DNA of 64,000 nt from an uncultured Acidobacteriota bacterium (GTDB lineage Bacteria > Acidobacteriota > Blastocatellia > RBC074): positions 2,368,001 to 2,432,000 of the forward strand of contig CAWCKY010000006.1 in NCBI GenBank assembly GCA_963796275.1, given 5' to 3'. Shown piece by piece: positions 1 to 64,000 of this stretch. Positions within the stretch are counted from its first letter, which is position 1; the number at the start of each line of letters is the position of its first letter. Both the position numbers and the translations under genes were made by a program. The notes under the pieces were generated by a model. The model was not told where the DNA came from. It saw only the letters and a list, made by a program, of their open reading frames with translations, and made no database searches.

Positions 1-377
1 CAGTCGCCGCGCTGCCCGAGGTGGGTGATCAGCGCGCTCGCGGCGGCGGCGCCGGCGGGGCCGGGATCGAGCCACAGGTCGAAGCGCTGCGAGTGATCGT
101 CGCTGAGCGAGCGCAAGAGGCGCGCGGGTACGCCCGCGAGGCGGCGGCGCTCGGCTACCAGCGGCAATGCGGCTACGATGGTGTCGCCTTGGTAAGCGAC
201 CAGCAGGCGAAAGTCGCCGAGGCGGTCGCGGTCGCGCGGATCGGCGAGCGCGGTGGCGGTGAGCGCTGCCCAGTCAGGCGTGAGGAATGGACCCTTGGTC
301 TGGCCGGCGGCGGCCATACCGGCGGCGAGAGCCTCCAGCGATGGGCGCATTGCCGACAGCGCGCCGCGCTCGCGCAT
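1..377 (-). CDS. GNAT-family (CelD/BcsL-like) acetyltransferase, runs off window start
   Basis: Not in the ORF track because it has no stop in the window. My translation from ATG 377 includes PFLTPDW...RLLVAYQGDTIVAALPLVAERRRLAGVPARLLRSLSDDHSQRFDL, typical of CelD/BcsL-like N-termini. Start uncertain. Confidence 0.6.
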   Translation of the reverse strand, partial: MRERGALSAMRPSLEALAAGMAAAGQTKGPFLTPDWAALTATALADPRDRDRLGDFRLLVAYQGDTIVAALPLVAERRRLAGVPARLLRSLSDDHSQRFDLWLDPGPAGAAAASALITHLGQRGD

Positions 378-1128
378 CTCCACGACAGTGATGGGCAGGG
401 GGCGGTTCTTTTTCTCCCATTGTTGATTGATTTGAATCATAGGTTCTTATTTGTCTATTTTTGCTAGTGAAACGCACAGTTCTGAGCACAGTGATCTTTG
501 ATAGCATGTTCCAGAAATTAGGTTGTATACCTTTAACAAAATATTTCTTCTACTTGCCTGCAATCGACAGTTACCCAAGAGAGCAGATTCGAGAAGCGTA
601 ACTCGAGCCGCTACTCTTCCCGGAGGTACCCCATTTTTATAAGGTGTTCGAAGCCAGACAATAGTTACCGCTTTTCTGGTCCATGAACTTCACGTCATCG
701 AGGTGCCCGCCCGGGATGGACGATCGGCCTCTACAAATCGCCGAATTCTTCGGCGTCTCTCTGGCGGCCGGTATCTTTATCGTGAGCTGACGGCGACTGG
801 ATACTGCGGGCAAACTCCAAAATCTACCCTATCAACGATTAGCGGTTAACGGTTGCATCACTTGAGCAAATGCCGAGCGCCTCGAAGGAAACTGCTTTGA
901 GAACGAACAAGTTGAATGGTCGGCTGGCAGATGCAAGCAAAACCGCAACCTGTTGCGGTCGTGCGCTCATTTGAAATTGAAATTAGTCGCCGCTGTCCAC
1001 CATGTCCTTAGCGGACGCAGTACAGGGGCTTTTATTCTCGCGCGAAATTCCCCGCCTCCTATCCATCACGTTCGTAGTCGGTGCACGACCTGGACCCGCG
1101 GAATAACCAATCAAAAATAAAAAAACTC

Positions 1129-1167
1129 TTGACGTAATCATTTAGTCACGTTACTATTTGGTCACGT
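1129..1167 (+). promoter_or_regulatory. sigma70 promoter overlapped by tandem ArsR-type operators
   Basis: TTGACG (1129-1134), 17 bp spacer, TACTAT (1152-1157). Two imperfect palindromes, ACGTAATCATTTAGTCACGT and ACGTTACTATTTGGTCACGT, lie upstream of an ArsR-containing operon. Confidence 0.7.
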
Positions 1168-1186
1168 AAGAAAGGAGAACGAACAT

Positions 1187-1615
1187 ATGAAATTCGAAGA
1201 TCTAACGCTTGATATTGAGCAGCGGGTCGAAGTGAAGGCCGCGATCGGCGACGTCTTCAGGGGAGTACTGCATCGGTTTGGCGAAGGTTTTGCCAATCCG
1301 AATGGGGAGTCGATGCAGCTGATCCTGGAGCCGTGGCCAGGCGGCCGGTGGTTTCGCGACCGCGGTAACCAGATTGGCCACCTTTGGGGGCACGTGCAGG
1401 TGATGAAACCCCCGGTGTTGCTCGAACTGAGCGGGCCGATGTTTATGTCCTACCCGGCCCTAAACCATCTTGAGTTGCGGTTGGAAGAGATGGCGGGGGG
1501 AACCAGAGTGATTCTTCGGCACCGCGCGATTGGAATGCTGGACCCCGAGCATAGGAAAGGTGTCGCTACTGGTTGGAAGTACAATCTCGAAAGTTTGAAG
1601 AAAGATCTATCATAG
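1187..1615 (+). CDS. SRPBCC/AHSA1-like (START-fold) protein
   Basis: LEPWPGGRWF, GTRVILRH and GW motifs; AGGAG RBS; adjacent to ArsR. Confidence 0.85.
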   Translation: MKFEDLTLDIEQRVEVKAAIGDVFRGVLHRFGEGFANPNGESMQLILEPWPGGRWFRDRGNQIGHLWGHVQVMKPPVLLELSGPMFMSYPALNHLELRLEEMAGGTRVILRHRAIGMLDPEHRKGVATGWKYNLESLKKDLS

Positions 1616-1637
1616 ATCGTCTTGAGCAAGAACCTGT

Positions 1638-1985
1638 ATGTCTGATGAGCTGGACGCCGTCTGGAAAGCATTGTCGGATCCGACTCGGCGATCGATTTTG
1701 GATTTGCTGCGTAAAGGTCCGCACACCACAACCGAGATTGTCGCGGCATTTCCCCATTTATCCCGCTTCGGGGTCATGAAGCACATCGACGTGCTGCGTG
1801 AGGCCAATCTGGTCCAGACCCGCGAAGAAGGAAGACGGCGGGTGAACACTTTGAACGTTGCGCCGATCCGGCAGATCTACGAACGATGGGTGAGCCCGTA
1901 CGAAGAACTCTGGGCGGACAATTTGCTTCGCCTCAAGGAAGATGTTGAGAAGGGGCGTGTCCCGAAGCGTGGGCCGAAGACATGA
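1638..1985 (+). CDS. ArsR/SmtB family transcriptional regulator
   Basis: WKALSDPTRRSILDLL...SRFGVMKHIDVLREANLV winged HTH. Confidence 0.92.
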   Translation: MSDELDAVWKALSDPTRRSILDLLRKGPHTTTEIVAAFPHLSRFGVMKHIDVLREANLVQTREEGRRRVNTLNVAPIRQIYERWVSPYEELWADNLLRLKEDVEKGRVPKRGPKT

Positions 1986-2809
1986 CTCAACCAACAAATA
2001 TGCCCGCGGATTGGTCCGCGGCGCAACCTGAAAGGAGAAGATGGATGGCACATCAAATTGTATCACGTGAAAAATGGATCGCAGCCCGGTTCGAGCTGCT
2101 CAAGGCGGAGAAGGAGTTGACGAGTCGCAGCGACGAGCTGGCGCGACGCCGGCAGGAGCTGCCGTGGGTTCGGATCGACAAGGAGTATCGATTCGATACC
2201 GATGAGGGGAGCGCCTCGCTGGCAGACCTCTTCCGAGGGCGGACGCAGCTTATCATCTACCATTTCATGTTCGGGCCCGACTACACGGGCGGCTGTCCGT
2301 CGTGTTCCGCGATTGCCGACGGCTACGACGGGTTCGTCATTCACCTGGAGAACCACGACGTCACGCTTATGACAGTATCGCGGGCGCCTCTTGCGAAACT
2401 CCAGGCGTACAAGCGGCGGATGGGGTGGACGTTCCCCTGGGCATCCTCGTTCGGCAGCGATTTCAACTTCGACTTCAGCGTCGGGTTCACCCAGGAGCAA
2501 CAGCGCGAGGGTATCGAATACAACTACCGGCGTGAGGCAGCGTTGCGGCGCGAGGGTTCGCAGAGCGGCGCTGATGATGAAGACGTCTTAGCTGCCATGT
2601 CGGGAACGGACACCGCCAGATACACGCGGGAGAGGCCTGGAATGAGCACGTTCGTGCTCGAGGGCGGCAAGGTCTATCACACCTATTCCACCTATGCGCG
2701 CGGAGTGGACAGCCTTTGGGGCATGTACCAGTGGCTCGACCGCGCACCCAAAGGGCGCAACGAAACAGGGGTCTGGTGGCGGCGCCACGACGAATATGAC
2801 GAACGGTGA
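1982..2809 (+). CDS. DUF899 family thioredoxin-like protein (true start possibly 2041/2044)
   Basis: ARRRQELPWV, YHFMFGP, GCPSCS, LDRAPKGRNE and WWRRHDEY motifs. Confidence 0.9.
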   Translation: MTQPTNMPADWSAAQPERRRWMAHQIVSREKWIAARFELLKAEKELTSRSDELARRRQELPWVRIDKEYRFDTDEGSASLADLFRGRTQLIIYHFMFGPDYTGGCPSCSAIADGYDGFVIHLENHDVTLMTVSRAPLAKLQAYKRRMGWTFPWASSFGSDFNFDFSVGFTQEQQREGIEYNYRREAALRREGSQSGADDEDVLAAMSGTDTARYTRERPGMSTFVLEGGKVYHTYSTYARGVDSLWGMYQWLDRAPKGRNETGVWWRRHDEYDER

Positions 2810-3162
2810 GCGAGGCTCGTATCTGCGATCCGAATGGTGGAAGCCAACAGTGCGCAACCACCATTCGGGCTGCGATTGCTTGGTGACAGCTAAATATGGA
2901 GACAGCGTGATGAAAGATCATGGTTGTTGTGCATTGGCTGTGAGCGGATCAGGTCGCCAGACGATAGTCTCCTGAAATTTCTGCCGTTGCTCTTCAAAAC
3001 CGACAGAAGAAAAAAGGGTTTGTCACTGTTTTAATTGAATCCGCCGAGCAGCCCGAAGACTTCCTTGGCAAGTAAATCGGTCCACTGAGGTAGAAGCCAT
3101 GTCGTTGAAGCCTTGAGAATGAAACCTTCCGAGGAGATTTTCGATGTCGCCATCTAAAACTG

Positions 3163-3181
3163 TGCTATCATAATGATATCG
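3163..3181. promoter_or_regulatory. putative TA autoregulatory operator
   Basis: Imperfect palindrome TGCTATCA-TAA-TGATATCG upstream of the antitoxin; the half-site resembles the FitAB operator half-site. Confidence 0.5.
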
Positions 3182-3256
3182 GTGAGGTGTTAAATTTATC
3201 AGATATTGATAATTCGCGAACGGCAATCAAGATTCATTGGAAGGAGGAAATAGGTG

Positions 3257-3487
3257 ATGCCCGATGTGTTAGTGAGAGACCTCTCTACCGAAACGCTGGA
3301 AGCGCTCAAAGGAAGGGCCAAGCAAAACAAGAGGTCGTTGCAAGTCGAGTTGAAATTGATACTGGAGCAGGCAGCCCAAACAACGATGGTCGACGCCCGC
3401 GCGGTGGCGGCGAAGATCCGGCGCTCGCTCAGCAAGACGGCCCATTCAGACAGCGCGGTACTGTTGCGTGAGGATCGCGGGCGATGA
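3257..3487 (+). CDS. FitA-like ribbon-helix-helix antitoxin
   Basis: VLVRDL...LKGRAKQNKRSLQVELKLILE and DSAVLLREDR; ATGA overlap with the PIN gene. Confidence 0.85.
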   Translation: MPDVLVRDLSTETLEALKGRAKQNKRSLQVELKLILEQAAQTTMVDARAVAAKIRRSLSKTAHSDSAVLLREDRGR

Positions 3488-3903
3488 AGTACGTAGTGGA
3501 CGCAAGCGTTGCCGTCAAATGGTATGTTCCGGAGGATCACTCAATCGAAGCTGAATGCCTGCTCGATGCGGCGCATGAGCTACACGCGCCCGATCTGATC
3601 GTCCCGGAGTTCGGCAATATCCTCTGGAAGAAGGTCGGGCGTAGTGAGTTGACAGCGGCTCAAGCGCGCAAGGTAGTCGAAGCTTTTATCGGCGTCCCAA
3701 TGTTCAAACACCCGGCATCGCCTCTGTTGGAAGTTGCATTCGATGGGGCGGTACAATCCGCGCAGACTGTTTATGACTGGACCTATTTGACACTTGCAGT
3801 CTCACTCGACTGTCCGATGGTGACCGCCGACGAAAAGTTTTATCTAGCTTTGCGGGGCGGAGCGCTCGCCAGCTATCTTTGTTGGGTTGCCGACATTCCA
3901 TAA
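3484..3903 (+). CDS. vapC: PIN-domain toxin, VapC family
   Basis: YVVDASVAVKW, EFGNILWK, TVYDWTYL and VTAD motifs. Confidence 0.9.
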   Translation: MKYVVDASVAVKWYVPEDHSIEAECLLDAAHELHAPDLIVPEFGNILWKKVGRSELTAAQARKVVEAFIGVPMFKHPASPLLEVAFDGAVQSAQTVYDWTYLTLAVSLDCPMVTADEKFYLALRGGALASYLCWVADIP

Positions 3904-3948
3904 TTTAAAGCTACTTCACCCCACTCTTTAAAGAGATAGAAGAACCAG

Positions 3949-5361
3949 ATGAATATGATTCGTTACACGTTAACGGCACTGTCACTGCTCGCCTGCGTGT
4001 TGCTTTTGCAGCCCGTGGAGGCAGTAGCGCAAAACAAGACATCGCGGCGGCCGAATATCATTGTGGTTTTGATCGACGACGCCGGTTATGCTGATTATTC
4101 CAGCTACGGCAATCAGCGCGTCCAGACGGTAAACATTGATCGAATGGCCGCAGAGGGGCTGCGATTCGCGCAGTTCTATGTAAATTCGCCGATCTGTTCT
4201 CCTTCGCGCACGGCAATCATGACAGGACAATACCCGGCGCGCTGGCGCATCACGTCTTATATTGACAACCGTGCGCTCAATGAGAAGCGCGGGATGGCGC
4301 AGTTCCTCGATCCAGCAGCGCCGGTGCTGGCGCGGTTCCTGCAGGGTGCGGGCTATCGCACCGGCCACTTCGGTAAGTGGCACTTAGGCGGCGGGCGCGA
4401 CGTGGGCGAAGCGCCCCTCCCCGCAGAGTACGGCTTCGATGCCTCGCTCACGCAGTTTGAAGGCTTGGGGGATCGCATCCTGCCGATCTTCGACGCGCAT
4501 GATGACACGCCCGCTCGCAAAGCGCCGCTCGGTTTGGCCAGCGAGAAGCTTGGGCGCGGAAAGGTGACTTGGCTGGACCGTTGCCAGGTGACACGCGCCT
4601 TCGTCGATCGCGCGCTTGCATTCATCAAGCAGGCCGAAGACGAAGGCAAACCCTTTTATCTGAACCTCTGGCCGGACGATGTTCATTCGCCTTTCTTCCC
4701 GCCCGCCGGTACGCGCGGCGACGGCAGCAAAAGCGCGCTCTACGACGCAGTGCTCAAGAATATGGATGCGCAACTCGGGCCGCTCTTCGACTACGTACGC
4801 AGCCATCCCAAGTTGCGCAACGACACCCTCATCCTGATTACGAATGACAATGGCCCCGAACGAGGCGCAGGCTCGGCGGGCGCGTTTCGCAACGGTAAGG
4901 GCACGCTTTACGAAGGCGGCGTGCGCGAGCCGCTAATTGTGTGGGGGCCAGGTTGGCTGCCCCCAGCACAGCGCGGCGCGTGGGATAAGACGACAGTCCT
5001 ATCGTCAGTAGACCTCGTGCCTTCGCTGCTCAAACTTGCAGGTGTGGTGCCGCCGTTGGCCGTGAAGTTTGACGGCGTGGATGTGAGCGCGGCATTACTG
5101 GGCGAGGCTATCGGCCCGAGAGCCAGACCGCTCTTCTGGAAACGCCCGCCCGACCGGCCTGGCCCGCCGGAAAACCGGTGGCCCGATCTTGCCGTGCGCG
5201 ACCGTGAATGGAAATTATTGTTGAATGAAGACGGCTCCGATGTGCAGCTTTACCACATTCTGCGCGACCCGGCAGAGTCCACCAACATTGCCGCGCAACA
5301 TCAGGATGTAGTGCGGCGACTCAGCAATGCAGTGCGCGCCTGGAGCAATACGCTTCCGTGA
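3949..5361 (+). CDS. secreted sulfatase (formylglycine-dependent)
   Basis: Signal peptide; PNIIVVLIDD, CSPSR, GKWHLG. Confidence 0.93.
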   Translation: MNMIRYTLTALSLLACVLLLQPVEAVAQNKTSRRPNIIVVLIDDAGYADYSSYGNQRVQTVNIDRMAAEGLRFAQFYVNSPICSPSRTAIMTGQYPARWRITSYIDNRALNEKRGMAQFLDPAAPVLARFLQGAGYRTGHFGKWHLGGGRDVGEAPLPAEYGFDASLTQFEGLGDRILPIFDAHDDTPARKAPLGLASEKLGRGKVTWLDRCQVTRAFVDRALAFIKQAEDEGKPFYLNLWPDDVHSPFFPPAGTRGDGSKSALYDAVLKNMDAQLGPLFDYVRSHPKLRNDTLILITNDNGPERGAGSAGAFRNGKGTLYEGGVREPLIVWGPGWLPPAQRGAWDKTTVLSSVDLVPSLLKLAGVVPPLAVKFDGVDVSAALLGEAIGPRARPLFWKRPPDRPGPPENRWPDLAVRDREWKLLLNEDGSDVQLYHILRDPAESTNIAAQHQDVVRRLSNAVRAWSNTLP

Positions 5362-5424
5362 TAAGTCGCACTCGCCTGTTTCCGTTGACTATCAGGCGGG
5401 CAGATATTGTAGGAGGATGAAGCC

Positions 5425-7248
5425 TTGACTATCGGTAAAAAGACGCGCGATCGGGTCATTCGTTTGCTGTGTGCTCCCGCCGTGGCCGCAGTCAGCGCTC
5501 TGTGGCTGAGTGCGACGCCGGGAGCCGGGTTGCCGGCGCAGACAGTACCGGCGCGCCCCAACGTCTTGCTCATCATCACTGACGACCAGGGCTACGGCGA
5601 CCTGGGGGTTCACGGCAATCCTAAGATTCATACGCCAAATCTGGACCGGCTCGCGCGCGATAGCGTGCAGTTCCAATCTTTCTACGTCTCGCCCGTTTGC
5701 TCCCCGACACGTGCGAGTTTGATGACCGGGCGTTATAACTACCGCACCGGCGTGGTCGACACCTATCTGGGTCGCTCGCTGATGAACGCGGATGAAGTGA
5801 CGCTGGCCGAGATACTGGCTGCCGCCGGGTACCGCACGGGCATCTTCGGCAAATGGCACCTCGGCGACAACTACCCGCTCCGCGCGATGGATCAGGGGTT
5901 TCAGGAATCATCGGTGCTCAACGGTGGCGGCATTGGCCAGCCTTCCGATCCTGTGGGAGGTGAGAGCTACTTCGACCCGCTACTGCGTTGCAACGGCGTG
6001 TGGGTGAAGACTAAAGGTTACGTCAGCGACGTCATTACCGATGCGGCCCTGAAGTTCATCGGCGAAAATCGAGATCGGCCTTTTTTTGCTTACCTTGCCT
6101 TCAACGCGCCGCATACGCCGCTGGAAGTGCCGGAGCGGTACCATGCGAAGTACAAACAGATGGACCTCAGGCGGGAGGATTTTCCTGGCGTAAAAGAGGT
6201 CGGCGGACATCCGATTCCGCAAAACTTCGATCCGGACACGACCGCGAAGATTTATGGAATGGTGGAAAACATTGATGATAATCTGGGGCGGTTGTTGCGC
6301 GGGCTCGATCAGTTCAAGCTCAGCGACAAGACCGTCGTCATCTTCCTGACCGACAACGGACCGCAGCAGCCGCGCTATAACGCCGGTATGTTTCAGCGCA
6401 AGGGAAGCACGCACGAAGGGGGCATCCGTGTTCCGTTCTTCGTACGCTGGCCCGGGCGTTTTGATGCGGGGCGCAAAATCGATCGCATTGCGGCTCACCT
6501 GGATGTAACGCCGACGCTCCTCGATGTTTGCGGAGTCGCTAAGCCCTCGCGGGTAAAGTTCGATGGGGTGAGCCTGCTGCCATTGCTCAAGGGCGAGCGG
6601 GTTGATTGGCCGGATCGCATGCTCTTCTTCCAGTGGCATAGAGGCGACGCGCCCGAGCTTTACCGCGCCTTCGCCGCGCGCGGCGAGCTGTATAAGCTGG
6701 TGCAACCGGCGGAACGACCCGGGCAGAACGACGGCGCCTGGAATCCGGTCTTCAAACTTTACGACATGCAGCACGACCCGCTCGAAACGCGCGACCTGGC
6801 CGCTGCCCAGCCGGATGTGGTCGAAAGGATGAAACGCGCTTATGAGGCATGGTTCAAGGATGTGACGAGCGATTACGCCGATCCACAAACGGCCGTAGTG
6901 CGCATCTCCATCGGCTCGCCACAGGAGAACCCGGTGCGTCTGACACGGCAGGATTGGCGCGGCCCGCAGGCTGGCTGGACGCCGCAGAGCCTGGGGCATT
7001 GGGAGGTAAAGGTCTCGCGGGCGGGGACATATACCGTCACGGCACGCGTCAGCAAGTCGGATATGCGGGCTACGGCGCGCTTCGCGCTCGGAGGCGCGAT
7101 GCTGCAGAAGGATGTTCCAGCAGGTGCAACCGAGATCGTCTTTAGCGACGTCCGCCTGTCGCAGGGCCCTGGTCGGCTCGAATGCTATGTCGAGCAGGAG
7201 GGCAAGAGAGTAGGCGTGCTTGATGTTACGGTCAAGCGCCTCAAGTGA
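5425..7248 (+). CDS. arylsulfatase with C-terminal beta-sandwich extension
   Basis: [23 protein letters not shown]; extra ~110 aa C-terminal domain. Confidence 0.92.
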
Positions 7249-7485
7249 GCGAGTCTGACAACTACGCAAAATCTAAACGTTTTGAAAAACAAGTCGTGGA
7301 TTCTGCGGTTTCCCATGAATATGCAGTTTGAGGATTGCGGAGCACTTTTGGAGAAGTACTCGCCAAAGGCTCCGCCATGCCTGTTATTCCTTCACGCGGC
7401 ATCACACCAGAATCGCTGTTCCGCCCATATGCAGCGATCGGTTCGGCGCATACCGATCTATCCCGATCACAGTGGAGTGACCCGA

Positions 7486-8274
7486 CTAACGAGTTAGGGC
7501 TTTTTTCGTTCCGTTCCATTCCAGCACTACCAGGACTGGCCGGGAATCGGAAGCTACCCGATCATCGATAACAGTCGTCTCTATAACCTGCCACGGGTCC
7601 GATTTGCGCACGAGCACATGATCAATCGTGCTGAGGTTTGGCATGGTATTTTTCCATTGCTTACCGAATTCCATCATCGTCTCGCTGCCGGCTTGTGCGT
7701 TCAAATCACCGGCCAGCAGGCAGGTCGGGTCATCCTGGATCGGAAAAAGGCGATTGATCTCCTTCGCTTGGGCGACGCGATTGGCTTCGCGCTGGTGGCA
7801 CAAGTGGGTGTTAATGAAGAGCAGTTCCGGCAGATCATCGTACAGCCTGAGGCGCACGGCCAGCGCGGCGCGAGGCTCACCACCCTTATCGTGAGGGAGC
7901 GCATACAACTTCACCTCATTCGGTTTGACTATCGAAAGAATCGCCTCCCCGTACTCGCCTCCGGAATAATCCAGGGCCTTGCCGAATTCGGCGTGCATTC
8001 CGGTAAGTCTGCCCAGCTCCGCGGCCTGGTCCACTCCGCTGGCCCGGTTCGTATTACGGTCTACCTCCTGCAGTGCGACGATGTCAGGCTGGAGCGCGAC
8101 GATGATCTTGGCAAGTCGTTCGAGATCGAACTTGCCGTCGGCGCCCTGGCCATGATGGATGTTGTACGTCAGTACGCGCAGTTGCGACTCTTGTGCAAGC
8201 CCGGGGGTGCACAGAATGGGCACAATCAGCGCGGCAAGTCCTAGGAAAAAGCGACTGTAAATAAAACGAAACAC
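7486..8274 (-). CDS. secreted endonuclease/exonuclease/phosphatase (EEP) family protein
   Basis: LTYNIHHG, LQEVD, NTHL, GDLN, IDH; the usual C-terminal SDH motif reads SDS. Confidence 0.88.
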   Translation of the reverse strand: MFRFIYSRFFLGLAALIVPILCTPGLAQESQLRVLTYNIHHGQGADGKFDLERLAKIIVALQPDIVALQEVDRNTNRASGVDQAAELGRLTGMHAEFGKALDYSGGEYGEAILSIVKPNEVKLYALPHDKGGEPRAALAVRLRLYDDLPELLFINTHLCHQREANRVAQAKEINRLFPIQDDPTCLLAGDLNAQAGSETMMEFGKQWKNTMPNLSTIDHVLVRKSDPWQVIETTVIDDRVASDSRPVLVVLEWNGTKKALTR

Positions 8275-8339
8275 GATCTTACCTCTTAACCTTTCGAAAA
8301 AAACCGACGCCGGTCACCGGATTTTAGAAAATAAACTTC

Positions 8340-8810
8340 AAGCCAAACTGGATGATGCGAGCGGGGCAGCAGAACTGATCTGTCCGAAGGCTGCTCGTCG
8401 CTCACCTTAGTACCCGGATTTCCGAGGTTGACATGATTGAATGCGTTAAAGGCCTCGGAATTGGAGCGATTTATTCTCAGTAATCCGCGTGTTTTTAAAC
8501 AACGATATTTAAACAACGATATATTGATTGCCCCCGGGCCCACGACTACACCTTCGCCCGATGTTCCATATCGGGTATACAGCTGGTCGACGAACGCGTT
8601 GGTGTTAAACCAGCGCGTCAATGTGCGCTTATCGCGCGGGAGGTTGGCGGCTTCTCCTGTTGAATCGGCCTTATTCCCTGCGTGGCTGCCGACGCCGTTG
8701 TTCAAGCAGCTGCCTACGCTCAAATATGCCCCCGAACGAACCGTGGTGATCCCGTTCAATTGCCATCCGCCAGCCAAGCGGCTTAGAACCCCGCGCCCCC
8801 AGCCAAGCAA
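8340..8810 (-). pseudogene. C-terminal remnant of an Oar-type TonB-dependent receptor
   Basis: GGWQLNGI, RWFNTNAF and EAFNAFNHVNLGNP motifs without the ~900 aa N-terminal part; local tandem duplication of TTTAAACAACGATAT near 8494-8523. Confidence 0.8.
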
Positions 8811-9405
8811 CGGTGCTGAACCGCTCTCGTCACGAGAAGTTCCGACGATCGAGCTATACGTCGCTCGCCCATAAATCTTTTGAGGTCGGCGGGACAGACA
8901 ACCCGACTGCGAGGGTTAATAGAAGTCTAATCATATTGGGGTTCCTTTAGATAGACTGCTTACACATAAAACGTTTCAGCACTAAAAGACTCCTCTCGAA
9001 TGAGAAGTCGATACGGATGAACTACCGATAATTCCGGGGGTAATTCCCAAATCGAATGTTTGTTTTAAGAGAGGTTTACGGATGAAACGAAGATCGAATC
9101 AATTCCATCGACCATTTTATTCGCTTGACCACAGGTAAAACCTTGATCTCGTGAGTTTGTTTTAAATGGATTGGGAGATGATCGGAGTGATTATCACTTG
9201 GTAATGCATCTCAATCTGTTAAGACGGGATTTAAATCGGTTATGTTTCAACTTTATCTCCATTTTCGCTCATTTTTTAGACTCGATTATTAATAATACAA
9301 AAATAGTTCCGATGTATGTCGAGCAACTTCCCGCGATCTCTGTCCCCGAAGTGCGGCAACCCGACAGGCAGCACCGAATCGATGGCCGCGCCGCCAAAGA
9401 ACCAC

Positions 9406-9434
9406 TTGACTACCTACTACAAATGTAGTAGGGT
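9406..9434 (+). promoter_or_regulatory. promoter with BlaI/MecI/CopY-type operator
   Basis: TTGACT-17bp-TAGGGT overlapped by the perfect inverted repeat CCTACTACA-AA-TGTAGTAGG (9413-9432), which contains TACA-NN-TGTA. Confidence 0.6.
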
Positions 9435-9605
9435 TGGCCTCGGTTGTAGTTAGAGAAGCGAACCGTCAAGCTGACCGGTTCGAGAAGGAACTTATGGGGG
9501 CGCATCGGGAATCGGGCGGGGAAAGACGCTCGGTCGAAACGGTGATGATTTTAACCGGGATCCCGTGCGCTGCCGGATATTTATGAATAAAGGGGGATTG
9601 AGTCT

Positions 9606-10370
9606 ATGTTGAATGTTAAACGACATACGAAACTATCACTTTTCAGTCGAACTGTGAGCGGATCGGCAATCGCCGCGTTGCTCGCCGTCGGCTTCGCTCT
9701 GCCGATTTTTACGCATGATAACGCGGAAGCATCGAAGCTTTCTGCGGCGCAGGGTCAAACGATCGAACCGATGTCACAGAATTTGAGGCCGACGATCTTC
9801 TATAAAGAGAAAGCACAATACACCGAAGAGGCTCGCCAGAACGGGCTTGAGGGCAGAGTCACTCTACAAGCGGTATTCGCTAATGATGGAAACATCACAA
9901 ATATTGAGGTCTATAGCGGGTTGCCGGATGGATTGACTGAAAAAGCGATAGAAGCTGCGAAGAAGATACAGTTTAAACCGGCGACCAGAAATGACGTGCC
10001 GGTCAGCGTGCGCGGGAAGTTGGAGTTCGACTTCAGACTGTACAAATCAGATGACGACTTGACGGCAAAGCAGGCTGGGGTAGAAACCGTCTATCCTATG
10101 TCATCTTCACTGCGGCCGACAATAACGTATAAAGAGAAGGCCGACTATACGCAAGAAGCGCGAGACAATAACATTCAAGGGACTGTCGTGTTAAACATCA
10201 TCTTCGGCGCGGACGGCAATATCAAAGCTGTCAGGGTCGAGAGCGGATTACCATATGGATTGACGGAGGAAGCCATCAGGGCTGCGCGCAAGATTCGTTA
10301 TGAGCCAGCGATGAAGGATGGAAAGCCAGCGAGTGTGAGGGGAAACCTCGAGTTCGGCTTCAGTTTGTGA
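9606..10370 (+). CDS. energy transducer TonB-like protein with two TonB C-terminal domains
   Basis: N-terminal TM helix, then two copies of YT.EAR...I/LxG.V.L...GLP.GLTE.AI.AA.KI...PA. Confidence 0.88.
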   Translation: MLNVKRHTKLSLFSRTVSGSAIAALLAVGFALPIFTHDNAEASKLSAAQGQTIEPMSQNLRPTIFYKEKAQYTEEARQNGLEGRVTLQAVFANDGNITNIEVYSGLPDGLTEKAIEAAKKIQFKPATRNDVPVSVRGKLEFDFRLYKSDDDLTAKQAGVETVYPMSSSLRPTITYKEKADYTQEARDNNIQGTVVLNIIFGADGNIKAVRVESGLPYGLTEEAIRAARKIRYEPAMKDGKPASVRGNLEFGFSL

Positions 10371-10540
10371 GCATCTGATATAACGAATATCGTTCGTGGC
10401 GCCGGCTTGGTCCAGCTCGTCATGCGCATGACTGTTTGTAACAAGTGAGAGCAAATGACAAACGAACGTTGCACCATCGCTGCCGGAGTGGCGCTCCAGC
10501 CGCATGTCTGGCCGCCAGTCGATTGCTTTCAACGATTATG

Positions 10541-10650
10541 GGCGTCGCGTTGCTGACATTTGTTCCTGGTCGGTGTCGCCCTGATTGCGAGCTATATTAG
10601 GGCGCGGCGCGTAACAGGTTGATCTGTTGCAGCGCTGCGCCACTTATGAA
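10541..10650 (+). pseudogene. decayed 3' end of an ADOP/MacB-like ABC permease gene
   Basis: Frameshifted VALIASYI.ARR...VD..AALRH resembles the permease C-terminus VACFIPARRATKVDPLTALRSE at ~32031. Confidence 0.55.
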
Positions 10651-10677
10651 TCATTGTAAATGCTCAGCCAACGGGTT

Positions 10678-10748
10678 GCAGTAGGGGAGAGCGTGAGCGA
10701 GCTGAACCTGACAAGTGTTTTTTATCGAAGCTCGCTCCCCCGTACTGC
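10678..10748. repeat. degenerate REP-like hairpin
   Basis: GCAGTAGGGGAGAGCGTGAGCGAGCT ... AGCTCGCTCCCCCGTACTGC; loosely related to the palindrome at 54301/60600. Confidence 0.5.
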
Positions 10749-10920
10749 GCTGCTGGTTGTGCATGTACGAAGTCACTCATCGTTCTATGTTTCCGGATAG
10801 ATTGATAGTAACCGCCAGAACATTCTTGGGCGCAAACCCCGGATTTACTCTGATCAGATGAACAGGCTACTGATCAATAAGCCCCAGGCGTGATACCGGG
10901 CTTGAGGCGTTAATCGCCAC

Positions 10921-13900
10921 TCACTTCAATCTCACGTACTCTTTCTTCGCTTCAATCAAAACCGGCAGATCAGCGTCCGCCATTTTCCATAAGCGGAAGA
11001 AATCTTCATAAGCCTGGCGGCTTTTCGCCGCATCGCCATCCAATGCCGCCGCCCGCGCGAACCCGAGATGCGCGAGCGGCCAGAGCGGCGAGATCGCGTC
11101 CCATCCGCGATGCTCGATGATCTTTTGAAACTCTGCCGCCGCAAGCGCCCCATTCTTCGCCTGTAGTAGTGCCTGTCCGCGTATCCATACCGGCTTGAAG
11201 AAGATGGCGGCTTCGTATTGTCGCGCCGGCTGCAGCAGTTGAATAGCTTTGTCCGGCCCTGCCGCTGATCCACGCGTTAATTCCATGGTGGCGTGGATCA
11301 GCGGCAGCCAAACCGAGTTGTACATTGTATCCAGGGGGTGCTTGCGTGCGAGATTGTCGGAGAGCGATTGCGCAAGCGCCGCCTCGCCGCATAAGGCCAG
11401 CGTCCAGGCCAGCGGTTGTGAATCCAATTGCTGGATCAGAGAAGGCTCCAATTCTTCGTCCGCGATACTCTTCTTTTCAAGCAGGGAAAGGACGCGTGCC
11501 GTTTGTTTCTTAGCCAATTGCGTGAGTCCCAAGATCGCGCTCAGATTGGCTTCATTGGCCAGGATTCTGGCCTTCTCCGAAAGCAGGCCTCGCGCCTCGG
11601 CCAAAGCGGCTGCCTCCATGAAACTCTCGCCGGCCTCGCGCCGTCGCCCGGCAAAGGCAAACGACCGAGCTTCAATTTCACGGATCTGATATTCATCCGG
11701 CCTCCCATCAAACCACTCGATCTGGCGACGCATGGCCTGGCCATCATCCTTAAGGAACGCAATCAGGTAGAGCCGGTTGTGGAAGCCGCTGGAGTCCAGG
11801 TGGCGCGCCGCCCCCTGATGGATGACTTCTTGCGCCTCGTCAAAACGATTCAACCCGATCAAAGCGAGTGCGAGGTTTGCGCGCGAAAGCGAGAAATCGG
11901 GGTCCAGTCGCAATACCGTGCGGTAAGCCTCCTCCGCCTGCGCGTACTCCCCGGCGATCATCAGAGAGTTCCCGTGGAGATGGAATCCGTGTGATTCCTG
12001 GGGGTAGGTCTGTGTCAATAACGCAGTCGTTCCAATACGTTTATCGAGTTCACCGGTGATATACCTGAAAAAGGTCGCGGAGATTTCGAGCCGCTCTCGC
12101 TCGCTCGCCCGCTCGCGCAGTTGATAGGCTCGCTCGAGATACTCGTTGCCGAGAGCCAGTTTGCGCAGGTCGCGATATGAGGCCCCGAGTTGGACAAAAG
12201 CCAGAGCGAATTCACCGTCCCGTTCAATGGCCCGTTTGAAGGCTAAGATTGATTGGGCGTATTGCCCCTTACGTCTAAAATCAGCTCCGATGGTAAAATC
12301 CTTGAAAGCCTCGAGCGAGGGTGTCGTCGCCTGTTCAATTGGCGCATCGTACTTGCGGATCGAGGCGAGGGATTCGCCCAGTTGCTTGCGCATAGCGGTC
12401 GAGGCCTGGCCGAGCGCCCAAAGGACCTGCTCTTTACCTTCGGCCTCGATCTGCTGGTGCCCGATCGCCTCTCCGGTCTGGCTGTTGATCGCTTCCAGCG
12501 TGATCACGTAATTGCGTCCGAGGCTGGCGATCGTCCCGACGAGCAGCGCCTTGATTCCGCGCCGCTGGCAAATCTCGCGACCGACCTCGCGCAGTATCTT
12601 TTCATCGGGTGGCCGTTCCATCAGCCTGAGCGTCTCCCTGGCACGCTCCTCGGACAGGATATTGAAATAGGGCGACTGTTCAAACTGCACCATCAAGCCT
12701 TGTTTTAGCGTATCGTCGAAGACCGCATCGCCCGTAGTGTTGACGAAGTCCGTGAGCAGAATCATGTCTTTGTCGGTCAGCGCCGGCCGGTTTGGGATCA
12801 ATCCGCCGCCGAGGTAAAGATAAGCCGCGGCAACTGTGGCGAGAATCATGATCGCGATGGCGACGATGAGCAGGGTTCGTGTTCGCGCGGTCATCGACAA
12901 GACCGCGTCGCTCATTTTGTCGCGCGCGCCTTTGATACTTGTCTCAGCAATGCGTATCGCCATCCTGTAATTACTACCATCGGTTGCTGTCACAATCTGC
13001 GCGTTCTCGGATTCGATCCCTTGGATTCGAACATCCATAGCCAGACTAACTTGCACCGTTTTGAGATCGTCGAGTAACGCGTGCGCAGTTTGATAACGTT
13101 CTTCCCGTTTCTTGGCTAAGGCACGGTCGATGATATTCTGCAAGGCGGCCGGTGCGCCTGGCGTAACACCGGCGATTGGCGGCGTAGGCGCATCCGTAAT
13201 CGCCACCATCGTGTGATGCCAGGTCTCGCCGCCGAAGGGCCGGTTCCAGGTGATCAACTCATAAAGGATAACCCCCAGGCTGAACAGATCGCTCCGCCAA
13301 TCTACCTTCTCTCCCCGCACCTGTTCCGGCGACATGTAGTTGACAGTTCCCATCACTACACCGGCCCGCGTCTCGAAATCCAAACTCGTTTGAGTATCGG
13401 TGTTGATTTTGTTCTCGCCAGACTCCGGCTCGGATAGTTTGGCCAGCCCGAAATCGAGCACCTTCACGTACCCGTCGGGCCGCAGCATGATGTTTTCCGG
13501 CTTGATATCGCGGTGGACAATGCCCGCTGCGTGAGCGGCTGCGAGCGCGCTCGCCACCTGTATAACCAGATCCAGTATTTGGTTGAGTGAATGACCCGGG
13601 TTATTGATACAATTTCGCAGGGTGTGCCCCTCGACAAATTCCGAGGCGATGTAGTCGCGGCCGTTCTCCCGGCCGAAGTCGTAAATGGTGATGATATTCG
13701 GATGATTGAGTGCGCTGGCGGCGTGAGCTTCGCGGTAAAAACGACGCACACGCTCCGGATTATCGACGAGCGGCGACGGCAGGAGTTTGAGTGCCGCTCG
13801 CCGCCTGAGCCGCGTGTCGTAGGCGAGATAAACCGTTCCCATCCCGCCTCGCCCCAGCTCTTTGATCAGCCGGTAGACGCCGATCACCTCGTCGCTGAAA

Positions 13901-14145
13901 CTCTGCGAATCATCGGGGCGGGAATTCGAGGATATGAGGGCGTCGGCGAGGTGGTACGCCGGGCGATCGATCAGCAGATCGTCGCGCGCATCAGCCGCGA
14001 GCATGGCTTCCACACGACGCCGAATCTCCTCATCGCCTGCGGAGGCGTGCGCGAGCAATGTAGCGCGTTCCTCAACCGGGCATTCCACGGCAGCCTCAAA
14101 GAGCTCGTGAATCTTTTGCCAGCGTTCCGGACTCATGTTTCGCAA
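10921..14145 (-). CDS. Hanks-type Ser/Thr protein kinase with TM helix and TPR region
   Basis: LGRGGMGTVY, AALK, HRDIKPEN, DFGLAK, YMSPEQ; TM near aa 425-445; TPR-like C-terminus. Confidence 0.95.
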   Translation of the reverse strand: MRNMSPERWQKIHELFEAAVECPVEERATLLAHASAGDEEIRRRVEAMLAADARDDLLIDRPAYHLADALISSNSRPDDSQSFSDEVIGVYRLIKELGRGGMGTVYLAYDTRLRRRAALKLLPSPLVDNPERVRRFYREAHAASALNHPNIITIYDFGRENGRDYIASEFVEGHTLRNCINNPGHSLNQILDLVIQVASALAAAHAAGIVHRDIKPENIMLRPDGYVKVLDFGLAKLSEPESGENKINTDTQTSLDFETRAGVVMGTVNYMSPEQVRGEKVDWRSDLFSLGVILYELITWNRPFGGETWHHTMVAITDAPTPPIAGVTPGAPAALQNIIDRALAKKREERYQTAHALLDDLKTVQVSLAMDVRIQGIESENAQIVTATDGSNYRMAIRIAETSIKGARDKMSDAVLSMTARTRTLLIVAIAIMILATVAAAYLYLGGGLIPNRPALTDKDMILLTDFVNTTGDAVFDDTLKQGLMVQFEQSPYFNILSEERARETLRLMERPPDEKILREVGREICQRRGIKALLVGTIASLGRNYVITLEAINSQTGEAIGHQQIEAEGKEQVLWALGQASTAMRKQLGESLASIRKYDAPIEQATTPSLEAFKDFTIGADFRRKGQYAQSILAFKRAIERDGEFALAFVQLGASYRDLRKLALGNEYLERAYQLRERASERERLEISATFFRYITGELDKRIGTTALLTQTYPQESHGFHLHGNSLMIAGEYAQAEEAYRTVLRLDPDFSLSRANLALALIGLNRFDEAQEVIHQGAARHLDSSGFHNRLYLIAFLKDDGQAMRRQIEWFDGRPDEYQIREIEARSFAFAGRRREAGESFMEAAALAEARGLLSEKARILANEANLSAILGLTQLAKKQTARVLSLLEKKSIADEELEPSLIQQLDSQPLAWTLALCGEAALAQSLSDNLARKHPLDTMYNSVWLPLIHATMELTRGSAAGPDKAIQLLQPARQYEAAIFFKPVWIRGQALLQAKNGALAAAEFQKIIEHRGWDAISPLWPLAHLGFARAAALDGDAAKSRQAYEDFFRLWKMADADLPVLIEAKKEYVRLK

Positions 14146-14710
14146 TCGAATGGTTCAACTCTGTTTGCAACCATGCGCGGGCAGCGCGCCATCCACGTTC
14201 GACCGTGGGAGTCGAGATGCCCATGACATGAGCTGTCTCTTCAATCGTCAATCCGCCGAAAAAGCGAAGCTCGACGATTCGGCTTTTTTGCGGATCGACC
14301 TCAGCCAGGGTTTCAAGCGCCCCATTGAGCACAAGCATATCCACAACCTCTTCCTGCACGATGTTCGCTGCAGCCGTGAGAGAGATATGCTGCAGGTCAC
14401 CGCCGCGTTTGAGCCTTTGCCGCGCACGCGCGTGATCCACCAGGAGCTGGCGCATTAACCTCGCCGCGATGCCGAAGAAGTGCGCGCGACTCTCCCACGG
14501 GACCGATTGCTCGACCAGCCTTAGGTAGGCTTCATTGATCAGTTCGGCGCTTTCGAGCGTGTAGCCGGCGCGTTCACCGCGCAGTTGACGACGCGCGATC
14601 CGGCGCAAGGTGTCATAAACGAGTGGGATCAATTCGTCGCGTGCCGCATCATCGCCCCGGCCCCATGCGAGCAGCAAGTGAGTCATGTTTTCAGATACGG
14701 GGGTATTCAT
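14096..14710 (-). CDS. ECF sigma factor of the kinase-associated type (TIGR02999-like)
   Basis: PLVYDTLRRIA, LINEAYLRL, RAHFFGIAARLMRQLLVDHAR, VELRFFGGLT; overlaps the kinase start. Confidence 0.92.
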   Translation of the reverse strand: MNTPVSENMTHLLLAWGRGDDAARDELIPLVYDTLRRIARRQLRGERAGYTLESAELINEAYLRLVEQSVPWESRAHFFGIAARLMRQLLVDHARARQRLKRGGDLQHISLTAAANIVQEEVVDMLVLNGALETLAEVDPQKSRIVELRFFGGLTIEETAHVMGISTPTVERGWRAARAWLQTELNHSIAKHESGTLAKDSRAL

Positions 14711-15061
14711 CGTAACCAGCCAAGACACGCTGAGCTTTTTCTGCCGGTCATTAAATCATGGAGAATGAGTGATCATTAACCAGTGCCGCGCACCGGCAGA
14801 TTATGCTCCATAGTTTAGAAATAAGACAGGCATCAATTCAATTCTCTAATCTTAGTCTGAGAATTCAAAAAGATTTCGCTTGATGATGGAGTTTTAGGGC
14901 GAATGACGCATATTAAACTGAGAGCCTAATATAATTTCGCCGACACGATGGCCGTTTACTCGGCAGACGCCGCCATCCGCTCGCGGTAGTATTCGATATT
15001 GCATTCGCAGAAGAGATCTACGCCGGCGCCGAAATGTCTCCCGTTTCGCAAAGGAGTGGTC

Positions 15062-16424
15062 ATGAGAAAATCCCCCGCGTCCTTCGATCCCGCCACAGCC
15101 GGGATCGGTCATGAGCTTTACCGGATTCTGATGGAGAGTATAAATGAAGCCGTCTTTGTCATTGATCCTCACGACTTCAATCTTCTGGATGTGAATCAAA
15201 AGGCTGTCACGCTCTTGGGGTACTCGGTCGACGAGATGCTGGCCCTCGACATGGGCCGCCTTCTTCCCGAGCACGGTCTCCGACTGCGGGCCGCCGCCCA
15301 CAACGCCGAGCCGTTGATGATCGAGGAGGGACTGAGGGCGAAATGCGGAAGGGCCATCCCCTGCGCCCTGACCATTCGGGCCATCAACCATTCCGCTCGT
15401 CCCATGGCCCTCTTGATCGCCCGCGAATCGAAGGTGGAAGTTTGCCTCTCATCTATAAATCTTGCGGCGGGGCGCGAAGACCTCGTCGAAACGACGTTCG
15501 CTTTCCCAAGCATTATCGGGCAGAGCTCCCAGATTCGCCATGTTTGCCGTTTAATCGGGCTGGTGGCCCAAAGCGATGCCACGGTCCTCATCCAGGGCGA
15601 AAGCGGAACTGGGAAAGAGTTGGTCGCTCAGGCCATCCATTTTCATAGCCGTCGTGCGGAACGGCCCCTGATCAAGGTCAATTGCGCGGCGCTCACTGAA
15701 ACCCTGCTCGAAAGCGAATTGTTCGGTCACCGGAGAGGAGCTTTCACCGGAGCCATTCAAGATCGGAAGGGCCGGTTCAAGCTGGCTGACGGCGGGACCA
15801 TTATTCTGGACGAAATCGACAGTCTTTCACTTTCGGGCCAGGCCAAATTGCTGCGCGTTTTACAGGAGAGAGAGTTCGAGCCGGTCGGGGATGCCGCCAC
15901 GATCAAGGTCGACGTTCGCGTCGTCGCTGTGACCAATGCGGGATCTGACCGGGGCCATCGTCGCCGGCCGATTCAGAGAAGATTTGTATTACCGGCTCAA
16001 TGCTTTTCCGATCCGGCTCCCGCCGCTGAGAGAACGAAGAGATGATATTTCATCGCTGGTCAGCCATTTTTTGCGGAAATATTCAACCTCGCTCAGGAAA
16101 CAGATCGCCGACCTCGAGCTAGAGGCTCTGGCCATGCTCATGGACTATCCCTGGCCGGGCAATGTGAGGGAGCTTGAAAACACGATCGAATATGCCGTCA
16201 TCCTGGAGAGAGGGCGGAGCTTGAGCGCCGCCAGTCTGCCGGACAAACTTAAGCATGAGGAGAGACCGAACCACTCGCTGAAAGACCGCCTCGAAACCGC
16301 AGAGAAGCAGATAATCCTGGAGGCGTTGAGCATTACCAACGGAGTCAAGCAACGCGCGGCTGCGCTGCTCGGGATCGACCGCCGCAACTTCGGATATTTT
16401 CTCAATAAACATGGCATCAGGTAA
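15062..16424 (+). pseudogene. PAS-domain sigma54-dependent transcriptional activator (bEBP), split by a 1-nt insertion
   Basis: ORF1 has PAS, GESGTGKE, ESELFGH..GAFTGA and ILDEID. ORF2 continues DLTGAIVAGRFREDLYYRLN, WPGNVRELEN and a Fis-type HTH. One extra G at ~15938-15942 breaks the frame; it could be a sequencing error. Confidence 0.88.
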
Positions 16425-16452
16425 GCCCACCTTGTCCATTGGGTTGGGAGCA

Positions 16453-16851
16453 TTACTGATTGTGAAGTGGGGATTCCAGCAAATAGAGCAAATTTCGGGC
16501 GAAATCGGTCTTGATCAGGAATTGAACTCCGACGAGCGGCGGGGCGATCCGATCCCACGCGGGTTGATCTTCAGGCTCAATCATCAGAACGATCCTGGTG
16601 TTGTTAGATAACCTGGCGAGATCGGTAGCGAATTGCAGACCGGCGGCCAGCGGGGCGCCGGCGTCCACCACGATCGCGCCATACGAGGATCGGGCGATTC
16701 TCTCAATATCTGCCTGGGCAAAACCGCCCCTCTCCTCAATCTGTTGATAGCCGGCGGAGAGGAGAAGGTTGACGATCGCTTCGCGAATTTGCTCGTCCGG
16801 TTCGATAATCAAAATGGATTGGTGAAAGGTTGTTTTCTCATAGCTCACCAC
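16453..16851 (-). CDS. single-domain response regulator receiver-like protein
   Basis: ILIIEPDEQIREAIVNLL, IVVD, FLIK pattern. Confidence 0.7.
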   Translation of the reverse strand: MVSYEKTTFHQSILIIEPDEQIREAIVNLLLSAGYQQIEERGGFAQADIERIARSSYGAIVVDAGAPLAAGLQFATDLARLSNNTRIVLMIEPEDQPAWDRIAPPLVGVQFLIKTDFARNLLYLLESPLHNQ

Positions 16852-16940
16852 ACACCTCTCTGCTTAATGACCAGCTTTTTACCCGCCTACTTTACGTTCG
16901 GAGAGATATTATGCGGCGCCGAATTCATGTGCTTTCATAT

Positions 16941-18494
16941 CTATCGCAGCGCTTCGGTCAGGAGTAGTTGATCGACCTGCAGTGTGATATGTAACCCGCT
17001 GTGCCGATGCAAAATTCCAACGAAACCGGTATCAGGTTCGACGCGAGTTGTGTCGCCGTTGATGCGCGCCACCACCTCATCCCCAAATCGCAAGACGGCA
17101 GTCGTTTGCCGGGTTCCTATTCTGATCAGATCGAGCTTCCACGTGACTGTTTTACCCAGTTCAATTTTTCCCTCGCCCACGTCGATTCTTTCCCTGAACA
17201 AGCCGTTCGCGCTTCGGATCCGAACTCCTGCCGCAAATTTCCCGCCTCCGATCTTACGCAGGCAGGCGGCGGCTATCAGATTGTTGCCCGCCAGGAAGGC
17301 GAGAGGATGAATTACCTGGTCTCTCCCCATCCCCAGTTCCGTGGGATTAATATCCGCCTCCAGACGCCAGGACATGCGGCGGGCAGGCAAGGCGAAGCTC
17401 AACCCCGCACGGATCAATCTCCCTGGCAAACTACCGAGGTCCTGACAGAGCATATCCACTGAACCGCTTAGAGGGTTGGTGTTATTTGCCTCGCAAACAT
17501 TGCCGGATAGGAGGATCAATTCCCAATCCTGCGGCGGAAATATCCGGTCTTCGAAATCTATATTGCTGTCGACGGGTTCTTCGCCGGCTTTGCGTTCGGG
17601 CAGAGGGAACTCAGCGCGCTCCAGTTTCCCGTTCTTAACATCCAGGATATTGAGTTTTACGAATTTTTCATCTTGTGGAATGTCCTTGACGAGCACTCCA
17701 TAGTGCAGTTCGAGCAATCCTTCTCCCTTCATATTGGATTTCTGGTACCCTTCTATGGCGATTCCGTCCTTGAAGGCTTTATCGTCTCCCTTATCGCTAT
17801 CGATGGTCGCCCGGTCATCGAAGTTGACGTGAATGCTACGGGGCGCGCCGCCGTCGCCTCTCAATTCCACTTCAACAGCCTGCAAATCGCCCTCCCGCCG
17901 GTCCAGGGCTTCAAAGAAGAGCCTGATCGCCCTTTTTTCAATACCGTTGTCGGAGTAGAAATTCGTACGGTCAAGACGGGGCGTTTTAAAGTTGGCTTTG
18001 TTGATGTACGGCAGGTAATGCAGAGGGTGAACGCTGCTATCCTGGTTGGCCTCCCCTTTCCTGAACTCCATGTGTAGATGGGGATATTCCGCATCTTCCT
18101 GACCCACCGCGCCGATCAGGTCGCCCTGGTTCACCTCTTTGCCGACGATTATTCCCTCCACGATGCTGTCGAGATGAAGATAGACGAGAAATAAGTCATT
18201 CTCCCCATCCGTCGGATCGACAGCTTGAATGATTATATGAGTGGAGCCGAATCCCCCATCCGCCGGGCCGGCGCGATGCACCACGCCACTCGCCATGGCA
18301 TAAATCGGCGTGCCAACAGCGGCAGGCAGATCTATGCCGTCGTGAAAGTCCCAGCGATCGGCGTCTATCCGCGGACCGAAGGAGGTGTTCATCTCGTCTG
18401 CCGCGAAGCTTTTGCTGAGGGGCCAGATGAAATGAGAGTGGCCTTGAGCACAGCCAGATACGTGATGACCATAGTCTCTTGTTTCGTTATCCAT
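16941..18494 (-). CDS. M23 family metallopeptidase with long C-terminal beta-rich domains
   Basis: HDGIDL, GTPIYAMASGVV, YLHL, PHLHME; AGGAGG RBS; no signal peptide. Confidence 0.88.
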   Translation of the reverse strand: MDNETRDYGHHVSGCAQGHSHFIWPLSKSFAADEMNTSFGPRIDADRWDFHDGIDLPAAVGTPIYAMASGVVHRAGPADGGFGSTHIIIQAVDPTDGENDLFLVYLHLDSIVEGIIVGKEVNQGDLIGAVGQEDAEYPHLHMEFRKGEANQDSSVHPLHYLPYINKANFKTPRLDRTNFYSDNGIEKRAIRLFFEALDRREGDLQAVEVELRGDGGAPRSIHVNFDDRATIDSDKGDDKAFKDGIAIEGYQKSNMKGEGLLELHYGVLVKDIPQDEKFVKLNILDVKNGKLERAEFPLPERKAGEEPVDSNIDFEDRIFPPQDWELILLSGNVCEANNTNPLSGSVDMLCQDLGSLPGRLIRAGLSFALPARRMSWRLEADINPTELGMGRDQVIHPLAFLAGNNLIAAACLRKIGGGKFAAGVRIRSANGLFRERIDVGEGKIELGKTVTWKLDLIRIGTRQTTAVLRFGDEVVARINGDTTRVEPDTGFVGILHRHSGLHITLQVDQLLLTEALR

Positions 18495-18585
18495 CTTTCA
18501 CTTCCTCCTTTGCGGTTAATAAATGCTGTCCAAATCCCGATTGTTTCGATTTAGGCTGGCGAAATACCTGTCACGTTTCTCGTCT

Positions 18586-18885
18586 CTAGCACCAGAGATC
18601 CTGGATAAACTGGCTCTTCCCGCCATTCATGTCCCTGGGGCCGAATGGAATGAGACCTTCACCCGTCATTTTATCGGCAGCCTTGCCTTGATTGGCGTTT
18701 GCCACGGCATCCCACTTGGCTATGAAGTCCGAAACATCCCAAGTTGCTACGCTTGTCTCGGCGACGCCGAGATCATGGGACCACAGACGGCGCCGGAACT
18801 TTGTCACTGCTTCCGCGTCGTCGAGCATCACATGTTCAAATACTTCAGGCTGTACACCCCCAAATGTTCGGTCATAGATATACAT
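18586..18885 (-). CDS. 99-aa hypothetical protein (possibly truncated) with MYIYD leader
   Basis: ATG at 18885 gives MYIYDRTFGG, closely matching the N-terminus of 19974-21038. Confidence 0.55.
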   Translation of the reverse strand: MYIYDRTFGGVQPEVFEHVMLDDAEAVTKFRRRLWSHDLGVAETSVATWDVSDFIAKWDAVANANQGKAADKMTGEGLIPFGPRDMNGGKSQFIQDLWC

Positions 18886-18960
18886 AAGGTTTATCTTCGT
18901 TAGGCAGCCGACTGAGTACTTGGTCAGGCACCTTATCTGAACCGTGCGCAATAAAAGTTC

Positions 18961-19689
18961 TTATCTGAAAACCCATCGGAATTCTCGTATTTTGGGCTTC
19001 GGCTTATTCACAGTTGGATCTTCCTTCAGAAGTCTTAACCGCTGGAGGTCACTCAAGAACAGGCGTTTGTCGCTGTTTTCGAAATCGATATCGACGTGCA
19101 GCGGAAAAGGGTTTTTCATCAATCCTTGCGCACTGTGCTGTAAACGGTTGCCCAGATGGCCGATTTCGTGAGCTATCGTATTGACAAATGCACGCCACAG
19201 GTCGCCAGTGGCGCCGCCGGAAACCTGGTGCGTTTTGATGAATCCGACCTTTCTATATCCATCACCTGATGGAATTCCGCAGCCTAGGGTACCCATTTCA
19301 TCCCAACACGTTTTGGCAAGGTCGTAGAAATCCTGCCCCCGTATGGTTTTCGGAATCTTGTGTTGTGTCATTAGTTTCAGGATGGTCCCGGGGAGATGCT
19401 GCCTACCGAGTAAGTACACGGGAAAATCGAGTTTTCCAAACCCGCCCTTCTCGTCGTCGGAAGGTTCATTTGACCGGTATTGCGCCTGGAACCTGATATT
19501 CGCCTGCTTCAACCAGTTCGGATCCAGGTTATTGAACTTATCCTCCAATTTTGACCGGATCTCCTCGCGAAGCTTATGATCATTTTTAAAGATACCAGCC
19601 GGGTCGATAAGAATGATACGAACAAAATCCGGTTGTCTCGCTTGGGGCGGTTGCCCTAGCCGTTCATAAGCCCGAACATACATAGTCAT
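18961..19689 (-). CDS. zinc metalloprotease (metzincin/matrixin-like)
   Basis: AHEIGHLGNRLQH followed by a GLM Met-turn-like motif; GGAAGGA RBS. Confidence 0.75.
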   Translation of the reverse strand: MTMYVRAYERLGQPPQARQPDFVRIILIDPAGIFKNDHKLREEIRSKLEDKFNNLDPNWLKQANIRFQAQYRSNEPSDDEKGGFGKLDFPVYLLGRQHLPGTILKLMTQHKIPKTIRGQDFYDLAKTCWDEMGTLGCGIPSGDGYRKVGFIKTHQVSGGATGDLWRAFVNTIAHEIGHLGNRLQHSAQGLMKNPFPLHVDIDFENSDKRLFLSDLQRLRLLKEDPTVNKPKPKIREFRWVFR

Positions 19690-19716
19690 TGTCCTTCCCT
19701 CTCATAACTTGCCAGA

Positions 19717-19902
19717 TCACCTCGCCACGCAAATTGAGTCTGACTCGCATTTAACATGGAAGTCATAGCGCGCAGCGTCGATCCGCGGACCGAAAGAGGT
19801 ATTCATCCCATCTGCTACGAAGCTCTTGCGGAGGGGGCCAGGTGAAATGTGAGTTGCTTTGACCGCAACCAGATACTTGCTGACGATAGTCTCTTGTTTC
19901 AT
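19717..19902 (-). pseudogene. truncated, frameshifted copy of the 5' end of the M23 gene
   Basis: PLRKSFVADGMNTSFGPRIDAARYDFH vs PLSKSFAADEMNTSFGPRIDADRWDFH; DNA similarity of ~19755-19915 to ~18342-18508. Confidence 0.85.
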
Positions 19903-19973
19903 TACTCAATCTCCTCTGACGAAGGCTGCATTCCAGGCTGGCGCGAGAACTAATGATCGGATGTTCAAACTGA

Positions 19974-21038
19974 TCAAGGCCACTTCTTCACTACCTCGTC
20001 GATCACTCGATAGACGTTGATGACATCGCCAATCACGTCGGGGTTGGCGTCCGGATAGTTTTGCCATACTGCGACGAAAGGAACGCCATTGCGGTCAAGG
20101 AAGGCGCCTTCAGATTTCACGGAACTCACCTTGGCATCTACGCTGGGATGGTGACCCACCTTGGCACCCTTGCTGGTGAAGGAGAGCGTATTCGCATTCG
20201 TCGCCAGCGAGAGCCAGGAGCCGCCTCTGGACATGATTTCCATCATCTCCCGGCTGCTCGCCTGATCGACGAGCGTCCCGCGATGCATCGCCGCGAATAG
20301 TCTGGCCATGGCAAGTGCAGTCATGGCCGCCGATGACTTACCATTAGTGTCGACGGGAACATGGAACTGCTTCCAACCGCCACCGAGGTCGTTGGCGTAC
20401 CAGATGCCTCTCTTTGATTTCGGATCGAAGAATCTACCAGCGGTAAGGGCACCGTTCACGTAACTGTAACCAAGACGGCGCATACAGTTGCGCGCCGCCC
20501 AATCCTGCAGCTGATCTGCAAAGATGGCATCGAGATCTGCGCGATGCTGTTGCTTGAAGTCGAATTTGAGCACTCCGGAATCGCTCGTTGCGGCAATCCT
20601 CAATGTCTCGTCGATATTCATCTTCTTCCAGGGGCCGTCAGGAATCGACGGGACGGCCGCTGCGACCGCGGCAAAGAAGGGCTTCCAGTCCCAAGCTACG
20701 GTCGGAGCCAGGTTGTTGAGCCGTGCACGCAGTTCGAAACTCGCATACAACAGCGCCACCTTAAGAAGGCTGGCGGAGAAGAGCATGTGATTCTCTTTTT
20801 CGCCGGCATACCTCAAGGGATTTCCGCCGGTCCCTAGCTTTGCGATAGCGAACGCGACCTTTTCCAATCGTTGTTGATCTTTCAGACTCAATGTTCTCTT
20901 CACGGCGCGGATGGCTTCGGTCAGGTCCTTCGTGCGGGTTGGGTCGGAGACCATCTGTGGGCCATACGCCCGGTTGGCGAACGGTTCGACGGCCGACAAG
21001 CTTCCCAACCCTTGAAATTTACTATCGTAGATGAACAT
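19974..21038 (-). CDS. serine beta-lactamase/PBP-fold hydrolase
   Basis: SASLLK (SxxK), TALAMARLF, AKVG (KTG-like); no clear SxN motif; no signal peptide. Confidence 0.72.
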   Translation of the reverse strand: MFIYDSKFQGLGSLSAVEPFANRAYGPQMVSDPTRTKDLTEAIRAVKRTLSLKDQQRLEKVAFAIAKLGTGGNPLRYAGEKENHMLFSASLLKVALLYASFELRARLNNLAPTVAWDWKPFFAAVAAAVPSIPDGPWKKMNIDETLRIAATSDSGVLKFDFKQQHRADLDAIFADQLQDWAARNCMRRLGYSYVNGALTAGRFFDPKSKRGIWYANDLGGGWKQFHVPVDTNGKSSAAMTALAMARLFAAMHRGTLVDQASSREMMEIMSRGGSWLSLATNANTLSFTSKGAKVGHHPSVDAKVSSVKSEGAFLDRNGVPFVAVWQNYPDANPDVIGDVINVYRVIDEVVKKWP

Positions 21039-21060
21039 ACGATTAACCTTCGATGATTGG

Positions 21061-22425
21061 TCAGGGCCTCACGCCTTGCCTTTGCTCCAGCGTAAGCCCA
21101 TTCTCAAGAAAGCTAACAAAATGATCGACGACCTTCTCCATCTCCGGAGAATCTTTCTCGATCATCTTATCTACTCGCGCACGTTTGATTGGTTCGGGCC
21201 CCTGATATAATTGACCGTTAAACCGCAAATAGATCAAATATTGATTGGTGTAATAGGCGATTGTTTGCCGAGCCTGCTTGGAGAGCTTGGGAGTCTGCTG
21301 ACCTGGAATTAGCGCTAGCTCCGCGATGCCTCTTTCGTTCCTCGAGTTAGCAATGAATTCGTGAAATCGGCGAAGGCTTTTCTTACCATAATATGCATTA
21401 AGATTCTCTGCTAAAGAACGTGAGTGATCGTAGGCGCTTCCGACATTAATCCCGTCGATATCTCCTATTAAATCAGATCGACTTGCCTCCTTCACGAGGT
21501 AATACTCGAGTGTGAGCGGATCATGTTTGTCTATAGCGTTCCCGGCTTTGTCGGTCGCCAGCCAAAAATGCCGGATAAAAGCATGGAGGGCGCTACCCAG
21601 ATCACCCGACCAAGTTACGATTAAATCTGGTCGGTGTGGTTTGGGCAATTGTTGATCCTGATCAGGCTTCTGTTTTGGCGAGCCTTCAATTCCACAAAGG
21701 ACATGCCCTATTTCAAGCAGTTCTCCATTATCATAGAGTATTTTGTAGAGTCGGAGCCGCTCTTCTGCGGGGCTATGAAGGGCAAAAAGCGGGCTCACAT
21801 TCCGGTGTCGATACAAGACGATATTGAATGGTCCAATAAATTGCGGTTCTCTGGGGCCGCCATGGTATATCTTCCTCACCGAGGCCAAAAAATGTAAATG
21901 GGTCTGCCATGCAGGGCGAGCCTTTTCCTCGCGGTCAACGATTGCCAGGAATCCGGCTAGATCGATTAGCTCCACTACTGCTTTGGCCACGACACTCCCA
22001 CCGTTTTTGATTCCCACTGTCACTTGTACTGTGAGATGACGAACTAAGTAAGGCTTGTAGCTCATCCAGGTGGATGTGATGAATGACCCATCTTGATTGA
22101 TAGGAACAGCACCGCCGCCAGTTATCGCGATCGGCCCACCGACCCCAACATGAGCCTCGGCCTTAGCCAACGGCCAGCGACTATGATCTAGCCCGTAACT
22201 GTAATTCCGCCGGGTTCCTGCTCCGTCAATTTGAACCCTCCCGCTTAGTTTCACCGATCCGTTATATGACGACGGCGGTGTTCTGAAGAATCCCTCGTAC
22301 TGTCCGCTACTACTCCTGGTCAAGGTAATCTCGGGAATTCCATCGATCTTGAGCTTGTCGAGAGTGAGCACTGGCGATAATTGGGGTCCTTCTCCTATTT
22401 TCGTTTCGTTAACTCGTATATACAT
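21061..22425 (-). CDS. hypothetical 454-aa protein: beta-rich N-domain plus helical domain with candidate catalytic H/D residues
   Basis: Long ORF with GGGAGG RBS; EIGHVLCG, TWSGDLG and DLIGDIDG motifs. Confidence 0.75.
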   Translation of the reverse strand: MYIRVNETKIGEGPQLSPVLTLDKLKIDGIPEITLTRSSSGQYEGFFRTPPSSYNGSVKLSGRVQIDGAGTRRNYSYGLDHSRWPLAKAEAHVGVGGPIAITGGGAVPINQDGSFITSTWMSYKPYLVRHLTVQVTVGIKNGGSVVAKAVVELIDLAGFLAIVDREEKARPAWQTHLHFLASVRKIYHGGPREPQFIGPFNIVLYRHRNVSPLFALHSPAEERLRLYKILYDNGELLEIGHVLCGIEGSPKQKPDQDQQLPKPHRPDLIVTWSGDLGSALHAFIRHFWLATDKAGNAIDKHDPLTLEYYLVKEASRSDLIGDIDGINVGSAYDHSRSLAENLNAYYGKKSLRRFHEFIANSRNERGIAELALIPGQQTPKLSKQARQTIAYYTNQYLIYLRFNGQLYQGPEPIKRARVDKMIEKDSPEMEKVVDHFVSFLENGLTLEQRQGVRP

Positions 22426-22537
22426 ACCGATCTTCCTCCCACTTTGTATGGGACTACCTTAGCTTGAGATCGGACACTGGCATTCAGACCTCGCTCATTC
22501 GGTGTTTCCCTCGCGGCAGTTCTGATGCCTAGCCTAT

Positions 22538-23191
22538 CTACTTCGCTACGTGGATGTGGTCTCGATGTGCGTTGAGTAACTTGTCTGAAATCGCTTTATG
22601 CGGTCCCTCGCCTCGCGTCCACGGCCCGAACAGTTGCACCGGATAACCTTTCGGCTGGGCCCATCCCCCATGGGCTTGCAGGGCCTTATAAAGTTTGTGG
22701 CCCAGATTGCGTTTCTTCTCCTCCTCGACCAACCGCGCGCGCGCTTGCGGGTTGGTTACAGCCTTGGCTTTGCGCATCGCGTGGTTCCATTCGTGCGCCC
22801 ATTGGCCGATGCCTTTGCCGCCGACGGCGTAAATGTCTGCTGCGCGTCCGAAACGGTGCAGCCCCAACGTGCCGCGTTTGAGAGAGACGGTTAGCAATTG
22901 CTCGGCGCTGAATCCGTTCGATTGTGCGAATTGCTCCAGGGCCTTGCTCAACTCGCTCGCCAGCGGTGGCGTGACGAGCGATTCCTGGACCGGCGAAACC
23001 ACACGATAGAACTGGCCATTCGGGATCGGTTGCAAGTTGCTTGTCTCAGCGCTCTCCGGTTGCTGCGGAGGTAAGATCGGCACTTGAGTCTGCGCGGGAG
23101 GATGCTTCAGACGAAAGAGACGTACGGGGCGCAGACGCGCCATCCGGCCATCCGGCGTTCTGACCACTCGTGAAGGTGCCCGGCGTTTCAT
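22538..23191 (-). CDS. M15/extensin-like C-terminal (LAS-type) zinc peptidase
   Basis: LHRFGRAADI (H-x6-D) and LFGP...NAHRDHIHV (HxH); ATGA-coupled to the upstream gene; Arg/Pro-rich N-terminus. Confidence 0.7.
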   Translation of the reverse strand: MKRRAPSRVVRTPDGRMARLRPVRLFRLKHPPAQTQVPILPPQQPESAETSNLQPIPNGQFYRVVSPVQESLVTPPLASELSKALEQFAQSNGFSAEQLLTVSLKRGTLGLHRFGRAADIYAVGGKGIGQWAHEWNHAMRKAKAVTNPQARARLVEEEKKRNLGHKLYKALQAHGGWAQPKGYPVQLFGPWTRGEGPHKAISDKLLNAHRDHIHVAK

Positions 23192-23727
23192 CTTACGTTT
23201 CTACCTCCGAAGATTTCGTTGTACCAGTAACGCCCCAGGATTCGACCGGCGAAGGAATTGATCGGATAGTTAGCCAGATTGCTGATCGAGCGATTCCTGA
23301 GAACAAACTCGACTTTGGCGTTTTCGTCGAGCCGCACTGCCACAGGCAGGCAGTTGCAACCCCACGGATTGATGATTCTCTCCAGCCTTGTATAAGGAAA
23401 GAGGGGTTTATCATTTTGCAGAATCAACCACTCGAATCCTGGCGTCTCGATTTGCGAGTTGTCGCGCGCGTAAAGATCGGTGAATTGCGCGAAATGAGTC
23501 AGCACGCCGCAATATTGCGGATGAAGTTGAAAACTCGCCAGCACTACCTGCTCGCCTCGCGGCGGCAGATTTTCGACCGGTTTTAAGGGATCGCGGAACT
23601 GTGCGAACGGGTCAGTCTCGCAAGCATCCAGCGCGATACCGATCGATCCGCTAACATCGAAATATTCGGCGTCGAGAGGGATACCGCAGATCACACAGGA
23701 ATTGTTGTTCGACGTTTTCGCAATCAT
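23188..23727 (-). CDS. hypothetical beta-sandwich protein, putative minor capsid/penton-like
   Basis: Alternating beta-strand patterns (VVLASFQL, FEWLIL, VAVRLDENAKVEFVLRN, FAGRILGRYW); N-terminal CVIC. The fold is inference. Confidence 0.55.
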   Translation of the reverse strand: MIAKTSNNNSCVICGIPLDAEYFDVSGSIGIALDACETDPFAQFRDPLKPVENLPPRGEQVVLASFQLHPQYCGVLTHFAQFTDLYARDNSQIETPGFEWLILQNDKPLFPYTRLERIINPWGCNCLPVAVRLDENAKVEFVLRNRSISNLANYPINSFAGRILGRYWYNEIFGGRNVR

Positions 23728-23730
23728 CGT

Positions 23731-25053
23731 TTATCCCGGAACCCGGCCCGTGCCGAGCATTTTGTAACCCTGCAAAACCAGGGAGAGCGTACCCGCGGGG
23801 CCGGAGAGTTCTTCGACCTGAATGCGGACCGAAGATTTGGGCTCTGACATGAACGGCTTGGCAAATGGCCGGAACGGGCGGTCGCCATTGGCGACGCCGA
23901 GCCCGGCAATGTTGTGAATCGGCTTGCTCTGGTATTCGCGCCCCGTGCTGCTGACATCAAGGCTGTAGAGAAAACTCACCTCTTCCGCAGCCACAGCGCC
24001 GGTTTCGAAGATTCTTCCCAGGGTCCCGCCGGCGACTTGATCGATCGCCAGATTGGCCGCGATGAGGCCGTTCGCTTCGGGATTGAGTTTAAACCCGCGC
24101 GTCAAATCCACTCCGCTCCTCTCCAGTCCGGCGGCTAAGGCTCCCAGCGAAATATTTGACAGTCTCACGCGCGGGATGTCGAAGACGCTGAAGGCGACGC
24201 CTAGAAGGCTCGAGGGCGAGAGACCGGTGATAAGCAGATCGCCCGGTGAGAGCAGGCCGCCGAGTTCTACCAGCTTGCCAGAAGCTGTAGCGCCTGTGGC
24301 GAATTGGAAAGGCTTATCCAGTAAAGCCGACTTTCGAATCGAGGTGCTTCCATCACTCTTCAACACGGTGAGATCAACCAGGCTGTTTTGTGAACCGTAA
24401 ATATGTACACGGTCAGTGCCTGCTGACGGCAATTGTTTGGTGGTTGGATCCGGGCCAATCACTGGCGTCATGAGTGTCGAGGCGTTCAAGGGACCTATCT
24501 CCAACTGTTGGGTGAACAGGTTATTGGTTCGATCCCAGAGGAGAAACCGGCTCTCGGGGGAGATCACCGGGACCTCCTCAGTTCCTTCCAAAACCAGAAG
24601 TAGAGTGCCATCCGATCCGATCGTCCCGCTCGTCAAAATTCCAGGCAGGGTGTTTTCGAGAACTGCGATGCCTGTGGCAGGTGGGTCGTCGAGAAGCACC
24701 AGGGCGATATCTGCGCCGGGGGCGCTGGTGATGAACAACTTGTTGATATTGCCGTTCGAAAAGAATGGGACAAAAGAGGGACTTCGCAAAAGCGTATTTT
24801 GGTTGATCACCGGCCCGAAAGTGCGCGGCGTTTGGCGTTCATCCAAGACGAGGCTATAGCCGACCGACAAGGCCACGAAGACGCCCTCGGTGCTGATCTC
24901 TACGACATCCTGCACCTTGTTGCCGCGCTGCCCCAGGAGCGTGAATTGAAAGACATAATCGAAAGGGATCGTCTTCACCGCGGGCGGCGCGTTCGTGCGA
25001 ACGGCGCCGCGTTGGGGGACCGCTCTCGGATTGGGATAACCGAATTGGCTCAT
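23731..25053 (-). CDS. putative jelly-roll structural protein with ~270-aa insertion (spike-like)
   Basis: N-part IPFDYV...GVFVALSVGYSL and C-part TGREYQ...GDRPF...QGYK align with both halves of 25101-26513. Confidence 0.6.
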   Translation of the reverse strand: MSQFGYPNPRAVPQRGAVRTNAPPAVKTIPFDYVFQFTLLGQRGNKVQDVVEISTEGVFVALSVGYSLVLDERQTPRTFGPVINQNTLLRSPSFVPFFSNGNINKLFITSAPGADIALVLLDDPPATGIAVLENTLPGILTSGTIGSDGTLLLVLEGTEEVPVISPESRFLLWDRTNNLFTQQLEIGPLNASTLMTPVIGPDPTTKQLPSAGTDRVHIYGSQNSLVDLTVLKSDGSTSIRKSALLDKPFQFATGATASGKLVELGGLLSPGDLLITGLSPSSLLGVAFSVFDIPRVRLSNISLGALAAGLERSGVDLTRGFKLNPEANGLIAANLAIDQVAGGTLGRIFETGAVAAEEVSFLYSLDVSSTGREYQSKPIHNIAGLGVANGDRPFRPFAKPFMSEPKSSVRIQVEELSGPAGTLSLVLQGYKMLGTGRVPG

Positions 25054-25100
25054 AGTGTCGCTCTCTTACAATCGCGCCGGCGAACATCCTGACGGCGCGT

Positions 25101-26513
25101 TTAACGAAGAATCTTGTATCCCTGAAAGACCAGGAAGAGACGGCCCCTTCCGAAGATCTCTTCCACCTGCACGCGAATGGTCGAACGCGGCAGAAATGTC
25201 ATCGGTTTATGGAAGACCTTGAATGGGCGGTCGCCGTTGGCGATGCCGAGGCTGGCGACGTTGAAGGCGCGCTGGCTCTGCAACTCGCGGCCGGTTCCCG
25301 TGTCAATGATTGAATAGAGGAACCGAACCTCCTCCGGACGGTTCACGCTCTGGAACAGTCGCCCCAACAAATCCCGGCTCACCGTATTCAACTGGCCGCC
25401 GGCGGAGAAGGCGAAGCGCACGCGTAACGGATCGAGCCGGATCCCGTCGAAGAGGGATTGTACGGGTTTGATTTCTCTTAGTTTGATTTCGCCCAGTTTG
25501 AATACATCCGGATTGACCGGGTCCGGTTGGGAGTCGATCTCGATCCTGGTGTCGCCTGCGTCCAGGCTGTAGCCTACCGCCGTCGCGACATAACCTCCGT
25601 CGACATTGATCGGAACTTCGTCTTCGAGGATGTTTCCCGGTTGCCCGGTCAAATCGAGCGTCGAGACATAATCGAACGGCACGATGCGCGTCGAGGGCGC
25701 GTCGTGCTCAATCGCCTCGCCGAGCGGCCGATAGTTGCCCGTTTCGTGATCGTAGACCGGTATCTTCTTGATCGGCTCGAACTCCGCCAGCCGCCGAGTC
25801 TCTTCTTCCGCCGCCCCCGCCAGGCCGAGCACTTTGTATCCTTGCAGCGTGATGAAGAGCCTGCCCGTTACACCTGCCGTCCGCTCTTCGATCTGCAATC
25901 GAATCGTCGATCGTGGCAGGAAGACCATCGGCTGCGGCAGCATTTTGAACGGCCTCCGCCCGTCGGCGCGGCCCAGCGTCGCCAGGCTGTCCACCGGCTT
26001 GTTCTGCAACTCGCGGCCGGTTCCGGTGTCGACCAGGCTGAGCAGGAAGCTGAAATTGTCCACCGGCTTCAATCGCTGAAAAAGCTTTTGCCTTAGCTCC
26101 TGGTTCAAAGGCAAACTTGCATTCAAGCCGCCATTTTCCGATATGAGAGCGCGCAAGTTCGGATTTAGTCTGAACCCTTCGATCAGCACATCGGGGGGCA
26201 GGTTTGCTAGCTTGACATCGCCGAGGGTGGCCAGGGTAATCGGCGTGGCTGTGGTGTTAGTGGCTGGGGAGGGAACCAAGTCGACCTTCTCTGCGCGCTC
26301 TTCCGCCAAGCCGTAGCCGACGGCTGTAGCGACGAAGACGCCTTCGGCGCTGATGTTGATCACGTCCTGAACGAGGTTGCCGACCTCTCCCCTGAGCGTG
26401 AAGTCGGCCACGTACTCGTAGGGGATGACGCGCGCCGCCGGCGCGCTATGCGACTGTTCGCGACCGAACGAATTGGCGCCCCTCGGCGGATTGGGCTGAG
26501 CCATGCGGTTCAT
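25101..26513 (-). CDS. putative structural protein with tandem duplicated jelly-roll-like domain
   Basis: Two internal copies of P(Y/F)xYV...VATAVGY.L...DTGTGRELQ...G.RPFK...FLPRSTIR.Q.EE...GRLF...QGYK. Confidence 0.65.
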   Translation of the reverse strand: MNRMAQPNPPRGANSFGREQSHSAPAARVIPYEYVADFTLRGEVGNLVQDVINISAEGVFVATAVGYGLAEERAEKVDLVPSPATNTTATPITLATLGDVKLANLPPDVLIEGFRLNPNLRALISENGGLNASLPLNQELRQKLFQRLKPVDNFSFLLSLVDTGTGRELQNKPVDSLATLGRADGRRPFKMLPQPMVFLPRSTIRLQIEERTAGVTGRLFITLQGYKVLGLAGAAEEETRRLAEFEPIKKIPVYDHETGNYRPLGEAIEHDAPSTRIVPFDYVSTLDLTGQPGNILEDEVPINVDGGYVATAVGYSLDAGDTRIEIDSQPDPVNPDVFKLGEIKLREIKPVQSLFDGIRLDPLRVRFAFSAGGQLNTVSRDLLGRLFQSVNRPEEVRFLYSIIDTGTGRELQSQRAFNVASLGIANGDRPFKVFHKPMTFLPRSTIRVQVEEIFGRGRLFLVFQGYKILR

Positions 26514-26531
26514 AACTCTTCCTCGGTTTCA

Positions 26532-26586
26532 GCCGCAGATTAACGCAGGTAGATACAGGTAGCTTTCAATCGCGCTGATCTGCGGC
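26532..26586. repeat. intergenic hairpin (REP-like) directly downstream of the putative major capsid gene
   Basis: GCCGCAGATTAACGC (26532-26546) pairs imperfectly with GCGCTGATCTGCGGC (26572-26586). Confidence 0.65.
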
Positions 26587-26608
26587 CGGGTTTTCATTCA
26601 TTGCACGT

Positions 26609-27508
26609 CTATTGCACGTCGCGCGTCATGTACCCATCGAGGACGACCCAAATGAAGAGCGGCCCATAGAGTCTTTGCAGATCGCTCAGCACTTCGCTCT
26701 CCGGTACTTCGATCTCGACGCGGAAGTTCTGTTGCGCATCGATTTTCACCGCCTCGGCGAAACGAAAGGTCGCTTGTGGACTCGGATAGCCGTGCGTCGT
26801 GACCCTGCCGTCCTCCGAATATGGGCCGGCGCCGGCGGGGAAGAACCACGTCGGAACCTGAATCATGATCTTCTCGCCGACGAAGAAGGTGGTGACGGTG
26901 TTATAGATGAACTTGCCGATCAGCCCGCCGAAACCATTATTAGGGAAGATCTGTTCTTTCGCCGGAATGATATCTTTCCCGAACTTATCCACCGCCTCTT
27001 TCAATGTCGTGCGGGTGATCTCGGCCAATTCATCCGGGGCCAGCGGCTGCGTTGTTGTGTCCGGTGGGATCGCCGTGACTGTCAGACCGAGATTCTCCAA
27101 CGCGTCGAGTGACAGCCGGAGCGCCTTTATCTCCGAGCTCTCAACCCGGCGTGTGAACTCCACGAAATGCGTCAGCTTGAAGTTGCTCAGCTCCACTTTC
27201 CTATTGCCCACTGGTTGCCCGGCGCAGTCGACGACAACTACTTCGAGTTTGATGGTAGCGCTCTCAGAGACCACCGACGGCAAATCCGAGATCACCACCC
27301 GCAGCGCATGCGCCTCAAAAGTGTTCCAGTGCGGCAACAACGACGCAGCCTGCATGTTCGTCAACAACTTCGTCTTTCCCGTTACATCCTGAAAGAACCG
27401 TAAAACGTTGGATGTGAGAATCTCGCCCAATCTTCTCCCCGGTTTGATTGCGACAGCATCATATAACTGCTGATGTACTAGCTCTCTGACTCCTTTGACG
27501 ACAGCCAT
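26609..27508 (-). CDS. putative major capsid-like (jelly-roll) protein
   Basis: Strong AGGAGG RBS. QLYD..LRFFQ..GKT..TNM...LP...F...ALRV and FPAG.G...G.P...QQNFRVEI...WVVLDG..RDVQ resemble, from memory, MCPs of uncultured tailless phages/proviruses; not verified by search. Confidence 0.55.
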   Translation of the reverse strand: MAVVKGVRELVHQQLYDAVAIKPGRRLGEILTSNVLRFFQDVTGKTKLLTNMQAASLLPHWNTFEAHALRVVISDLPSVVSESATIKLEVVVVDCAGQPVGNRKVELSNFKLTHFVEFTRRVESSEIKALRLSLDALENLGLTVTAIPPDTTTQPLAPDELAEITRTTLKEAVDKFGKDIIPAKEQIFPNNGFGGLIGKFIYNTVTTFFVGEKIMIQVPTWFFPAGAGPYSEDGRVTTHGYPSPQATFRFAEAVKIDAQQNFRVEIEVPESEVLSDLQRLYGPLFIWVVLDGYMTRDVQ

Positions 27509-27525
27509 AGCTTCCTCCTAGCTAT

Positions 27526-28392
27526 CTACCAGAGCGGTTGAAACCAACCGCTGCGGGATTTGGATTGTTCTTCCGCAGGGCGGATGTTTTCGCAGGTCGG
27601 GTTGATTGTCCTCGGACGCTGGTAACCCTCGACGCCGTTGATGTTCTCCAACGGTACGACCCGCGGGTTGATCTCCCGCTCCCGCACATAGCCTTCGACA
27701 GGGGCTTCCGCGAAATAACCCATCTCCGGCGCATTACCGTAACCCATCACTTCTGGCGCTTCGCCGTAGTAGCCCATTTGATCGGGCGCTTCGGCGTAAT
27801 AGCCCATCTGATCGGGTGCTTCATAGACATAACCCATGGCTTCCGGTGCCTCTGCGTAATAGCCCATCTGATCGGGCGCTTCCGCGTAATAGCCCATTTG
27901 ATCGGGCTGTTGATAGACCTCGTTGACGCCGGCAAATTCCGGAGCTTCGGCGTAATAGCCCATCGTCTGTGGCACCTCATAGACGTAACCGACTTCCGGC
28001 GCCTCCGCGTAGTAACCGGTGCCTTCGACAAAACCCGGTGGCGGATCGGCGATATAGCCCATCCCGTGAGGCGAGCCATAACCGGAAACCTCCGGCGATT
28101 CGTAGATGTAACCGACCGTTTCCGGCGCTTCGCCGTAATACCCGACGTTCTCCGGCGCCTCGTAAACGTAGCCTACATTTTCCGGTACTTCATAAACGTA
28201 ACCGAGAGGCTCCGGCGCCTCGTAGACATAGCCCATCTGATCAGGCACTTCAGCGAAGTAACCCGAGATCGTGGGAGCCGGGCATCTACGCTTTCTCGCT
28301 CCTGGCTTGGGTATTGGATAGAACCGCATGCGTTTTCCTCCTTGCTGTGGTATTGGATTGACAATCATGATTTCATCGAAATGGCCTGCCAT
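27526..28392 (-). CDS. acidic Tyr/Gly/Glu/Pro-rich decapeptide-repeat protein
   Basis: AGGAGG RBS before ATG 28392; ~18-20 copies of (M/V/L)GY(Y/V)(A/Y)EAP(D/E)x. Confidence 0.85.
   Translation of the reverse strand: MAGHFDEIMIVNPIPQQGGKRMRFYPIPKPGARKRRCPAPTISGYFAEVPDQMGYVYEAPEPLGYVYEVPENVGYVYEAPENVGYYGEAPETVGYIYESPEVSGYGSPHGMGYIADPPPGFVEGTGYYAEAPEVGYVYEVPQTMGYYAEAPEFAGVNEVYQQPDQMGYYAEAPDQMGYYAEAPEAMGYVYEAPDQMGYYAEAPDQMGYYGEAPEVMGYGNAPEMGYFAEAPVEGYVREREINPRVVPLENINGVEGYQRPRTINPTCENIRPAEEQSKSRSGWFQPLW
27700..28270 (-). repeat. coding 30-bp degenerate tandem repeat
   Basis: Recurring TAATAGCCCATCTGATCGGGCGCTTC-like units that vary mostly at synonymous positions. Confidence 0.9.
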
Positions 28393-28403
28393 ATTCTGCC
28401 TCC

Positions 28404-28718
28404 TCATCCTTCAATCCCGCGCTTTGTCACCCGGTATCGACCGCCGATGATGTATAACCGCCTGCCTGTCGGATCGGCGGCCAGGACGGGAAATTGCTGC
28501 TCGAAGAAATGAACATAGTTCTGCGGAACTTCTCCGGGCGCGCGGCTGGCACGATAGATCACTCCGCGCAGTTCTCCGAGCGGCATTAACGGCGGCGCCA
28601 ATCGGATTATCCGCAGACGCCTGGTCTCGCATGCGCAACCCGAACCGCATCCGCAGGACGAGCCACAGGCGCAATCCGAACCGAATTGTGGTTGGGAACA
28701 ACCGCAAGCACACGACAT
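28404..28718 (-). CDS. 104-aa protein with Cys-rich N-terminus and small beta domain
   Basis: AGGAG RBS before ATG 28718; 9 Cys in CxC motifs; LGELRGVIY...YVHFF...LYIIGGRYRVTKRGIEG. Confidence 0.75.
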   Translation of the reverse strand: MSCACGCSQPQFGSDCACGSSCGCGSGCACETRRLRIIRLAPPLMPLGELRGVIYRASRAPGEVPQNYVHFFEQQFPVLAADPTGRRLYIIGGRYRVTKRGIEG

Positions 28719-28728
28719 GACTCGACTC

Positions 28729-29310
28729 CTAGCGGAACCTCCGAACTGGAGCGCCCGGCGGCGCCGGAGCGGCTGGCTGCGGCGCGACTGTGCCCGGCTG
28801 CGCCTGGACCCCTTTTCTCGCCCCACGGCGGCGGCGAGGCCGAATGACGACCGGGATGCTCATCCAGACCGGGCGCAGGTATTGCTTGACCTGACCTGAT
28901 TCGCCGATCCCTTCAACGACTTCATAGAGTTGCCCGTCAGGCGCCTGCATTATTCCGTCCTCCGCGCCTGCCAGCCCAGCCTTTCCGAGGATGCTGCAGA
29001 GCTTGGTCCCGATTTGGTAGACCGGCTTCAGCTCCACGCTCTGTTCGGCACATGGGGCTAACTTGGGCAGGCCCTGGCAGAATCCCTTGACGGCCCCTCT
29101 CACTTGTTCGATCACCGGCCCGATCCCCGGGATGAATTTGACGGCTTTGCCGGCCAGTTTCTTGATCCCTTTCCAGAAGCCGATGTCGTTCCCCAGGCCA
29201 TCGACACCTTCCACCCATTCGTATAGCTGTCCGTCCGGTCCCGGGCGGACTTCGCCAACATAGTTGCCGATCCCCAGGACCTGTGTCGTCTCGTAAGATG
29301 CAAAAGGCAT
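28729..29310 (-). CDS. 193-aa protein with duplicated PDGQLYE motif, amphipathic helix and basic tail
   Basis: AGGAG RBS before ATG 29310; PDGQLYEWVEG and PDGQLYEVVEG; GFWKGIKKLAGKAVKF; RPRRRRGARK. Confidence 0.8.
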   Translation of the reverse strand: MPFASYETTQVLGIGNYVGEVRPGPDGQLYEWVEGVDGLGNDIGFWKGIKKLAGKAVKFIPGIGPVIEQVRGAVKGFCQGLPKLAPCAEQSVELKPVYQIGTKLCSILGKAGLAGAEDGIMQAPDGQLYEVVEGIGESGQVKQYLRPVWMSIPVVIRPRRRRGARKGVQAQPGTVAPQPAAPAPPGAPVRRFR

Positions 29311-29320
29311 AAGTCTTCTC

Positions 29321-29848
29321 CTAATCAACCGGAAAATACTGTTTGTGATCTGCCGGCGGCGCCCAACCCATCGAGCGATTGACCGTTGCATCGAGCGGAA
29401 TCCACCGACCTTTGTAAAAAACTTCGAGATAGATATGCGTGAATAACTTCTTCTTCATTGGATTGAATCCAACGAGTACCAGGCGCACCGGATGGCCGAT
29501 AGACTTGAGCATAGAGGAAAGAAGGATCGTCATATCGTCACAATCGCCTGCGCGCAACTCCAGCATCCGTCTCGCCGTGTGTAGAAGCTCGACACGATGA
29601 ATATCCCGCGTGTATCGAACATTGCGTCTCACCCACTCGAAGAGGGCGTGGATCTCCCCCAGATAGTTTTTCGGCCGGATGTCGCATTGGCGCAGAATCT
29701 CGATCGCCGTTTGCCGAACGCCAAAGTCTTTTGCGCCTGCCCTGACCAGATGCGCAATCAACTCGACGGTCTTGATTGTTCCCGGATAGCCTTTGGGGAT
29801 CCGGCCGATGAAGATACGGGGCTGTGTTGAATTCGAGCATTTGTGCAT
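29321..29848 (-). CDS. transglutaminase-like (papain-fold) cysteine protease/transglutaminase
   Basis: VRYTRD, GDCDD (Cys), THIY (His), WIPLDAT (Asp). ATG 29848 with GAGAAGG RBS is preferred over TTG 29908. Confidence 0.85.
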   Translation of the reverse strand: MHKCSNSTQPRIFIGRIPKGYPGTIKTVELIAHLVRAGAKDFGVRQTAIEILRQCDIRPKNYLGEIHALFEWVRRNVRYTRDIHRVELLHTARRMLELRAGDCDDMTILLSSMLKSIGHPVRLVLVGFNPMKKKLFTHIYLEVFYKGRWIPLDATVNRSMGWAPPADHKQYFPVD

Positions 29849-29892
29849 CGCCTTCTCGTTCTTTTGAATGTTCCTGACACCGTGGATAGAGG

Positions 29893-29908
29893 GCAACTGG
29901 AATGCCAA
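29893..29908 (-). promoter_or_regulatory. sigma54 (-24/-12) promoter
   Basis: Minus strand TTGGCAT-TCCAG-TTGC with exact GG-N10-GC spacing, ~45 bp upstream of the first operon gene. Confidence 0.75.
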
Positions 29909-30013
29909 TCGGGGAAGAGTCGTGGAATATCGACATATCTCTAGCGAGAAAAAAGGGTTGACGCTTTGAGCCCGAGAGTTTTAATAGAGAAGGGAAGATC
30001 GCGGAGTCATAAT

Positions 30014-30061
30014 CTCTATGCGTCTCTCCGTGTGTCGACAGACCGGCGGGATGTTGAAGAT
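30014..30061 (+). pseudogene. possible relic of a serine recombinase N-terminus
   Basis: LYASLRVSTDRRDVED is three single-nucleotide changes from the resolvase-like YAYLRVSTDRQDVEN; the rest of the ORF is unrecognisable. Confidence 0.35.
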
Positions 30062-30352
30062 GTTGCGGCAGTGAGGTTTGTGCGGGCGCATAAAAATCGC
30101 CGGGCCCTCAAAATGATGAGCGATCTATCGAACATAATTCTGGAACCTGAATTATTATATCGGGCACAGATCGCCCACGGGATATTGCGGGATCAGGATC
30201 GGGATCGGGAATGCACCGAAAGCTTCTCCTTCACCGAAGGAAAAGGTTTTGCGACGACTTGATGAAGTTGTGGAGCTGGTGGTCGAGACTGTTGAGGTGC
30301 TGAATAATGTCGACCCTGGTTGCCATCTAAAGGAGAGAATCAATAAATCACA

Positions 30353-31999
30353 ATGGTTAAACGACGAGATTTTATACGGATCGGTGTTCTGAGCAGCTTC
30401 GCTGCGGCAATCGGATGCGATCGACATCCGGCGCCGTCATCTTCCGGCGCTCCCAATCAAAGCACGGCGGTCGGTTCATTCGAACTGGATGAGAAGACGA
30501 TTGCCGAGTTGCAGGAAGAGGTGAAGTCCGGCGGTCTGACCGCGCGATCGATCGCTGAAAAGTATTTATCGCGAATCGCGGCCATCGATAAACAAGGGCA
30601 TCGCCTCAATTCGGTCATCGAACTCAATCCCGACGCGCTCTCCATCGCCGATGCGCTCGACGCCGAGCGTAAAGACAAAGGCCCACGCGGCCCACTTCAC
30701 GGTATCCCGGTCTTGCTCAAGGATAACATCGATACGGCGGGTCGAATGTCGACGACCGCCGGATCACTGGGACTTGAAGGTTCGATTGCGCAGCGCGACG
30801 CATTCATCGTGCAGCGGCTGCGCGAAGCCGGCGCCGTCATTCTCGGAAAAACGAACCTCAGTGAATGGGCTAACTTTCGTTCGACCCGCTCCACCAGCGG
30901 ATGGAGCGGTCGAGGTGGTTTAACCCGCAATCCTTATGCGCTCGATCGCAACCCTTGCGGCTCCAGCTCCGGTTCGGGCGTAGCAGTCTCCGCCAATCTT
31001 TGCAGCATAGCGATCGGGACAGAGACCGACGGCTCGATCGTTTGTCCGGCCACCACCAATGGGATTGTGGGGATCAAGCCGACGCTGGGATTGGTCAGCC
31101 GTTCCGGGATCATTCCGATTGCGCATAGTCAGGATACGGCGGGGCCGATGGCGCGCACTGTGTCTGATGCCGCGATTCTATTGGGCGCAATCGTCGGTGT
31201 CGATCCGCGAGATGCCATCACTCAGGAGAGTAACGGCAAATCGTTTACCGATTACACGCGGTTCCTGGATCGCAACGGGTTGCAAGGCGCGCGCATCGGG
31301 GTCGCCCGCAGGTATTTCGGCTTTAACGATGAAGTGGACCGATTAATCAACAATGCGATCGATGCCATGAAACGAGCTGGCGCGACGATAATCGATCCGA
31401 TCAACCTTGCGCCGCCGAAGGAATATGAAGAGTCCGAGCTCGAGGTTTTGTTGTACGAGTTCAAGCATGATCTCAACAAGTATTTGTCGGAGCTCGGCCC
31501 CAAGGCGCGTTTCCATTCGCTCAAAGAGATCATCGAGTTTAACGAGAAGAATCGCAGCCGCGAGATGCCATACTTCGGACAGGAATTGTTACTTCGAGCG
31601 GAAGCGAAAGGTCCTCTGACCAGCCCGGAATATCTCAAGGCGCTTGAGAAGAATCGCCGGCTGTCGCGGACAGAGGGGATCGACGCCTCGATCGACAAAG
31701 ATCGGCTGGACGCGATCGTCGCGCCGACCGGCGGCCCTTCGTGGACGACGGATCTGGTCAACGGCGATCATTTTGCCGGAGGCAGTTCGACGCCGGCTGC
31801 GGTCGCCGGTTATCCGGCTATTAGCGTTCCGGCAGGCTTTATTCATGGGCTTCCGGTCGGGATATCGTTTTTCGGTGCTGCATACAGTGAACCTGCGTTG
31901 ATCAAACTGGCATACGCTTTCGAACAGGCGACCAGACATCGCCGGGCGCCCGGGTTTTTACCAACCCTGGACCTTCAGGCTGTGGGACAGAATGGATAA
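30353..31999 (+). CDS. amidase signature family enzyme, Tat-exported (possible lipoprotein)
   Basis: KRRDFI Tat motif; LLKDNI, GSSSGS, GTETDGSI. Confidence 0.93.
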   Translation: MVKRRDFIRIGVLSSFAAAIGCDRHPAPSSSGAPNQSTAVGSFELDEKTIAELQEEVKSGGLTARSIAEKYLSRIAAIDKQGHRLNSVIELNPDALSIADALDAERKDKGPRGPLHGIPVLLKDNIDTAGRMSTTAGSLGLEGSIAQRDAFIVQRLREAGAVILGKTNLSEWANFRSTRSTSGWSGRGGLTRNPYALDRNPCGSSSGSGVAVSANLCSIAIGTETDGSIVCPATTNGIVGIKPTLGLVSRSGIIPIAHSQDTAGPMARTVSDAAILLGAIVGVDPRDAITQESNGKSFTDYTRFLDRNGLQGARIGVARRYFGFNDEVDRLINNAIDAMKRAGATIIDPINLAPPKEYEESELEVLLYEFKHDLNKYLSELGPKARFHSLKEIIEFNEKNRSREMPYFGQELLLRAEAKGPLTSPEYLKALEKNRRLSRTEGIDASIDKDRLDAIVAPTGGPSWTTDLVNGDHFAGGSSTPAAVAGYPAISVPAGFIHGLPVGISFFGAAYSEPALIKLAYAFEQATRHRRAPGFLPTLDLQAVGQNG

Positions 32000-32030
32000 A
32001 GCAAACTGCCGATTGAGTCGACTGGCGCAG

Positions 32031-34685
32031 TCACTCACTACGCAAAGCCGTCAAAGGGTCGACCTTCGTCGCCCGCCGCGCCGGAATGAAACAGGCTACG
32101 AACGCCACAACCAACAACAGCGATGCGATCACGCCAAACGTCAGCGGGTCGGTCGCGCTCACACCGAACAACAAGGCTTTCATCAACCCCGTCAGCGCAA
32201 AAGAAGCGAGCAATCCGAGCCCTATGCCCACGAGCGTTAACCTCATTCCTCGTTGCACGACAAACCGCAACACGTCGTCGACCTGTGCACCCAACGCCAA
32301 ACGAACGCCGATTTCCGTGGTGTGCTGCGCTACGAAATGAGAGAGCACGCCATATATCCCGACCGCCGCCAGCAACAAAGCCAGACCTGCATAAGTTGTG
32401 AGCAGTACCATTCGCAAACGGCGTTGGACAATCAGTTCATCGATACGTGCTTGCATCGTACGGATATCAGCGGTTGGTAAGTTGGGGTCGATCAATTGAA
32501 TGGTCTGGCGCGCCGCCGATGCAAGTCTCAGCGGATCGTTGGCAGTGCGGACGATCAAATAGCTCGGAATTGAAGAGGAATTATAGAAAGCTTGAGCGTG
32601 CGGCAAGTACAGCTCCGGGCGGATGTCGTCTTCCAGCCCTCTGTGTTTGACATCACCGGCGATGCCAATGATGGTGAGAAGCTGTGGTGCAGATCTTCCC
32701 TGATAATCCTCATCAATCGAGAAGCGTTTTCCCAACGGGTTTTCTTGCGGCCAGAAACGACGCGCCATCGTTTCGTTGATGATGGCAACGGGCTCTGTCT
32801 GCAACGTGTCGCGTTCATCAAATGCGCGTCCCTCCCGAAGCGGGATGCCGAGCGTTGTGAAATAGTCAGAGCTGATCTGGCGATGGCCTGCCTCCAGCGC
32901 CACGCCAGCCTGAGCCGGATGGCCTTCAATAGCGACCGTGTAAATGCCGCCCAGACCCGCCATCGGCAGGCTGCTTGTGTAAGCGGCGGAAACGACGCCG
33001 GGCAGGGCGCGTACGCGTTCGAGCGTCTGCCGGAAAAAGTTCGTGCGCTTCGCGATATCCTCGTAACGCGCGCGTGGCAAGCGTGTCTGCAACGTCAATA
33101 AGCTCTCGGCGCGAAAACCGACATCGATCTGGCGCAAATGGAAAAATGTCCGAACCAACAACCCTGCGCCGATCAGCAAGACCAGGGCCAATGCTACTTC
33201 GACTACCACCAGCGCATTTTGCATCCGGCGATGTCCTGCGCCTGTGCGCGCGCCGCCTTGCTTCAGTGCTTCATTGACATCCAATTGCGTCGCCTGCCAC
33301 GCGGGTGCAAGTCCGAAAAGCACCCCCGTCAATACTGACAGACCCAGCGTGAAGACGAGCACTTGCCCGTTCAATCCCAGGGTCGCAATGCCTATCAATT
33401 CCGGCGGTATCAACTGTCGTAAAACGGCAAAACTCCAGACGGCCACCAGCAGACCGCACACGCCGCCGGTTCCGGCGAGTAGCACGCTTTCCGTCAGTGA
33501 CTGACGCACGATTCGCCAGCGACCCGCGCCGAGCGCCACCCGCACGGCGAACTCTTTGCGACGCGAGGCGGAGCGCGCAAGCAGAAGATTCGCCAGATTC
33601 GCGCAAGCGATCAGCAAGACCAACCCTACGGCCGCCAACAACACCAGTAACGGACGGCGGACATTCCCAGTCAAGTGATCGTGCAGAGGCTGAACGATAG
33701 CGCTGAGTTTGCCCGCTTCGGCCGGATGCTCCCGCGCGATCCGTTGCATCAGCGTTTTGATTTCAGCCTGCGCCATCGCCTCGGTGATGCCCGGTTTCAA
33801 GCGCGCCAGCACGGTCAGGTAATGCCCGGCGCGATAGGCCCGCAGTTGAGGGCTGAATCCTGCGGGCGCCCAAAAACTGGCGTCTGGATTGAGAAACCGG
33901 AAGTCCGCCGGCAGTACCCCGATGACGGTAAACCTCTCGTCATTGAGAATCAGCTCTTTCCCCACTACATCCGCCGTGCCGCCGAACTGCCGGAGCCAAA
34001 GTTCATGGCTGATCAGTAGAACTTTGTTGGCGCCGCGCAAGTACTCGCCGGGCAGGAAGACGCGACCGAGGGGCGGCCTGACGCCGAGGATATCCAGCGC
34101 TTCTCCATCCAACACAGCGAAGCCTTTCAATTTTTCCGGGCCGCCCTCGCCAGTCAGATTCATCTCGCTACCGCTCAACGCCGACATCCGCTCGAAAACC
34201 GTCTGTTGCGCCTTCAGATCGAAATAATTGCCCGGTGCTACGCGTTGCTTGGCTTCTCCATCAGAAGGCGCTTCCTCCCAAATCGTCATGATCTGTTCCG
34301 GCTGTGGAAATGGGAGTGCGCGCAATAATACGGCATTGACAAGAGTGAAGATCGCCGTATTCGCGCCGATCCCCATAGCCAGTGTGAGGACGGCAATAAA
34401 GGTGAAGCCGGGTTGTTTAAGCATGATTTGCGTGCCATAGCGCAAGTCTTGCCACAAATCCTCAATCCACCTAACGCCGCGGGCGTCGCGGCTCAGTTCC
34501 TTCGCCTGCTCCACCCCTCCAAAGGCTTGGCGGGCTGCACATCGCGCCTCCTCCGGATTCATTTTCAGGCGGATGTTCTGTTCGGTTTGCCTATCGATGT
34601 GGTGGCGCAGTTCCTCGTCCAGATCGCGCTCTGCTCGCGATCTGCGCAGTAGCGTCCGCAGTGCCATCTTTATTCTATTCAGCAT
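32031..34685 (-). CDS. ADOP/MacB-FtsX duplicated ABC permease
   Basis: FGGVEQAKE, DLRYG, GIGANTAIF, LLIACANLANLLLAR, PARRATKVDP. Confidence 0.95.
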   Translation of the reverse strand: MLNRIKMALRTLLRRSRAERDLDEELRHHIDRQTEQNIRLKMNPEEARCAARQAFGGVEQAKELSRDARGVRWIEDLWQDLRYGTQIMLKQPGFTFIAVLTLAMGIGANTAIFTLVNAVLLRALPFPQPEQIMTIWEEAPSDGEAKQRVAPGNYFDLKAQQTVFERMSALSGSEMNLTGEGGPEKLKGFAVLDGEALDILGVRPPLGRVFLPGEYLRGANKVLLISHELWLRQFGGTADVVGKELILNDERFTVIGVLPADFRFLNPDASFWAPAGFSPQLRAYRAGHYLTVLARLKPGITEAMAQAEIKTLMQRIAREHPAEAGKLSAIVQPLHDHLTGNVRRPLLVLLAAVGLVLLIACANLANLLLARSASRRKEFAVRVALGAGRWRIVRQSLTESVLLAGTGGVCGLLVAVWSFAVLRQLIPPELIGIATLGLNGQVLVFTLGLSVLTGVLFGLAPAWQATQLDVNEALKQGGARTGAGHRRMQNALVVVEVALALVLLIGAGLLVRTFFHLRQIDVGFRAESLLTLQTRLPRARYEDIAKRTNFFRQTLERVRALPGVVSAAYTSSLPMAGLGGIYTVAIEGHPAQAGVALEAGHRQISSDYFTTLGIPLREGRAFDERDTLQTEPVAIINETMARRFWPQENPLGKRFSIDEDYQGRSAPQLLTIIGIAGDVKHRGLEDDIRPELYLPHAQAFYNSSSIPSYLIVRTANDPLRLASAARQTIQLIDPNLPTADIRTMQARIDELIVQRRLRMVLLTTYAGLALLLAAVGIYGVLSHFVAQHTTEIGVRLALGAQVDDVLRFVVQRGMRLTLVGIGLGLLASFALTGLMKALLFGVSATDPLTFGVIASLLLVVAFVACFIPARRATKVDPLTALRSE

Positions 34686-34707
34686 ACGGTCCCCTAATTC
34701 TGTCAGA

Positions 34708-34806
34708 TCATGCGTCGCGCAAGATCAGCTCGACTGCATGCCGCAGCGCTCGCAATCTCGGCAGGTCGGGCATCCCTTGCAACATATTGGTTTTCTTTTT
34801 CTTCAT
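34708..34806 (-). pseudogene. internally deleted PadR-family regulator
   Basis: MKKKKTNMLQG..DL (PadR N-terminus) is fused to AVELILRDA* (C-terminus) in the usual position upstream of an ADOP permease; GAGAGG RBS. Confidence 0.7.
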
Positions 34807-35699
34807 GTGTCCTCTCGTTTTTCGATAGAGGCGAGGGTAAAGGCTGACCAATCGGCTGTCAATAGGTAGCCGGATGGGAATGGGAGATTCAAGCAGCATG
34901 AATCCGACCGCTCCCAATGTCTTTGCCACCGCTTCGACCAATAACCGGCGTCTCTGGTAGATGAAAGAGAGATTACGGGCCACAATTTTATAGAAAAACA
35001 TTTAAGCGCTGGTCGAGATTTCAATATGACCTCGATCCTCTTCTTCGCGGCTTCCTGACTCAGCCTGGCCCGTTCGGGCCGACGATCAGAAGGCTCGGCA
35101 TGCTGATGTGCCTCGATCATCGGTGGTCGAATCCGTCAAGGGTATCGAAAAGCAGTGGAAGCACATCGCCTCGACAACAGCCCCGTTCAAAGAACGATTT
35201 GTGGCTGAGATCGAGGTGGGCGCCTCTTATTGGTCTCAGAAAGAGGTGAACTTTGGCAAAGCAGTAGCCGCCAATCGTTTAATAAGCTGCGCGAAGCGGA
35301 CGAAATCGCTCCCGACGGTAACAGCCTGATAGTTTTGGATACTGATCAGCGTCAGATATGGCTCCGGTGGGATTCAACCGATAAAATAGCCGCAGACCAA
35401 CACCTGCGTCTGATTAAGGGTGCTGGAAATGAGCCTTCTGAGCGTGTCCTGAGAGCATCGAGAAGCTTTCAGGTGCAAAGCCATCGTTGAAGAAGTAGCT
35501 CTATGCGCCACTCGCATCATTCCAAGTAACTACATCGAGTGGCTAGATAATCCAAAATAACAACTAATTCTTCACACTAAACCGGAGCACCCAAAACGGG
35601 GCAGGCGTTAGTCTGTCCGCTACCTGACTAGCGTGGTCGATGGAAAGGAAAGAGATGGAAACTGGCTGCCTAAAATTTCGATGCGCTTCAGGGACCGCT

Positions 35700-35832
35700 C
35701 TTTTTCGGCGCGACTATCTCCCGACCATCGCCGTGGTATCTCTCGTTCTCCTGGCAGCGGCCGTCCTGGCATGTTCTGTTCCCACGCGTCGCGCGGCGAA
35801 TGTCGATCGGCTCGTGGTTTGCGAAAGGAATA
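35700..35832 (+). pseudogene. second remnant of an ADOP permease 3' end
   Basis: TIAVVSLVLLAAAVLACSVPTRRAANVD. Confidence 0.6.
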
Positions 35833-35905
35833 GGGCGGGATGTCTTACACTCTTTCCGTGATGATATAGCCGGCGTCGCCCACGATCGCATAATGATAAA
35901 TAGCA

Positions 35906-37111
35906 ATGCGTAAGCTTCAACTTCTGGCAGCGATATCTATTCTCTTGGTGGCGCCGTTGGCCGGACAGGAATCTATCATCGTCATTCGGACGGGGATGCT
36001 GCTTGATGGAAAAGGCGGCGCTCAGCGCAACGTGAACATTGTTGTTAAAGGAACGAAGATCGTGAAGATCGCTTCGCAAACGGGCACCCCAACCTACGAT
36101 CTGCGAACGCTCACTGTTTTGCCGGGGTTGATTGATACGCACGTTCACATCAGCTATCACTTCGGCCAGGATGGGCGAGCGAGCTCTCGCGGCGAGACCC
36201 CGGCGCAAGAGGCGTATTACACGGCGGAGAACGCTTACGCGACTTTGATGGCTGGGTTCACCACAGTGCAGAGTGTCGGAGCGGCCTCGGATGTCCCGCT
36301 GCGGGAAGCCATAGCGCGCGGAGCCCTACCCGGCCCGCGCATTCTCACTTCGATACGTAGTCTCAATGAAAATAGCGGGACACCTGACCAACTCCGCGAA
36401 CTTGTCCGCAAGTTAAAGCAGGAAGGCGCGGATGTCGTGAAGATCTTCGCGTCAAAGAGCATCCGAGATGGCGGGGCTCAGACGATGACGGACGAACAAC
36501 TCATGGCGGTTTGCCGTGAAGCGAGGGCGCAGGGACTGCGGACGATGGTTAATGCTCATGCCGCCGGAGCGATCAAAGCAGCCGTCCGCGCGGGTTGCGG
36601 GCAAATCGAGCACGGGATATTCGTGGACGACGAAGCCCTTGAGCTGATGGCTGAACGTGGCGTCTATTTCGATCCGAACATAGGTCTCGTCCTTCAAAAT
36701 TATCTGCGCAACAAATCCAGGTTTCTTGGCATCGGCAACTACACCGAAGACGGTTTCGCCCACATGGAGAAGGCTGTCGCGCTCAACAATGCGATGATCA
36801 AAAAAGCCGTCGCCACGCCCGGGCTGAAACTCGTTTTGGGAACCGACGCCGTCGCGGGCGCGCACGGGCGGAATGCTGACGAGCTAATTGCGCGCGTTCG
36901 CGAAGGCGGTCAGAAGCCTCTGGATGCGATCACCTCGGCAACATCGCTGGCTGCGAAATCGCTCAATCTGGAAAACAGCATCGGCACGCTAGCCCAGGGA
37001 TTTGAAGCCGATCTGATCGCCGTTGATGGCGACCCGACGCGTAACATCACCGCCCTGACGCGTGTCGTCTTCGTGATGAAGGGCGGCAGGGTATATAAAA
37101 ACGCGCATTAA
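35906..37111 (+). CDS. secreted metal-dependent amidohydrolase
   Basis: Signal peptide; PGLIDTHVH, IEHG, GTDA, ADLIAVDGDP. Confidence 0.92.
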   Translation: MRKLQLLAAISILLVAPLAGQESIIVIRTGMLLDGKGGAQRNVNIVVKGTKIVKIASQTGTPTYDLRTLTVLPGLIDTHVHISYHFGQDGRASSRGETPAQEAYYTAENAYATLMAGFTTVQSVGAASDVPLREAIARGALPGPRILTSIRSLNENSGTPDQLRELVRKLKQEGADVVKIFASKSIRDGGAQTMTDEQLMAVCREARAQGLRTMVNAHAAGAIKAAVRAGCGQIEHGIFVDDEALELMAERGVYFDPNIGLVLQNYLRNKSRFLGIGNYTEDGFAHMEKAVALNNAMIKKAVATPGLKLVLGTDAVAGAHGRNADELIARVREGGQKPLDAITSATSLAAKSLNLENSIGTLAQGFEADLIAVDGDPTRNITALTRVVFVMKGGRVYKNAH

Positions 37112-37208
37112 ATGAAAATGAAACCAATCGAGCTTCATTACAACGAAACCGGGTATCTCGAGTGCGAAAATATTTCTTTTCGCCTGTTGCACGCTTCTAA
37201 TCTGTACC

Positions 37209-38423
37209 GTGAGTGCTCGGAGCCAATATGTTTCCGTCGATACTTACACGCGCTACGAGTTGCTCGCACCAGAAACCAATAGTTTCCGTATCTTTTACGA
37301 AGTAACCGAGACCACGCCCGGGGCGGCGTTTCATTTCAACATCATCCGGCCCGGGAGCGAAGCCTCGGATGAATCGGTCTATGATCTGGCCACAAGCAAG
37401 CCCCTCAAGTTTGAGGTCGTCACCGGCGCACAGGCCAAAACCGATTCACCCAAGCGAAATTTCAATCCCACGGCTCAGTACATCAAAGTACACCTCGCGC
37501 ATCCTGTCCCGGCGCGAGGCGAATACCGGTTGCGCATCGATAAAACTTACAAAGATAAACAGAGCTATTATGCCGACGGCGACCGCATCGTCTTCAAACG
37601 TGGGCTGGGCATTCCGCGAAACAGCGTTGTCTTGCCTGCCGGCTACGAGATCGTCTCGTCGTCTGTTGCGGCGCAAGCAATCCCGGAACCGGATGGCCGG
37701 CTTAATCTCGCCTTCGTCAACCCTGGGAGCGGCGGCCAGTTGGAAGTAGAGATAGTCGCGCGCCGGCTGCCAGTTTCCACTGCTAAACCCGAAAAGCAAG
37801 TCGCAGGGAAAACCGGTTCTCCCTCTGGGCAACCAACTGCGGCGACAAAAAGTATGGCGATCATCGAGCGGGCCAACCAGGATCGTGAGATTCTCTACGA
37901 ACTTTCCGATCCCTCCACGCACGCCTTCCGCATAACGCACGATTACACCGAACGTCGGGAAGGTGTTAAGCATTATTTCAATGTCGTACGTACGGGCAGT
38001 CGCGTCTCCGATCCGGAGAGCATCGACCTCGATAGCGGTGAGAATCTGAAATGGGACACCCTCAAGGGCAAGCAAATAAAAGAGCGCAAGCTGCCCCTGC
38101 CTGACGTAAAAGATGATGCCGAAGTGGTCGTCACATTCTTTACGCAGCCTGTGGCCAATGGTGCTTCGGTGCGATTGCGGCTCAAAGAGACATACACCGA
38201 TCCGAAGAGCTATTACCTCGATGGGGACGAACTGATCTGGGATCGAACCTTCGGCCGGTTGCGCAACACGGTCGTGCTGCCGCCGGGTTGGTATCTGGCG
38301 GCGCTCGAATCGCCCGCAACGATTCAAACGCTATCTGATGGACGCGTGTCGGTCTATATCATCAATACTCGCAATGATGATGTGCGGGTCTATCTGCGTG
38401 CCCGCCGCCGTGCCGCTCGTTGA
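37209..38423 (+). CDS. hypothetical secreted protein with two homologous domains (true start probably ~37118)
   Basis: Repeated YEL..P....FRI...FN..R.GS..SD and TY.D..SYY.DGD...RN.VVLP.G; signal-like SAKIFLFACCTLLICTV lies in frame upstream. Confidence 0.8.
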   Translation: MSARSQYVSVDTYTRYELLAPETNSFRIFYEVTETTPGAAFHFNIIRPGSEASDESVYDLATSKPLKFEVVTGAQAKTDSPKRNFNPTAQYIKVHLAHPVPARGEYRLRIDKTYKDKQSYYADGDRIVFKRGLGIPRNSVVLPAGYEIVSSSVAAQAIPEPDGRLNLAFVNPGSGGQLEVEIVARRLPVSTAKPEKQVAGKTGSPSGQPTAATKSMAIIERANQDREILYELSDPSTHAFRITHDYTERREGVKHYFNVVRTGSRVSDPESIDLDSGENLKWDTLKGKQIKERKLPLPDVKDDAEVVVTFFTQPVANGASVRLRLKETYTDPKSYYLDGDELIWDRTFGRLRNTVVLPPGWYLAALESPATIQTLSDGRVSVYIINTRNDDVRVYLRARRRAAR

Positions 38424-38883
38424 TCAGGATATTCAGCATCACGACCTTCTTTGGGTTCACGCGGGGATCGTTGTTTGGATCATCCGACGTAATCATTCGG
38501 CCTTCACTCACACGGCAGCGCGATGATTGGGCATTCGAACAATACTGTCACCATCTCTTGAAAGAACTGATATAGACGCAATCGCTCACAGAACGCTCGG
38601 GCGGCTCTCTGACGAACACGTTTAAGAAAAAGAACTGGCAGCACTGCTGATGGAGGAGGGCTTCACTGAACTCGGAACGTATCAGACGCAGTGTCATCCC
38701 GACAAGTTCGAGTTTTTCGTCTCGGCGCTTAGCGGTTCGCCGGGCGCCCGTGAGCAACACCTGCGGCGCCTTTTGATTTTCATAAGTTTCAGGGGAATGC
38801 AGTGAATGAAGACGTTTCTGCAATCGGTGCAAATTCCCAACATCGAGGCGTCCAAAATTTGCCACTGAACGACCGATAAAACG

Positions 38884-40362
38884 ATGAACAAAATTTGGAT
38901 GAGTTGTCTGCTACTCCTGGGGATGAGTCACGCGGTGTTGGCGCAGACTGGCAAGTCGTCTGACGCAAAACCGCCCAATTATCTTTTCATCGCGATAGAT
39001 GATTTGAATGATTGGGTCGGGTGTTTGGGCGGGCATCCACAGGTTAAGACGCCAAACATTGACAGGCTCGCAGCGCGTGGGACGCTCTTTGCCAACGCGC
39101 ACACCCAGGCTCCGCTCTGCAACCCGTCGCGCGTCAGCTTGCTCACCGGGATGCGCCCTTCGACGACCGGCGTTTACGCGCTGCAACCGAAGTTACGAAA
39201 TGTGGCGTCGCTGAAGGATGCGACGACGTTGCCGCAGACGCTTCAGGGTAGCGGTTACCGCACGCTGGGAGCAGGCAAAATCTTCCATGACAGCATGTCG
39301 GCGGCCGAACTCGCGCGCGAATTCGACGAGTGGGGCGAGGTCGAAAGGTATAAAAACGCGCCAGCTGGAAAATTCGTCATGACGCCCGACAAGAACAAGC
39401 TGATGGATTGGGGGCCATTCCCTGAAAAGGACTCCGATCACGATGACTGGAAGGTCGCCGATTGGGCGATCGAGCAGCTCAAGACAAAACCTCCGCAGCC
39501 TTTCTTTCTGGCCGTGGGACTGCGGCTGCCGCACGTGCCGCTTTATGCGCCGCAAAAGTGGTTCGATCTTTATCCCGATGACAAATTGGCGATGCCGCCG
39601 ATCAAAGCCGGCGACCGAGCCGACACGCCCGAATTCGCCTGGTATTTGCACTGGAAACTTCCCGAGCCTCGCCTGTCGTGGTTGCAGACAAATAATCAGT
39701 GGCGGCCGATGGTACGCGGATATCTGGCGACGATCAGTTTTATGGACGCGCAGGTCGGGCGGTTGCTCTCCGCGCTGGAAGCGAGCGGTTTGAATGACAA
39801 CACCATCGTCATCCTGTGGTCTGATCATGGATGGCATCTAGGCGAGAAGGGAATCAGCGGCAAGAACTCGCTCTGGGAACGCTCGACTCGTGTTCCGCTC
39901 GTTTTTGCGGGGCCGGGCATAGCCCGCGGCGCGCGCTGCGACCGGCCGGTTGAATTGCTCGACCTCTACCCTACGCTGCTGGAATTGAGCGGCTTGCCGC
40001 CGAAAGATGGGCTTGAAGGCCACAGCCTGGCGCCACTGCTTAAAAAGGCCAGCGCTAAGCGCGCCTGGCCCGCGATCTCGACGCACAACCGCGATAATCA
40101 CACGGTGCGAAGCGAGCGTTGGCGATACATCCGCTACGCTGACGGTTCCGAAGAACTTTACGATCACCGCCGCGACCCGAATGAATGGACGAACCTGGCG
40201 CGCGATCCGAGCTATGTCAGAGTGATCGCCGAGCACCGGCGTTGGTTGCCAAAAGTAAACGCTCCACCGGTCGCGGGCAGCGCGGTCCGGCTTCTAGTCA
40301 ATGAAAACGGCGTGTGGATGTGGGAAGGGAAGCCGATTCGCCAAGCAGACAAAGAGCCTTGA
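38884..40362 (+). CDS. sulfatase (iduronate-2-/choline-sulfatase-like)
   Basis: IAIDDLN, CNPSR, GKIFH, SDHGWHLGEK. Confidence 0.93.
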   Translation: MNKIWMSCLLLLGMSHAVLAQTGKSSDAKPPNYLFIAIDDLNDWVGCLGGHPQVKTPNIDRLAARGTLFANAHTQAPLCNPSRVSLLTGMRPSTTGVYALQPKLRNVASLKDATTLPQTLQGSGYRTLGAGKIFHDSMSAAELAREFDEWGEVERYKNAPAGKFVMTPDKNKLMDWGPFPEKDSDHDDWKVADWAIEQLKTKPPQPFFLAVGLRLPHVPLYAPQKWFDLYPDDKLAMPPIKAGDRADTPEFAWYLHWKLPEPRLSWLQTNNQWRPMVRGYLATISFMDAQVGRLLSALEASGLNDNTIVILWSDHGWHLGEKGISGKNSLWERSTRVPLVFAGPGIARGARCDRPVELLDLYPTLLELSGLPPKDGLEGHSLAPLLKKASAKRAWPAISTHNRDNHTVRSERWRYIRYADGSEELYDHRRDPNEWTNLARDPSYVRVIAEHRRWLPKVNAPPVAGSAVRLLVNENGVWMWEGKPIRQADKEP

Positions 40363-40654
40363 GGAATAGCGACGAGACATGCGATTAAATCGGCTCGCGG
40401 CCCGGAAACACCAAGTAGGGCTGTTGGTCAATATTTTCATGGGCGCGACCTTGAAATCGGCTGCGTATCCTGACTGCGTCACATAAGGAAAAATCGGTGC
40501 GACAGCTGTAATTAGTGGATGGATCGAGGCAAGAGTTATAAAATCTCGACCGCGATTCACACGGAAGCAAATAATCAATCAATTCACAACCCAAACGCGC
40601 AGCCGCCATATTAAGAGACTGTGGCAAGGCGACAAGCGCTGGCGAGGTGATGCA

Positions 40655-42133
40655 ATGGTGAAAACAATCTTTCTGGTGCTCTGCGCGGCGGTCGCGGTAA
40701 TTCCGCTTGATGCGACGGGACAACGCACGCCAATACGCAAGCCCAACATCCTGTTCCTCTTTGCCGACGATATGCGTGCCGACACCATCGCAGCGCACGG
40801 CAACCCGCACATCAGAACGCCGAACCTGGACGGTCTTGTCCGCAGGGGCTTCAGCTTCCGCGGCAATTACATTTTTGGAGGGAACAGCGGCGCAGTCTGC
40901 GTCCCGAGCCGGGCGATGCTGATGAGCGGCAAGACCTGGTTCAAAGTGGATGCGCCAACGCTCAACGGGGCGCGATTGGCGCCGGAAGTGCTGGGGGAAA
41001 ACGGCTACGCCACATTCGCCACGGGCAAATGGCACAACGGCCAGCCCTCGTGGCTGCGCGCCTTTCAGAGTGGAAAAGCCGTGATGTTCGGCGGGATGTC
41101 GGATCATACAAAAGTCCCGGTGCGAGACCTCGGCCCTGACGGCAAGCTGACGGAAGTTCGCACGGGCGCAAAGTTTTCCAGTGAGATGTTCGCTGACGCC
41201 GCGATCGAGTTTTTGCAAAGCCACGACGCCCGCAACCCGTTCTTCGCATACATCGCCTTCACCGCGCCACACGATCCTCGGCAACCGCCCGCGGCATATC
41301 GTGAAATGTATTATCGAAACCTGCCGCCCGTTCCCGCGAACTTTCTGCCACAGCTTCCATTTGACAACGGCGCGATGCGCGGCGGCCGCGATGAGAACCT
41401 GGGCGCCTGGCCGCGAACCGAGGCGATGATTCGCGATCAACTGGCCGAGTATTACGGAATGATAACGCATATGGACGAGCAGATCGGGCGGATTCTCGCG
41501 GCGCTCGAAAAATCCGGCCAGGCCAGAAACACGATCATTATCTTCGCCGCCGATAACGGGCTCGCCCTCGGCAGTCACGGTTTGTTGGGCAAGCAAAGCG
41601 TCTTCGAGCACAGCATGCGCGTTCCACTGATCCTCGTCGGCCCTGGCATCCCGCGCGGGAAATCCACGCGGGCGTTCACTTACCTGATCGACGTTTTCCC
41701 GACCCTTTGTGACGTGACCGGAATCGCGCCTCCATCGGGGTTGGAAGGCGAGAGCTTGCGTCCATTGTGGGAAGGCAAAAAAGCCAGCGTGCGTGATTCG
41801 GTTTTTCTGCCGTACATCGAGATTCAACGCGCGGTGCGAGATGAACGCTGGAAACTGATCGCTTATCCGAAGATCGGCCACTTGCAATTGTTCGATTTGC
41901 AAACCGATCCGCACGAGACGACCAATTTGATTGATCGTCCGCAATCCGCCAAACACGTCTCGCGCTTGATGGGGTTGATGAAACATTGGCAGGCGCGGGT
42001 CGGCGATACCCTCGAACTTCCCACGGAAAACAGACAACCACCCGGAATTGACCTGAAGGGGCGAGAGCGTAAGCCCGACCAATGGCAACCGGAATGGATC
42101 GTGAAAAAGTATTTTGGAGACTCCTCTCAATGA
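40655..42133 (+). CDS. sulfatase
   Basis: PNILFLFADD, CVPSR, GKWH. Confidence 0.93.
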   Translation: MVKTIFLVLCAAVAVIPLDATGQRTPIRKPNILFLFADDMRADTIAAHGNPHIRTPNLDGLVRRGFSFRGNYIFGGNSGAVCVPSRAMLMSGKTWFKVDAPTLNGARLAPEVLGENGYATFATGKWHNGQPSWLRAFQSGKAVMFGGMSDHTKVPVRDLGPDGKLTEVRTGAKFSSEMFADAAIEFLQSHDARNPFFAYIAFTAPHDPRQPPAAYREMYYRNLPPVPANFLPQLPFDNGAMRGGRDENLGAWPRTEAMIRDQLAEYYGMITHMDEQIGRILAALEKSGQARNTIIIFAADNGLALGSHGLLGKQSVFEHSMRVPLILVGPGIPRGKSTRAFTYLIDVFPTLCDVTGIAPPSGLEGESLRPLWEGKKASVRDSVFLPYIEIQRAVRDERWKLIAYPKIGHLQLFDLQTDPHETTNLIDRPQSAKHVSRLMGLMKHWQARVGDTLELPTENRQPPGIDLKGRERKPDQWQPEWIVKKYFGDSSQ

Positions 42134-43626
42134 AAAGAATGGCACGTGCCCGTTTTATGATTTACGCGTTGCTGCTCGGCGTGGGAATCGTTGGATGGGC
42201 GACGCCGACTGGCTCTGCGCAGGCGCCCGCGGCCCGTCCGAATGTCGTCCTTATCATCGCCGATGATCTGGCCTGGGATGACATCGGCGCCTACGGCAAT
42301 AAAAAGATTCGCACGCCCAATATTGATCGGTTGGCGCGCGAAGGGCTGAAATTTACCAGCGCCTTCGTCACGATCTCGTCGTGCAGTCCCAGCCGGTCGA
42401 GTCTCATCACCGGGCGCTACCCGCACAACACCGACGCCGAGCAACTGCACTGGCCGTTGCCGGCCGAACAGGTGACGTTTGTGGAGAAACTCAGAGCCGC
42501 GGGTTATTGGACGGCCGCGTCGGGAAAATGGCATTTGGGCGATTATGTCCGCGATCGCTTCGATCTGGTGGATGATCCCGGTGAAGCCGGATTTCAGACC
42601 GATGCGAAAACCGGAAGGATGCTGGCCAAAGATGACAGCGGCGCCGCAGGCTGGCTGCCCACGATGCGGCGGCGACCGAGAGACAAGCCGTTTTTCCTGT
42701 GGTTTGCCGCGCTCGACCCGCATCGCGATTATGTCGAAAACAGCATTCCCAAACCGAATCGCCCGGCGGACGTGATTGTCCCGCCCTATCTGCCGGACAC
42801 GCTCGAAGTCCGAAAAGAACTAGCGCTTTACTACGACGAAATCACGCGCCTCGATAATTACGTTGGGAAAGTCATTGCTGAGCTCGAACAACAGGGAGTG
42901 GCCGATAACACGCTGGTCTTGTTTATAAGCGATAATGGCAGACCGTTTCCGCGCGCGAAAACATCGCTGTACGAAAGCGGGATCAAAACGCCCTTGATAG
43001 CGCGCTGGCCCAAGAAGATTGGGCGCGGCGGTGTGGCCGATGGCCTGGTCAGCAGCGTCGACATCGCGCCGACGATTCTACAACTGGCTGGGGTACCGAT
43101 TCCACCGACCGTGCAAGGCAAAAGCTTCGCGGCGATCCTGAATGACCCGAAAGCGACGACACGCGACGCGATCTACGCTGAGAAGAACTGGCACGATTAC
43201 GAAGATCGGGCGCGTGCTGTTCGCACAGCTCGCTATAAATACATACGCAATGATTATCCCGATCTACCGCTGACGACTTCGGCTGATTCGGGACGCAGCC
43301 CGACGATGGACGCTATTCGCCGTCTGCGCGGTGAGGGCAGGCTGACGCAGGAACAATCCCGCATCTTCCAGACGCCCCGCCCGCCGGAGGAGCTTTACGA
43401 CGTCATCGCCGACCCGCACGAGTTTAAAAATCTGGCGGAGGACCCGCGCCACGCGCAAACGCTCGCCGAACTGCGTGAGAAACTGAATCAATGGGGGCGC
43501 GAAACCGATGACCGCATGCCTGCCAAGCGTACGCCGGATGAATTTGACCGGGAGACCGGGCAGCCATTGCCGACTCGGCGCCGCCCGCGTCCTGGCAAAC
43601 TGGAAATGTATTCGGCCCCCAAATAA
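42130..43626 (+). CDS. sulfatase (sulfamidase-like)
   Basis: ATGA coupling; PNVVLIIADD, CSPSR, PPYLPDT, SDNG.PFPRAK. Confidence 0.92.
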   Translation: MKRMARARFMIYALLLGVGIVGWATPTGSAQAPAARPNVVLIIADDLAWDDIGAYGNKKIRTPNIDRLAREGLKFTSAFVTISSCSPSRSSLITGRYPHNTDAEQLHWPLPAEQVTFVEKLRAAGYWTAASGKWHLGDYVRDRFDLVDDPGEAGFQTDAKTGRMLAKDDSGAAGWLPTMRRRPRDKPFFLWFAALDPHRDYVENSIPKPNRPADVIVPPYLPDTLEVRKELALYYDEITRLDNYVGKVIAELEQQGVADNTLVLFISDNGRPFPRAKTSLYESGIKTPLIARWPKKIGRGGVADGLVSSVDIAPTILQLAGVPIPPTVQGKSFAAILNDPKATTRDAIYAEKNWHDYEDRARAVRTARYKYIRNDYPDLPLTTSADSGRSPTMDAIRRLRGEGRLTQEQSRIFQTPRPPEELYDVIADPHEFKNLAEDPRHAQTLAELREKLNQWGRETDDRMPAKRTPDEFDRETGQPLPTRRRPRPGKLEMYSAPK

Positions 43627-43737
43627 TTCGAATGACACGGCAGTTCGTGTTGAAAGTATTCAATCAGACTGAAGTTCCGCCCGGGATGGGACCCGGGATG
43701 GTACATAAATTGAAACTTCGATGAAGGAGACCGAAAA

Positions 43738-44019
43738 ATGTTGGTAGTCGCAGTTCTCTATGAAATCAAACCTGAGTACCGTGAAGCCTTCCGCGACGCG
43801 ATCTTGAAGAATGCCGCCTCGAGTCTGCGGGACGAACCGGAATGCCATCGCTTTGACGTTAGCTTTTCGCCCGATGGGTTGCGGTGCTTTCTGTATGAAC
43901 TTTATACCGACGAAGTGGCGTTCGATTACCACCGGCGAACGAAACACTTCGCCGAATTCAACCAGGTTGGGCAGGAGGCGGCGGTGGGCAAGCGCTTTGA
44001 GACGTTTGCGCTGAGCTGA
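43738..44019 (+). CDS. antibiotic biosynthesis monooxygenase (ABM/LsrG-like) protein
   Basis: SLRDEPECHRFDV, FLYELY, HRRTKHF; AAGGAG RBS. Confidence 0.85.
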   Translation: MLVVAVLYEIKPEYREAFRDAILKNAASSLRDEPECHRFDVSFSPDGLRCFLYELYTDEVAFDYHRRTKHFAEFNQVGQEAAVGKRFETFALS

Positions 44020-44472
44020 GATCGGCTGTGGCCAAACAGATTTTATCGGCTATACATATTTCACCTGAATCCAGGCGTGACTGAGGAGGTCGGTGTATCA
44101 TTCGCGGCCAGATGCCGGAAGAGTGGCGACTAGGGACAACTGCGTCGGGTGGCGATTGCACGACGGAGTATGCGTTGATGCGACTTTTTATCCGGGAAGC
44201 TGACCACGCCGTGACGGTGGAGCATATCGCAGCGACGCCGCGGTTGCTTTGATTGAACGGAGGCAATCTCAGAGACCGTAAGCGCGAGTCAAGAGAGCGA
44301 TGAGTCCCGCATGGAGAATGGGGATTTGAGGCTTTCGCACCTGACGCACGACTTGCTGATGTTTGACGGCCGGGCTAAAGCCGGCTGATACGCTGAATAA
44401 CGCTATAGCCAGGACGATCAATGGCTGTATAATCCGCAACAATAATTCCGATTCAATTTCTGTGAGTGTGAT

Positions 44473-47400
44473 ATGAGACTGCTGAAACTGTGCGTGAGTC
44501 TGCTGTTGCTCGCTTTCGTGATTTGTGCGGTTGGGGGTGCGCCGCGCCTGACCGCGGGGGCGGCGCAAGACGTTCGATTTAACCGGGACATCCGCCCGTT
44601 GCTGTCAAACCGCTGTTTTTATTGTCATGGGCCGGATGAGAAGAACCGCAAGGCGGGATTACGGCTCGACACCTTCGAAGGCGCTACGAAAGATCGCGGC
44701 GGGTATCGTGCCATCGCGCCGGGCAAGCCGGACGAAAGCGAGCTGTTGCGCCGCGTCACAGCGCACGACGCCGGCGAGGTGATGCCGCCGCCACGGGCGA
44801 AGAAACCCGCCGTCACGCCGCAGGAAGCCGAGTTGCTGCGACGCTGGATAGCGCAGGGTGCGAAATACGAGGGGCACTGGGCCTTTCAACCGCTCGCTAC
44901 CGCTGAACCCCCGGTAGTGAAAGACAAGCAATGGGCGCGCAATGAAATTGATCGTTTCATTCTGGCGCGGCTGGAAGGTGAAGGTATTGCCCCCTCGCCC
45001 GAAGCCGACCCTCGCACGCTCATCCGACGATTGTCCCTGGATCTGATCGGTCTGACGCCGCAGCCGGAGGAGGTCGAGGCTTTTGTTAAAGCATACAGTA
45101 AAGCCAGTGGGCGCGACCGGGAGGCGATTTATAACGCGCTCGTCGAACGATTGCTCGGTAGCCCGCATTACGGAGAACGCTGGGGCCGCCACTGGCTCGA
45201 CCAGGCACGCTATGCCGATTCGAACGGCTATACGATTGACGGCGAGCGAGTGATGTGGCCGTACCGCGATTGGGTGATCAACGCGCTTAATGACGACCTG
45301 CCGTTTGACCGCTTCACCATCGAACAGCTTGCCGGCGACCTGTTGCATAACCCTACAAAATCGCAACTCGTGGCGACCGGATTTCACCGCAACACGTTTA
45401 TCAACGAAGAAGGCGGCGTAGACCGCGAACAGGCGCGCGTCGAGCAGGTGATGGATCGCGTCAACACGACAGGCGCGGTCTGGCTGGGGTTGACGGTGGG
45501 TTGCGCGCAATGCCACACGCACAAGTTCGATCCGATTCCACACAAAGAATATTACCAACTCTTCGCCTTCTTCAATTCGACCGCCGACGTGAACAATGTC
45601 GGCCCCACTGTGATGGTCAAGCGCGGCGAACTGTTCGGCAAGCCAGATGGGGAAGACGCGCTCGCCCAGAGAGAATTGCAGCAGGAGGCGTGGGAGCGGA
45701 CTGAGATATCCCGATTGGAGGCAAGCCCGCGTGTAAAATCAACGGCCTCCGCCGTCGAATGGATTCCGCTCGACATCATCGAATTCGACACCGAGGCAAA
45801 CGGCGCGTTGAAAATGCTCGAAGATCGTTCTCTGCTCATCGCTTCGCCCGCATCGCCGAACGACGCGTATCGCGTGCTGGGCCGCATCCCATCGCCGCGC
45901 GTCGCCGCCGTGCGCTTGCGCGTCTTGCCGCACGAAGCGTTGCCGAAGAACGGGCCGGGGCTGGCGGCCGACGGCGCCTTCGTTCTTTCGGAATTCATGT
46001 GCGAAACGGAAGGTTCGGGTCAGAGATTTGCCGACGCTTTCGCCGACCACGAACAGAGCGGCTATGCAGCGCGCGCGGCTATTGACAATGATCGCCGTAC
46101 AGGCTGGGCCGTCAATGTGGCCAAAGACGAAGCCGCTGTACGGATGAATGCACCGCACGAAGTCATCTTCACTTTTGCGCGGCCGCGTGAGTTCGCCAGT
46201 CGCAACTTACAATTCACCCTCAGGCACGATGCCAACGCCGGGTATGCCATAGGGTGCTTTGCTATCGAAGTCGCCGCTGAATCGCCGCGCGATGAACGTG
46301 CGGTAGCGTTGCTGGCCGCGCTCAAAACACCCGCCTCGACGCGAACGCCGGAACAGCGCGCGCAGGTCGACGCAGCCCTCGCTTCAGCGCGCACGACCAG
46401 GGGGATGACGGCGGGCAATCCTGCGTTTGCGATGGTGATGAGGGATATCATGGAGCCGCGTGAGACCTTTCTGTTCACGCGCGGCGACTTCACGCGTCCT
46501 GATAAAACGCTCGGCCGGCTCGAACCCGGCGTACTCAGCGCGGTCGCGCCCTCTCTGGCGCAAAGCCAGCCGGAATCCGGCGCGCGTCGTACGCGGCTAG
46601 ACCTGGCCAACTGGCTGGTCAACCCTGCCAATCCCTTGACGTCGCGCGTGACGATCAACCGCATCTGGATGCGTTACTTCGGACGCGGCATTGTGGAGAC
46701 CGAAGAGGATTTCGGCACGCAGGGTTCGCCTCCTACACATCCCGAATTACTCGATTGGCTGGCGAGCGAATTCTTGCGGCGCGGCTGGAGTATGAAGGCG
46801 ATGCACCGTTTGGTCGTCACCAGCGCAACCTACCGTCAATCGTCCGACGCGCGGAAGGACTTGAACGATACCGACCCGCGCAATCTGCTGCTCGCGCGGC
46901 AGGAGCGGTTGCGCGTGGAGGCGGAGATCGTCCGCGACGCTGCCCTCGGCGCCAGCGGCCTGCTCGACGCGCGCATTGGCGGAGCTGGCGTGCGTCCGCC
47001 GCAACCGGATGGCGTCTATGCTTTCACGCAGGTCAAAAAGAACTGGGTGGCGGCTGCTGGCGGAGATCGGTTCCGCCGTGCACTTTATACGGTCTTTTAT
47101 CGCAGCGCGCCCTATCCGCTCTTCACGACCTTCGACTCGCCCGACTTCCAGACCGTCTGCACGCGACGCCCGCGTTCGAACACGCCGCTGCAATCGCTCA
47201 CGTTGGCGAACGATCCGGCCTTTCTGGAGATAGCGCAGGGGTTGGCCGCGCGCCTAGTGCGCGATGCGCCGGGCGATTTCACGGCCACCCTTGATGCACG
47301 CCTGCGCCACGCGTTTGTATTGTGTTTCAGTCGCCCGCCCGATTCTGGGGAATTGAACGCACTGCGTGGGTATATCGATCGGCAGCTTCGCAGTTTTGAG

Positions 47401-47535
47401 GGTGAGCCTGCCGGAGCCGCGACGCTCGCCAGCCGGGAATTAAAGGCTGCTGGATTGACGGAAGCGCAAGCCGCCGCGCTCGCCGCAGCGGCCCGCGTGC
47501 TATTCAACACGGACAACTTCATCACACGAGAATAA
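44473..47535 (+). CDS. planctomycete cytochrome c + DUF1549/DUF1553 (PSCyt2/PSD1) protein
   Basis: [47 protein letters not shown]. Confidence 0.93.
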
Positions 47536-47537
47536 CG

Positions 47538-48980
47538 ATGAATACGAACGACCTGCGGGAGATCACCCGCCGCCATTTCTTCGGGCAGTGCGCCGTGGGC
47601 CTGGGCTCCATCGCGCTCAATTGCTTGCTCGCGCACGATGGCTTGGGCGAGCCGCAGCGCCCGCAAATCGACCCGACCAATCCGATGGCCCCGCGCAAAC
47701 CACCCTCTCCAGCCAGGGCGAAGCGCGTCATCTACCTGTTTATGGCCGGCGGGCCGTCGCAACTGGAGCTCTTTGATGACAAGCCGAAGCTGCGCGAATT
47801 ACACGGACAGAAGCCGCCCGAAAGTTTGATGAAAGGCAAGCGCTTCGCCTTTCTCAAAGGCAACGAAACGTTGCTCGGCTCGAAGCGTAAATTTGAGCGC
47901 TACGGCCAGAGCGGTATGTGGTTGAGCGAATTGTTGCCGCATCATCAAAAGATCGTGGACGAGGTCTGCTGGCTGCGCGGAATGTCCACCGACGTCTTCA
48001 ACCACGGGCCGGCGAAGCTCTTTATGAATACCGGGTTTCAAGCGCCGGGCCGTCCGAGTTTTGGCGCATGGTTGACTTACGGATTGGGGAGCGAATCGGC
48101 GGATCTGCCCGGCTTCGTTGTGCTGCAAAGCGGCCCGCGCGGGCCTCGCGCCGGCGCGACATTGTGGAGCAGCGGCTTTTTGCCGACCTCGTTCCAGGGC
48201 GTACCTTTTCGCGGCAAAGGCGACCCGATCCTCAACCTGCGCAGCCCTGAGGGATTGACGCGCGAGCGGGAGCGCGATTTTTACGATACGGTGGGTGCGC
48301 TTAATCGTGCGCGCTTGGACAAAACCGGCGACCCGGAAATCCAGACGCGGATAAATGCCTACGAGATGGCGTTTCGGATGCAGACCAGTGCGCCGGAACT
48401 GATGGACTTGAGCAAGGAGTCCGCAGCCATGCTGGAGCTTTATGGTGTGAAGCCGGGCGAAGGAGGCTTTGCGGCAAATGCGTTGCTCGCGCGCAGGATG
48501 ATCGAACGCGGCGTACGTTTCGTGCAGCTATACCACACCGACTGGGATCACCACGGCGATAGGGCCAACAACCTCAGCCAGGCTATCGAATCTCGTTGCC
48601 GCGAAGTGGACAGGGCCAGCGCCGCGCTCGTGCTCGATCTCAAACAGCGCGGCTTGCTCGAAGACACGCTGATAATCTGGGGCGGCGAATTTGGGCGCAC
48701 CCCGCTCGGCGAAGTGCGCGAGACCGTGGGCCGCGACCATCACGTGGACGGCTTTACGATGTGGGTTGCCGGCGGCGGGTTCAAAGCTGGCTACGTTCAC
48801 GGGGAGACCGACGAACTAGGCTTCAGTGTAGTGGAAGGCCGAACGCACGTGCATGATCTGCACGCCACGCTGCTGCAGCAACTCGGCTTTGACCATGAAC
48901 GCCTGACCTATCGCTTCCAGGGCCGAGAGTTCCGCCTCACCGATGTCCACGGCAAGATTCTCAAGGAAGCGCTCGCCTGA
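47538..48980 (+). CDS. DUF1501 family protein (Tat)
   Basis: TRRHFF, GGPSQLELFD, WDHH, WGGEFGRTP, FRLTDVHG. Confidence 0.93.
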   Translation: MNTNDLREITRRHFFGQCAVGLGSIALNCLLAHDGLGEPQRPQIDPTNPMAPRKPPSPARAKRVIYLFMAGGPSQLELFDDKPKLRELHGQKPPESLMKGKRFAFLKGNETLLGSKRKFERYGQSGMWLSELLPHHQKIVDEVCWLRGMSTDVFNHGPAKLFMNTGFQAPGRPSFGAWLTYGLGSESADLPGFVVLQSGPRGPRAGATLWSSGFLPTSFQGVPFRGKGDPILNLRSPEGLTRERERDFYDTVGALNRARLDKTGDPEIQTRINAYEMAFRMQTSAPELMDLSKESAAMLELYGVKPGEGGFAANALLARRMIERGVRFVQLYHTDWDHHGDRANNLSQAIESRCREVDRASAALVLDLKQRGLLEDTLIIWGGEFGRTPLGEVRETVGRDHHVDGFTMWVAGGGFKAGYVHGETDELGFSVVEGRTHVHDLHATLLQQLGFDHERLTYRFQGREFRLTDVHGKILKEALA

Positions 48981-49028
48981 CCGTACCAGGCGCTTCAACT
49001 AAAGAGAGAGACAGTTAGAGAGACAGCA

Positions 49029-50417
49029 ATGCAAAAAAACTGGCTAATCTGCTTGTCCCTGTGCCTGACGATTTATGTTGGCGTGACAATCACGCCAGTT
49101 TTGGGACAAACGGTGCAAAAACCGATATACAATGTGCTTTTTATCGCTGTGGATGATCTACGACCCGAACTGGGGACGTACGGTAATAAGATCATCAAGA
49201 CCCCCAATATCGACAAGCTGGCTTCATGGGGCGTGCGGTTTGACGCGGCGTATGTGCAATACCCGCTCTGCAATCCGTCGCGCGCATCTATGTTGAATGG
49301 GCGCTACCCTACCCAGACCGGGGTACTGGACAACCGCACATGGTTCGGCGCGGCGCATCCGGAGTTCATTTCGCTGCCGAAGTTTTTCAAGCAGCAAGGC
49401 TATGCGAGTTTGCGCACTGGCAAGATATTTCATGGCGGAATAGACGATACCGACGCGTGGACTGAAGGCGGCGACAAGCGCAATTTTGAAGGCGCGATGA
49501 ACACCACAGCGAGGGGGCAAAACCCGCGGAACTCCGACCGAATCGTCGCGCTCGCAGGCGACGGCGAGTCGCACGCCGATTATCGGTTCGCCACGAAGGC
49601 GATCGAGTTTCTGGAAGCATACAAAGACAAGCGTTTCCTGTTGATGTTCGGCCTGACGAAGCCGCACAGCCCGCCGACCGCGCCGAAAAAGATGATTGAT
49701 ATGTACGACGCCGCGAAGATGCCGTTACCGGTAGATTTCGCGCCGCGCCCGACGGTTCCGCCGGGCTTTCCCAAACTCTCCGTGCCGCCTCGCAGCGGTG
49801 ATCTGTTCATCGGGCGGGATGCGTCCAACGCCGAGGCGCGCGAGGTAATGCGGGCTTACTACGCCTCAATCACCTACGCTGATTACAACGTGGGCCGCGT
49901 GCTCGACGCGCTCGAACGGCTGGAGCTGCGCGAGAAGACGATCATCGTCTTCTGGGGCGATCACGGTTATCACCTGGGCGAAAAGGGCAAATGGTCGAAG
50001 CACAATTCGCTCTTTGAAGTCGGCACGCGCGTGCCGTTGATGATCGTGATGCCCGGCGCGAAGGGCAACGGCAAAGCTTCGCCGCGCGTAGTCGAAGCGG
50101 TTGACTTGTATCCGACGCTGGCTGATCTGTGCGGCCTGCCGGCGCCGAAAGGGCTGGCGGGGCAGAGCCTGAAACCGCTGCTCGATAACCCACAGGTGAA
50201 ATGGAATCAACCGGCCTATACCGTGACGAAATTCGGCGCCAACATCGGCAAGGCTGTCCGCACCGAACGCTGGCGTTATGCGGAATATGACGATGGCGGG
50301 GCAATGCTGTTCGATCGCCGGAAAGACCCGCACGAGTTGAAGAATCTGGCGAACGATCCGGCATACGCGAAGACCGTAGCCGAAATGAAGACGCTGTTGA
50401 GTCAAATGCCTAATTGA
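49029..50417 (+). CDS. sulfatase (iduronate-2-sulfatase-like)
   Basis: IAVDDLRP, CNPSR, WGDHGYHLGEK. Confidence 0.93.
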   Translation: MQKNWLICLSLCLTIYVGVTITPVLGQTVQKPIYNVLFIAVDDLRPELGTYGNKIIKTPNIDKLASWGVRFDAAYVQYPLCNPSRASMLNGRYPTQTGVLDNRTWFGAAHPEFISLPKFFKQQGYASLRTGKIFHGGIDDTDAWTEGGDKRNFEGAMNTTARGQNPRNSDRIVALAGDGESHADYRFATKAIEFLEAYKDKRFLLMFGLTKPHSPPTAPKKMIDMYDAAKMPLPVDFAPRPTVPPGFPKLSVPPRSGDLFIGRDASNAEAREVMRAYYASITYADYNVGRVLDALERLELREKTIIVFWGDHGYHLGEKGKWSKHNSLFEVGTRVPLMIVMPGAKGNGKASPRVVEAVDLYPTLADLCGLPAPKGLAGQSLKPLLDNPQVKWNQPAYTVTKFGANIGKAVRTERWRYAEYDDGGAMLFDRRKDPHELKNLANDPAYAKTVAEMKTLLSQMPN

Positions 50418-50522
50418 TGAAGGAACGGCTTTTATTGTGAGCGATGGCGTGTCGCTCCCCACTTGCCTCATACATCGTTAAATGGGCAATTGATAACTTC
50501 CCTAATATTTGCGAGGTGAATA

Positions 50523-51698
50523 ATGAACGAGCCACAAAATGATTTTTGCGGTAACAGAGCCGTAAATCGCCGCGACTTTCTGCAAGCTAGCGCGGCCGCG
50601 CTTGCCGTTGGCGCCTTCGGTGGAAAGGCGATCGCCGCGACGGTCGAGTGGCGAAATGAGCAATCCGGGATGGCTTATCGCCGATTGGGGCGAACCGGGA
50701 TGATGATTTCCGAAATCGTATCCGGTGGTGATCCGATCAAGCTAGACAACTACGAACATCTGAATCTCGCGCTGGAGAAGGGCTTAAACTATCTGGACAT
50801 GGCGCCTTCGTACAATCAGGGGAAGTGCGAAGAGGCTTACGGCCAACTGCTCGCAGGGTCTTCGGCGAAACGCGAGAAGGTTTTTCTGACGACCAAGATA
50901 AGCAGCTTCAACCGGCTGGCCGGACAGATGTATCAGGACATCTTTAATGGCCTTCCGCAAGAGAAGAAGGATGCGATCTTGAAACGCGCCGCCGAGATGC
51001 GGCGGGAACGTGGTGTCGAAAAGCCTGGATATTTCCTGACATATTTCCCGAATCAGCAGAACGGATTCGATCTGGCTTACCTGCGCGGCGCGATGCTGAA
51101 AGATTACCGGCACAAGGTCGAAGGCAGCGGGCATTGCCGCAAATTCATCACCGAATCGCTCGAAGCCAGCCTGAAGCGAGTCGGCGTGGATTATTTCGAC
51201 ATCGCGATGTGCCCTCACGGTGCGAACTCGCCCGAAGACCTGGAATGCCCGGAAATCATCGAAACCTTTCAGCAATTGAAGAAGCAGGGGAAAGTCCGCT
51301 TCCTGGGCGTGACCTCGCACAATGACCCGGCTGGCGTGCTGCGCACGGCGACGGCCGCGGGTTATTACGACGTGGCGATGGTCGCCTACAACGTGATCAA
51401 TGGCGGTTATCTGGAAGAGGCGATTCGACAGGCAGCGGCCAAAGGCATGGGAATAATTTCGATGAAGGCCGCCCACGCCGTCGCCACGCATCACAAAGCC
51501 CTACAGCCGATCCCCGATTGGCGTGTGCAGAAGATAAATCGCGTCATCGCGGGCGATATGAAAGCGCCGATGAAAGCTTATCTGTGGGCTTTACAAAACC
51601 CCCACATCTCAGCGGTCATCTCGAATCTGTGGGATGAAACGTTCATCAAGGAGAACCTGTCGCTGGCGGGCAAGAAAGTTGAATTACAGCCGGCCTGA
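50523..51698 (+). CDS. aldo/keto reductase family protein with Tat signal
   Basis: NRRDFL; YRRLGRTG, NYLDMAPSY, SLKRVGVDYFD, GKVRFLGVTSH. Confidence 0.88.
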   Translation: MNEPQNDFCGNRAVNRRDFLQASAAALAVGAFGGKAIAATVEWRNEQSGMAYRRLGRTGMMISEIVSGGDPIKLDNYEHLNLALEKGLNYLDMAPSYNQGKCEEAYGQLLAGSSAKREKVFLTTKISSFNRLAGQMYQDIFNGLPQEKKDAILKRAAEMRRERGVEKPGYFLTYFPNQQNGFDLAYLRGAMLKDYRHKVEGSGHCRKFITESLEASLKRVGVDYFDIAMCPHGANSPEDLECPEIIETFQQLKKQGKVRFLGVTSHNDPAGVLRTATAAGYYDVAMVAYNVINGGYLEEAIRQAAAKGMGIISMKAAHAVATHHKALQPIPDWRVQKINRVIAGDMKAPMKAYLWALQNPHISAVISNLWDETFIKENLSLAGKKVELQPA

Positions 51699-51711
51699 CA
51701 TCATTTGCACC

Positions 51712-53817
51712 ATGAAAAAACAAGAAAGATATCTTCTCGGTTTTTGGCTTCTGGCCGTCATTTCGGTGTCGGCGGCACATATCCTCGCGCAATCGCCTGC
51801 GCCGCTGCGCCCGCCAGCCACGCCGCTCATCACCCACGACCCCTACTTCAGCGTCTGGTCAATGAATGACACGCTGACTGCGGAACCGACGAAACACTGG
51901 ACGGGCAGCGAACAGCCGTTGACGGGACTCGCGCGGATTGACGGCACGACCTACCGCTTTATGGGTGTGTCGCCGCGCTGGGCTGAGCCGGCCATCCAGC
52001 CGATGAAGCAGGTCGGCTTTCAACTGACTCCGACACGCACGATCTACAGCTTCGAGCAGGGAGGTGTGCGGCTCGATTTCACTTTCCTGACGCCGGCTTT
52101 GCCGCAGGACCTGGAAGTTTTGTCGCGCCCGGTGACGTATTTGATAGGGGAAGTGCGCGCGACCGATGGCAGGGAGCACAAGGTCAAGCTCTATCTCGAC
52201 GCTACTTCGCATCTGGTCGTCAACCGGGTCGAGGATCGCGCGATGTGGTCGCGCCATCGCGTCGGCGACCTGGAGGTGGCGCGCCTGGGCAGTCTCAGTC
52301 AGAACGTTCTCAGCAAATCGGGCGACGATCTGCGGATTGACTGGGGCCATCTTTACCTGGCCGCGCCGCCGCAGAAAGCCAAAGTCGCGACGCTCGGAAC
52401 GACGACCCACGAGCGCGGGCGTTACGCCAATAGTCTGTCGCTTCCTGAACCGCAAGATCTGGAACTGCCCACGCACACCTCACGGTTGACCCCGCTCATC
52501 GCTCTGACGCTCGATCTCGATCAGGTAGGAGCGACGCCCGTGACAGCCAACGCGATGATCGCGTATGACGATCAATTTTCTATTGAGTATTTCCACCGCA
52601 AGCTGAGGCCTTACTGGCGGCGCAACAATCGCACGGGCGCGGCGGACTTGCTGAAAACCGCGGCGCGCGATTTTTCTTCGCTGAAAGAACGCTGCGAAAA
52701 ATTCGACGCCGAGCTGACGGCTGATTTAGTGAAGGCGGGCGGCGAGAAATACGCGGCGCTCAGTATTGCGGCTTATCGGCAAACGCTCGCAGCGCACAAG
52801 CTCGCGGCGGATTTCGACGGCACGCCGCTCTACTTCTCGAAGGAGAATTTCTCGAACGGCTGCATCGCCACGGTGGACGTGACTTATCCGAGCGCGCCGT
52901 TTTACCTGCTGCTCAACCCGCAACTGCTCAAGGCGATGTTGCGGCCCATGCTCGATTATGCGCAATCGCCGCGCTGGCCGTGGCCTTACGCGCCGCACGA
53001 TCTCGGCACGTACCCGCTGGCGAACGGGCAGGTCTACGGCGGCGGCGAAGAGACCGAAGACCGGCAGATGCCCGTCGAGGAGAGCGGCAACATGCTGATT
53101 CTGATGGCCGCGCTGGCCGAAGCCGAAGGCGCTGCGGAGTTCAGCAAACGGTACTGGCCGCTGCTGAAAAAGTGGGCGGGATATCTGAAAGAAAAAGGTC
53201 TCGATCCCGACAACCAACTCTGTACGGACGATTTCGCCGGGCATCTGGCGCACAACACCAATCTCTCGATTAAGGCGATCGTCGCGCTGGCGAGCTACGC
53301 GCGGTTGGCCGCGCAGCTGGGCGAGAAGAATGAGGCAGCGACGTACCAGACGCTGGCGCAACAGATGGCTGGGCAATGGGCTAAGATGGCTGATGATGGC
53401 GATCATTACCGCCTGGCGTTCGACAAAGCGGGCACGTGGAGCCAGAAATACAATCTGGTCTGGGACAAACTGCTGCGCTTGAATTTGTTTGCGCCAGAAG
53501 TAGTGCGCAAAGAGATCGCATACTACAAAACCAAGCAGAACGAATTCGGTTTGCCGCTCGACAACCGCTCGACCTATACAAAACTCGATTGGATTTTGTG
53601 GACCGCGACGCTGGCGGATAATCAGAGTGATTTCACCGCCATCGCTGCCCCCGCTTACAAATTCGCCAACGAATCGCCCACGCGCGTGCCGCTGTCCGAT
53701 TGGTACTGGACACAGGACGGCAAACAACGCGGCTTTCAGGCCCGGTCGGTGGTGGGCGGCATATACATCAAACTTCTGGCGGACGAGTCTATGTGGAAGA
53801 AATGGCGCACGCGCTGA
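51712..53817 (+). CDS. glutaminase GtaA-like / DUF4965 family secreted hydrolase
   Basis: LRPPATPLITHDPYFSVW, SKENFSNG, MPVEESGNM, QLCTDDFAG, FQARSVVGG. Confidence 0.88.
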   Translation: MKKQERYLLGFWLLAVISVSAAHILAQSPAPLRPPATPLITHDPYFSVWSMNDTLTAEPTKHWTGSEQPLTGLARIDGTTYRFMGVSPRWAEPAIQPMKQVGFQLTPTRTIYSFEQGGVRLDFTFLTPALPQDLEVLSRPVTYLIGEVRATDGREHKVKLYLDATSHLVVNRVEDRAMWSRHRVGDLEVARLGSLSQNVLSKSGDDLRIDWGHLYLAAPPQKAKVATLGTTTHERGRYANSLSLPEPQDLELPTHTSRLTPLIALTLDLDQVGATPVTANAMIAYDDQFSIEYFHRKLRPYWRRNNRTGAADLLKTAARDFSSLKERCEKFDAELTADLVKAGGEKYAALSIAAYRQTLAAHKLAADFDGTPLYFSKENFSNGCIATVDVTYPSAPFYLLLNPQLLKAMLRPMLDYAQSPRWPWPYAPHDLGTYPLANGQVYGGGEETEDRQMPVEESGNMLILMAALAEAEGAAEFSKRYWPLLKKWAGYLKEKGLDPDNQLCTDDFAGHLAHNTNLSIKAIVALASYARLAAQLGEKNEAATYQTLAQQMAGQWAKMADDGDHYRLAFDKAGTWSQKYNLVWDKLLRLNLFAPEVVRKEIAYYKTKQNEFGLPLDNRSTYTKLDWILWTATLADNQSDFTAIAAPAYKFANESPTRVPLSDWYWTQDGKQRGFQARSVVGGIYIKLLADESMWKKWRTR

Positions 53818-53923
53818 TGTTGGATAAGATGGCATCCTTACAAATCCGATTTCGCAAAACCTGCATGCAATAGGTGGTGGTCCATATTGATCAGCCGCCA
53901 GTGATCGTGAGATGGCTCAAGCC

Positions 53924-54118
53924 CGATGAACAAGCCCGTTGAAAACGGGCTGGGGATATATCCTTCACGCTACCAGCCGTCGAACGGCTGGACTATTGTT
54001 ACCGTGTCATAAAATTCTCGAATTTCCTTGGAAATTCGCATATGCGATCTGTGTACCGCGCTGAGATGGTTGAGCCTTTGGAGTGCGGTAGCAAGCAAGC
54101 AAGCTACCGCACTCTAAA
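53924..54118. repeat. cluster of REP-like hairpins
   Basis: AGCCCGTT-GA-AAACGGGCT; CCAGCCGTCGAACGGCTGG; TTTGGAGTGCGGTAGC...GCTACCGCACTCTAAA (54077-54118). Confidence 0.65.
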
Positions 54119-54237
54119 AGGCTCCGCCATCCTTTGAATATCAGTTGAACTTCGCTTGATTTCCTAAGAAACCGAGTAGTTTTGTGACACATTAGCACTA
54201 TTCGCCTTGCGAGAAAGCCCGGTCGAAAATCTGAATT

Positions 54238-54442
54238 GGGTACTCCAACGGGATTTTTGAAAATGTGTATTAAAAGACCTCTTCAGAGGCTGAAGTGAAG
54301 TCAGTACCGCGAGCGGTAGCGAGCGGCCTCAATATAAAGCGCGCTCGCTACCGCTCGCGGTACTGATCCAGCGACCCTTTTTGACGGCTAATCGCCAACG
54401 CCTTTGTTTTTACCGGTTTCAAAAATCAGCTATGGAGTACCC
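54238..54442. mobile_element. 205-bp MITE, copy 1
   Basis: Perfect 10-bp TIR GGGTACTCCA/TGGAGTACCC; flanking direct repeat TGAATT (54232-54237, 54443-54448); central 25-bp perfect stem at 54301-54366. Confidence 0.85.
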
Positions 54443-54522
54443 TGAATTGTCGGACCCATAAGAAGTGGGTACTGACAAGGATTACGTCTAGCCCCACGAT
54501 AAAACCCAGGAAGACAAGCATC

Positions 54523-57500
54523 GTGAAACAACTCCCCCTTTTGATCGCTGTCGTTCTGCTATATTGCGCCGTTGGCGTATGCCTCGCGCAGGAGTCTCGC
54601 GCAGTCGTGCTGGGTCGCGTGATCGACGCTTCGGGCGCGGCTGTGGCGGGCGCGAAGGTCATCGCACAAAGCCTGGATACCGGCGTCATTACCTCATCAG
54701 TCTGCAATGAAGAAGGTGGTTATCAGATCAACTACCTGCAACCAGGACCTTACCAAATCTCGGTTGAGGCCGATGGTTTCAAGCGAGTTTCGCGCGATTC
54801 GGTCGATGTGCGCGTCGGCGATCGGTTAGCGCTGGATTTCACACTCGAAGTCGGCGCGGTCTCAGAGACGGTCACCGTCACATCCGAAGCGCCGCTGCTC
54901 GACACGACCTCCGCCTCATCGGGGATGGTGATTGACGGCAAACGAGCGGCGGAACTGCCGGTCGTCGGAGGCAATTCCTTCTATCTTTCGCGGCTTTCGC
55001 CCGGCGTGATGACCGCAGGCGGGCGCTCCGGCGCTAACGCCTTCGATTACGGGGCCGGAAGCAATCTGATCGGCAACGGTTCGAGATCGGGGACGAGCGA
55101 AGTCACGCTGGATGGCTCGCCCAATATGTTCGAGCGCAGCACAAGTTTCTCGCCGCCGCAGGATCTGGTCGCGGAATTTAAAATTCAAACGATCTCTTAC
55201 GACGCTTCCATCGGCCACGCCAGCGGGGCGCTGACCAACGTCAGCGTCAAATCAGGCACCAGGGATTTGCACGGCACGGTTTATATGAACGATTCGCGGC
55301 TGCGCGCGATTCCATGGCACACCAACCGCTTTATTGGTCAACTGCTGGCCGCGCCCGGCGCGAAGGAAGATGAGATTCGCGCGCGTAACGTGCCGACCTG
55401 GCTGCATCAACGTTGGGGGGCCACGGCGACCGGGCCGGTCATCATACCCAAACTTTACAACGGGCGGCAGAAGACTTTCTGGAGTTTCGGCTATGAGGGG
55501 TTGAAGATCGAACGCAACCTTTCATTCACCGGCACGGTTCCGACCGAACAGCAACGCGACGGCAATTTTTCGGATCTGCTCAAGCTGGGCGCGTCTTATC
55601 AGATTTACGATCCGTTCACGATCCAGCCAGCGGCGGGCGGACGTTTCAGTCGTCAACCGATAGAGGGAAATATCATTCCGTCGAATTGCATTGACCCGGT
55701 GGCGAAAATGATCTTGGCGTTCTACCCGATGCCGAATCAGCCGGGCACGGCGGATGGCCGCCAGAATTATTTCACGACGCAGAAAATTGACCGCAGCAAT
55801 CACAACTTTCTGGCGAGGGTGGATCACAACTTCAACGAGAATCATCGCCTGTTCGTGCGCTACACGCAGAATAATCAGTATGACACGACGGTGCAGTTCG
55901 AGGGCGGGGCGACCGGCACGACCGCCGAGCAGCCTGGGCGCGGCATCGCGGTAGACGATGTCATCACCTTTAGCCCGACACTCGTGCTCAATCTGCGTTA
56001 CAGCCTGTCGCACCAGACGCCTATTCAAGGCAGATTGACGCGCGGGTTCGATCTGCTTTCCTTGGGGTTCCCGCAAGGCATGATCAACGAGATCAATGCG
56101 AAGAACGATCCGACCCGTATCAGTTTTCCCGAGATCAACATCGACGACTACATGGCGATTGGGCAGGATGGCGGCGGATCGCGCTCAATCTACTACCACG
56201 TCTTCGGCGGTACGGCGACGAAGGTCATCGGCAATCACAGTTTGAAAATCGGCGCCGAATATCGCTTGCAGCGCGAGAACGGTTTCGGCTTCGGCAACGT
56301 CGCGCCCACCTTCACGTTCGCCGAAGCGTTTACGCGCGGACCGCTCGACAATTCGCCGGTTGCGCCGATCGGGCAAGGGCTGGCGAGTTTTTTGCTAGGT
56401 GTGCCTACGAGCGGCTCGGTGAACATCAACGCCGCGCGCTCCCAGCAATCCGATTTTTACGGAGTGTTCCTCCACAACGATTGGCGAGTGAACCAGCGGC
56501 TTACCCTGAATCTCGGCGTTCGTTACGAATACGAGGGTGCGCCGACCGAACGATTCAACCGTTCGATTCGTGGATTCGACACGACGGTGGAGAGTCCGAT
56601 TGCAGCGCAGGCCCTGACCAATTACGGCGCCGACCCGATTCCCGAACTCCCGGTCGAAAACTTCCGAACTTTGGGCGGCTTGAACTTCGCGGGTGTCAAC
56701 GGCAACCCGCGTGGGCTGTGGAAGCCGGACAGGAACAACATCATGCCGCGCATCGGGCTGGCCTGGTCTCTGAATCAGAAGACCGTGATCCGCGCCGGCT
56801 TCGGCGTCTATTTCGACACAATCGGCGTGGATCGCGAAGACGTGAACCAGGGCGGATTCAATCAATCCACCAATTTTATTCCGACGCTGGATAACGGACA
56901 GACCTACATTGCCTCTCTATCCAATCCATTCCCGAACGGCTTCCAGACGCCGCCCGGCGCGTCGCAGGGCTTGCGGACATCTCTGGGGCGTAACATCAGT
57001 TACTTTCAGGGAGAGCCGCTCAATCCATATCTGTCGCGCTGGTCGTTATCTGTTCAGCGCGAATTGCCCGGCAAGCTAGTGGCGGAGATCACTTACGTCG
57101 GCAGCCGCGGCAACAAGCTGGGCGTTGATCGCAATATCAACCCCGTGCCGCGCCGGTATCTCTCGACCAGCTCGGTACGCGATGACGCAAGGTTCAACTT
57201 ACTGAGCTCGCTGGAGAGCAACCCGTTCTTCGGCATCGCCGATTTCGCGGGAACGCCGCTGGGGAATCAAAATGTCGCGCGTTCGCAGCTTCTACGCCCG
57301 TTTCCGCACTTTCAAGACATCATCGTCACTGAATCTATCGGCTATAGCTGGTATCACTCGATGCAGGTCGGCATGGAGAAAAGGCTGACCAAAGGGCTGA
57401 CGTTCCAGGCGTCGTACACCTGGTCAAGGTTGATGCAGGCGACCGAGTTTCTGAACGACGCTGATCTGGGGCCTTCCGAAGTTGTCTCGGGTCAGGATTA

Positions 57501-58077
57501 TCCGCACCGATTCGCGCTGAACGGCATTTATGAATTGCCCTTCGGCAAAGGGCGCAAGTGGTTGGGCGACGCGAACCGTTGGCTGGATCTGGCCATCGGC
57601 GGATGGCAGTTCCAGGGTTGGTATGAAGGACAGAGCGGCGAGGCGCTGGGATTCGGCAACGCGATTGTACATGGCAATCTGCGCGATCTTGTCCTGCCCG
57701 TCGGCGAGCGCACGACCGACCGCTGGTTAAATCTGGAGGCGGCCAACCGCATCTTCGAGCGAGCCCAGGCGAAGCAATTCATCGCCAACAGCAACACCCT
57801 CAGAGCCACCAATACCACCAACATCCGCACGCTTCCGCTGCGCTTTGGTTACATCCGAGCAGATGGGACGAACAACTTCGACCTGTCTTTGTTCAAGAAC
57901 GTCCGCCTGACCGAACGCTTTAGAATGCAATTTCGCGCTGAGAGCTTCAACGCGATCAACCACGTGCAATTCGCCAACCCGAACACCGATCTGACGAACA
58001 CAGCCTTCGGCACCATAACGGGCGAAAAAGGGCACGGGCAGCGGCAATGGACGTTCGGGCTTAAGCTGCTTTTCTGA
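54523..58077 (+). CDS. TonB-dependent receptor (Oar-like, N-terminal carboxypeptidase-regulatory-like domain)
   Basis: GRVIDASGA, LEVGAVSETVTV, LTLNLGVRYEY, PRIGLAW, C-terminal GLKLLF. Confidence 0.93.
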   Translation: MKQLPLLIAVVLLYCAVGVCLAQESRAVVLGRVIDASGAAVAGAKVIAQSLDTGVITSSVCNEEGGYQINYLQPGPYQISVEADGFKRVSRDSVDVRVGDRLALDFTLEVGAVSETVTVTSEAPLLDTTSASSGMVIDGKRAAELPVVGGNSFYLSRLSPGVMTAGGRSGANAFDYGAGSNLIGNGSRSGTSEVTLDGSPNMFERSTSFSPPQDLVAEFKIQTISYDASIGHASGALTNVSVKSGTRDLHGTVYMNDSRLRAIPWHTNRFIGQLLAAPGAKEDEIRARNVPTWLHQRWGATATGPVIIPKLYNGRQKTFWSFGYEGLKIERNLSFTGTVPTEQQRDGNFSDLLKLGASYQIYDPFTIQPAAGGRFSRQPIEGNIIPSNCIDPVAKMILAFYPMPNQPGTADGRQNYFTTQKIDRSNHNFLARVDHNFNENHRLFVRYTQNNQYDTTVQFEGGATGTTAEQPGRGIAVDDVITFSPTLVLNLRYSLSHQTPIQGRLTRGFDLLSLGFPQGMINEINAKNDPTRISFPEINIDDYMAIGQDGGGSRSIYYHVFGGTATKVIGNHSLKIGAEYRLQRENGFGFGNVAPTFTFAEAFTRGPLDNSPVAPIGQGLASFLLGVPTSGSVNINAARSQQSDFYGVFLHNDWRVNQRLTLNLGVRYEYEGAPTERFNRSIRGFDTTVESPIAAQALTNYGADPIPELPVENFRTLGGLNFAGVNGNPRGLWKPDRNNIMPRIGLAWSLNQKTVIRAGFGVYFDTIGVDREDVNQGGFNQSTNFIPTLDNGQTYIASLSNPFPNGFQTPPGASQGLRTSLGRNISYFQGEPLNPYLSRWSLSVQRELPGKLVAEITYVGSRGNKLGVDRNINPVPRRYLSTSSVRDDARFNLLSSLESNPFFGIADFAGTPLGNQNVARSQLLRPFPHFQDIIVTESIGYSWYHSMQVGMEKRLTKGLTFQASYTWSRLMQATEFLNDADLGPSEVVSGQDYPHRFALNGIYELPFGKGRKWLGDANRWLDLAIGGWQFQGWYEGQSGEALGFGNAIVHGNLRDLVLPVGERTTDRWLNLEAANRIFERAQAKQFIANSNTLRATNTTNIRTLPLRFGYIRADGTNNFDLSLFKNVRLTERFRMQFRAESFNAINHVQFANPNTDLTNTAFGTITGEKGHGQRQWTFGLKLLF

Positions 58078-58133
58078 AATTTGCCGCGCTTATGTGATTG
58101 GCGAAACGCGCGCTTAATAGATATGACAAAAGG

Positions 58134-59099
58134 ATGAGCATGAGAAGAAGAATTGTCTGGCTGATTGCGGTTCTCTGGCTGTGTTGGGCGTCGGTTGGCG
58201 CTGGCGGGCAAAAACGTCCGGCGGGTCTGCATACCTTCAATTTGCAAAGCCCAAAAGACCTGAAAGATTTGTTGTCTTACGGCAAAGACCGCGTACCTAT
58301 GGTCAGCGCACATCGCGGCGGGGCGCGCAAAGGGTTCCCCGAAAACTGCATCGCTACGTTTGAAAACACGTTGCGCTCTACGCATGCACTGCTGGAAGTC
58401 GATCCACGGTACACGAAAGACGGCACGATTGTGTTGATGCACGACGCCACATTGGAACGCACCACGACGGGGCAGGGAAATGTGGCTGATTACACGCTGG
58501 CGCAATTGAAGGAATTACGGTTGAAAGATCCGGAAGGCGCCGTCACGGAATATCGCATCCCGACGCTGGATGAAGCGTTGGAGTGGGCGAAAGGGAAAAC
58601 GGCGCTGGTGCTGGATCAAAAGACGGTTCCGATGGAAGTCAGAGTGAAAAAGATTCGGGAGCATCAAGCGCAGGCCTACGCGCTGGTGATCGCCTATAGC
58701 TTTGATGACGCCAAGCGTTGTTACGAATTGGACGCGGAGATAATGCAGGAGGTCATGCTGCCTGATCGAGCGGCGGTCGACAGATTCGCCCGCACTGGCG
58801 TCGCCTGGAGCAATGTCGTCGCTTTTGTGACGCACACCCAGCCGAAGGAGCCGGACGTTTTCCAGTTGCTGCACGAGCGAGGCGTGCTGTGCATCGTCGG
58901 CGTTTCGCGCACTCTGGACCGCGATTTCGCCGCGGAAAAAATCGCTGACCGCCGGTTGCTCACGGAAAGATATCAAGACCTGATCCGCGCCGGCGTTGAT
59001 ATTCTCGAAGCGGATTTAGGCATTGAAGCGGGACAGGCACTGCAACCTATCCTTCCCGGAAACAACCGGCAGCGCAAATATCTACGGGCGCCTGAATGA
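58134..59099 (+). CDS. glycerophosphodiester phosphodiesterase family protein
   Basis: SAHRGG, PENC, LEVD...TKDG..VLMHD.TLERTT, IPTLDEAL. Confidence 0.9.
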   Translation: MSMRRRIVWLIAVLWLCWASVGAGGQKRPAGLHTFNLQSPKDLKDLLSYGKDRVPMVSAHRGGARKGFPENCIATFENTLRSTHALLEVDPRYTKDGTIVLMHDATLERTTTGQGNVADYTLAQLKELRLKDPEGAVTEYRIPTLDEALEWAKGKTALVLDQKTVPMEVRVKKIREHQAQAYALVIAYSFDDAKRCYELDAEIMQEVMLPDRAAVDRFARTGVAWSNVVAFVTHTQPKEPDVFQLLHERGVLCIVGVSRTLDRDFAAEKIADRRLLTERYQDLIRAGVDILEADLGIEAGQALQPILPGNNRQRKYLRAPE

Positions 59100-60460
59100 C
59101 GAGGGTTGAAACATTTATGAAAACCATCACGCTTATTATTTTGCTTCTGGTCTTGAGCATCTTATCGCCTCTCACGATGGGTGCGCAGACAGACGCCAAA
59201 CCGAACATCATATTCATCCTCGCCGATGATCTGGGCTGGGGCGATCTGGGCTGTTACGGCTCAGACAAAATCAAAACGCCCAACATTGACCGATTGGCGG
59301 CGGAAGGCATGCGCTTCACGTCGGCGTATAGCGGCACGTCGGTCTGTGCACCTTCGCGCGCGGCGCTTATGACAGGGTTGCATATGGGACATAATCCGAT
59401 TCGTGCCAACCGCGAAGTCAAACCCGAAGGTCAGGCGCCGCTGCCTAACGGAACCGTCACCGTCGCGCAGTTGCTGAAAGATGCCGGATACAAAACGGCG
59501 ACCATCGGTAAATGGGGACTGGGCTTTCCGGGTTCAGGCAGCGAGCCGACCGACCGCGGATTCGATTTCAACTATGGTTACAACTGCCAGCGCGAAGCCC
59601 ATCATTATTACCCCAAACATCTCTGGCGCAACAAAGAACGGGTCGAACTCGACGGCAAAACCTATTCGCACAATCTGATCGCGGGCGAGGCGATTAAATG
59701 GGTGCAGGCCAATGCGGCGCAACCTTTTTTCCTCTATCTGGCCTTCACTATTCCGCACGCGCAATACGAAACGCCGGACTTGGGGATTTACGCCGACCAG
59801 CCGTGGCCAGACGTCGAAAAGCGCGTCGCCGCGATGGTCTCGCGCATGGATCGGTCAATCGGTCAGTTGCTCGACGCGCTCAAGCAGACGGGCGCCGACC
59901 GCAATACGTTGATTTTCTTCGCCAGCGACAACGGCGCGATGGGGTCAAACGACGGTCATCAGATGGAGTTTTTCAACAGCAACGGTCCGTGGCGCGGTTT
60001 CAAGCGCAGCATGTATGAAGGCGGATTGCGCGTTCCCGCCATCGCCTGGTGGCCCGGCAAAATCAAAGCCGGACAGGTCAACGATACTCCATGGGCGTTC
60101 TGGGATTTTCTGCCGACGGCAGCGGATGTCGCGGGCGCGAAGCTACCGCCCTCATTCAAAACAGACGGGCTCTCCATCAAACCGTTGTTGCTCGGCAAAC
60201 GACTGGCGAAACGCGAATACCTGTACTGGGAGTTGCACGAACGTTACTTTCAACAGGCGCTGCGCATGGGCGATTGGAAAGCGGTGCGGCCGTCCGTCAA
60301 TCAACCGGTTGAGTTATACGACCTGAAGACCGACCCGGCGGAGACGCGCGACGTGGCTGCGCGGTATCCCGCGCTGGCACAGAAAATGATTGAGTTGATG
60401 CAGTCAGCGCGAATCGATTCGCCAGACTGGCCGATCAAAGCGCCGCCTGAGAGGAGATGA
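59096..60460 (+). CDS. arylsulfatase
   Basis: PNIIFILADDLG, CAPSR, GKWGLG. Confidence 0.93.
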   Translation: MTRVETFMKTITLIILLLVLSILSPLTMGAQTDAKPNIIFILADDLGWGDLGCYGSDKIKTPNIDRLAAEGMRFTSAYSGTSVCAPSRAALMTGLHMGHNPIRANREVKPEGQAPLPNGTVTVAQLLKDAGYKTATIGKWGLGFPGSGSEPTDRGFDFNYGYNCQREAHHYYPKHLWRNKERVELDGKTYSHNLIAGEAIKWVQANAAQPFFLYLAFTIPHAQYETPDLGIYADQPWPDVEKRVAAMVSRMDRSIGQLLDALKQTGADRNTLIFFASDNGAMGSNDGHQMEFFNSNGPWRGFKRSMYEGGLRVPAIAWWPGKIKAGQVNDTPWAFWDFLPTAADVAGAKLPPSFKTDGLSIKPLLLGKRLAKREYLYWELHERYFQQALRMGDWKAVRPSVNQPVELYDLKTDPAETRDVAARYPALAQKMIELMQSARIDSPDWPIKAPPERR

Positions 60461-60538
60461 CCAAACGGTTTATAGAGGCGGCACCGACGGGGTCTTTGTT
60501 TGCGCCGTCGATATTTGCTGCCTAATAGGCCGCATACA

Positions 60539-60743
60539 CGGTACTCCCAACGGGATTTAAACTTTTGCATTTAAAAGACCTTCAGAGGCTGAAGCGAAGT
60601 CAGTACCGCGAGCGGTAGCGAGCGGCACCTCATATAAAGCCCGCTCGCTACCGCTCGCGGTACTGATCCTGCGATCCATTTTGGCGGCAAATTGCCAAGG
60701 CTTTTGTTTTCACCGGTTTCAAAAACCAGCTAATGGAGTGCCG
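60539..60743. mobile_element. 205-bp MITE, copy 2
   Basis: TIR CGGTACTCC/GGAGTGCCG; flanking direct repeat CATACA (60533-60538, 60744-60749); 26-bp perfect stem at 60600-60666; colinear with copy 1. Confidence 0.82.
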
Positions 60744-60789
60744 CATACACCATGAAGTGATCAAAATGAAGAGATGGTAAGGGGGAACC

Positions 60790-62265
60790 ATGACTCTGAA
60801 ACGAATTGTGTTGTCTTTGAGTTTGCTGACCACGCTGTTGGGCCTGGCGCCACAGCGCACGCCGCGCACGATGGCGGCACAAACCAAACCCAACGTCCTG
60901 TTCATTGCTGTGGACGACTTGAATCATTGGGTCAAACACCTGGGGCGCAACAAACAGGTCATTACGCCGAACATTGATCGGCTTGCCAGGATGGGATTGA
61001 CCTTCGACCACGCTTACTGCGCCGCGCCGATCTGTAACCCTTCGCGTGCGGCGTTGATGTCGGGGATGCGGCCTTCGACGACGGGCGTGTACGACAATGG
61101 GGTTGATTGGCGCCCGGTCGTGGCGACAGACAGGACGCTGGTCACTCATTTTCGACAAAACGGTTATGCCGCTTACGGCGCGGGCAAGATTTATCACGGT
61201 GGCTTCGACCGCAAATCAGAGTGGGACGATTACCACCGTGAGCGCGGCGGCCCCTGTAATCTGTTGAATGATACGCCTGGCGTCGGCGGCATCCGGTTCT
61301 CGCCAGTGGACTGCGGCGACGAAGGCATCTCGGATTACGGCATCGCGAGCTACGGCATCGAACAGTTGCAGCGCAAGCACGACAAGCCGTTCTTCCTGAC
61401 CATCGGCTTCCACAAACCGCACATGCCCTGGAACGTGCCGAAGAAATATTTCGACATGTATCCGCTCGATAAAATCGAATTGCCGCCGTACCGCGAAGAC
61501 GATCTGAAAGACATCCCGGCGGAAGGCGTGAAGATGGCGCGCGGCCCCGGCTCGAGCTCTCCCGACAAACCTTCAGACCATGAACTGATGTTGAAGTCGG
61601 GGCGCTGGAAAGAGGCGGTGCAGGCTTATCTGGCGACGATCACCTACATGGACGGCCAGCTTGGACGCGTGCTGGATGCGCTGGAAAAATCGGCTTACCG
61701 CGACAACACGATCATCGTTTTCTGGGGCGATCACGGCTGGTCGCTCGGCGAAAAGCATCACTGGCGAAAGTTCGCGCTATGGGAAGAGCCGACTCGCGCG
61801 CCGTTCATCTGGGTCGCGCCCGGAGTGACAAAAGCCGGGACAGTGTCAAAACGCACGGTGGATTTTATGAGTATCTATCCGACGTTGTCCGAACTGTGCG
61901 GTCTGCCAATCCCCAAACACGTAGAGGGCGTCAGCATCAAGAAATTGCTCGCCGACCCGAATGCCAGTTGGACGACGCCCGCGCTGACAACGCACGGCTT
62001 TATGAATCACGCCGTCCGCACCGAACAATGGCGCTACATCCGTTATGAACGAGGCGATGAAGAGCTATATGACGAGACGAAAGACCCTTACGAATGGACG
62101 AATGTAGCTGGCGACAAGCAGCACGACAAATTGAAAGCCGAATTGGCGCGGGTTTTTCCGAAAGTGAATACGCCGCGCGGCACGCAGGCCAATGGTCGCG
62201 AGGGTGGCGGAGGGGGGGCACGACAGCGACGCGGCAACAATCGTCCGCCAGGACAAAACCGATAA
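60790..62265 (+). CDS. sulfatase (iduronate-2-/choline-sulfatase-like)
   Basis: IAVDDLN, CNPSR, WGDHGWSLGEK. Confidence 0.93.
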   Translation: MTLKRIVLSLSLLTTLLGLAPQRTPRTMAAQTKPNVLFIAVDDLNHWVKHLGRNKQVITPNIDRLARMGLTFDHAYCAAPICNPSRAALMSGMRPSTTGVYDNGVDWRPVVATDRTLVTHFRQNGYAAYGAGKIYHGGFDRKSEWDDYHRERGGPCNLLNDTPGVGGIRFSPVDCGDEGISDYGIASYGIEQLQRKHDKPFFLTIGFHKPHMPWNVPKKYFDMYPLDKIELPPYREDDLKDIPAEGVKMARGPGSSSPDKPSDHELMLKSGRWKEAVQAYLATITYMDGQLGRVLDALEKSAYRDNTIIVFWGDHGWSLGEKHHWRKFALWEEPTRAPFIWVAPGVTKAGTVSKRTVDFMSIYPTLSELCGLPIPKHVEGVSIKKLLADPNASWTTPALTTHGFMNHAVRTEQWRYIRYERGDEELYDETKDPYEWTNVAGDKQHDKLKAELARVFPKVNTPRGTQANGREGGGGGARQRRGNNRPPGQNR

Positions 62266-62299
62266 CCAAACCGGCGAGCAGGATCAGGATATTTCAAGA

Positions 62300-62524
62300 A
62301 TGAATACGAATCGTCGCAAATTTCTCAAGACCGCAGTCGCCGGAGCAGTAACTAGCGGCCCCACTCATTTGTCGCAAGCGGTCATCGCGTCGACGGGGTT
62401 TGCGGTCAGTGTGTGGACCGCACTTTCTGGCGATGCGGCGGCGGCGGACGCCGCATCCGGTTTTTTATCGGGGCGTGAGAGTCGTCGCGGTGGAGCGATT
62501 CGATTTAGAGATCATAGAGGTTGA
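62300..62524 (+). pseudogene. orphan Tat signal peptide, probable 5' remnant of a deleted gene
   Basis: MNTNRRKFLKTAVAG with no recognisable mature domain. Confidence 0.45.
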
Positions 62525-63987
62525 ATTTGACGAGAAATAAGCAAGAAAACCGCCCGCTTCGTGAAAATTCGCGGGGATGGGCGGGAACAAACATTGAAAC
62601 AAGTTACCTGACTCAATGGCTGTGGTTTTGGCTGTGTTGCGTACTGTTGGTCGCTGCCGATCGCTCAGTGCTCGCCCAGGGAAAGGCAGACCCGAAAGCG
62701 AAGCCCAACATCCTTATCTTATACGCCGACGACTGGCGGCACGATACGCTGGGAGTGGCGGGGAATCCGGTTGTTAAAACACCACACCTTGATCAGTTCG
62801 CCAAACAAGGTGTGCGATTTCGACGCGCTTATGTCACGACATCTATCTGCGGAGTCAGCCGCGCCACGCTCTTCACCGGTCAATGGATGTCGCGTCACGG
62901 CAATAAGGCCTTCGACGCGTTCAAGACGCCGTGGACCGAAACATATCCGGGTTTGTTGCGCGCGAACGGTTATCACGTCGGGCACATCGGCAAATGGCAC
63001 AACGGAGAGTTCCCGGCGGAGCATTTCGATTTCGGGCGTTCTTACGCGGGCAAGCATTACCAACAACAAGCGGACGGCTCGACCATACACGTGACGCAAA
63101 AGAACGAGAACGATGCGTTGGAGTTTTTACGGACGCGCCCCGCCGATAAGCCGTTCTGCCTTACGCTCGCTTTCTTCGCCACGCACGCGGAAGATCAAAA
63201 CCCTAAGCAATATCTGTATCAGCCGAAAAGCGAATCGCTTTATCAAAACGTGACTGTTCCGGTTCCTAAAACGGCGGGCGATCAATATTTCAGTCGCCTG
63301 CCCCCTTTCATCGCCAATGATAAGAACGAAGGCCGCAACCGCTGGCATTGGCGGTTCGATACGCCGGAAAAGTATCAGCAGTACATGAAAGCCTATTACC
63401 GGTTAGCGACCGAAGTGGATTCGACGATCGGTCGTGTGCTGGCGGAATTGAAGGTACAGGGGTTGGACGAAAACACGCTGGTAATATTCACTACCGACAA
63501 TGGCTACTTCCACGGCGAACACGGGCTGGCGGACAAATGGTATCCGTATGAAGAGTCCATCCGCGTGCCGCTCGTCGTGCGTGATCCGCGATTGAGGCCT
63601 GGGAAACGCGGCAGCGTAAACGACGATATCGCGCTGAACGTTGATCTCGCCCCGACCCTGCTGGCTTTCGCCGGAATCGTTGCGCCCGTACAGATGCAAG
63701 GGCGCGACCTGGCACCGCTTTACCTGAATGCGGGCAAACCTGACTGGCGCGATGAATTCTTTTACCAACACGCGACCATTCGCAATATCGAGTTCATTCC
63801 TTCTTCCGAGGCACTCGTGCGCAGAGAGATCAAATACATCTACTGGCCGGATTTCGGCTACGAAGAGCTGTTCGATCTGAAACTTGATCCGCGTGAAGAA
63901 AATAATCTGGCGCATGAGAAAGCTTATGAGGCGAAGATGGCACAGTTGCGTCGCCGGTTTGCGGAATTGAAAGAACAGGCGCGCTAA
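62521..63987 (+). CDS. sulfatase (N-acetylglucosamine-6-sulfatase-like); start uncertain
   Basis: [10 protein letters not shown], variant CGVSR motif, [13 protein letters not shown]. Confidence 0.9.
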
Positions 63988-64000
63988 GTGAAATAGCATA

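Follow-up and report, generated by a model that had tools for sequence, protein, structure and literature searches.

Why should four neighboring bacterial genes that encode unrelated proteins begin with much the same 10 to 13 amino acid residues? The genes lie on the minus strand of the 64,000-nucleotide stretch of DNA analyzed here (the window), and an operon of nine conserved minus-strand genes (g01 to g09) lies 5′ of them. The four proteins start with MYIRVNETKIGEG, MFIYDSKFQGLG, MYVRAYERLGQ, and MYIYDRTFGG, each at the position given in an earlier note on this DNA, and the two closely matching pairs described there correspond to two leader types that recur at other loci: type A (consensus M-Y-(I/V/L)-R-x-x-E-G-L-G-Q-x-P) and type B (M-Y-I-Y-D-x-K-F-S-G-x-Q), with A or S inserted after Met in some tags. 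Specifically, i) g10 (454 residues, 21061..22425) starts MYIRVNETKIGEGPQ at 22425, and its leader MYIRVNETKIGEG (22387..22425; 6.1 bits with the leader matrix described below) is type A with one extra residue; ii) g11 (354 residues, 19974..21038) starts MFIYDSKFQGLGSL at 21038, and its leader MFIYDSKFQGLGS (21000..21038) is type B with F for Y, close homologs beginning MYIYDRKFSGAQ or MYIYDRKFQGLG; iii) g12 (240 residues, 18961..19683) starts MYVRAYERLGQPPQ at 19683, the second ATG of ORF 18961-19689, and its type A leader MYVRAYERLGQPP (19645..19683) is the closest of the four to consensus; and iv) g13 (99 residues, 18586..18885) starts at 18885, the first ATG of ORF 18586-18951, with the type B leader MYIYDRTFGGVQP (18847..18885). 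A Shine-Dalgarno-like purine-rich stretch precedes all four starts and is clear in every case but 18885, where it is weak.

The bodies behind these leaders are as unrelated as had been claimed, an all-against-all BLASTP search among g09 to g14 giving nothing below E 0.9. The g10 protein matches no Pfam family, and elsewhere its body forms the C-terminal module of fusions with lysozyme, amidase, VanY, M35, subtilase, and GDSL domains; g11 has a Beta-lactamase2-like serine hydrolase body (PF13354, E 5.5e-7); g12 has a zincin-like body (HEIGH) with weak Reprolysin matches under the Pfam cut-off; and the g13 body belongs to no assigned family. They are thus operon-end enzymes (beta-lactamase-like, zincin-like) and unassigned bodies, and we reject a reading of these "tail proteins" as parts of a phage tail. 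The next gene, g14 (16941..18494, minus strand), encodes an M23 peptidase with a 350-residue C-terminal extension and no MY leader, and is conserved downstream of the cargo genes, with 61-85% identity, in four other loci (L007, L021, L025, and L042); a family of ~470-residue proteins in other loci also lacks the tag. Between g11 and g12 are the remains of a second M23 gene.

Is the resemblance among the four leaders more than chance? In-frame ATG starts of the form M[YF][IV][YR] with at least 80 residues remaining number 44 over the two strands of the 9.46 Mb genome; the 3.8 kb that hold these genes contain 4 of them, a clustering beyond chance. A weight matrix trained solely on leaders from other loci was run over 63,394 genomic in-frame ATGs; the 19683 start scored highest (18.1 bits), and that at 18885 came third (11.3 bits). 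The shared leader is real; the g10 and g11 leaders, one with an extra residue and the other with F for Y, score low (~6 bits), and the same scan revealed no convincing orphan tag elsewhere in the genome. Of the 35 proteins behind the logo and the matrix, 11 were chosen by eye, outside the blind procedure that follows.

All enrichment counts come from one blind ORF procedure (pattern ^M[AS]?Y[IVLMF]) applied to genome and metagenome loci, which are not independent of each other and include the near-duplicate metagenome pairs L074/L075, L085/L086, and L058/L081. Downstream of the core, the pattern heads 24/63 same-strand ORFs in genome loci and 30/82 in metagenome loci (54/145 in total, or 37%) but none of the opposite-strand ORFs (0/25 and 0/26; 0/51 in total); corresponding counts are 2/62 and 1/66 for upstream ORFs, 2/146 and 8/360 within the core, and 36/7024 for ORFs of the whole genome. 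At least one tagged ORF was found in 25 of the 31 loci whose downstream sequence extends for 2 kb or more. A strict type A DNA pattern has two matches in 0.86 Mb of operon loci, both of them cargo genes, and none in 400 other genomes of the phylum, all of which also lack g06. The strong enrichment beside the operon in other genomes, and the absence of the strict pattern from those 400 genomes without it, decide the check that the earlier note had proposed in favor of its leader. Literature searches turned up no description.

The tag is conserved as protein rather than as DNA. Among 39 leaders, positions that played no part in their selection are conserved (R4 in 17, E7 in 18, L9 in 13, G10 in 16), and the codons vary synonymously (Tyr2 is TAC in 36 and TAT in 29, with mixed codons at positions 3 and 4), so the tag is no RNA element; an SD-like 4-mer lies upstream of 46/65 tagged genes. 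Synonymous freedom bears on the proposal that the tag is a degron or a translation-initiation feature which holds dangerous enzymes low until the operon fires. The extreme N-terminal position of the tag would suit such an element, as would retention of the initiator Met when position 2 is Tyr (MetAP specificity), but codons this free argue against an RNA element, a degron need be neither unique to the neighbors of one operon nor echoed ~20 times in a core protein (see below), and we regard the proposal as very improbable. To the notion that the shared start is a functionless relic of common descent or of cassette recombination junctions we give almost no credence: cassette turnover is indeed visible in the second M23 gene, but the protein is conserved and the DNA is not, the tag persists in loci from several phyla whose core proteins are just 38-45% identical, both tag types are found on one body family, and purifying selection on the tag codons is already suggested.

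That body family is g12. The tag is present on 43/65 g12 homologs (and on 4 more after allowing for the called start), type B as well as type A, and 13/65 carry another tag, M.ERLRFEREL. Among g11 homologs, 10 of the 31 fetched begin MYIYD..., the others having an acidic and PG-binding N-terminus, a hydrophobic signal-like N-terminus, or none of these. Homologous bodies elsewhere thus bear other N-terminal modules, making the tag modular, and neither alternative tag (M.ERLRFEREL or acidic) appears in any of 96 related loci. Across the same 96 loci g01 to g09 are kept and the genes downstream of the core are wholly replaced; none of the four tail genes of the window has a tblastn homolog in any of them, so the tag is retained while bodies are swapped. 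Between tag and body, residues 13-45 form a linker enriched in P (11.7% vs 7.1% in the remaining protein) and G (10.9% vs 7.7%). Pfam families could be assigned to 18/35 tagged proteins, 13 of the 18 being cell-wall hydrolases or binders; overall the cargo consists mostly of peptidoglycan hydrolases (amidases, peptidases) or binders, with proteases and a phospholipase. Three or more different N-terminal tags on the same enzyme bodies suggest that polymorphic lytic enzymes are addressed through a broader, as yet undescribed code of short tags.

One tag heads unrelated enzymes in the window and changing cell-wall-degrading enzymes beside the operon in many other bacteria, so its most likely role is to direct them to a structure that the operon builds. 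We therefore favor, as the probable explanation, a system-specific docking or address tag through which swappable cargo would join a capsid-like assembly.

Could the tag instead send these enzymes out of the cell? It is no Sec or Tat signal peptide, in agreement with the earlier note: hydrophobic core and twin-Arg are both absent on direct reading, none of the four N-termini or of 65 related ones contains a hydrophobic stretch, and Pro and Gly abound in residues 13-45. Double-glycine leaders, which span 15-30 residues ending in GG, GA, or GS and are cut by an ABC exporter with a C39 domain, are also rejected; the operon encodes no ABC transporter or C39 domain, and the tag is shorter, with a variable residue after Gly. 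An export or secretion signal for an unrecognized route might still be imagined, with the jelly-roll proteins in or accessory to a release device, or with exit by lysis and the machine encoded elsewhere. Cargo that acts on the cell envelope yet carries neither signal would be so explained, and the same bodies elsewhere do bear a signal-like hydrophobic N-terminus (P0136) or other tags, as polymorphic secreted effectors do. But Pfam, NCBIfam, PHROGs, and PADLOC reveal no membrane protein, ATPase, or known secretion component in the conserved operon, nor is any route visible there by which peptidoglycan enzymes would reach the periplasm; the tag is found solely beside the operon (in this genome, 96 loci, and 400 genomes); and leader-like repeats in a core protein make little sense for an export signal. 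We consider export unlikely.

What, then, does the operon encode? Its nine genes specify a transglutaminase-like protein, a Tyr-rich repeat protein, three jelly-roll proteins (g05, g06, and g07), and others, with more than 1000 homologs, all annotated "hypothetical". The first gene, g01 (29321..29848), whose true start is probably MHKCSN rather than the TTG at 29908, matches Pfam Transglut_core (PF01841) above the family cut-off at E 3e-13; a G-D-C-D-D stretch is invariant and a His conserved in 28 homologs, and the protein has the Cys-His-Asp core of the transglutaminase-core superfamily. By sequence it is thus transglutaminase-core-like (a Cys-protease fold), with a putative role in cutting or cross-linking, and every complete locus opens with it. 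The tag might accordingly be a g01 recognition site, either a propeptide cut near Gly or a cross-linking handle, and such a role could add to docking. The place of g01 at the head of each complete locus, its invariant motif and Pfam match, and the small-residue turn that ends the tag (G10 in 16/39) before the linker all speak for this; against it, the residue after Gly varies (Q 6, G 6, L 5, and others among 39 leaders), leaving no fixed Gln and no obvious scissile bond or cross-link site, and we judge it improbable.

The next two genes are g02 (28729..29391; 220 residues), whose conserved YEWVEGVDGLG motif the earlier note linked to the leader but which falls below background with the leader matrix, and g03 (28404..28826), a small Cys-rich (CxCGC) protein conserved in its C-terminal half by comparison across loci. 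The echo is found instead in g04 (27526..28407; 293 residues, rich in Tyr, Glu, and Pro), where the note had also seen it: ~20 repeats of (M/V)GY(V/Y)(Y/A)E(A)PE and a C-terminal GYVRERE read as leader-like units, the leader matrix gives matches of 13.6 and 12.5 bits that are equaled by 0.2-1% of 2000 composition-preserving shuffles, and 18/33 g04 homologs contain at least one matrix match. The g04 repeats therefore resemble the tag beyond composition. Past the jelly-roll genes come g08 (23188..23727; 179 residues), conserved across loci, and g09 (22538..23191; 217 residues), the last conserved core gene, whose HxxGxAxD...HxH pattern we take to suggest a LAS-type peptidase, without a supporting database match.

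The jelly-roll proteins are the candidates for a shell. The best conserved of the core proteins, g06 (25101..26513; 470 residues), contains an internal repeat (24-230/272-469) and, in a model of moderate confidence, two tandem jelly-roll domains in one chain. Foldseek returns 97 matches at E ≤ 0.001, headed by the coat proteins of PBCV-1, iridovirus, and STIV and by D13, the AF2 model matching PBCV-1, STIV, and D13 at E ~1e-6. Model quality is mediocre (pLDDT 61, pTM 0.43), however, TM-scores against double jelly-roll coat proteins are 0.15-0.26, and the single-domain Z-scores of up to 9.5 are shared with non-capsid jelly rolls (nucleoplasmin, GOLD domains). For g05 (26609..27508; 299 residues), modeled as a jelly-roll-like sandwich with an inserted domain, the Foldseek matches are weak and nearly all viral coat jelly rolls, the best falling under significance (E 2.8e-3, Z 6.7). 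In g07 (23731..25053; 440 residues), N- and C-terminal parts homologous in sequence to one g06 jelly-roll domain flank a variable insert of ~220 residues. These models are consistent with an operon that may build a closed capsid-like shell or particle.

A sigma-54-type -24/-12 element, TGGCATTCCAGTTGC (29893..29907, minus strand), precedes g01, and such an element is unique and lies just upstream of g01 in 7/17 loci. A receiver-domain-like gene (16453..16851, minus strand) closes the operon; in other loci the gene at the homologous position is followed by a sigma-54 activator.

A tag that is conserved as protein, confined to the neighborhood of one operon, modular, and mirrored in g04 leads us to infer physical docking and its likely receptor as follows. 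The activator would switch on the whole unit; tagged proteins, consisting of tag, flexible Pro/Gly-rich linker, and any of many unrelated bodies, would be made in the cytoplasm without export signals and docked onto an assembly of g05, g06, g07, the repeat protein g04, g02, g03, g08, g09, and the transglutaminase-like g01. The tag would likely bind a site on a jelly-roll protein as a short beta-strand and Gly turn, and the ~20 g04 repeats would bind the same site repeatedly, as scaffold or competitor. Cargo genes would be exchanged as cassettes, the tag preserving their fit with the invariant core. More tentatively, we can picture a domesticated jelly-roll "capsid without a genome" in several phyla, the encapsulin counterpart from the other great virus-coat lineage, which would be fired by sigma-54, scaffolded by the protein with ~20 motif copies, loaded through the tag with swappable enzymes (peptidoglycan hydrolases, proteases, and lipases), and released as a particle that carries them for killing or lysis; were this so, the M.ERLRFEREL and acidic F.FE tags would mark sister systems still unfound.

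If the tag is an address, it provides a handle on a widespread gene system whose homologs lack functional annotation, its cargo can be listed from sequence alone as an arsenal against cell envelopes, and the 12-residue peptide could be fused to reporters for finding and purifying the assembly. A jelly-roll cargo carrier, if true, would be a second independent cellular use of virus-coat architecture beside the HK97-fold encapsulins, and would bear on the exchange of jelly-roll proteins between cells and virus coats.

Among known systems, the nearest in function are the cargo peptides of encapsulins and bacterial microcompartments (BMCs), where, as here, a short terminal peptide and flexible linker on unrelated enzymes beside shell or shell-candidate genes, and not the body, define membership. 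The likeness to encapsulins (short terminal peptide and linker, unrelated cargo, restriction to shell-encoding loci) is a functional analogy only: g05 and g06 model as jelly rolls, no encapsulin or HK97 family is found by Pfam, NCBIfam, or PHROGs, and an encapsulin cargo-loading peptide is rejected. Unlike those systems, the shell candidates here are neither HK97-fold nor BMC-fold, the tag sits at the exact N-terminus with a different consensus, the cargo degrades envelopes rather than comprising metabolic or iron/redox enzymes, and several shell-like paralogs accompany a transglutaminase-like protein. The carboxysome protein CsoS2 is a repetitive disordered scaffold with many copies of a short shell-binding motif, and g04 would be its counterpart. 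PVC/eCIS and polymorphic effectors (MIX, FIX, LXG) are likewise variable, cassette-like, often lytic, located downstream of a conserved structural operon, and marked by an N-terminal element, and the bodies of polymorphic effectors, too, are reused elsewhere with other trafficking modules. But where those effectors have a disordered region of 50 residues or a folded domain, this tag is a defined ~12-residue motif, and a PVC/eCIS leader is rejected: in g01 to g14, Pfam, NCBIfam, and PHROGs detect no family for a sheath, a tube, a baseplate, VgrG/PAAR, or an ATPase, and both modeled core proteins are jelly rolls. Unlike tailless viruses, the operon has no FtsK/HerA-type packaging ATPase, polymerase, or other virus gene (Pfam, PHROGs) and no relative among the 2.9 million contigs of IMG/VR; it occurs in chromosomal contexts with a sigma-54 promoter and regulator; and sequence identity across phyla is 60-90%, unlike that of fast-evolving virus coats. 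With the double and vertical single jelly-roll coats of those viruses (PRD1, PM2, STIV, P23-77, PBCV-1) and with the vaccinia scaffold D13 it shares the two tandem jelly rolls of g06, whose best Foldseek matches they supply, and the further jelly-roll proteins g05 and g07; at its trimer axis, moreover, D13 is known to bind a short peptide from the N-terminus of a partner protein.

The four genes that carry the shared N-terminal tag of 10-13 residues (g10-g13) belong to one tightly packed series on the minus strand, running from ~29.9 kb to 16.5 kb and comprising g01 (transglutaminase-core-like; PF01841, E 3e-13), g02 (220 aa), Cys-rich g03 (28404-28826), g04 (293 aa, made of (M/V)GY(V/Y)(Y/A)E(A)PE repeats), g05 (299 aa), g06 (470 aa), g07 (440 aa), g08 (179 aa), g09 (217 aa), the tagged genes themselves, g14 (an M23 peptidase), and last a receiver-domain-like gene. 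Within this row only g01, g11 (Beta-lactamase2, E 5.5e-7), and g14 pass a curated threshold of Pfam, NCBIfam, PHROGs, or PADLOC, with the M23 gene as the sole PHROGs match and PADLOC returning none; g09 has no match among PDB sequences; and the nearest ESM Atlas clusters of g05 and g08 are unnamed hypotheticals, mostly viral-labelled, with low recognition scores that make them a lead only. A sigma-54-type element, TGGCAT-N5-TTGC, lies directly upstream of g01 (29893-29907, minus strand); in 7 of 17 related loci a -24/-12 element before g01 is the sole such site on its strand, and in other loci the unit is closed by sigma-54 activator and receiver genes. A sigma-54-activator-like gene in the window (14999-16424, plus strand) consists of two overlapping ORFs, 14999-16045 and 15936-16424, possibly reflecting a frameshift or sequencing error.

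All four tagged N-termini lie exactly where the earlier note placed them, and its two further statements stand as well: the bodies are non-homologous (no pair falls below E 0.9 in BLASTP), and the two closely matching pairs of leaders are explained by two recurring flavours of tag, type A, MY(I/V/L)RxxEGLGQxP, and type B, MYIY(D/N/S)x(K/R)(F/L)SGxQ. The pattern proposed there, M[YF][IV][YR], occurs 44 times on both strands of the 9.46 Mb genome when an in-frame ATG and at least 80 remaining residues are required, and 4 of these occurrences fall within these 3.8 kb.

The gene neighborhood is widespread. Scoring of 8000 candidates yielded at least 1005 homologs of g06 at E <= 0.001, with identities of 60-90% across Blastocatellia, Poribacteria, KSB1, and others; not one of the 1005 bears a functional name. 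We compared 96 related loci, 19 from genomes and 77 from metagenomes. The order of g01-g09 is conserved in the fetched loci, while tblastn found no homolog of g10, g11, g12, or g13 in any of the 96, and we therefore regard the region after g09 as a variable cassette zone; the M23 gene is the only downstream gene of the window that recurs (in L007, L021, L025, and L042). A 61-aa ORF in the gap between g11 and g12 (19717-19902, minus strand) shares 22 of 27 identities with g14 residues 25-51 (E 2e-14) and looks, judging by this alignment, like a relic of a second M23 gene, which points to cassette insertion or turnover. Despite their differing bodies, genes of the variable zone in other loci have a common beginning: MYILEREGLED, MYIRAIEELG, MYILTREGLG, MYIRIPEGLGQ, MYVRTRDQLG, MYLRTREGLGQ, MYIYRSRLSG, and MYIYDHNLSGAQ, or, with a small residue inserted in the tag, MAYLRDAQGLAG and MAYIYFPERKEG.

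Several other features of these loci deserve mention. A family of ~470 aa without Pfam match or MY tag directly follows g09 in many loci (L010:14024-15427, L012:13977-15419, L043:4764-6194, L083:3964-5370, L085:10658-12049, and others) but not in the window; HMM and phmmer searches without a match rule out g10 as a diverged member. A SAM-dependent methyltransferase gene recurs downstream in more distant loci (L009:19591, L046:17853, L059:6748, L085:15735, L092:14935, L094:15439). Directly after leaders of the MAY form there is often a CxCGC-rich stretch resembling the Cys-rich part of g03 (L010:19857, L016:14981, L017:15115, L018:15223, L046:16255, L074:15407, L085:13474). Finally, proteobacterial and Vicinamibacterales records (L020-L022, L095-L098) contain a minimal form of the operon with one ~200-aa jelly-roll protein and no match to g04 or g09, in which g02-like genes bear GYVRE/GYVRD and the downstream genes keep the MY tag.

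To count tags blindly, we took ORFs of at least 100 aa, chosen greedily by length, and called a tag wherever ^M[AS]?Y[IVLMF] began at an ATG no more than 30 codons from the first start. Tagged ORFs made up 24/63 of those downstream on the same strand in genome loci and 30/82 in metagenome loci; the corresponding figures were 0/25 and 0/26 downstream on the opposite strand, 2/62 and 1/66 upstream, and 2/146 and 8/360 within the core, against 36 of 7024 ORFs in the whole genome. At least one tagged ORF was present in 25 of the 31 loci having at least 2 kb after the core (mean 2.1). These counts are lower bounds, because some "untagged" enzymes start MGY.. or MYEY.., or have a miscalled start; nor are all of them independent, a few of the metagenome loci being near-duplicates of one another. 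Several of the core matches are g01 itself, often starting MY.C. As a separate observation, many g01 homologs start MY(I/T/L/M)C.. or MYLRPQ (L004:6012, L007:5563, L010:4914, L011:5235, L022:6548, L034:1510, L054:5257), and the window g01 starts MHKCSN.

A weight matrix built solely from the leaders of other loci scored each of the 63,394 in-frame ATGs in the genome. g12 came out on top (18.1 bits) and g13 in third place (11.3 bits); between them ranked a Met that lies inside an ORF, 237 codons from its start. No convincing orphan tagged gene emerged. The MYVRNFGNGFG / MYVRNYGDNFE pair on contig C4 scores below 8 bits; the paralogous 166-aa ORFs there (28380-28880 and 33985-34485 (-)) start MYVRNYGDNFELDWQ and MYVRNFGNGFGLPWQ. 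A strict type A DNA pattern (M-Y-[FLIMV]-R-x-x-[DE]-x-L-G-Q), insensitive and hence a coarse test, matches once in this genome, at g12, twice in 0.86 Mb of operon loci, both times in cargo genes, and never in 400 other genomes of the phylum, all of which also lack g06; the outcome agrees in direction with the enrichment in operon-carrying genomes that the earlier note anticipated.

The same bodies occur elsewhere with other heads. Among the 65 g12 homologs listed, 43 have the tag at the start (4 more if a miscalled or GTG start is allowed), 13 have another N-terminus, M.ERLRFEREL..L, and some combine a type B tag with a thioredoxin domain. MYIYD(R)KFSGAQ, with a linker of as many as 50 residues behind it, begins 10 of the 31 g11 homologs fetched (of 46); in others the N-terminus is an acidic F.FE stretch together with a PG-binding domain, is hydrophobic and signal-like, consists of other domains, or is missing. 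The body of g10, with 103 representatives, occurs as the C-terminal module in large proteins containing GH25, Amidase_2/3, VanY, M35, subtilase, or GDSL domains, and shorter relatives begin with the MY tag (2 of 68 looked at) or the RFEREL tag (6 of 68). Both alternatives, M.ERLRFEREL and acidic, are absent from all 96 loci, so that the head of a given body varies with its context, and the neighborhood of this operon uses the MY head alone. The bearers of M.ERLRFEREL..L are P0190, P0191, P0200, P0208, P0210, P0213-P0217, P0220, P0223, and P0227 among g12 homologs and P0239, P0240, P0246, P0267, P0268, and P0271 among g10 homologs, one of them labelled Methanoperedens; the acidic third head, F.FE..FE, is found on P0123, P0233, and P0241. 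Neither 400 genomes from the phylum nor IMG/VR yielded a g12-family gene that would show the context of M.ERLRFEREL, and partner systems were found for neither this head nor the acidic one.

Thirty-nine leaders (35 from other loci, 11 of these picked by eye, and the 4 in the window) define the anatomy of the tag. Positions on which no selection was made are conserved: R4 in 17, E7 in 18, L9 in 13, G10 in 16, and P13 in 10. Tyr2 is encoded by TAC in 36 and by TAT in 29 of 65 distinct tagged genes, and synonymous codons are likewise mixed at positions 3 and 4, indicating that the constraint acts on the peptide. A Shine-Dalgarno-like 4-mer upstream in 46 of the 65 makes the tagged starts credible. 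Compared with the remainder of the protein, residues 13-45 contain more Pro (11.7% vs 7.1%) and Gly (10.9% vs 7.7%) and fewer large hydrophobics, a composition that fits a linker. The M[AS]Y form accounts for 4/39 leaders in the group of loci with at least 55% identity and 8/18 in the group below 50%, and the g04 repeats are MGY/VGY in the former and YGY in the latter; this is suggestive of tag flavour co-varying with core subfamily, although such labels are shared among relatives and we do not count it as evidence.

Pfam families could be assigned to 18 of 35 tagged proteins, and 13 of the 18 belong to families that hydrolyze or bind the cell wall (Amidase_2 with Golvesin_C, Peptidase_M15_3 + PG_binding_1 + 3D, Peptidase_M74, Amidase_6, Extensin-like_C, OmpA, and PG_binding_1); the others are three proteases (two Trypsin_2 and one Aspzincin_M35), one patatin phospholipase, and one DUF3238 protein. 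The window set (one beta-lactamase-like and one zincin-like protein, two unknowns, and then the M23 peptidase) fits the envelope-enzyme cargo seen elsewhere, and no member of it has an export signal.

In the core, g06 is internally duplicated, and its AF2 model, of moderate quality (pLDDT 61), consists of two beta-sandwiches. At the head of its 97 Foldseek matches to the PDB (E <= 0.001) stand the double jelly-roll coats of PBCV-1, an iridovirus, vaccinia D13, and STIV (E 2e-6 to 2e-5), with probabilities up to 0.99, yet with TM-scores of only 0.15-0.26. With an independent aligner, each half matches single jelly rolls at Z up to 9.5, among them virus coats as well as nucleoplasmin and GOLD domains, and the g06 profile gave only chance-level matches to PDB sequences (E >= 0.48). 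g07 has one g06-type domain split by a variable insert; the g05 model (pLDDT 77) is a jelly-roll-like sandwich whose best structural matches, though below significance, are nearly all virus coat proteins. No g06 relatives were found in IMG/VR and no virus genes alongside the operon. We read the core as capsid-like building blocks that the cell assembles under regulation, and which may form a closed shell.

Of the two resemblances between tag and core noted earlier, that to the (M/V/L)GYxY repeats of g04 survives, the leader matrix matching them at 13.6 bits (YVYEAPEPLGY) and 12.5 bits, and that to YEWVEGVDGLG in g02 does not, the motif being leader-like neither by the matrix nor by shuffles. 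Scores of at least 12 bits occur at 104 of 2.88 million positions genome-wide; 2000 shuffles of g04 residues reached the maximum in 1% and the double match in 0.2%; 18 of 33 g04 homologs have at least one match of at least 10 bits; and near their C-terminus is a conserved GYVRE(R/S)D, mirroring MYVR..E. In g06, the matrix also matches the strand that opens the second jelly roll (YVSTLDLTGQP, 13.2 bits, 0.75% of shuffles), of which YVADFTLRGE and YVFQFTLLGQ are paralogous strands. As a lead rather than a result, the tag may mimic or pair with this strand. A complex prediction with g06 (59-row alignment) and the 36-residue leader region (49 rows), run twice without controls, scored 0.00 each time and speaks neither for nor against the lead.

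We propose that the tag is a docking peptide that would couple any downstream enzyme cassette to a site on the jelly-roll assembly, and that multivalent g04 would occupy the same site. What the analysis shows is that the tag exists, is conserved, specific, and modular, precedes a linker, and resembles g04; that it binds, which protein receives it, whether a shell is built, and what becomes of the cargo are parts of the proposal. Rival readings take the tag for an export signal, a site at which g01 processes or cross-links its bearers (possibly besides docking), a degron, or a relic. No description of the operon or tag was found in the full-text literature searched, and papers beyond it may exist; in PMC8812541, DUF2961 is a different cellular double jelly-roll family, described there without such a neighborhood. 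What appears to be new here is the components and the motif; the tagging logic is already known, since encapsulins, microcompartments, and contractile injection systems likewise have exchangeable cargo that bears a terminal tag and is encoded next to structural genes.
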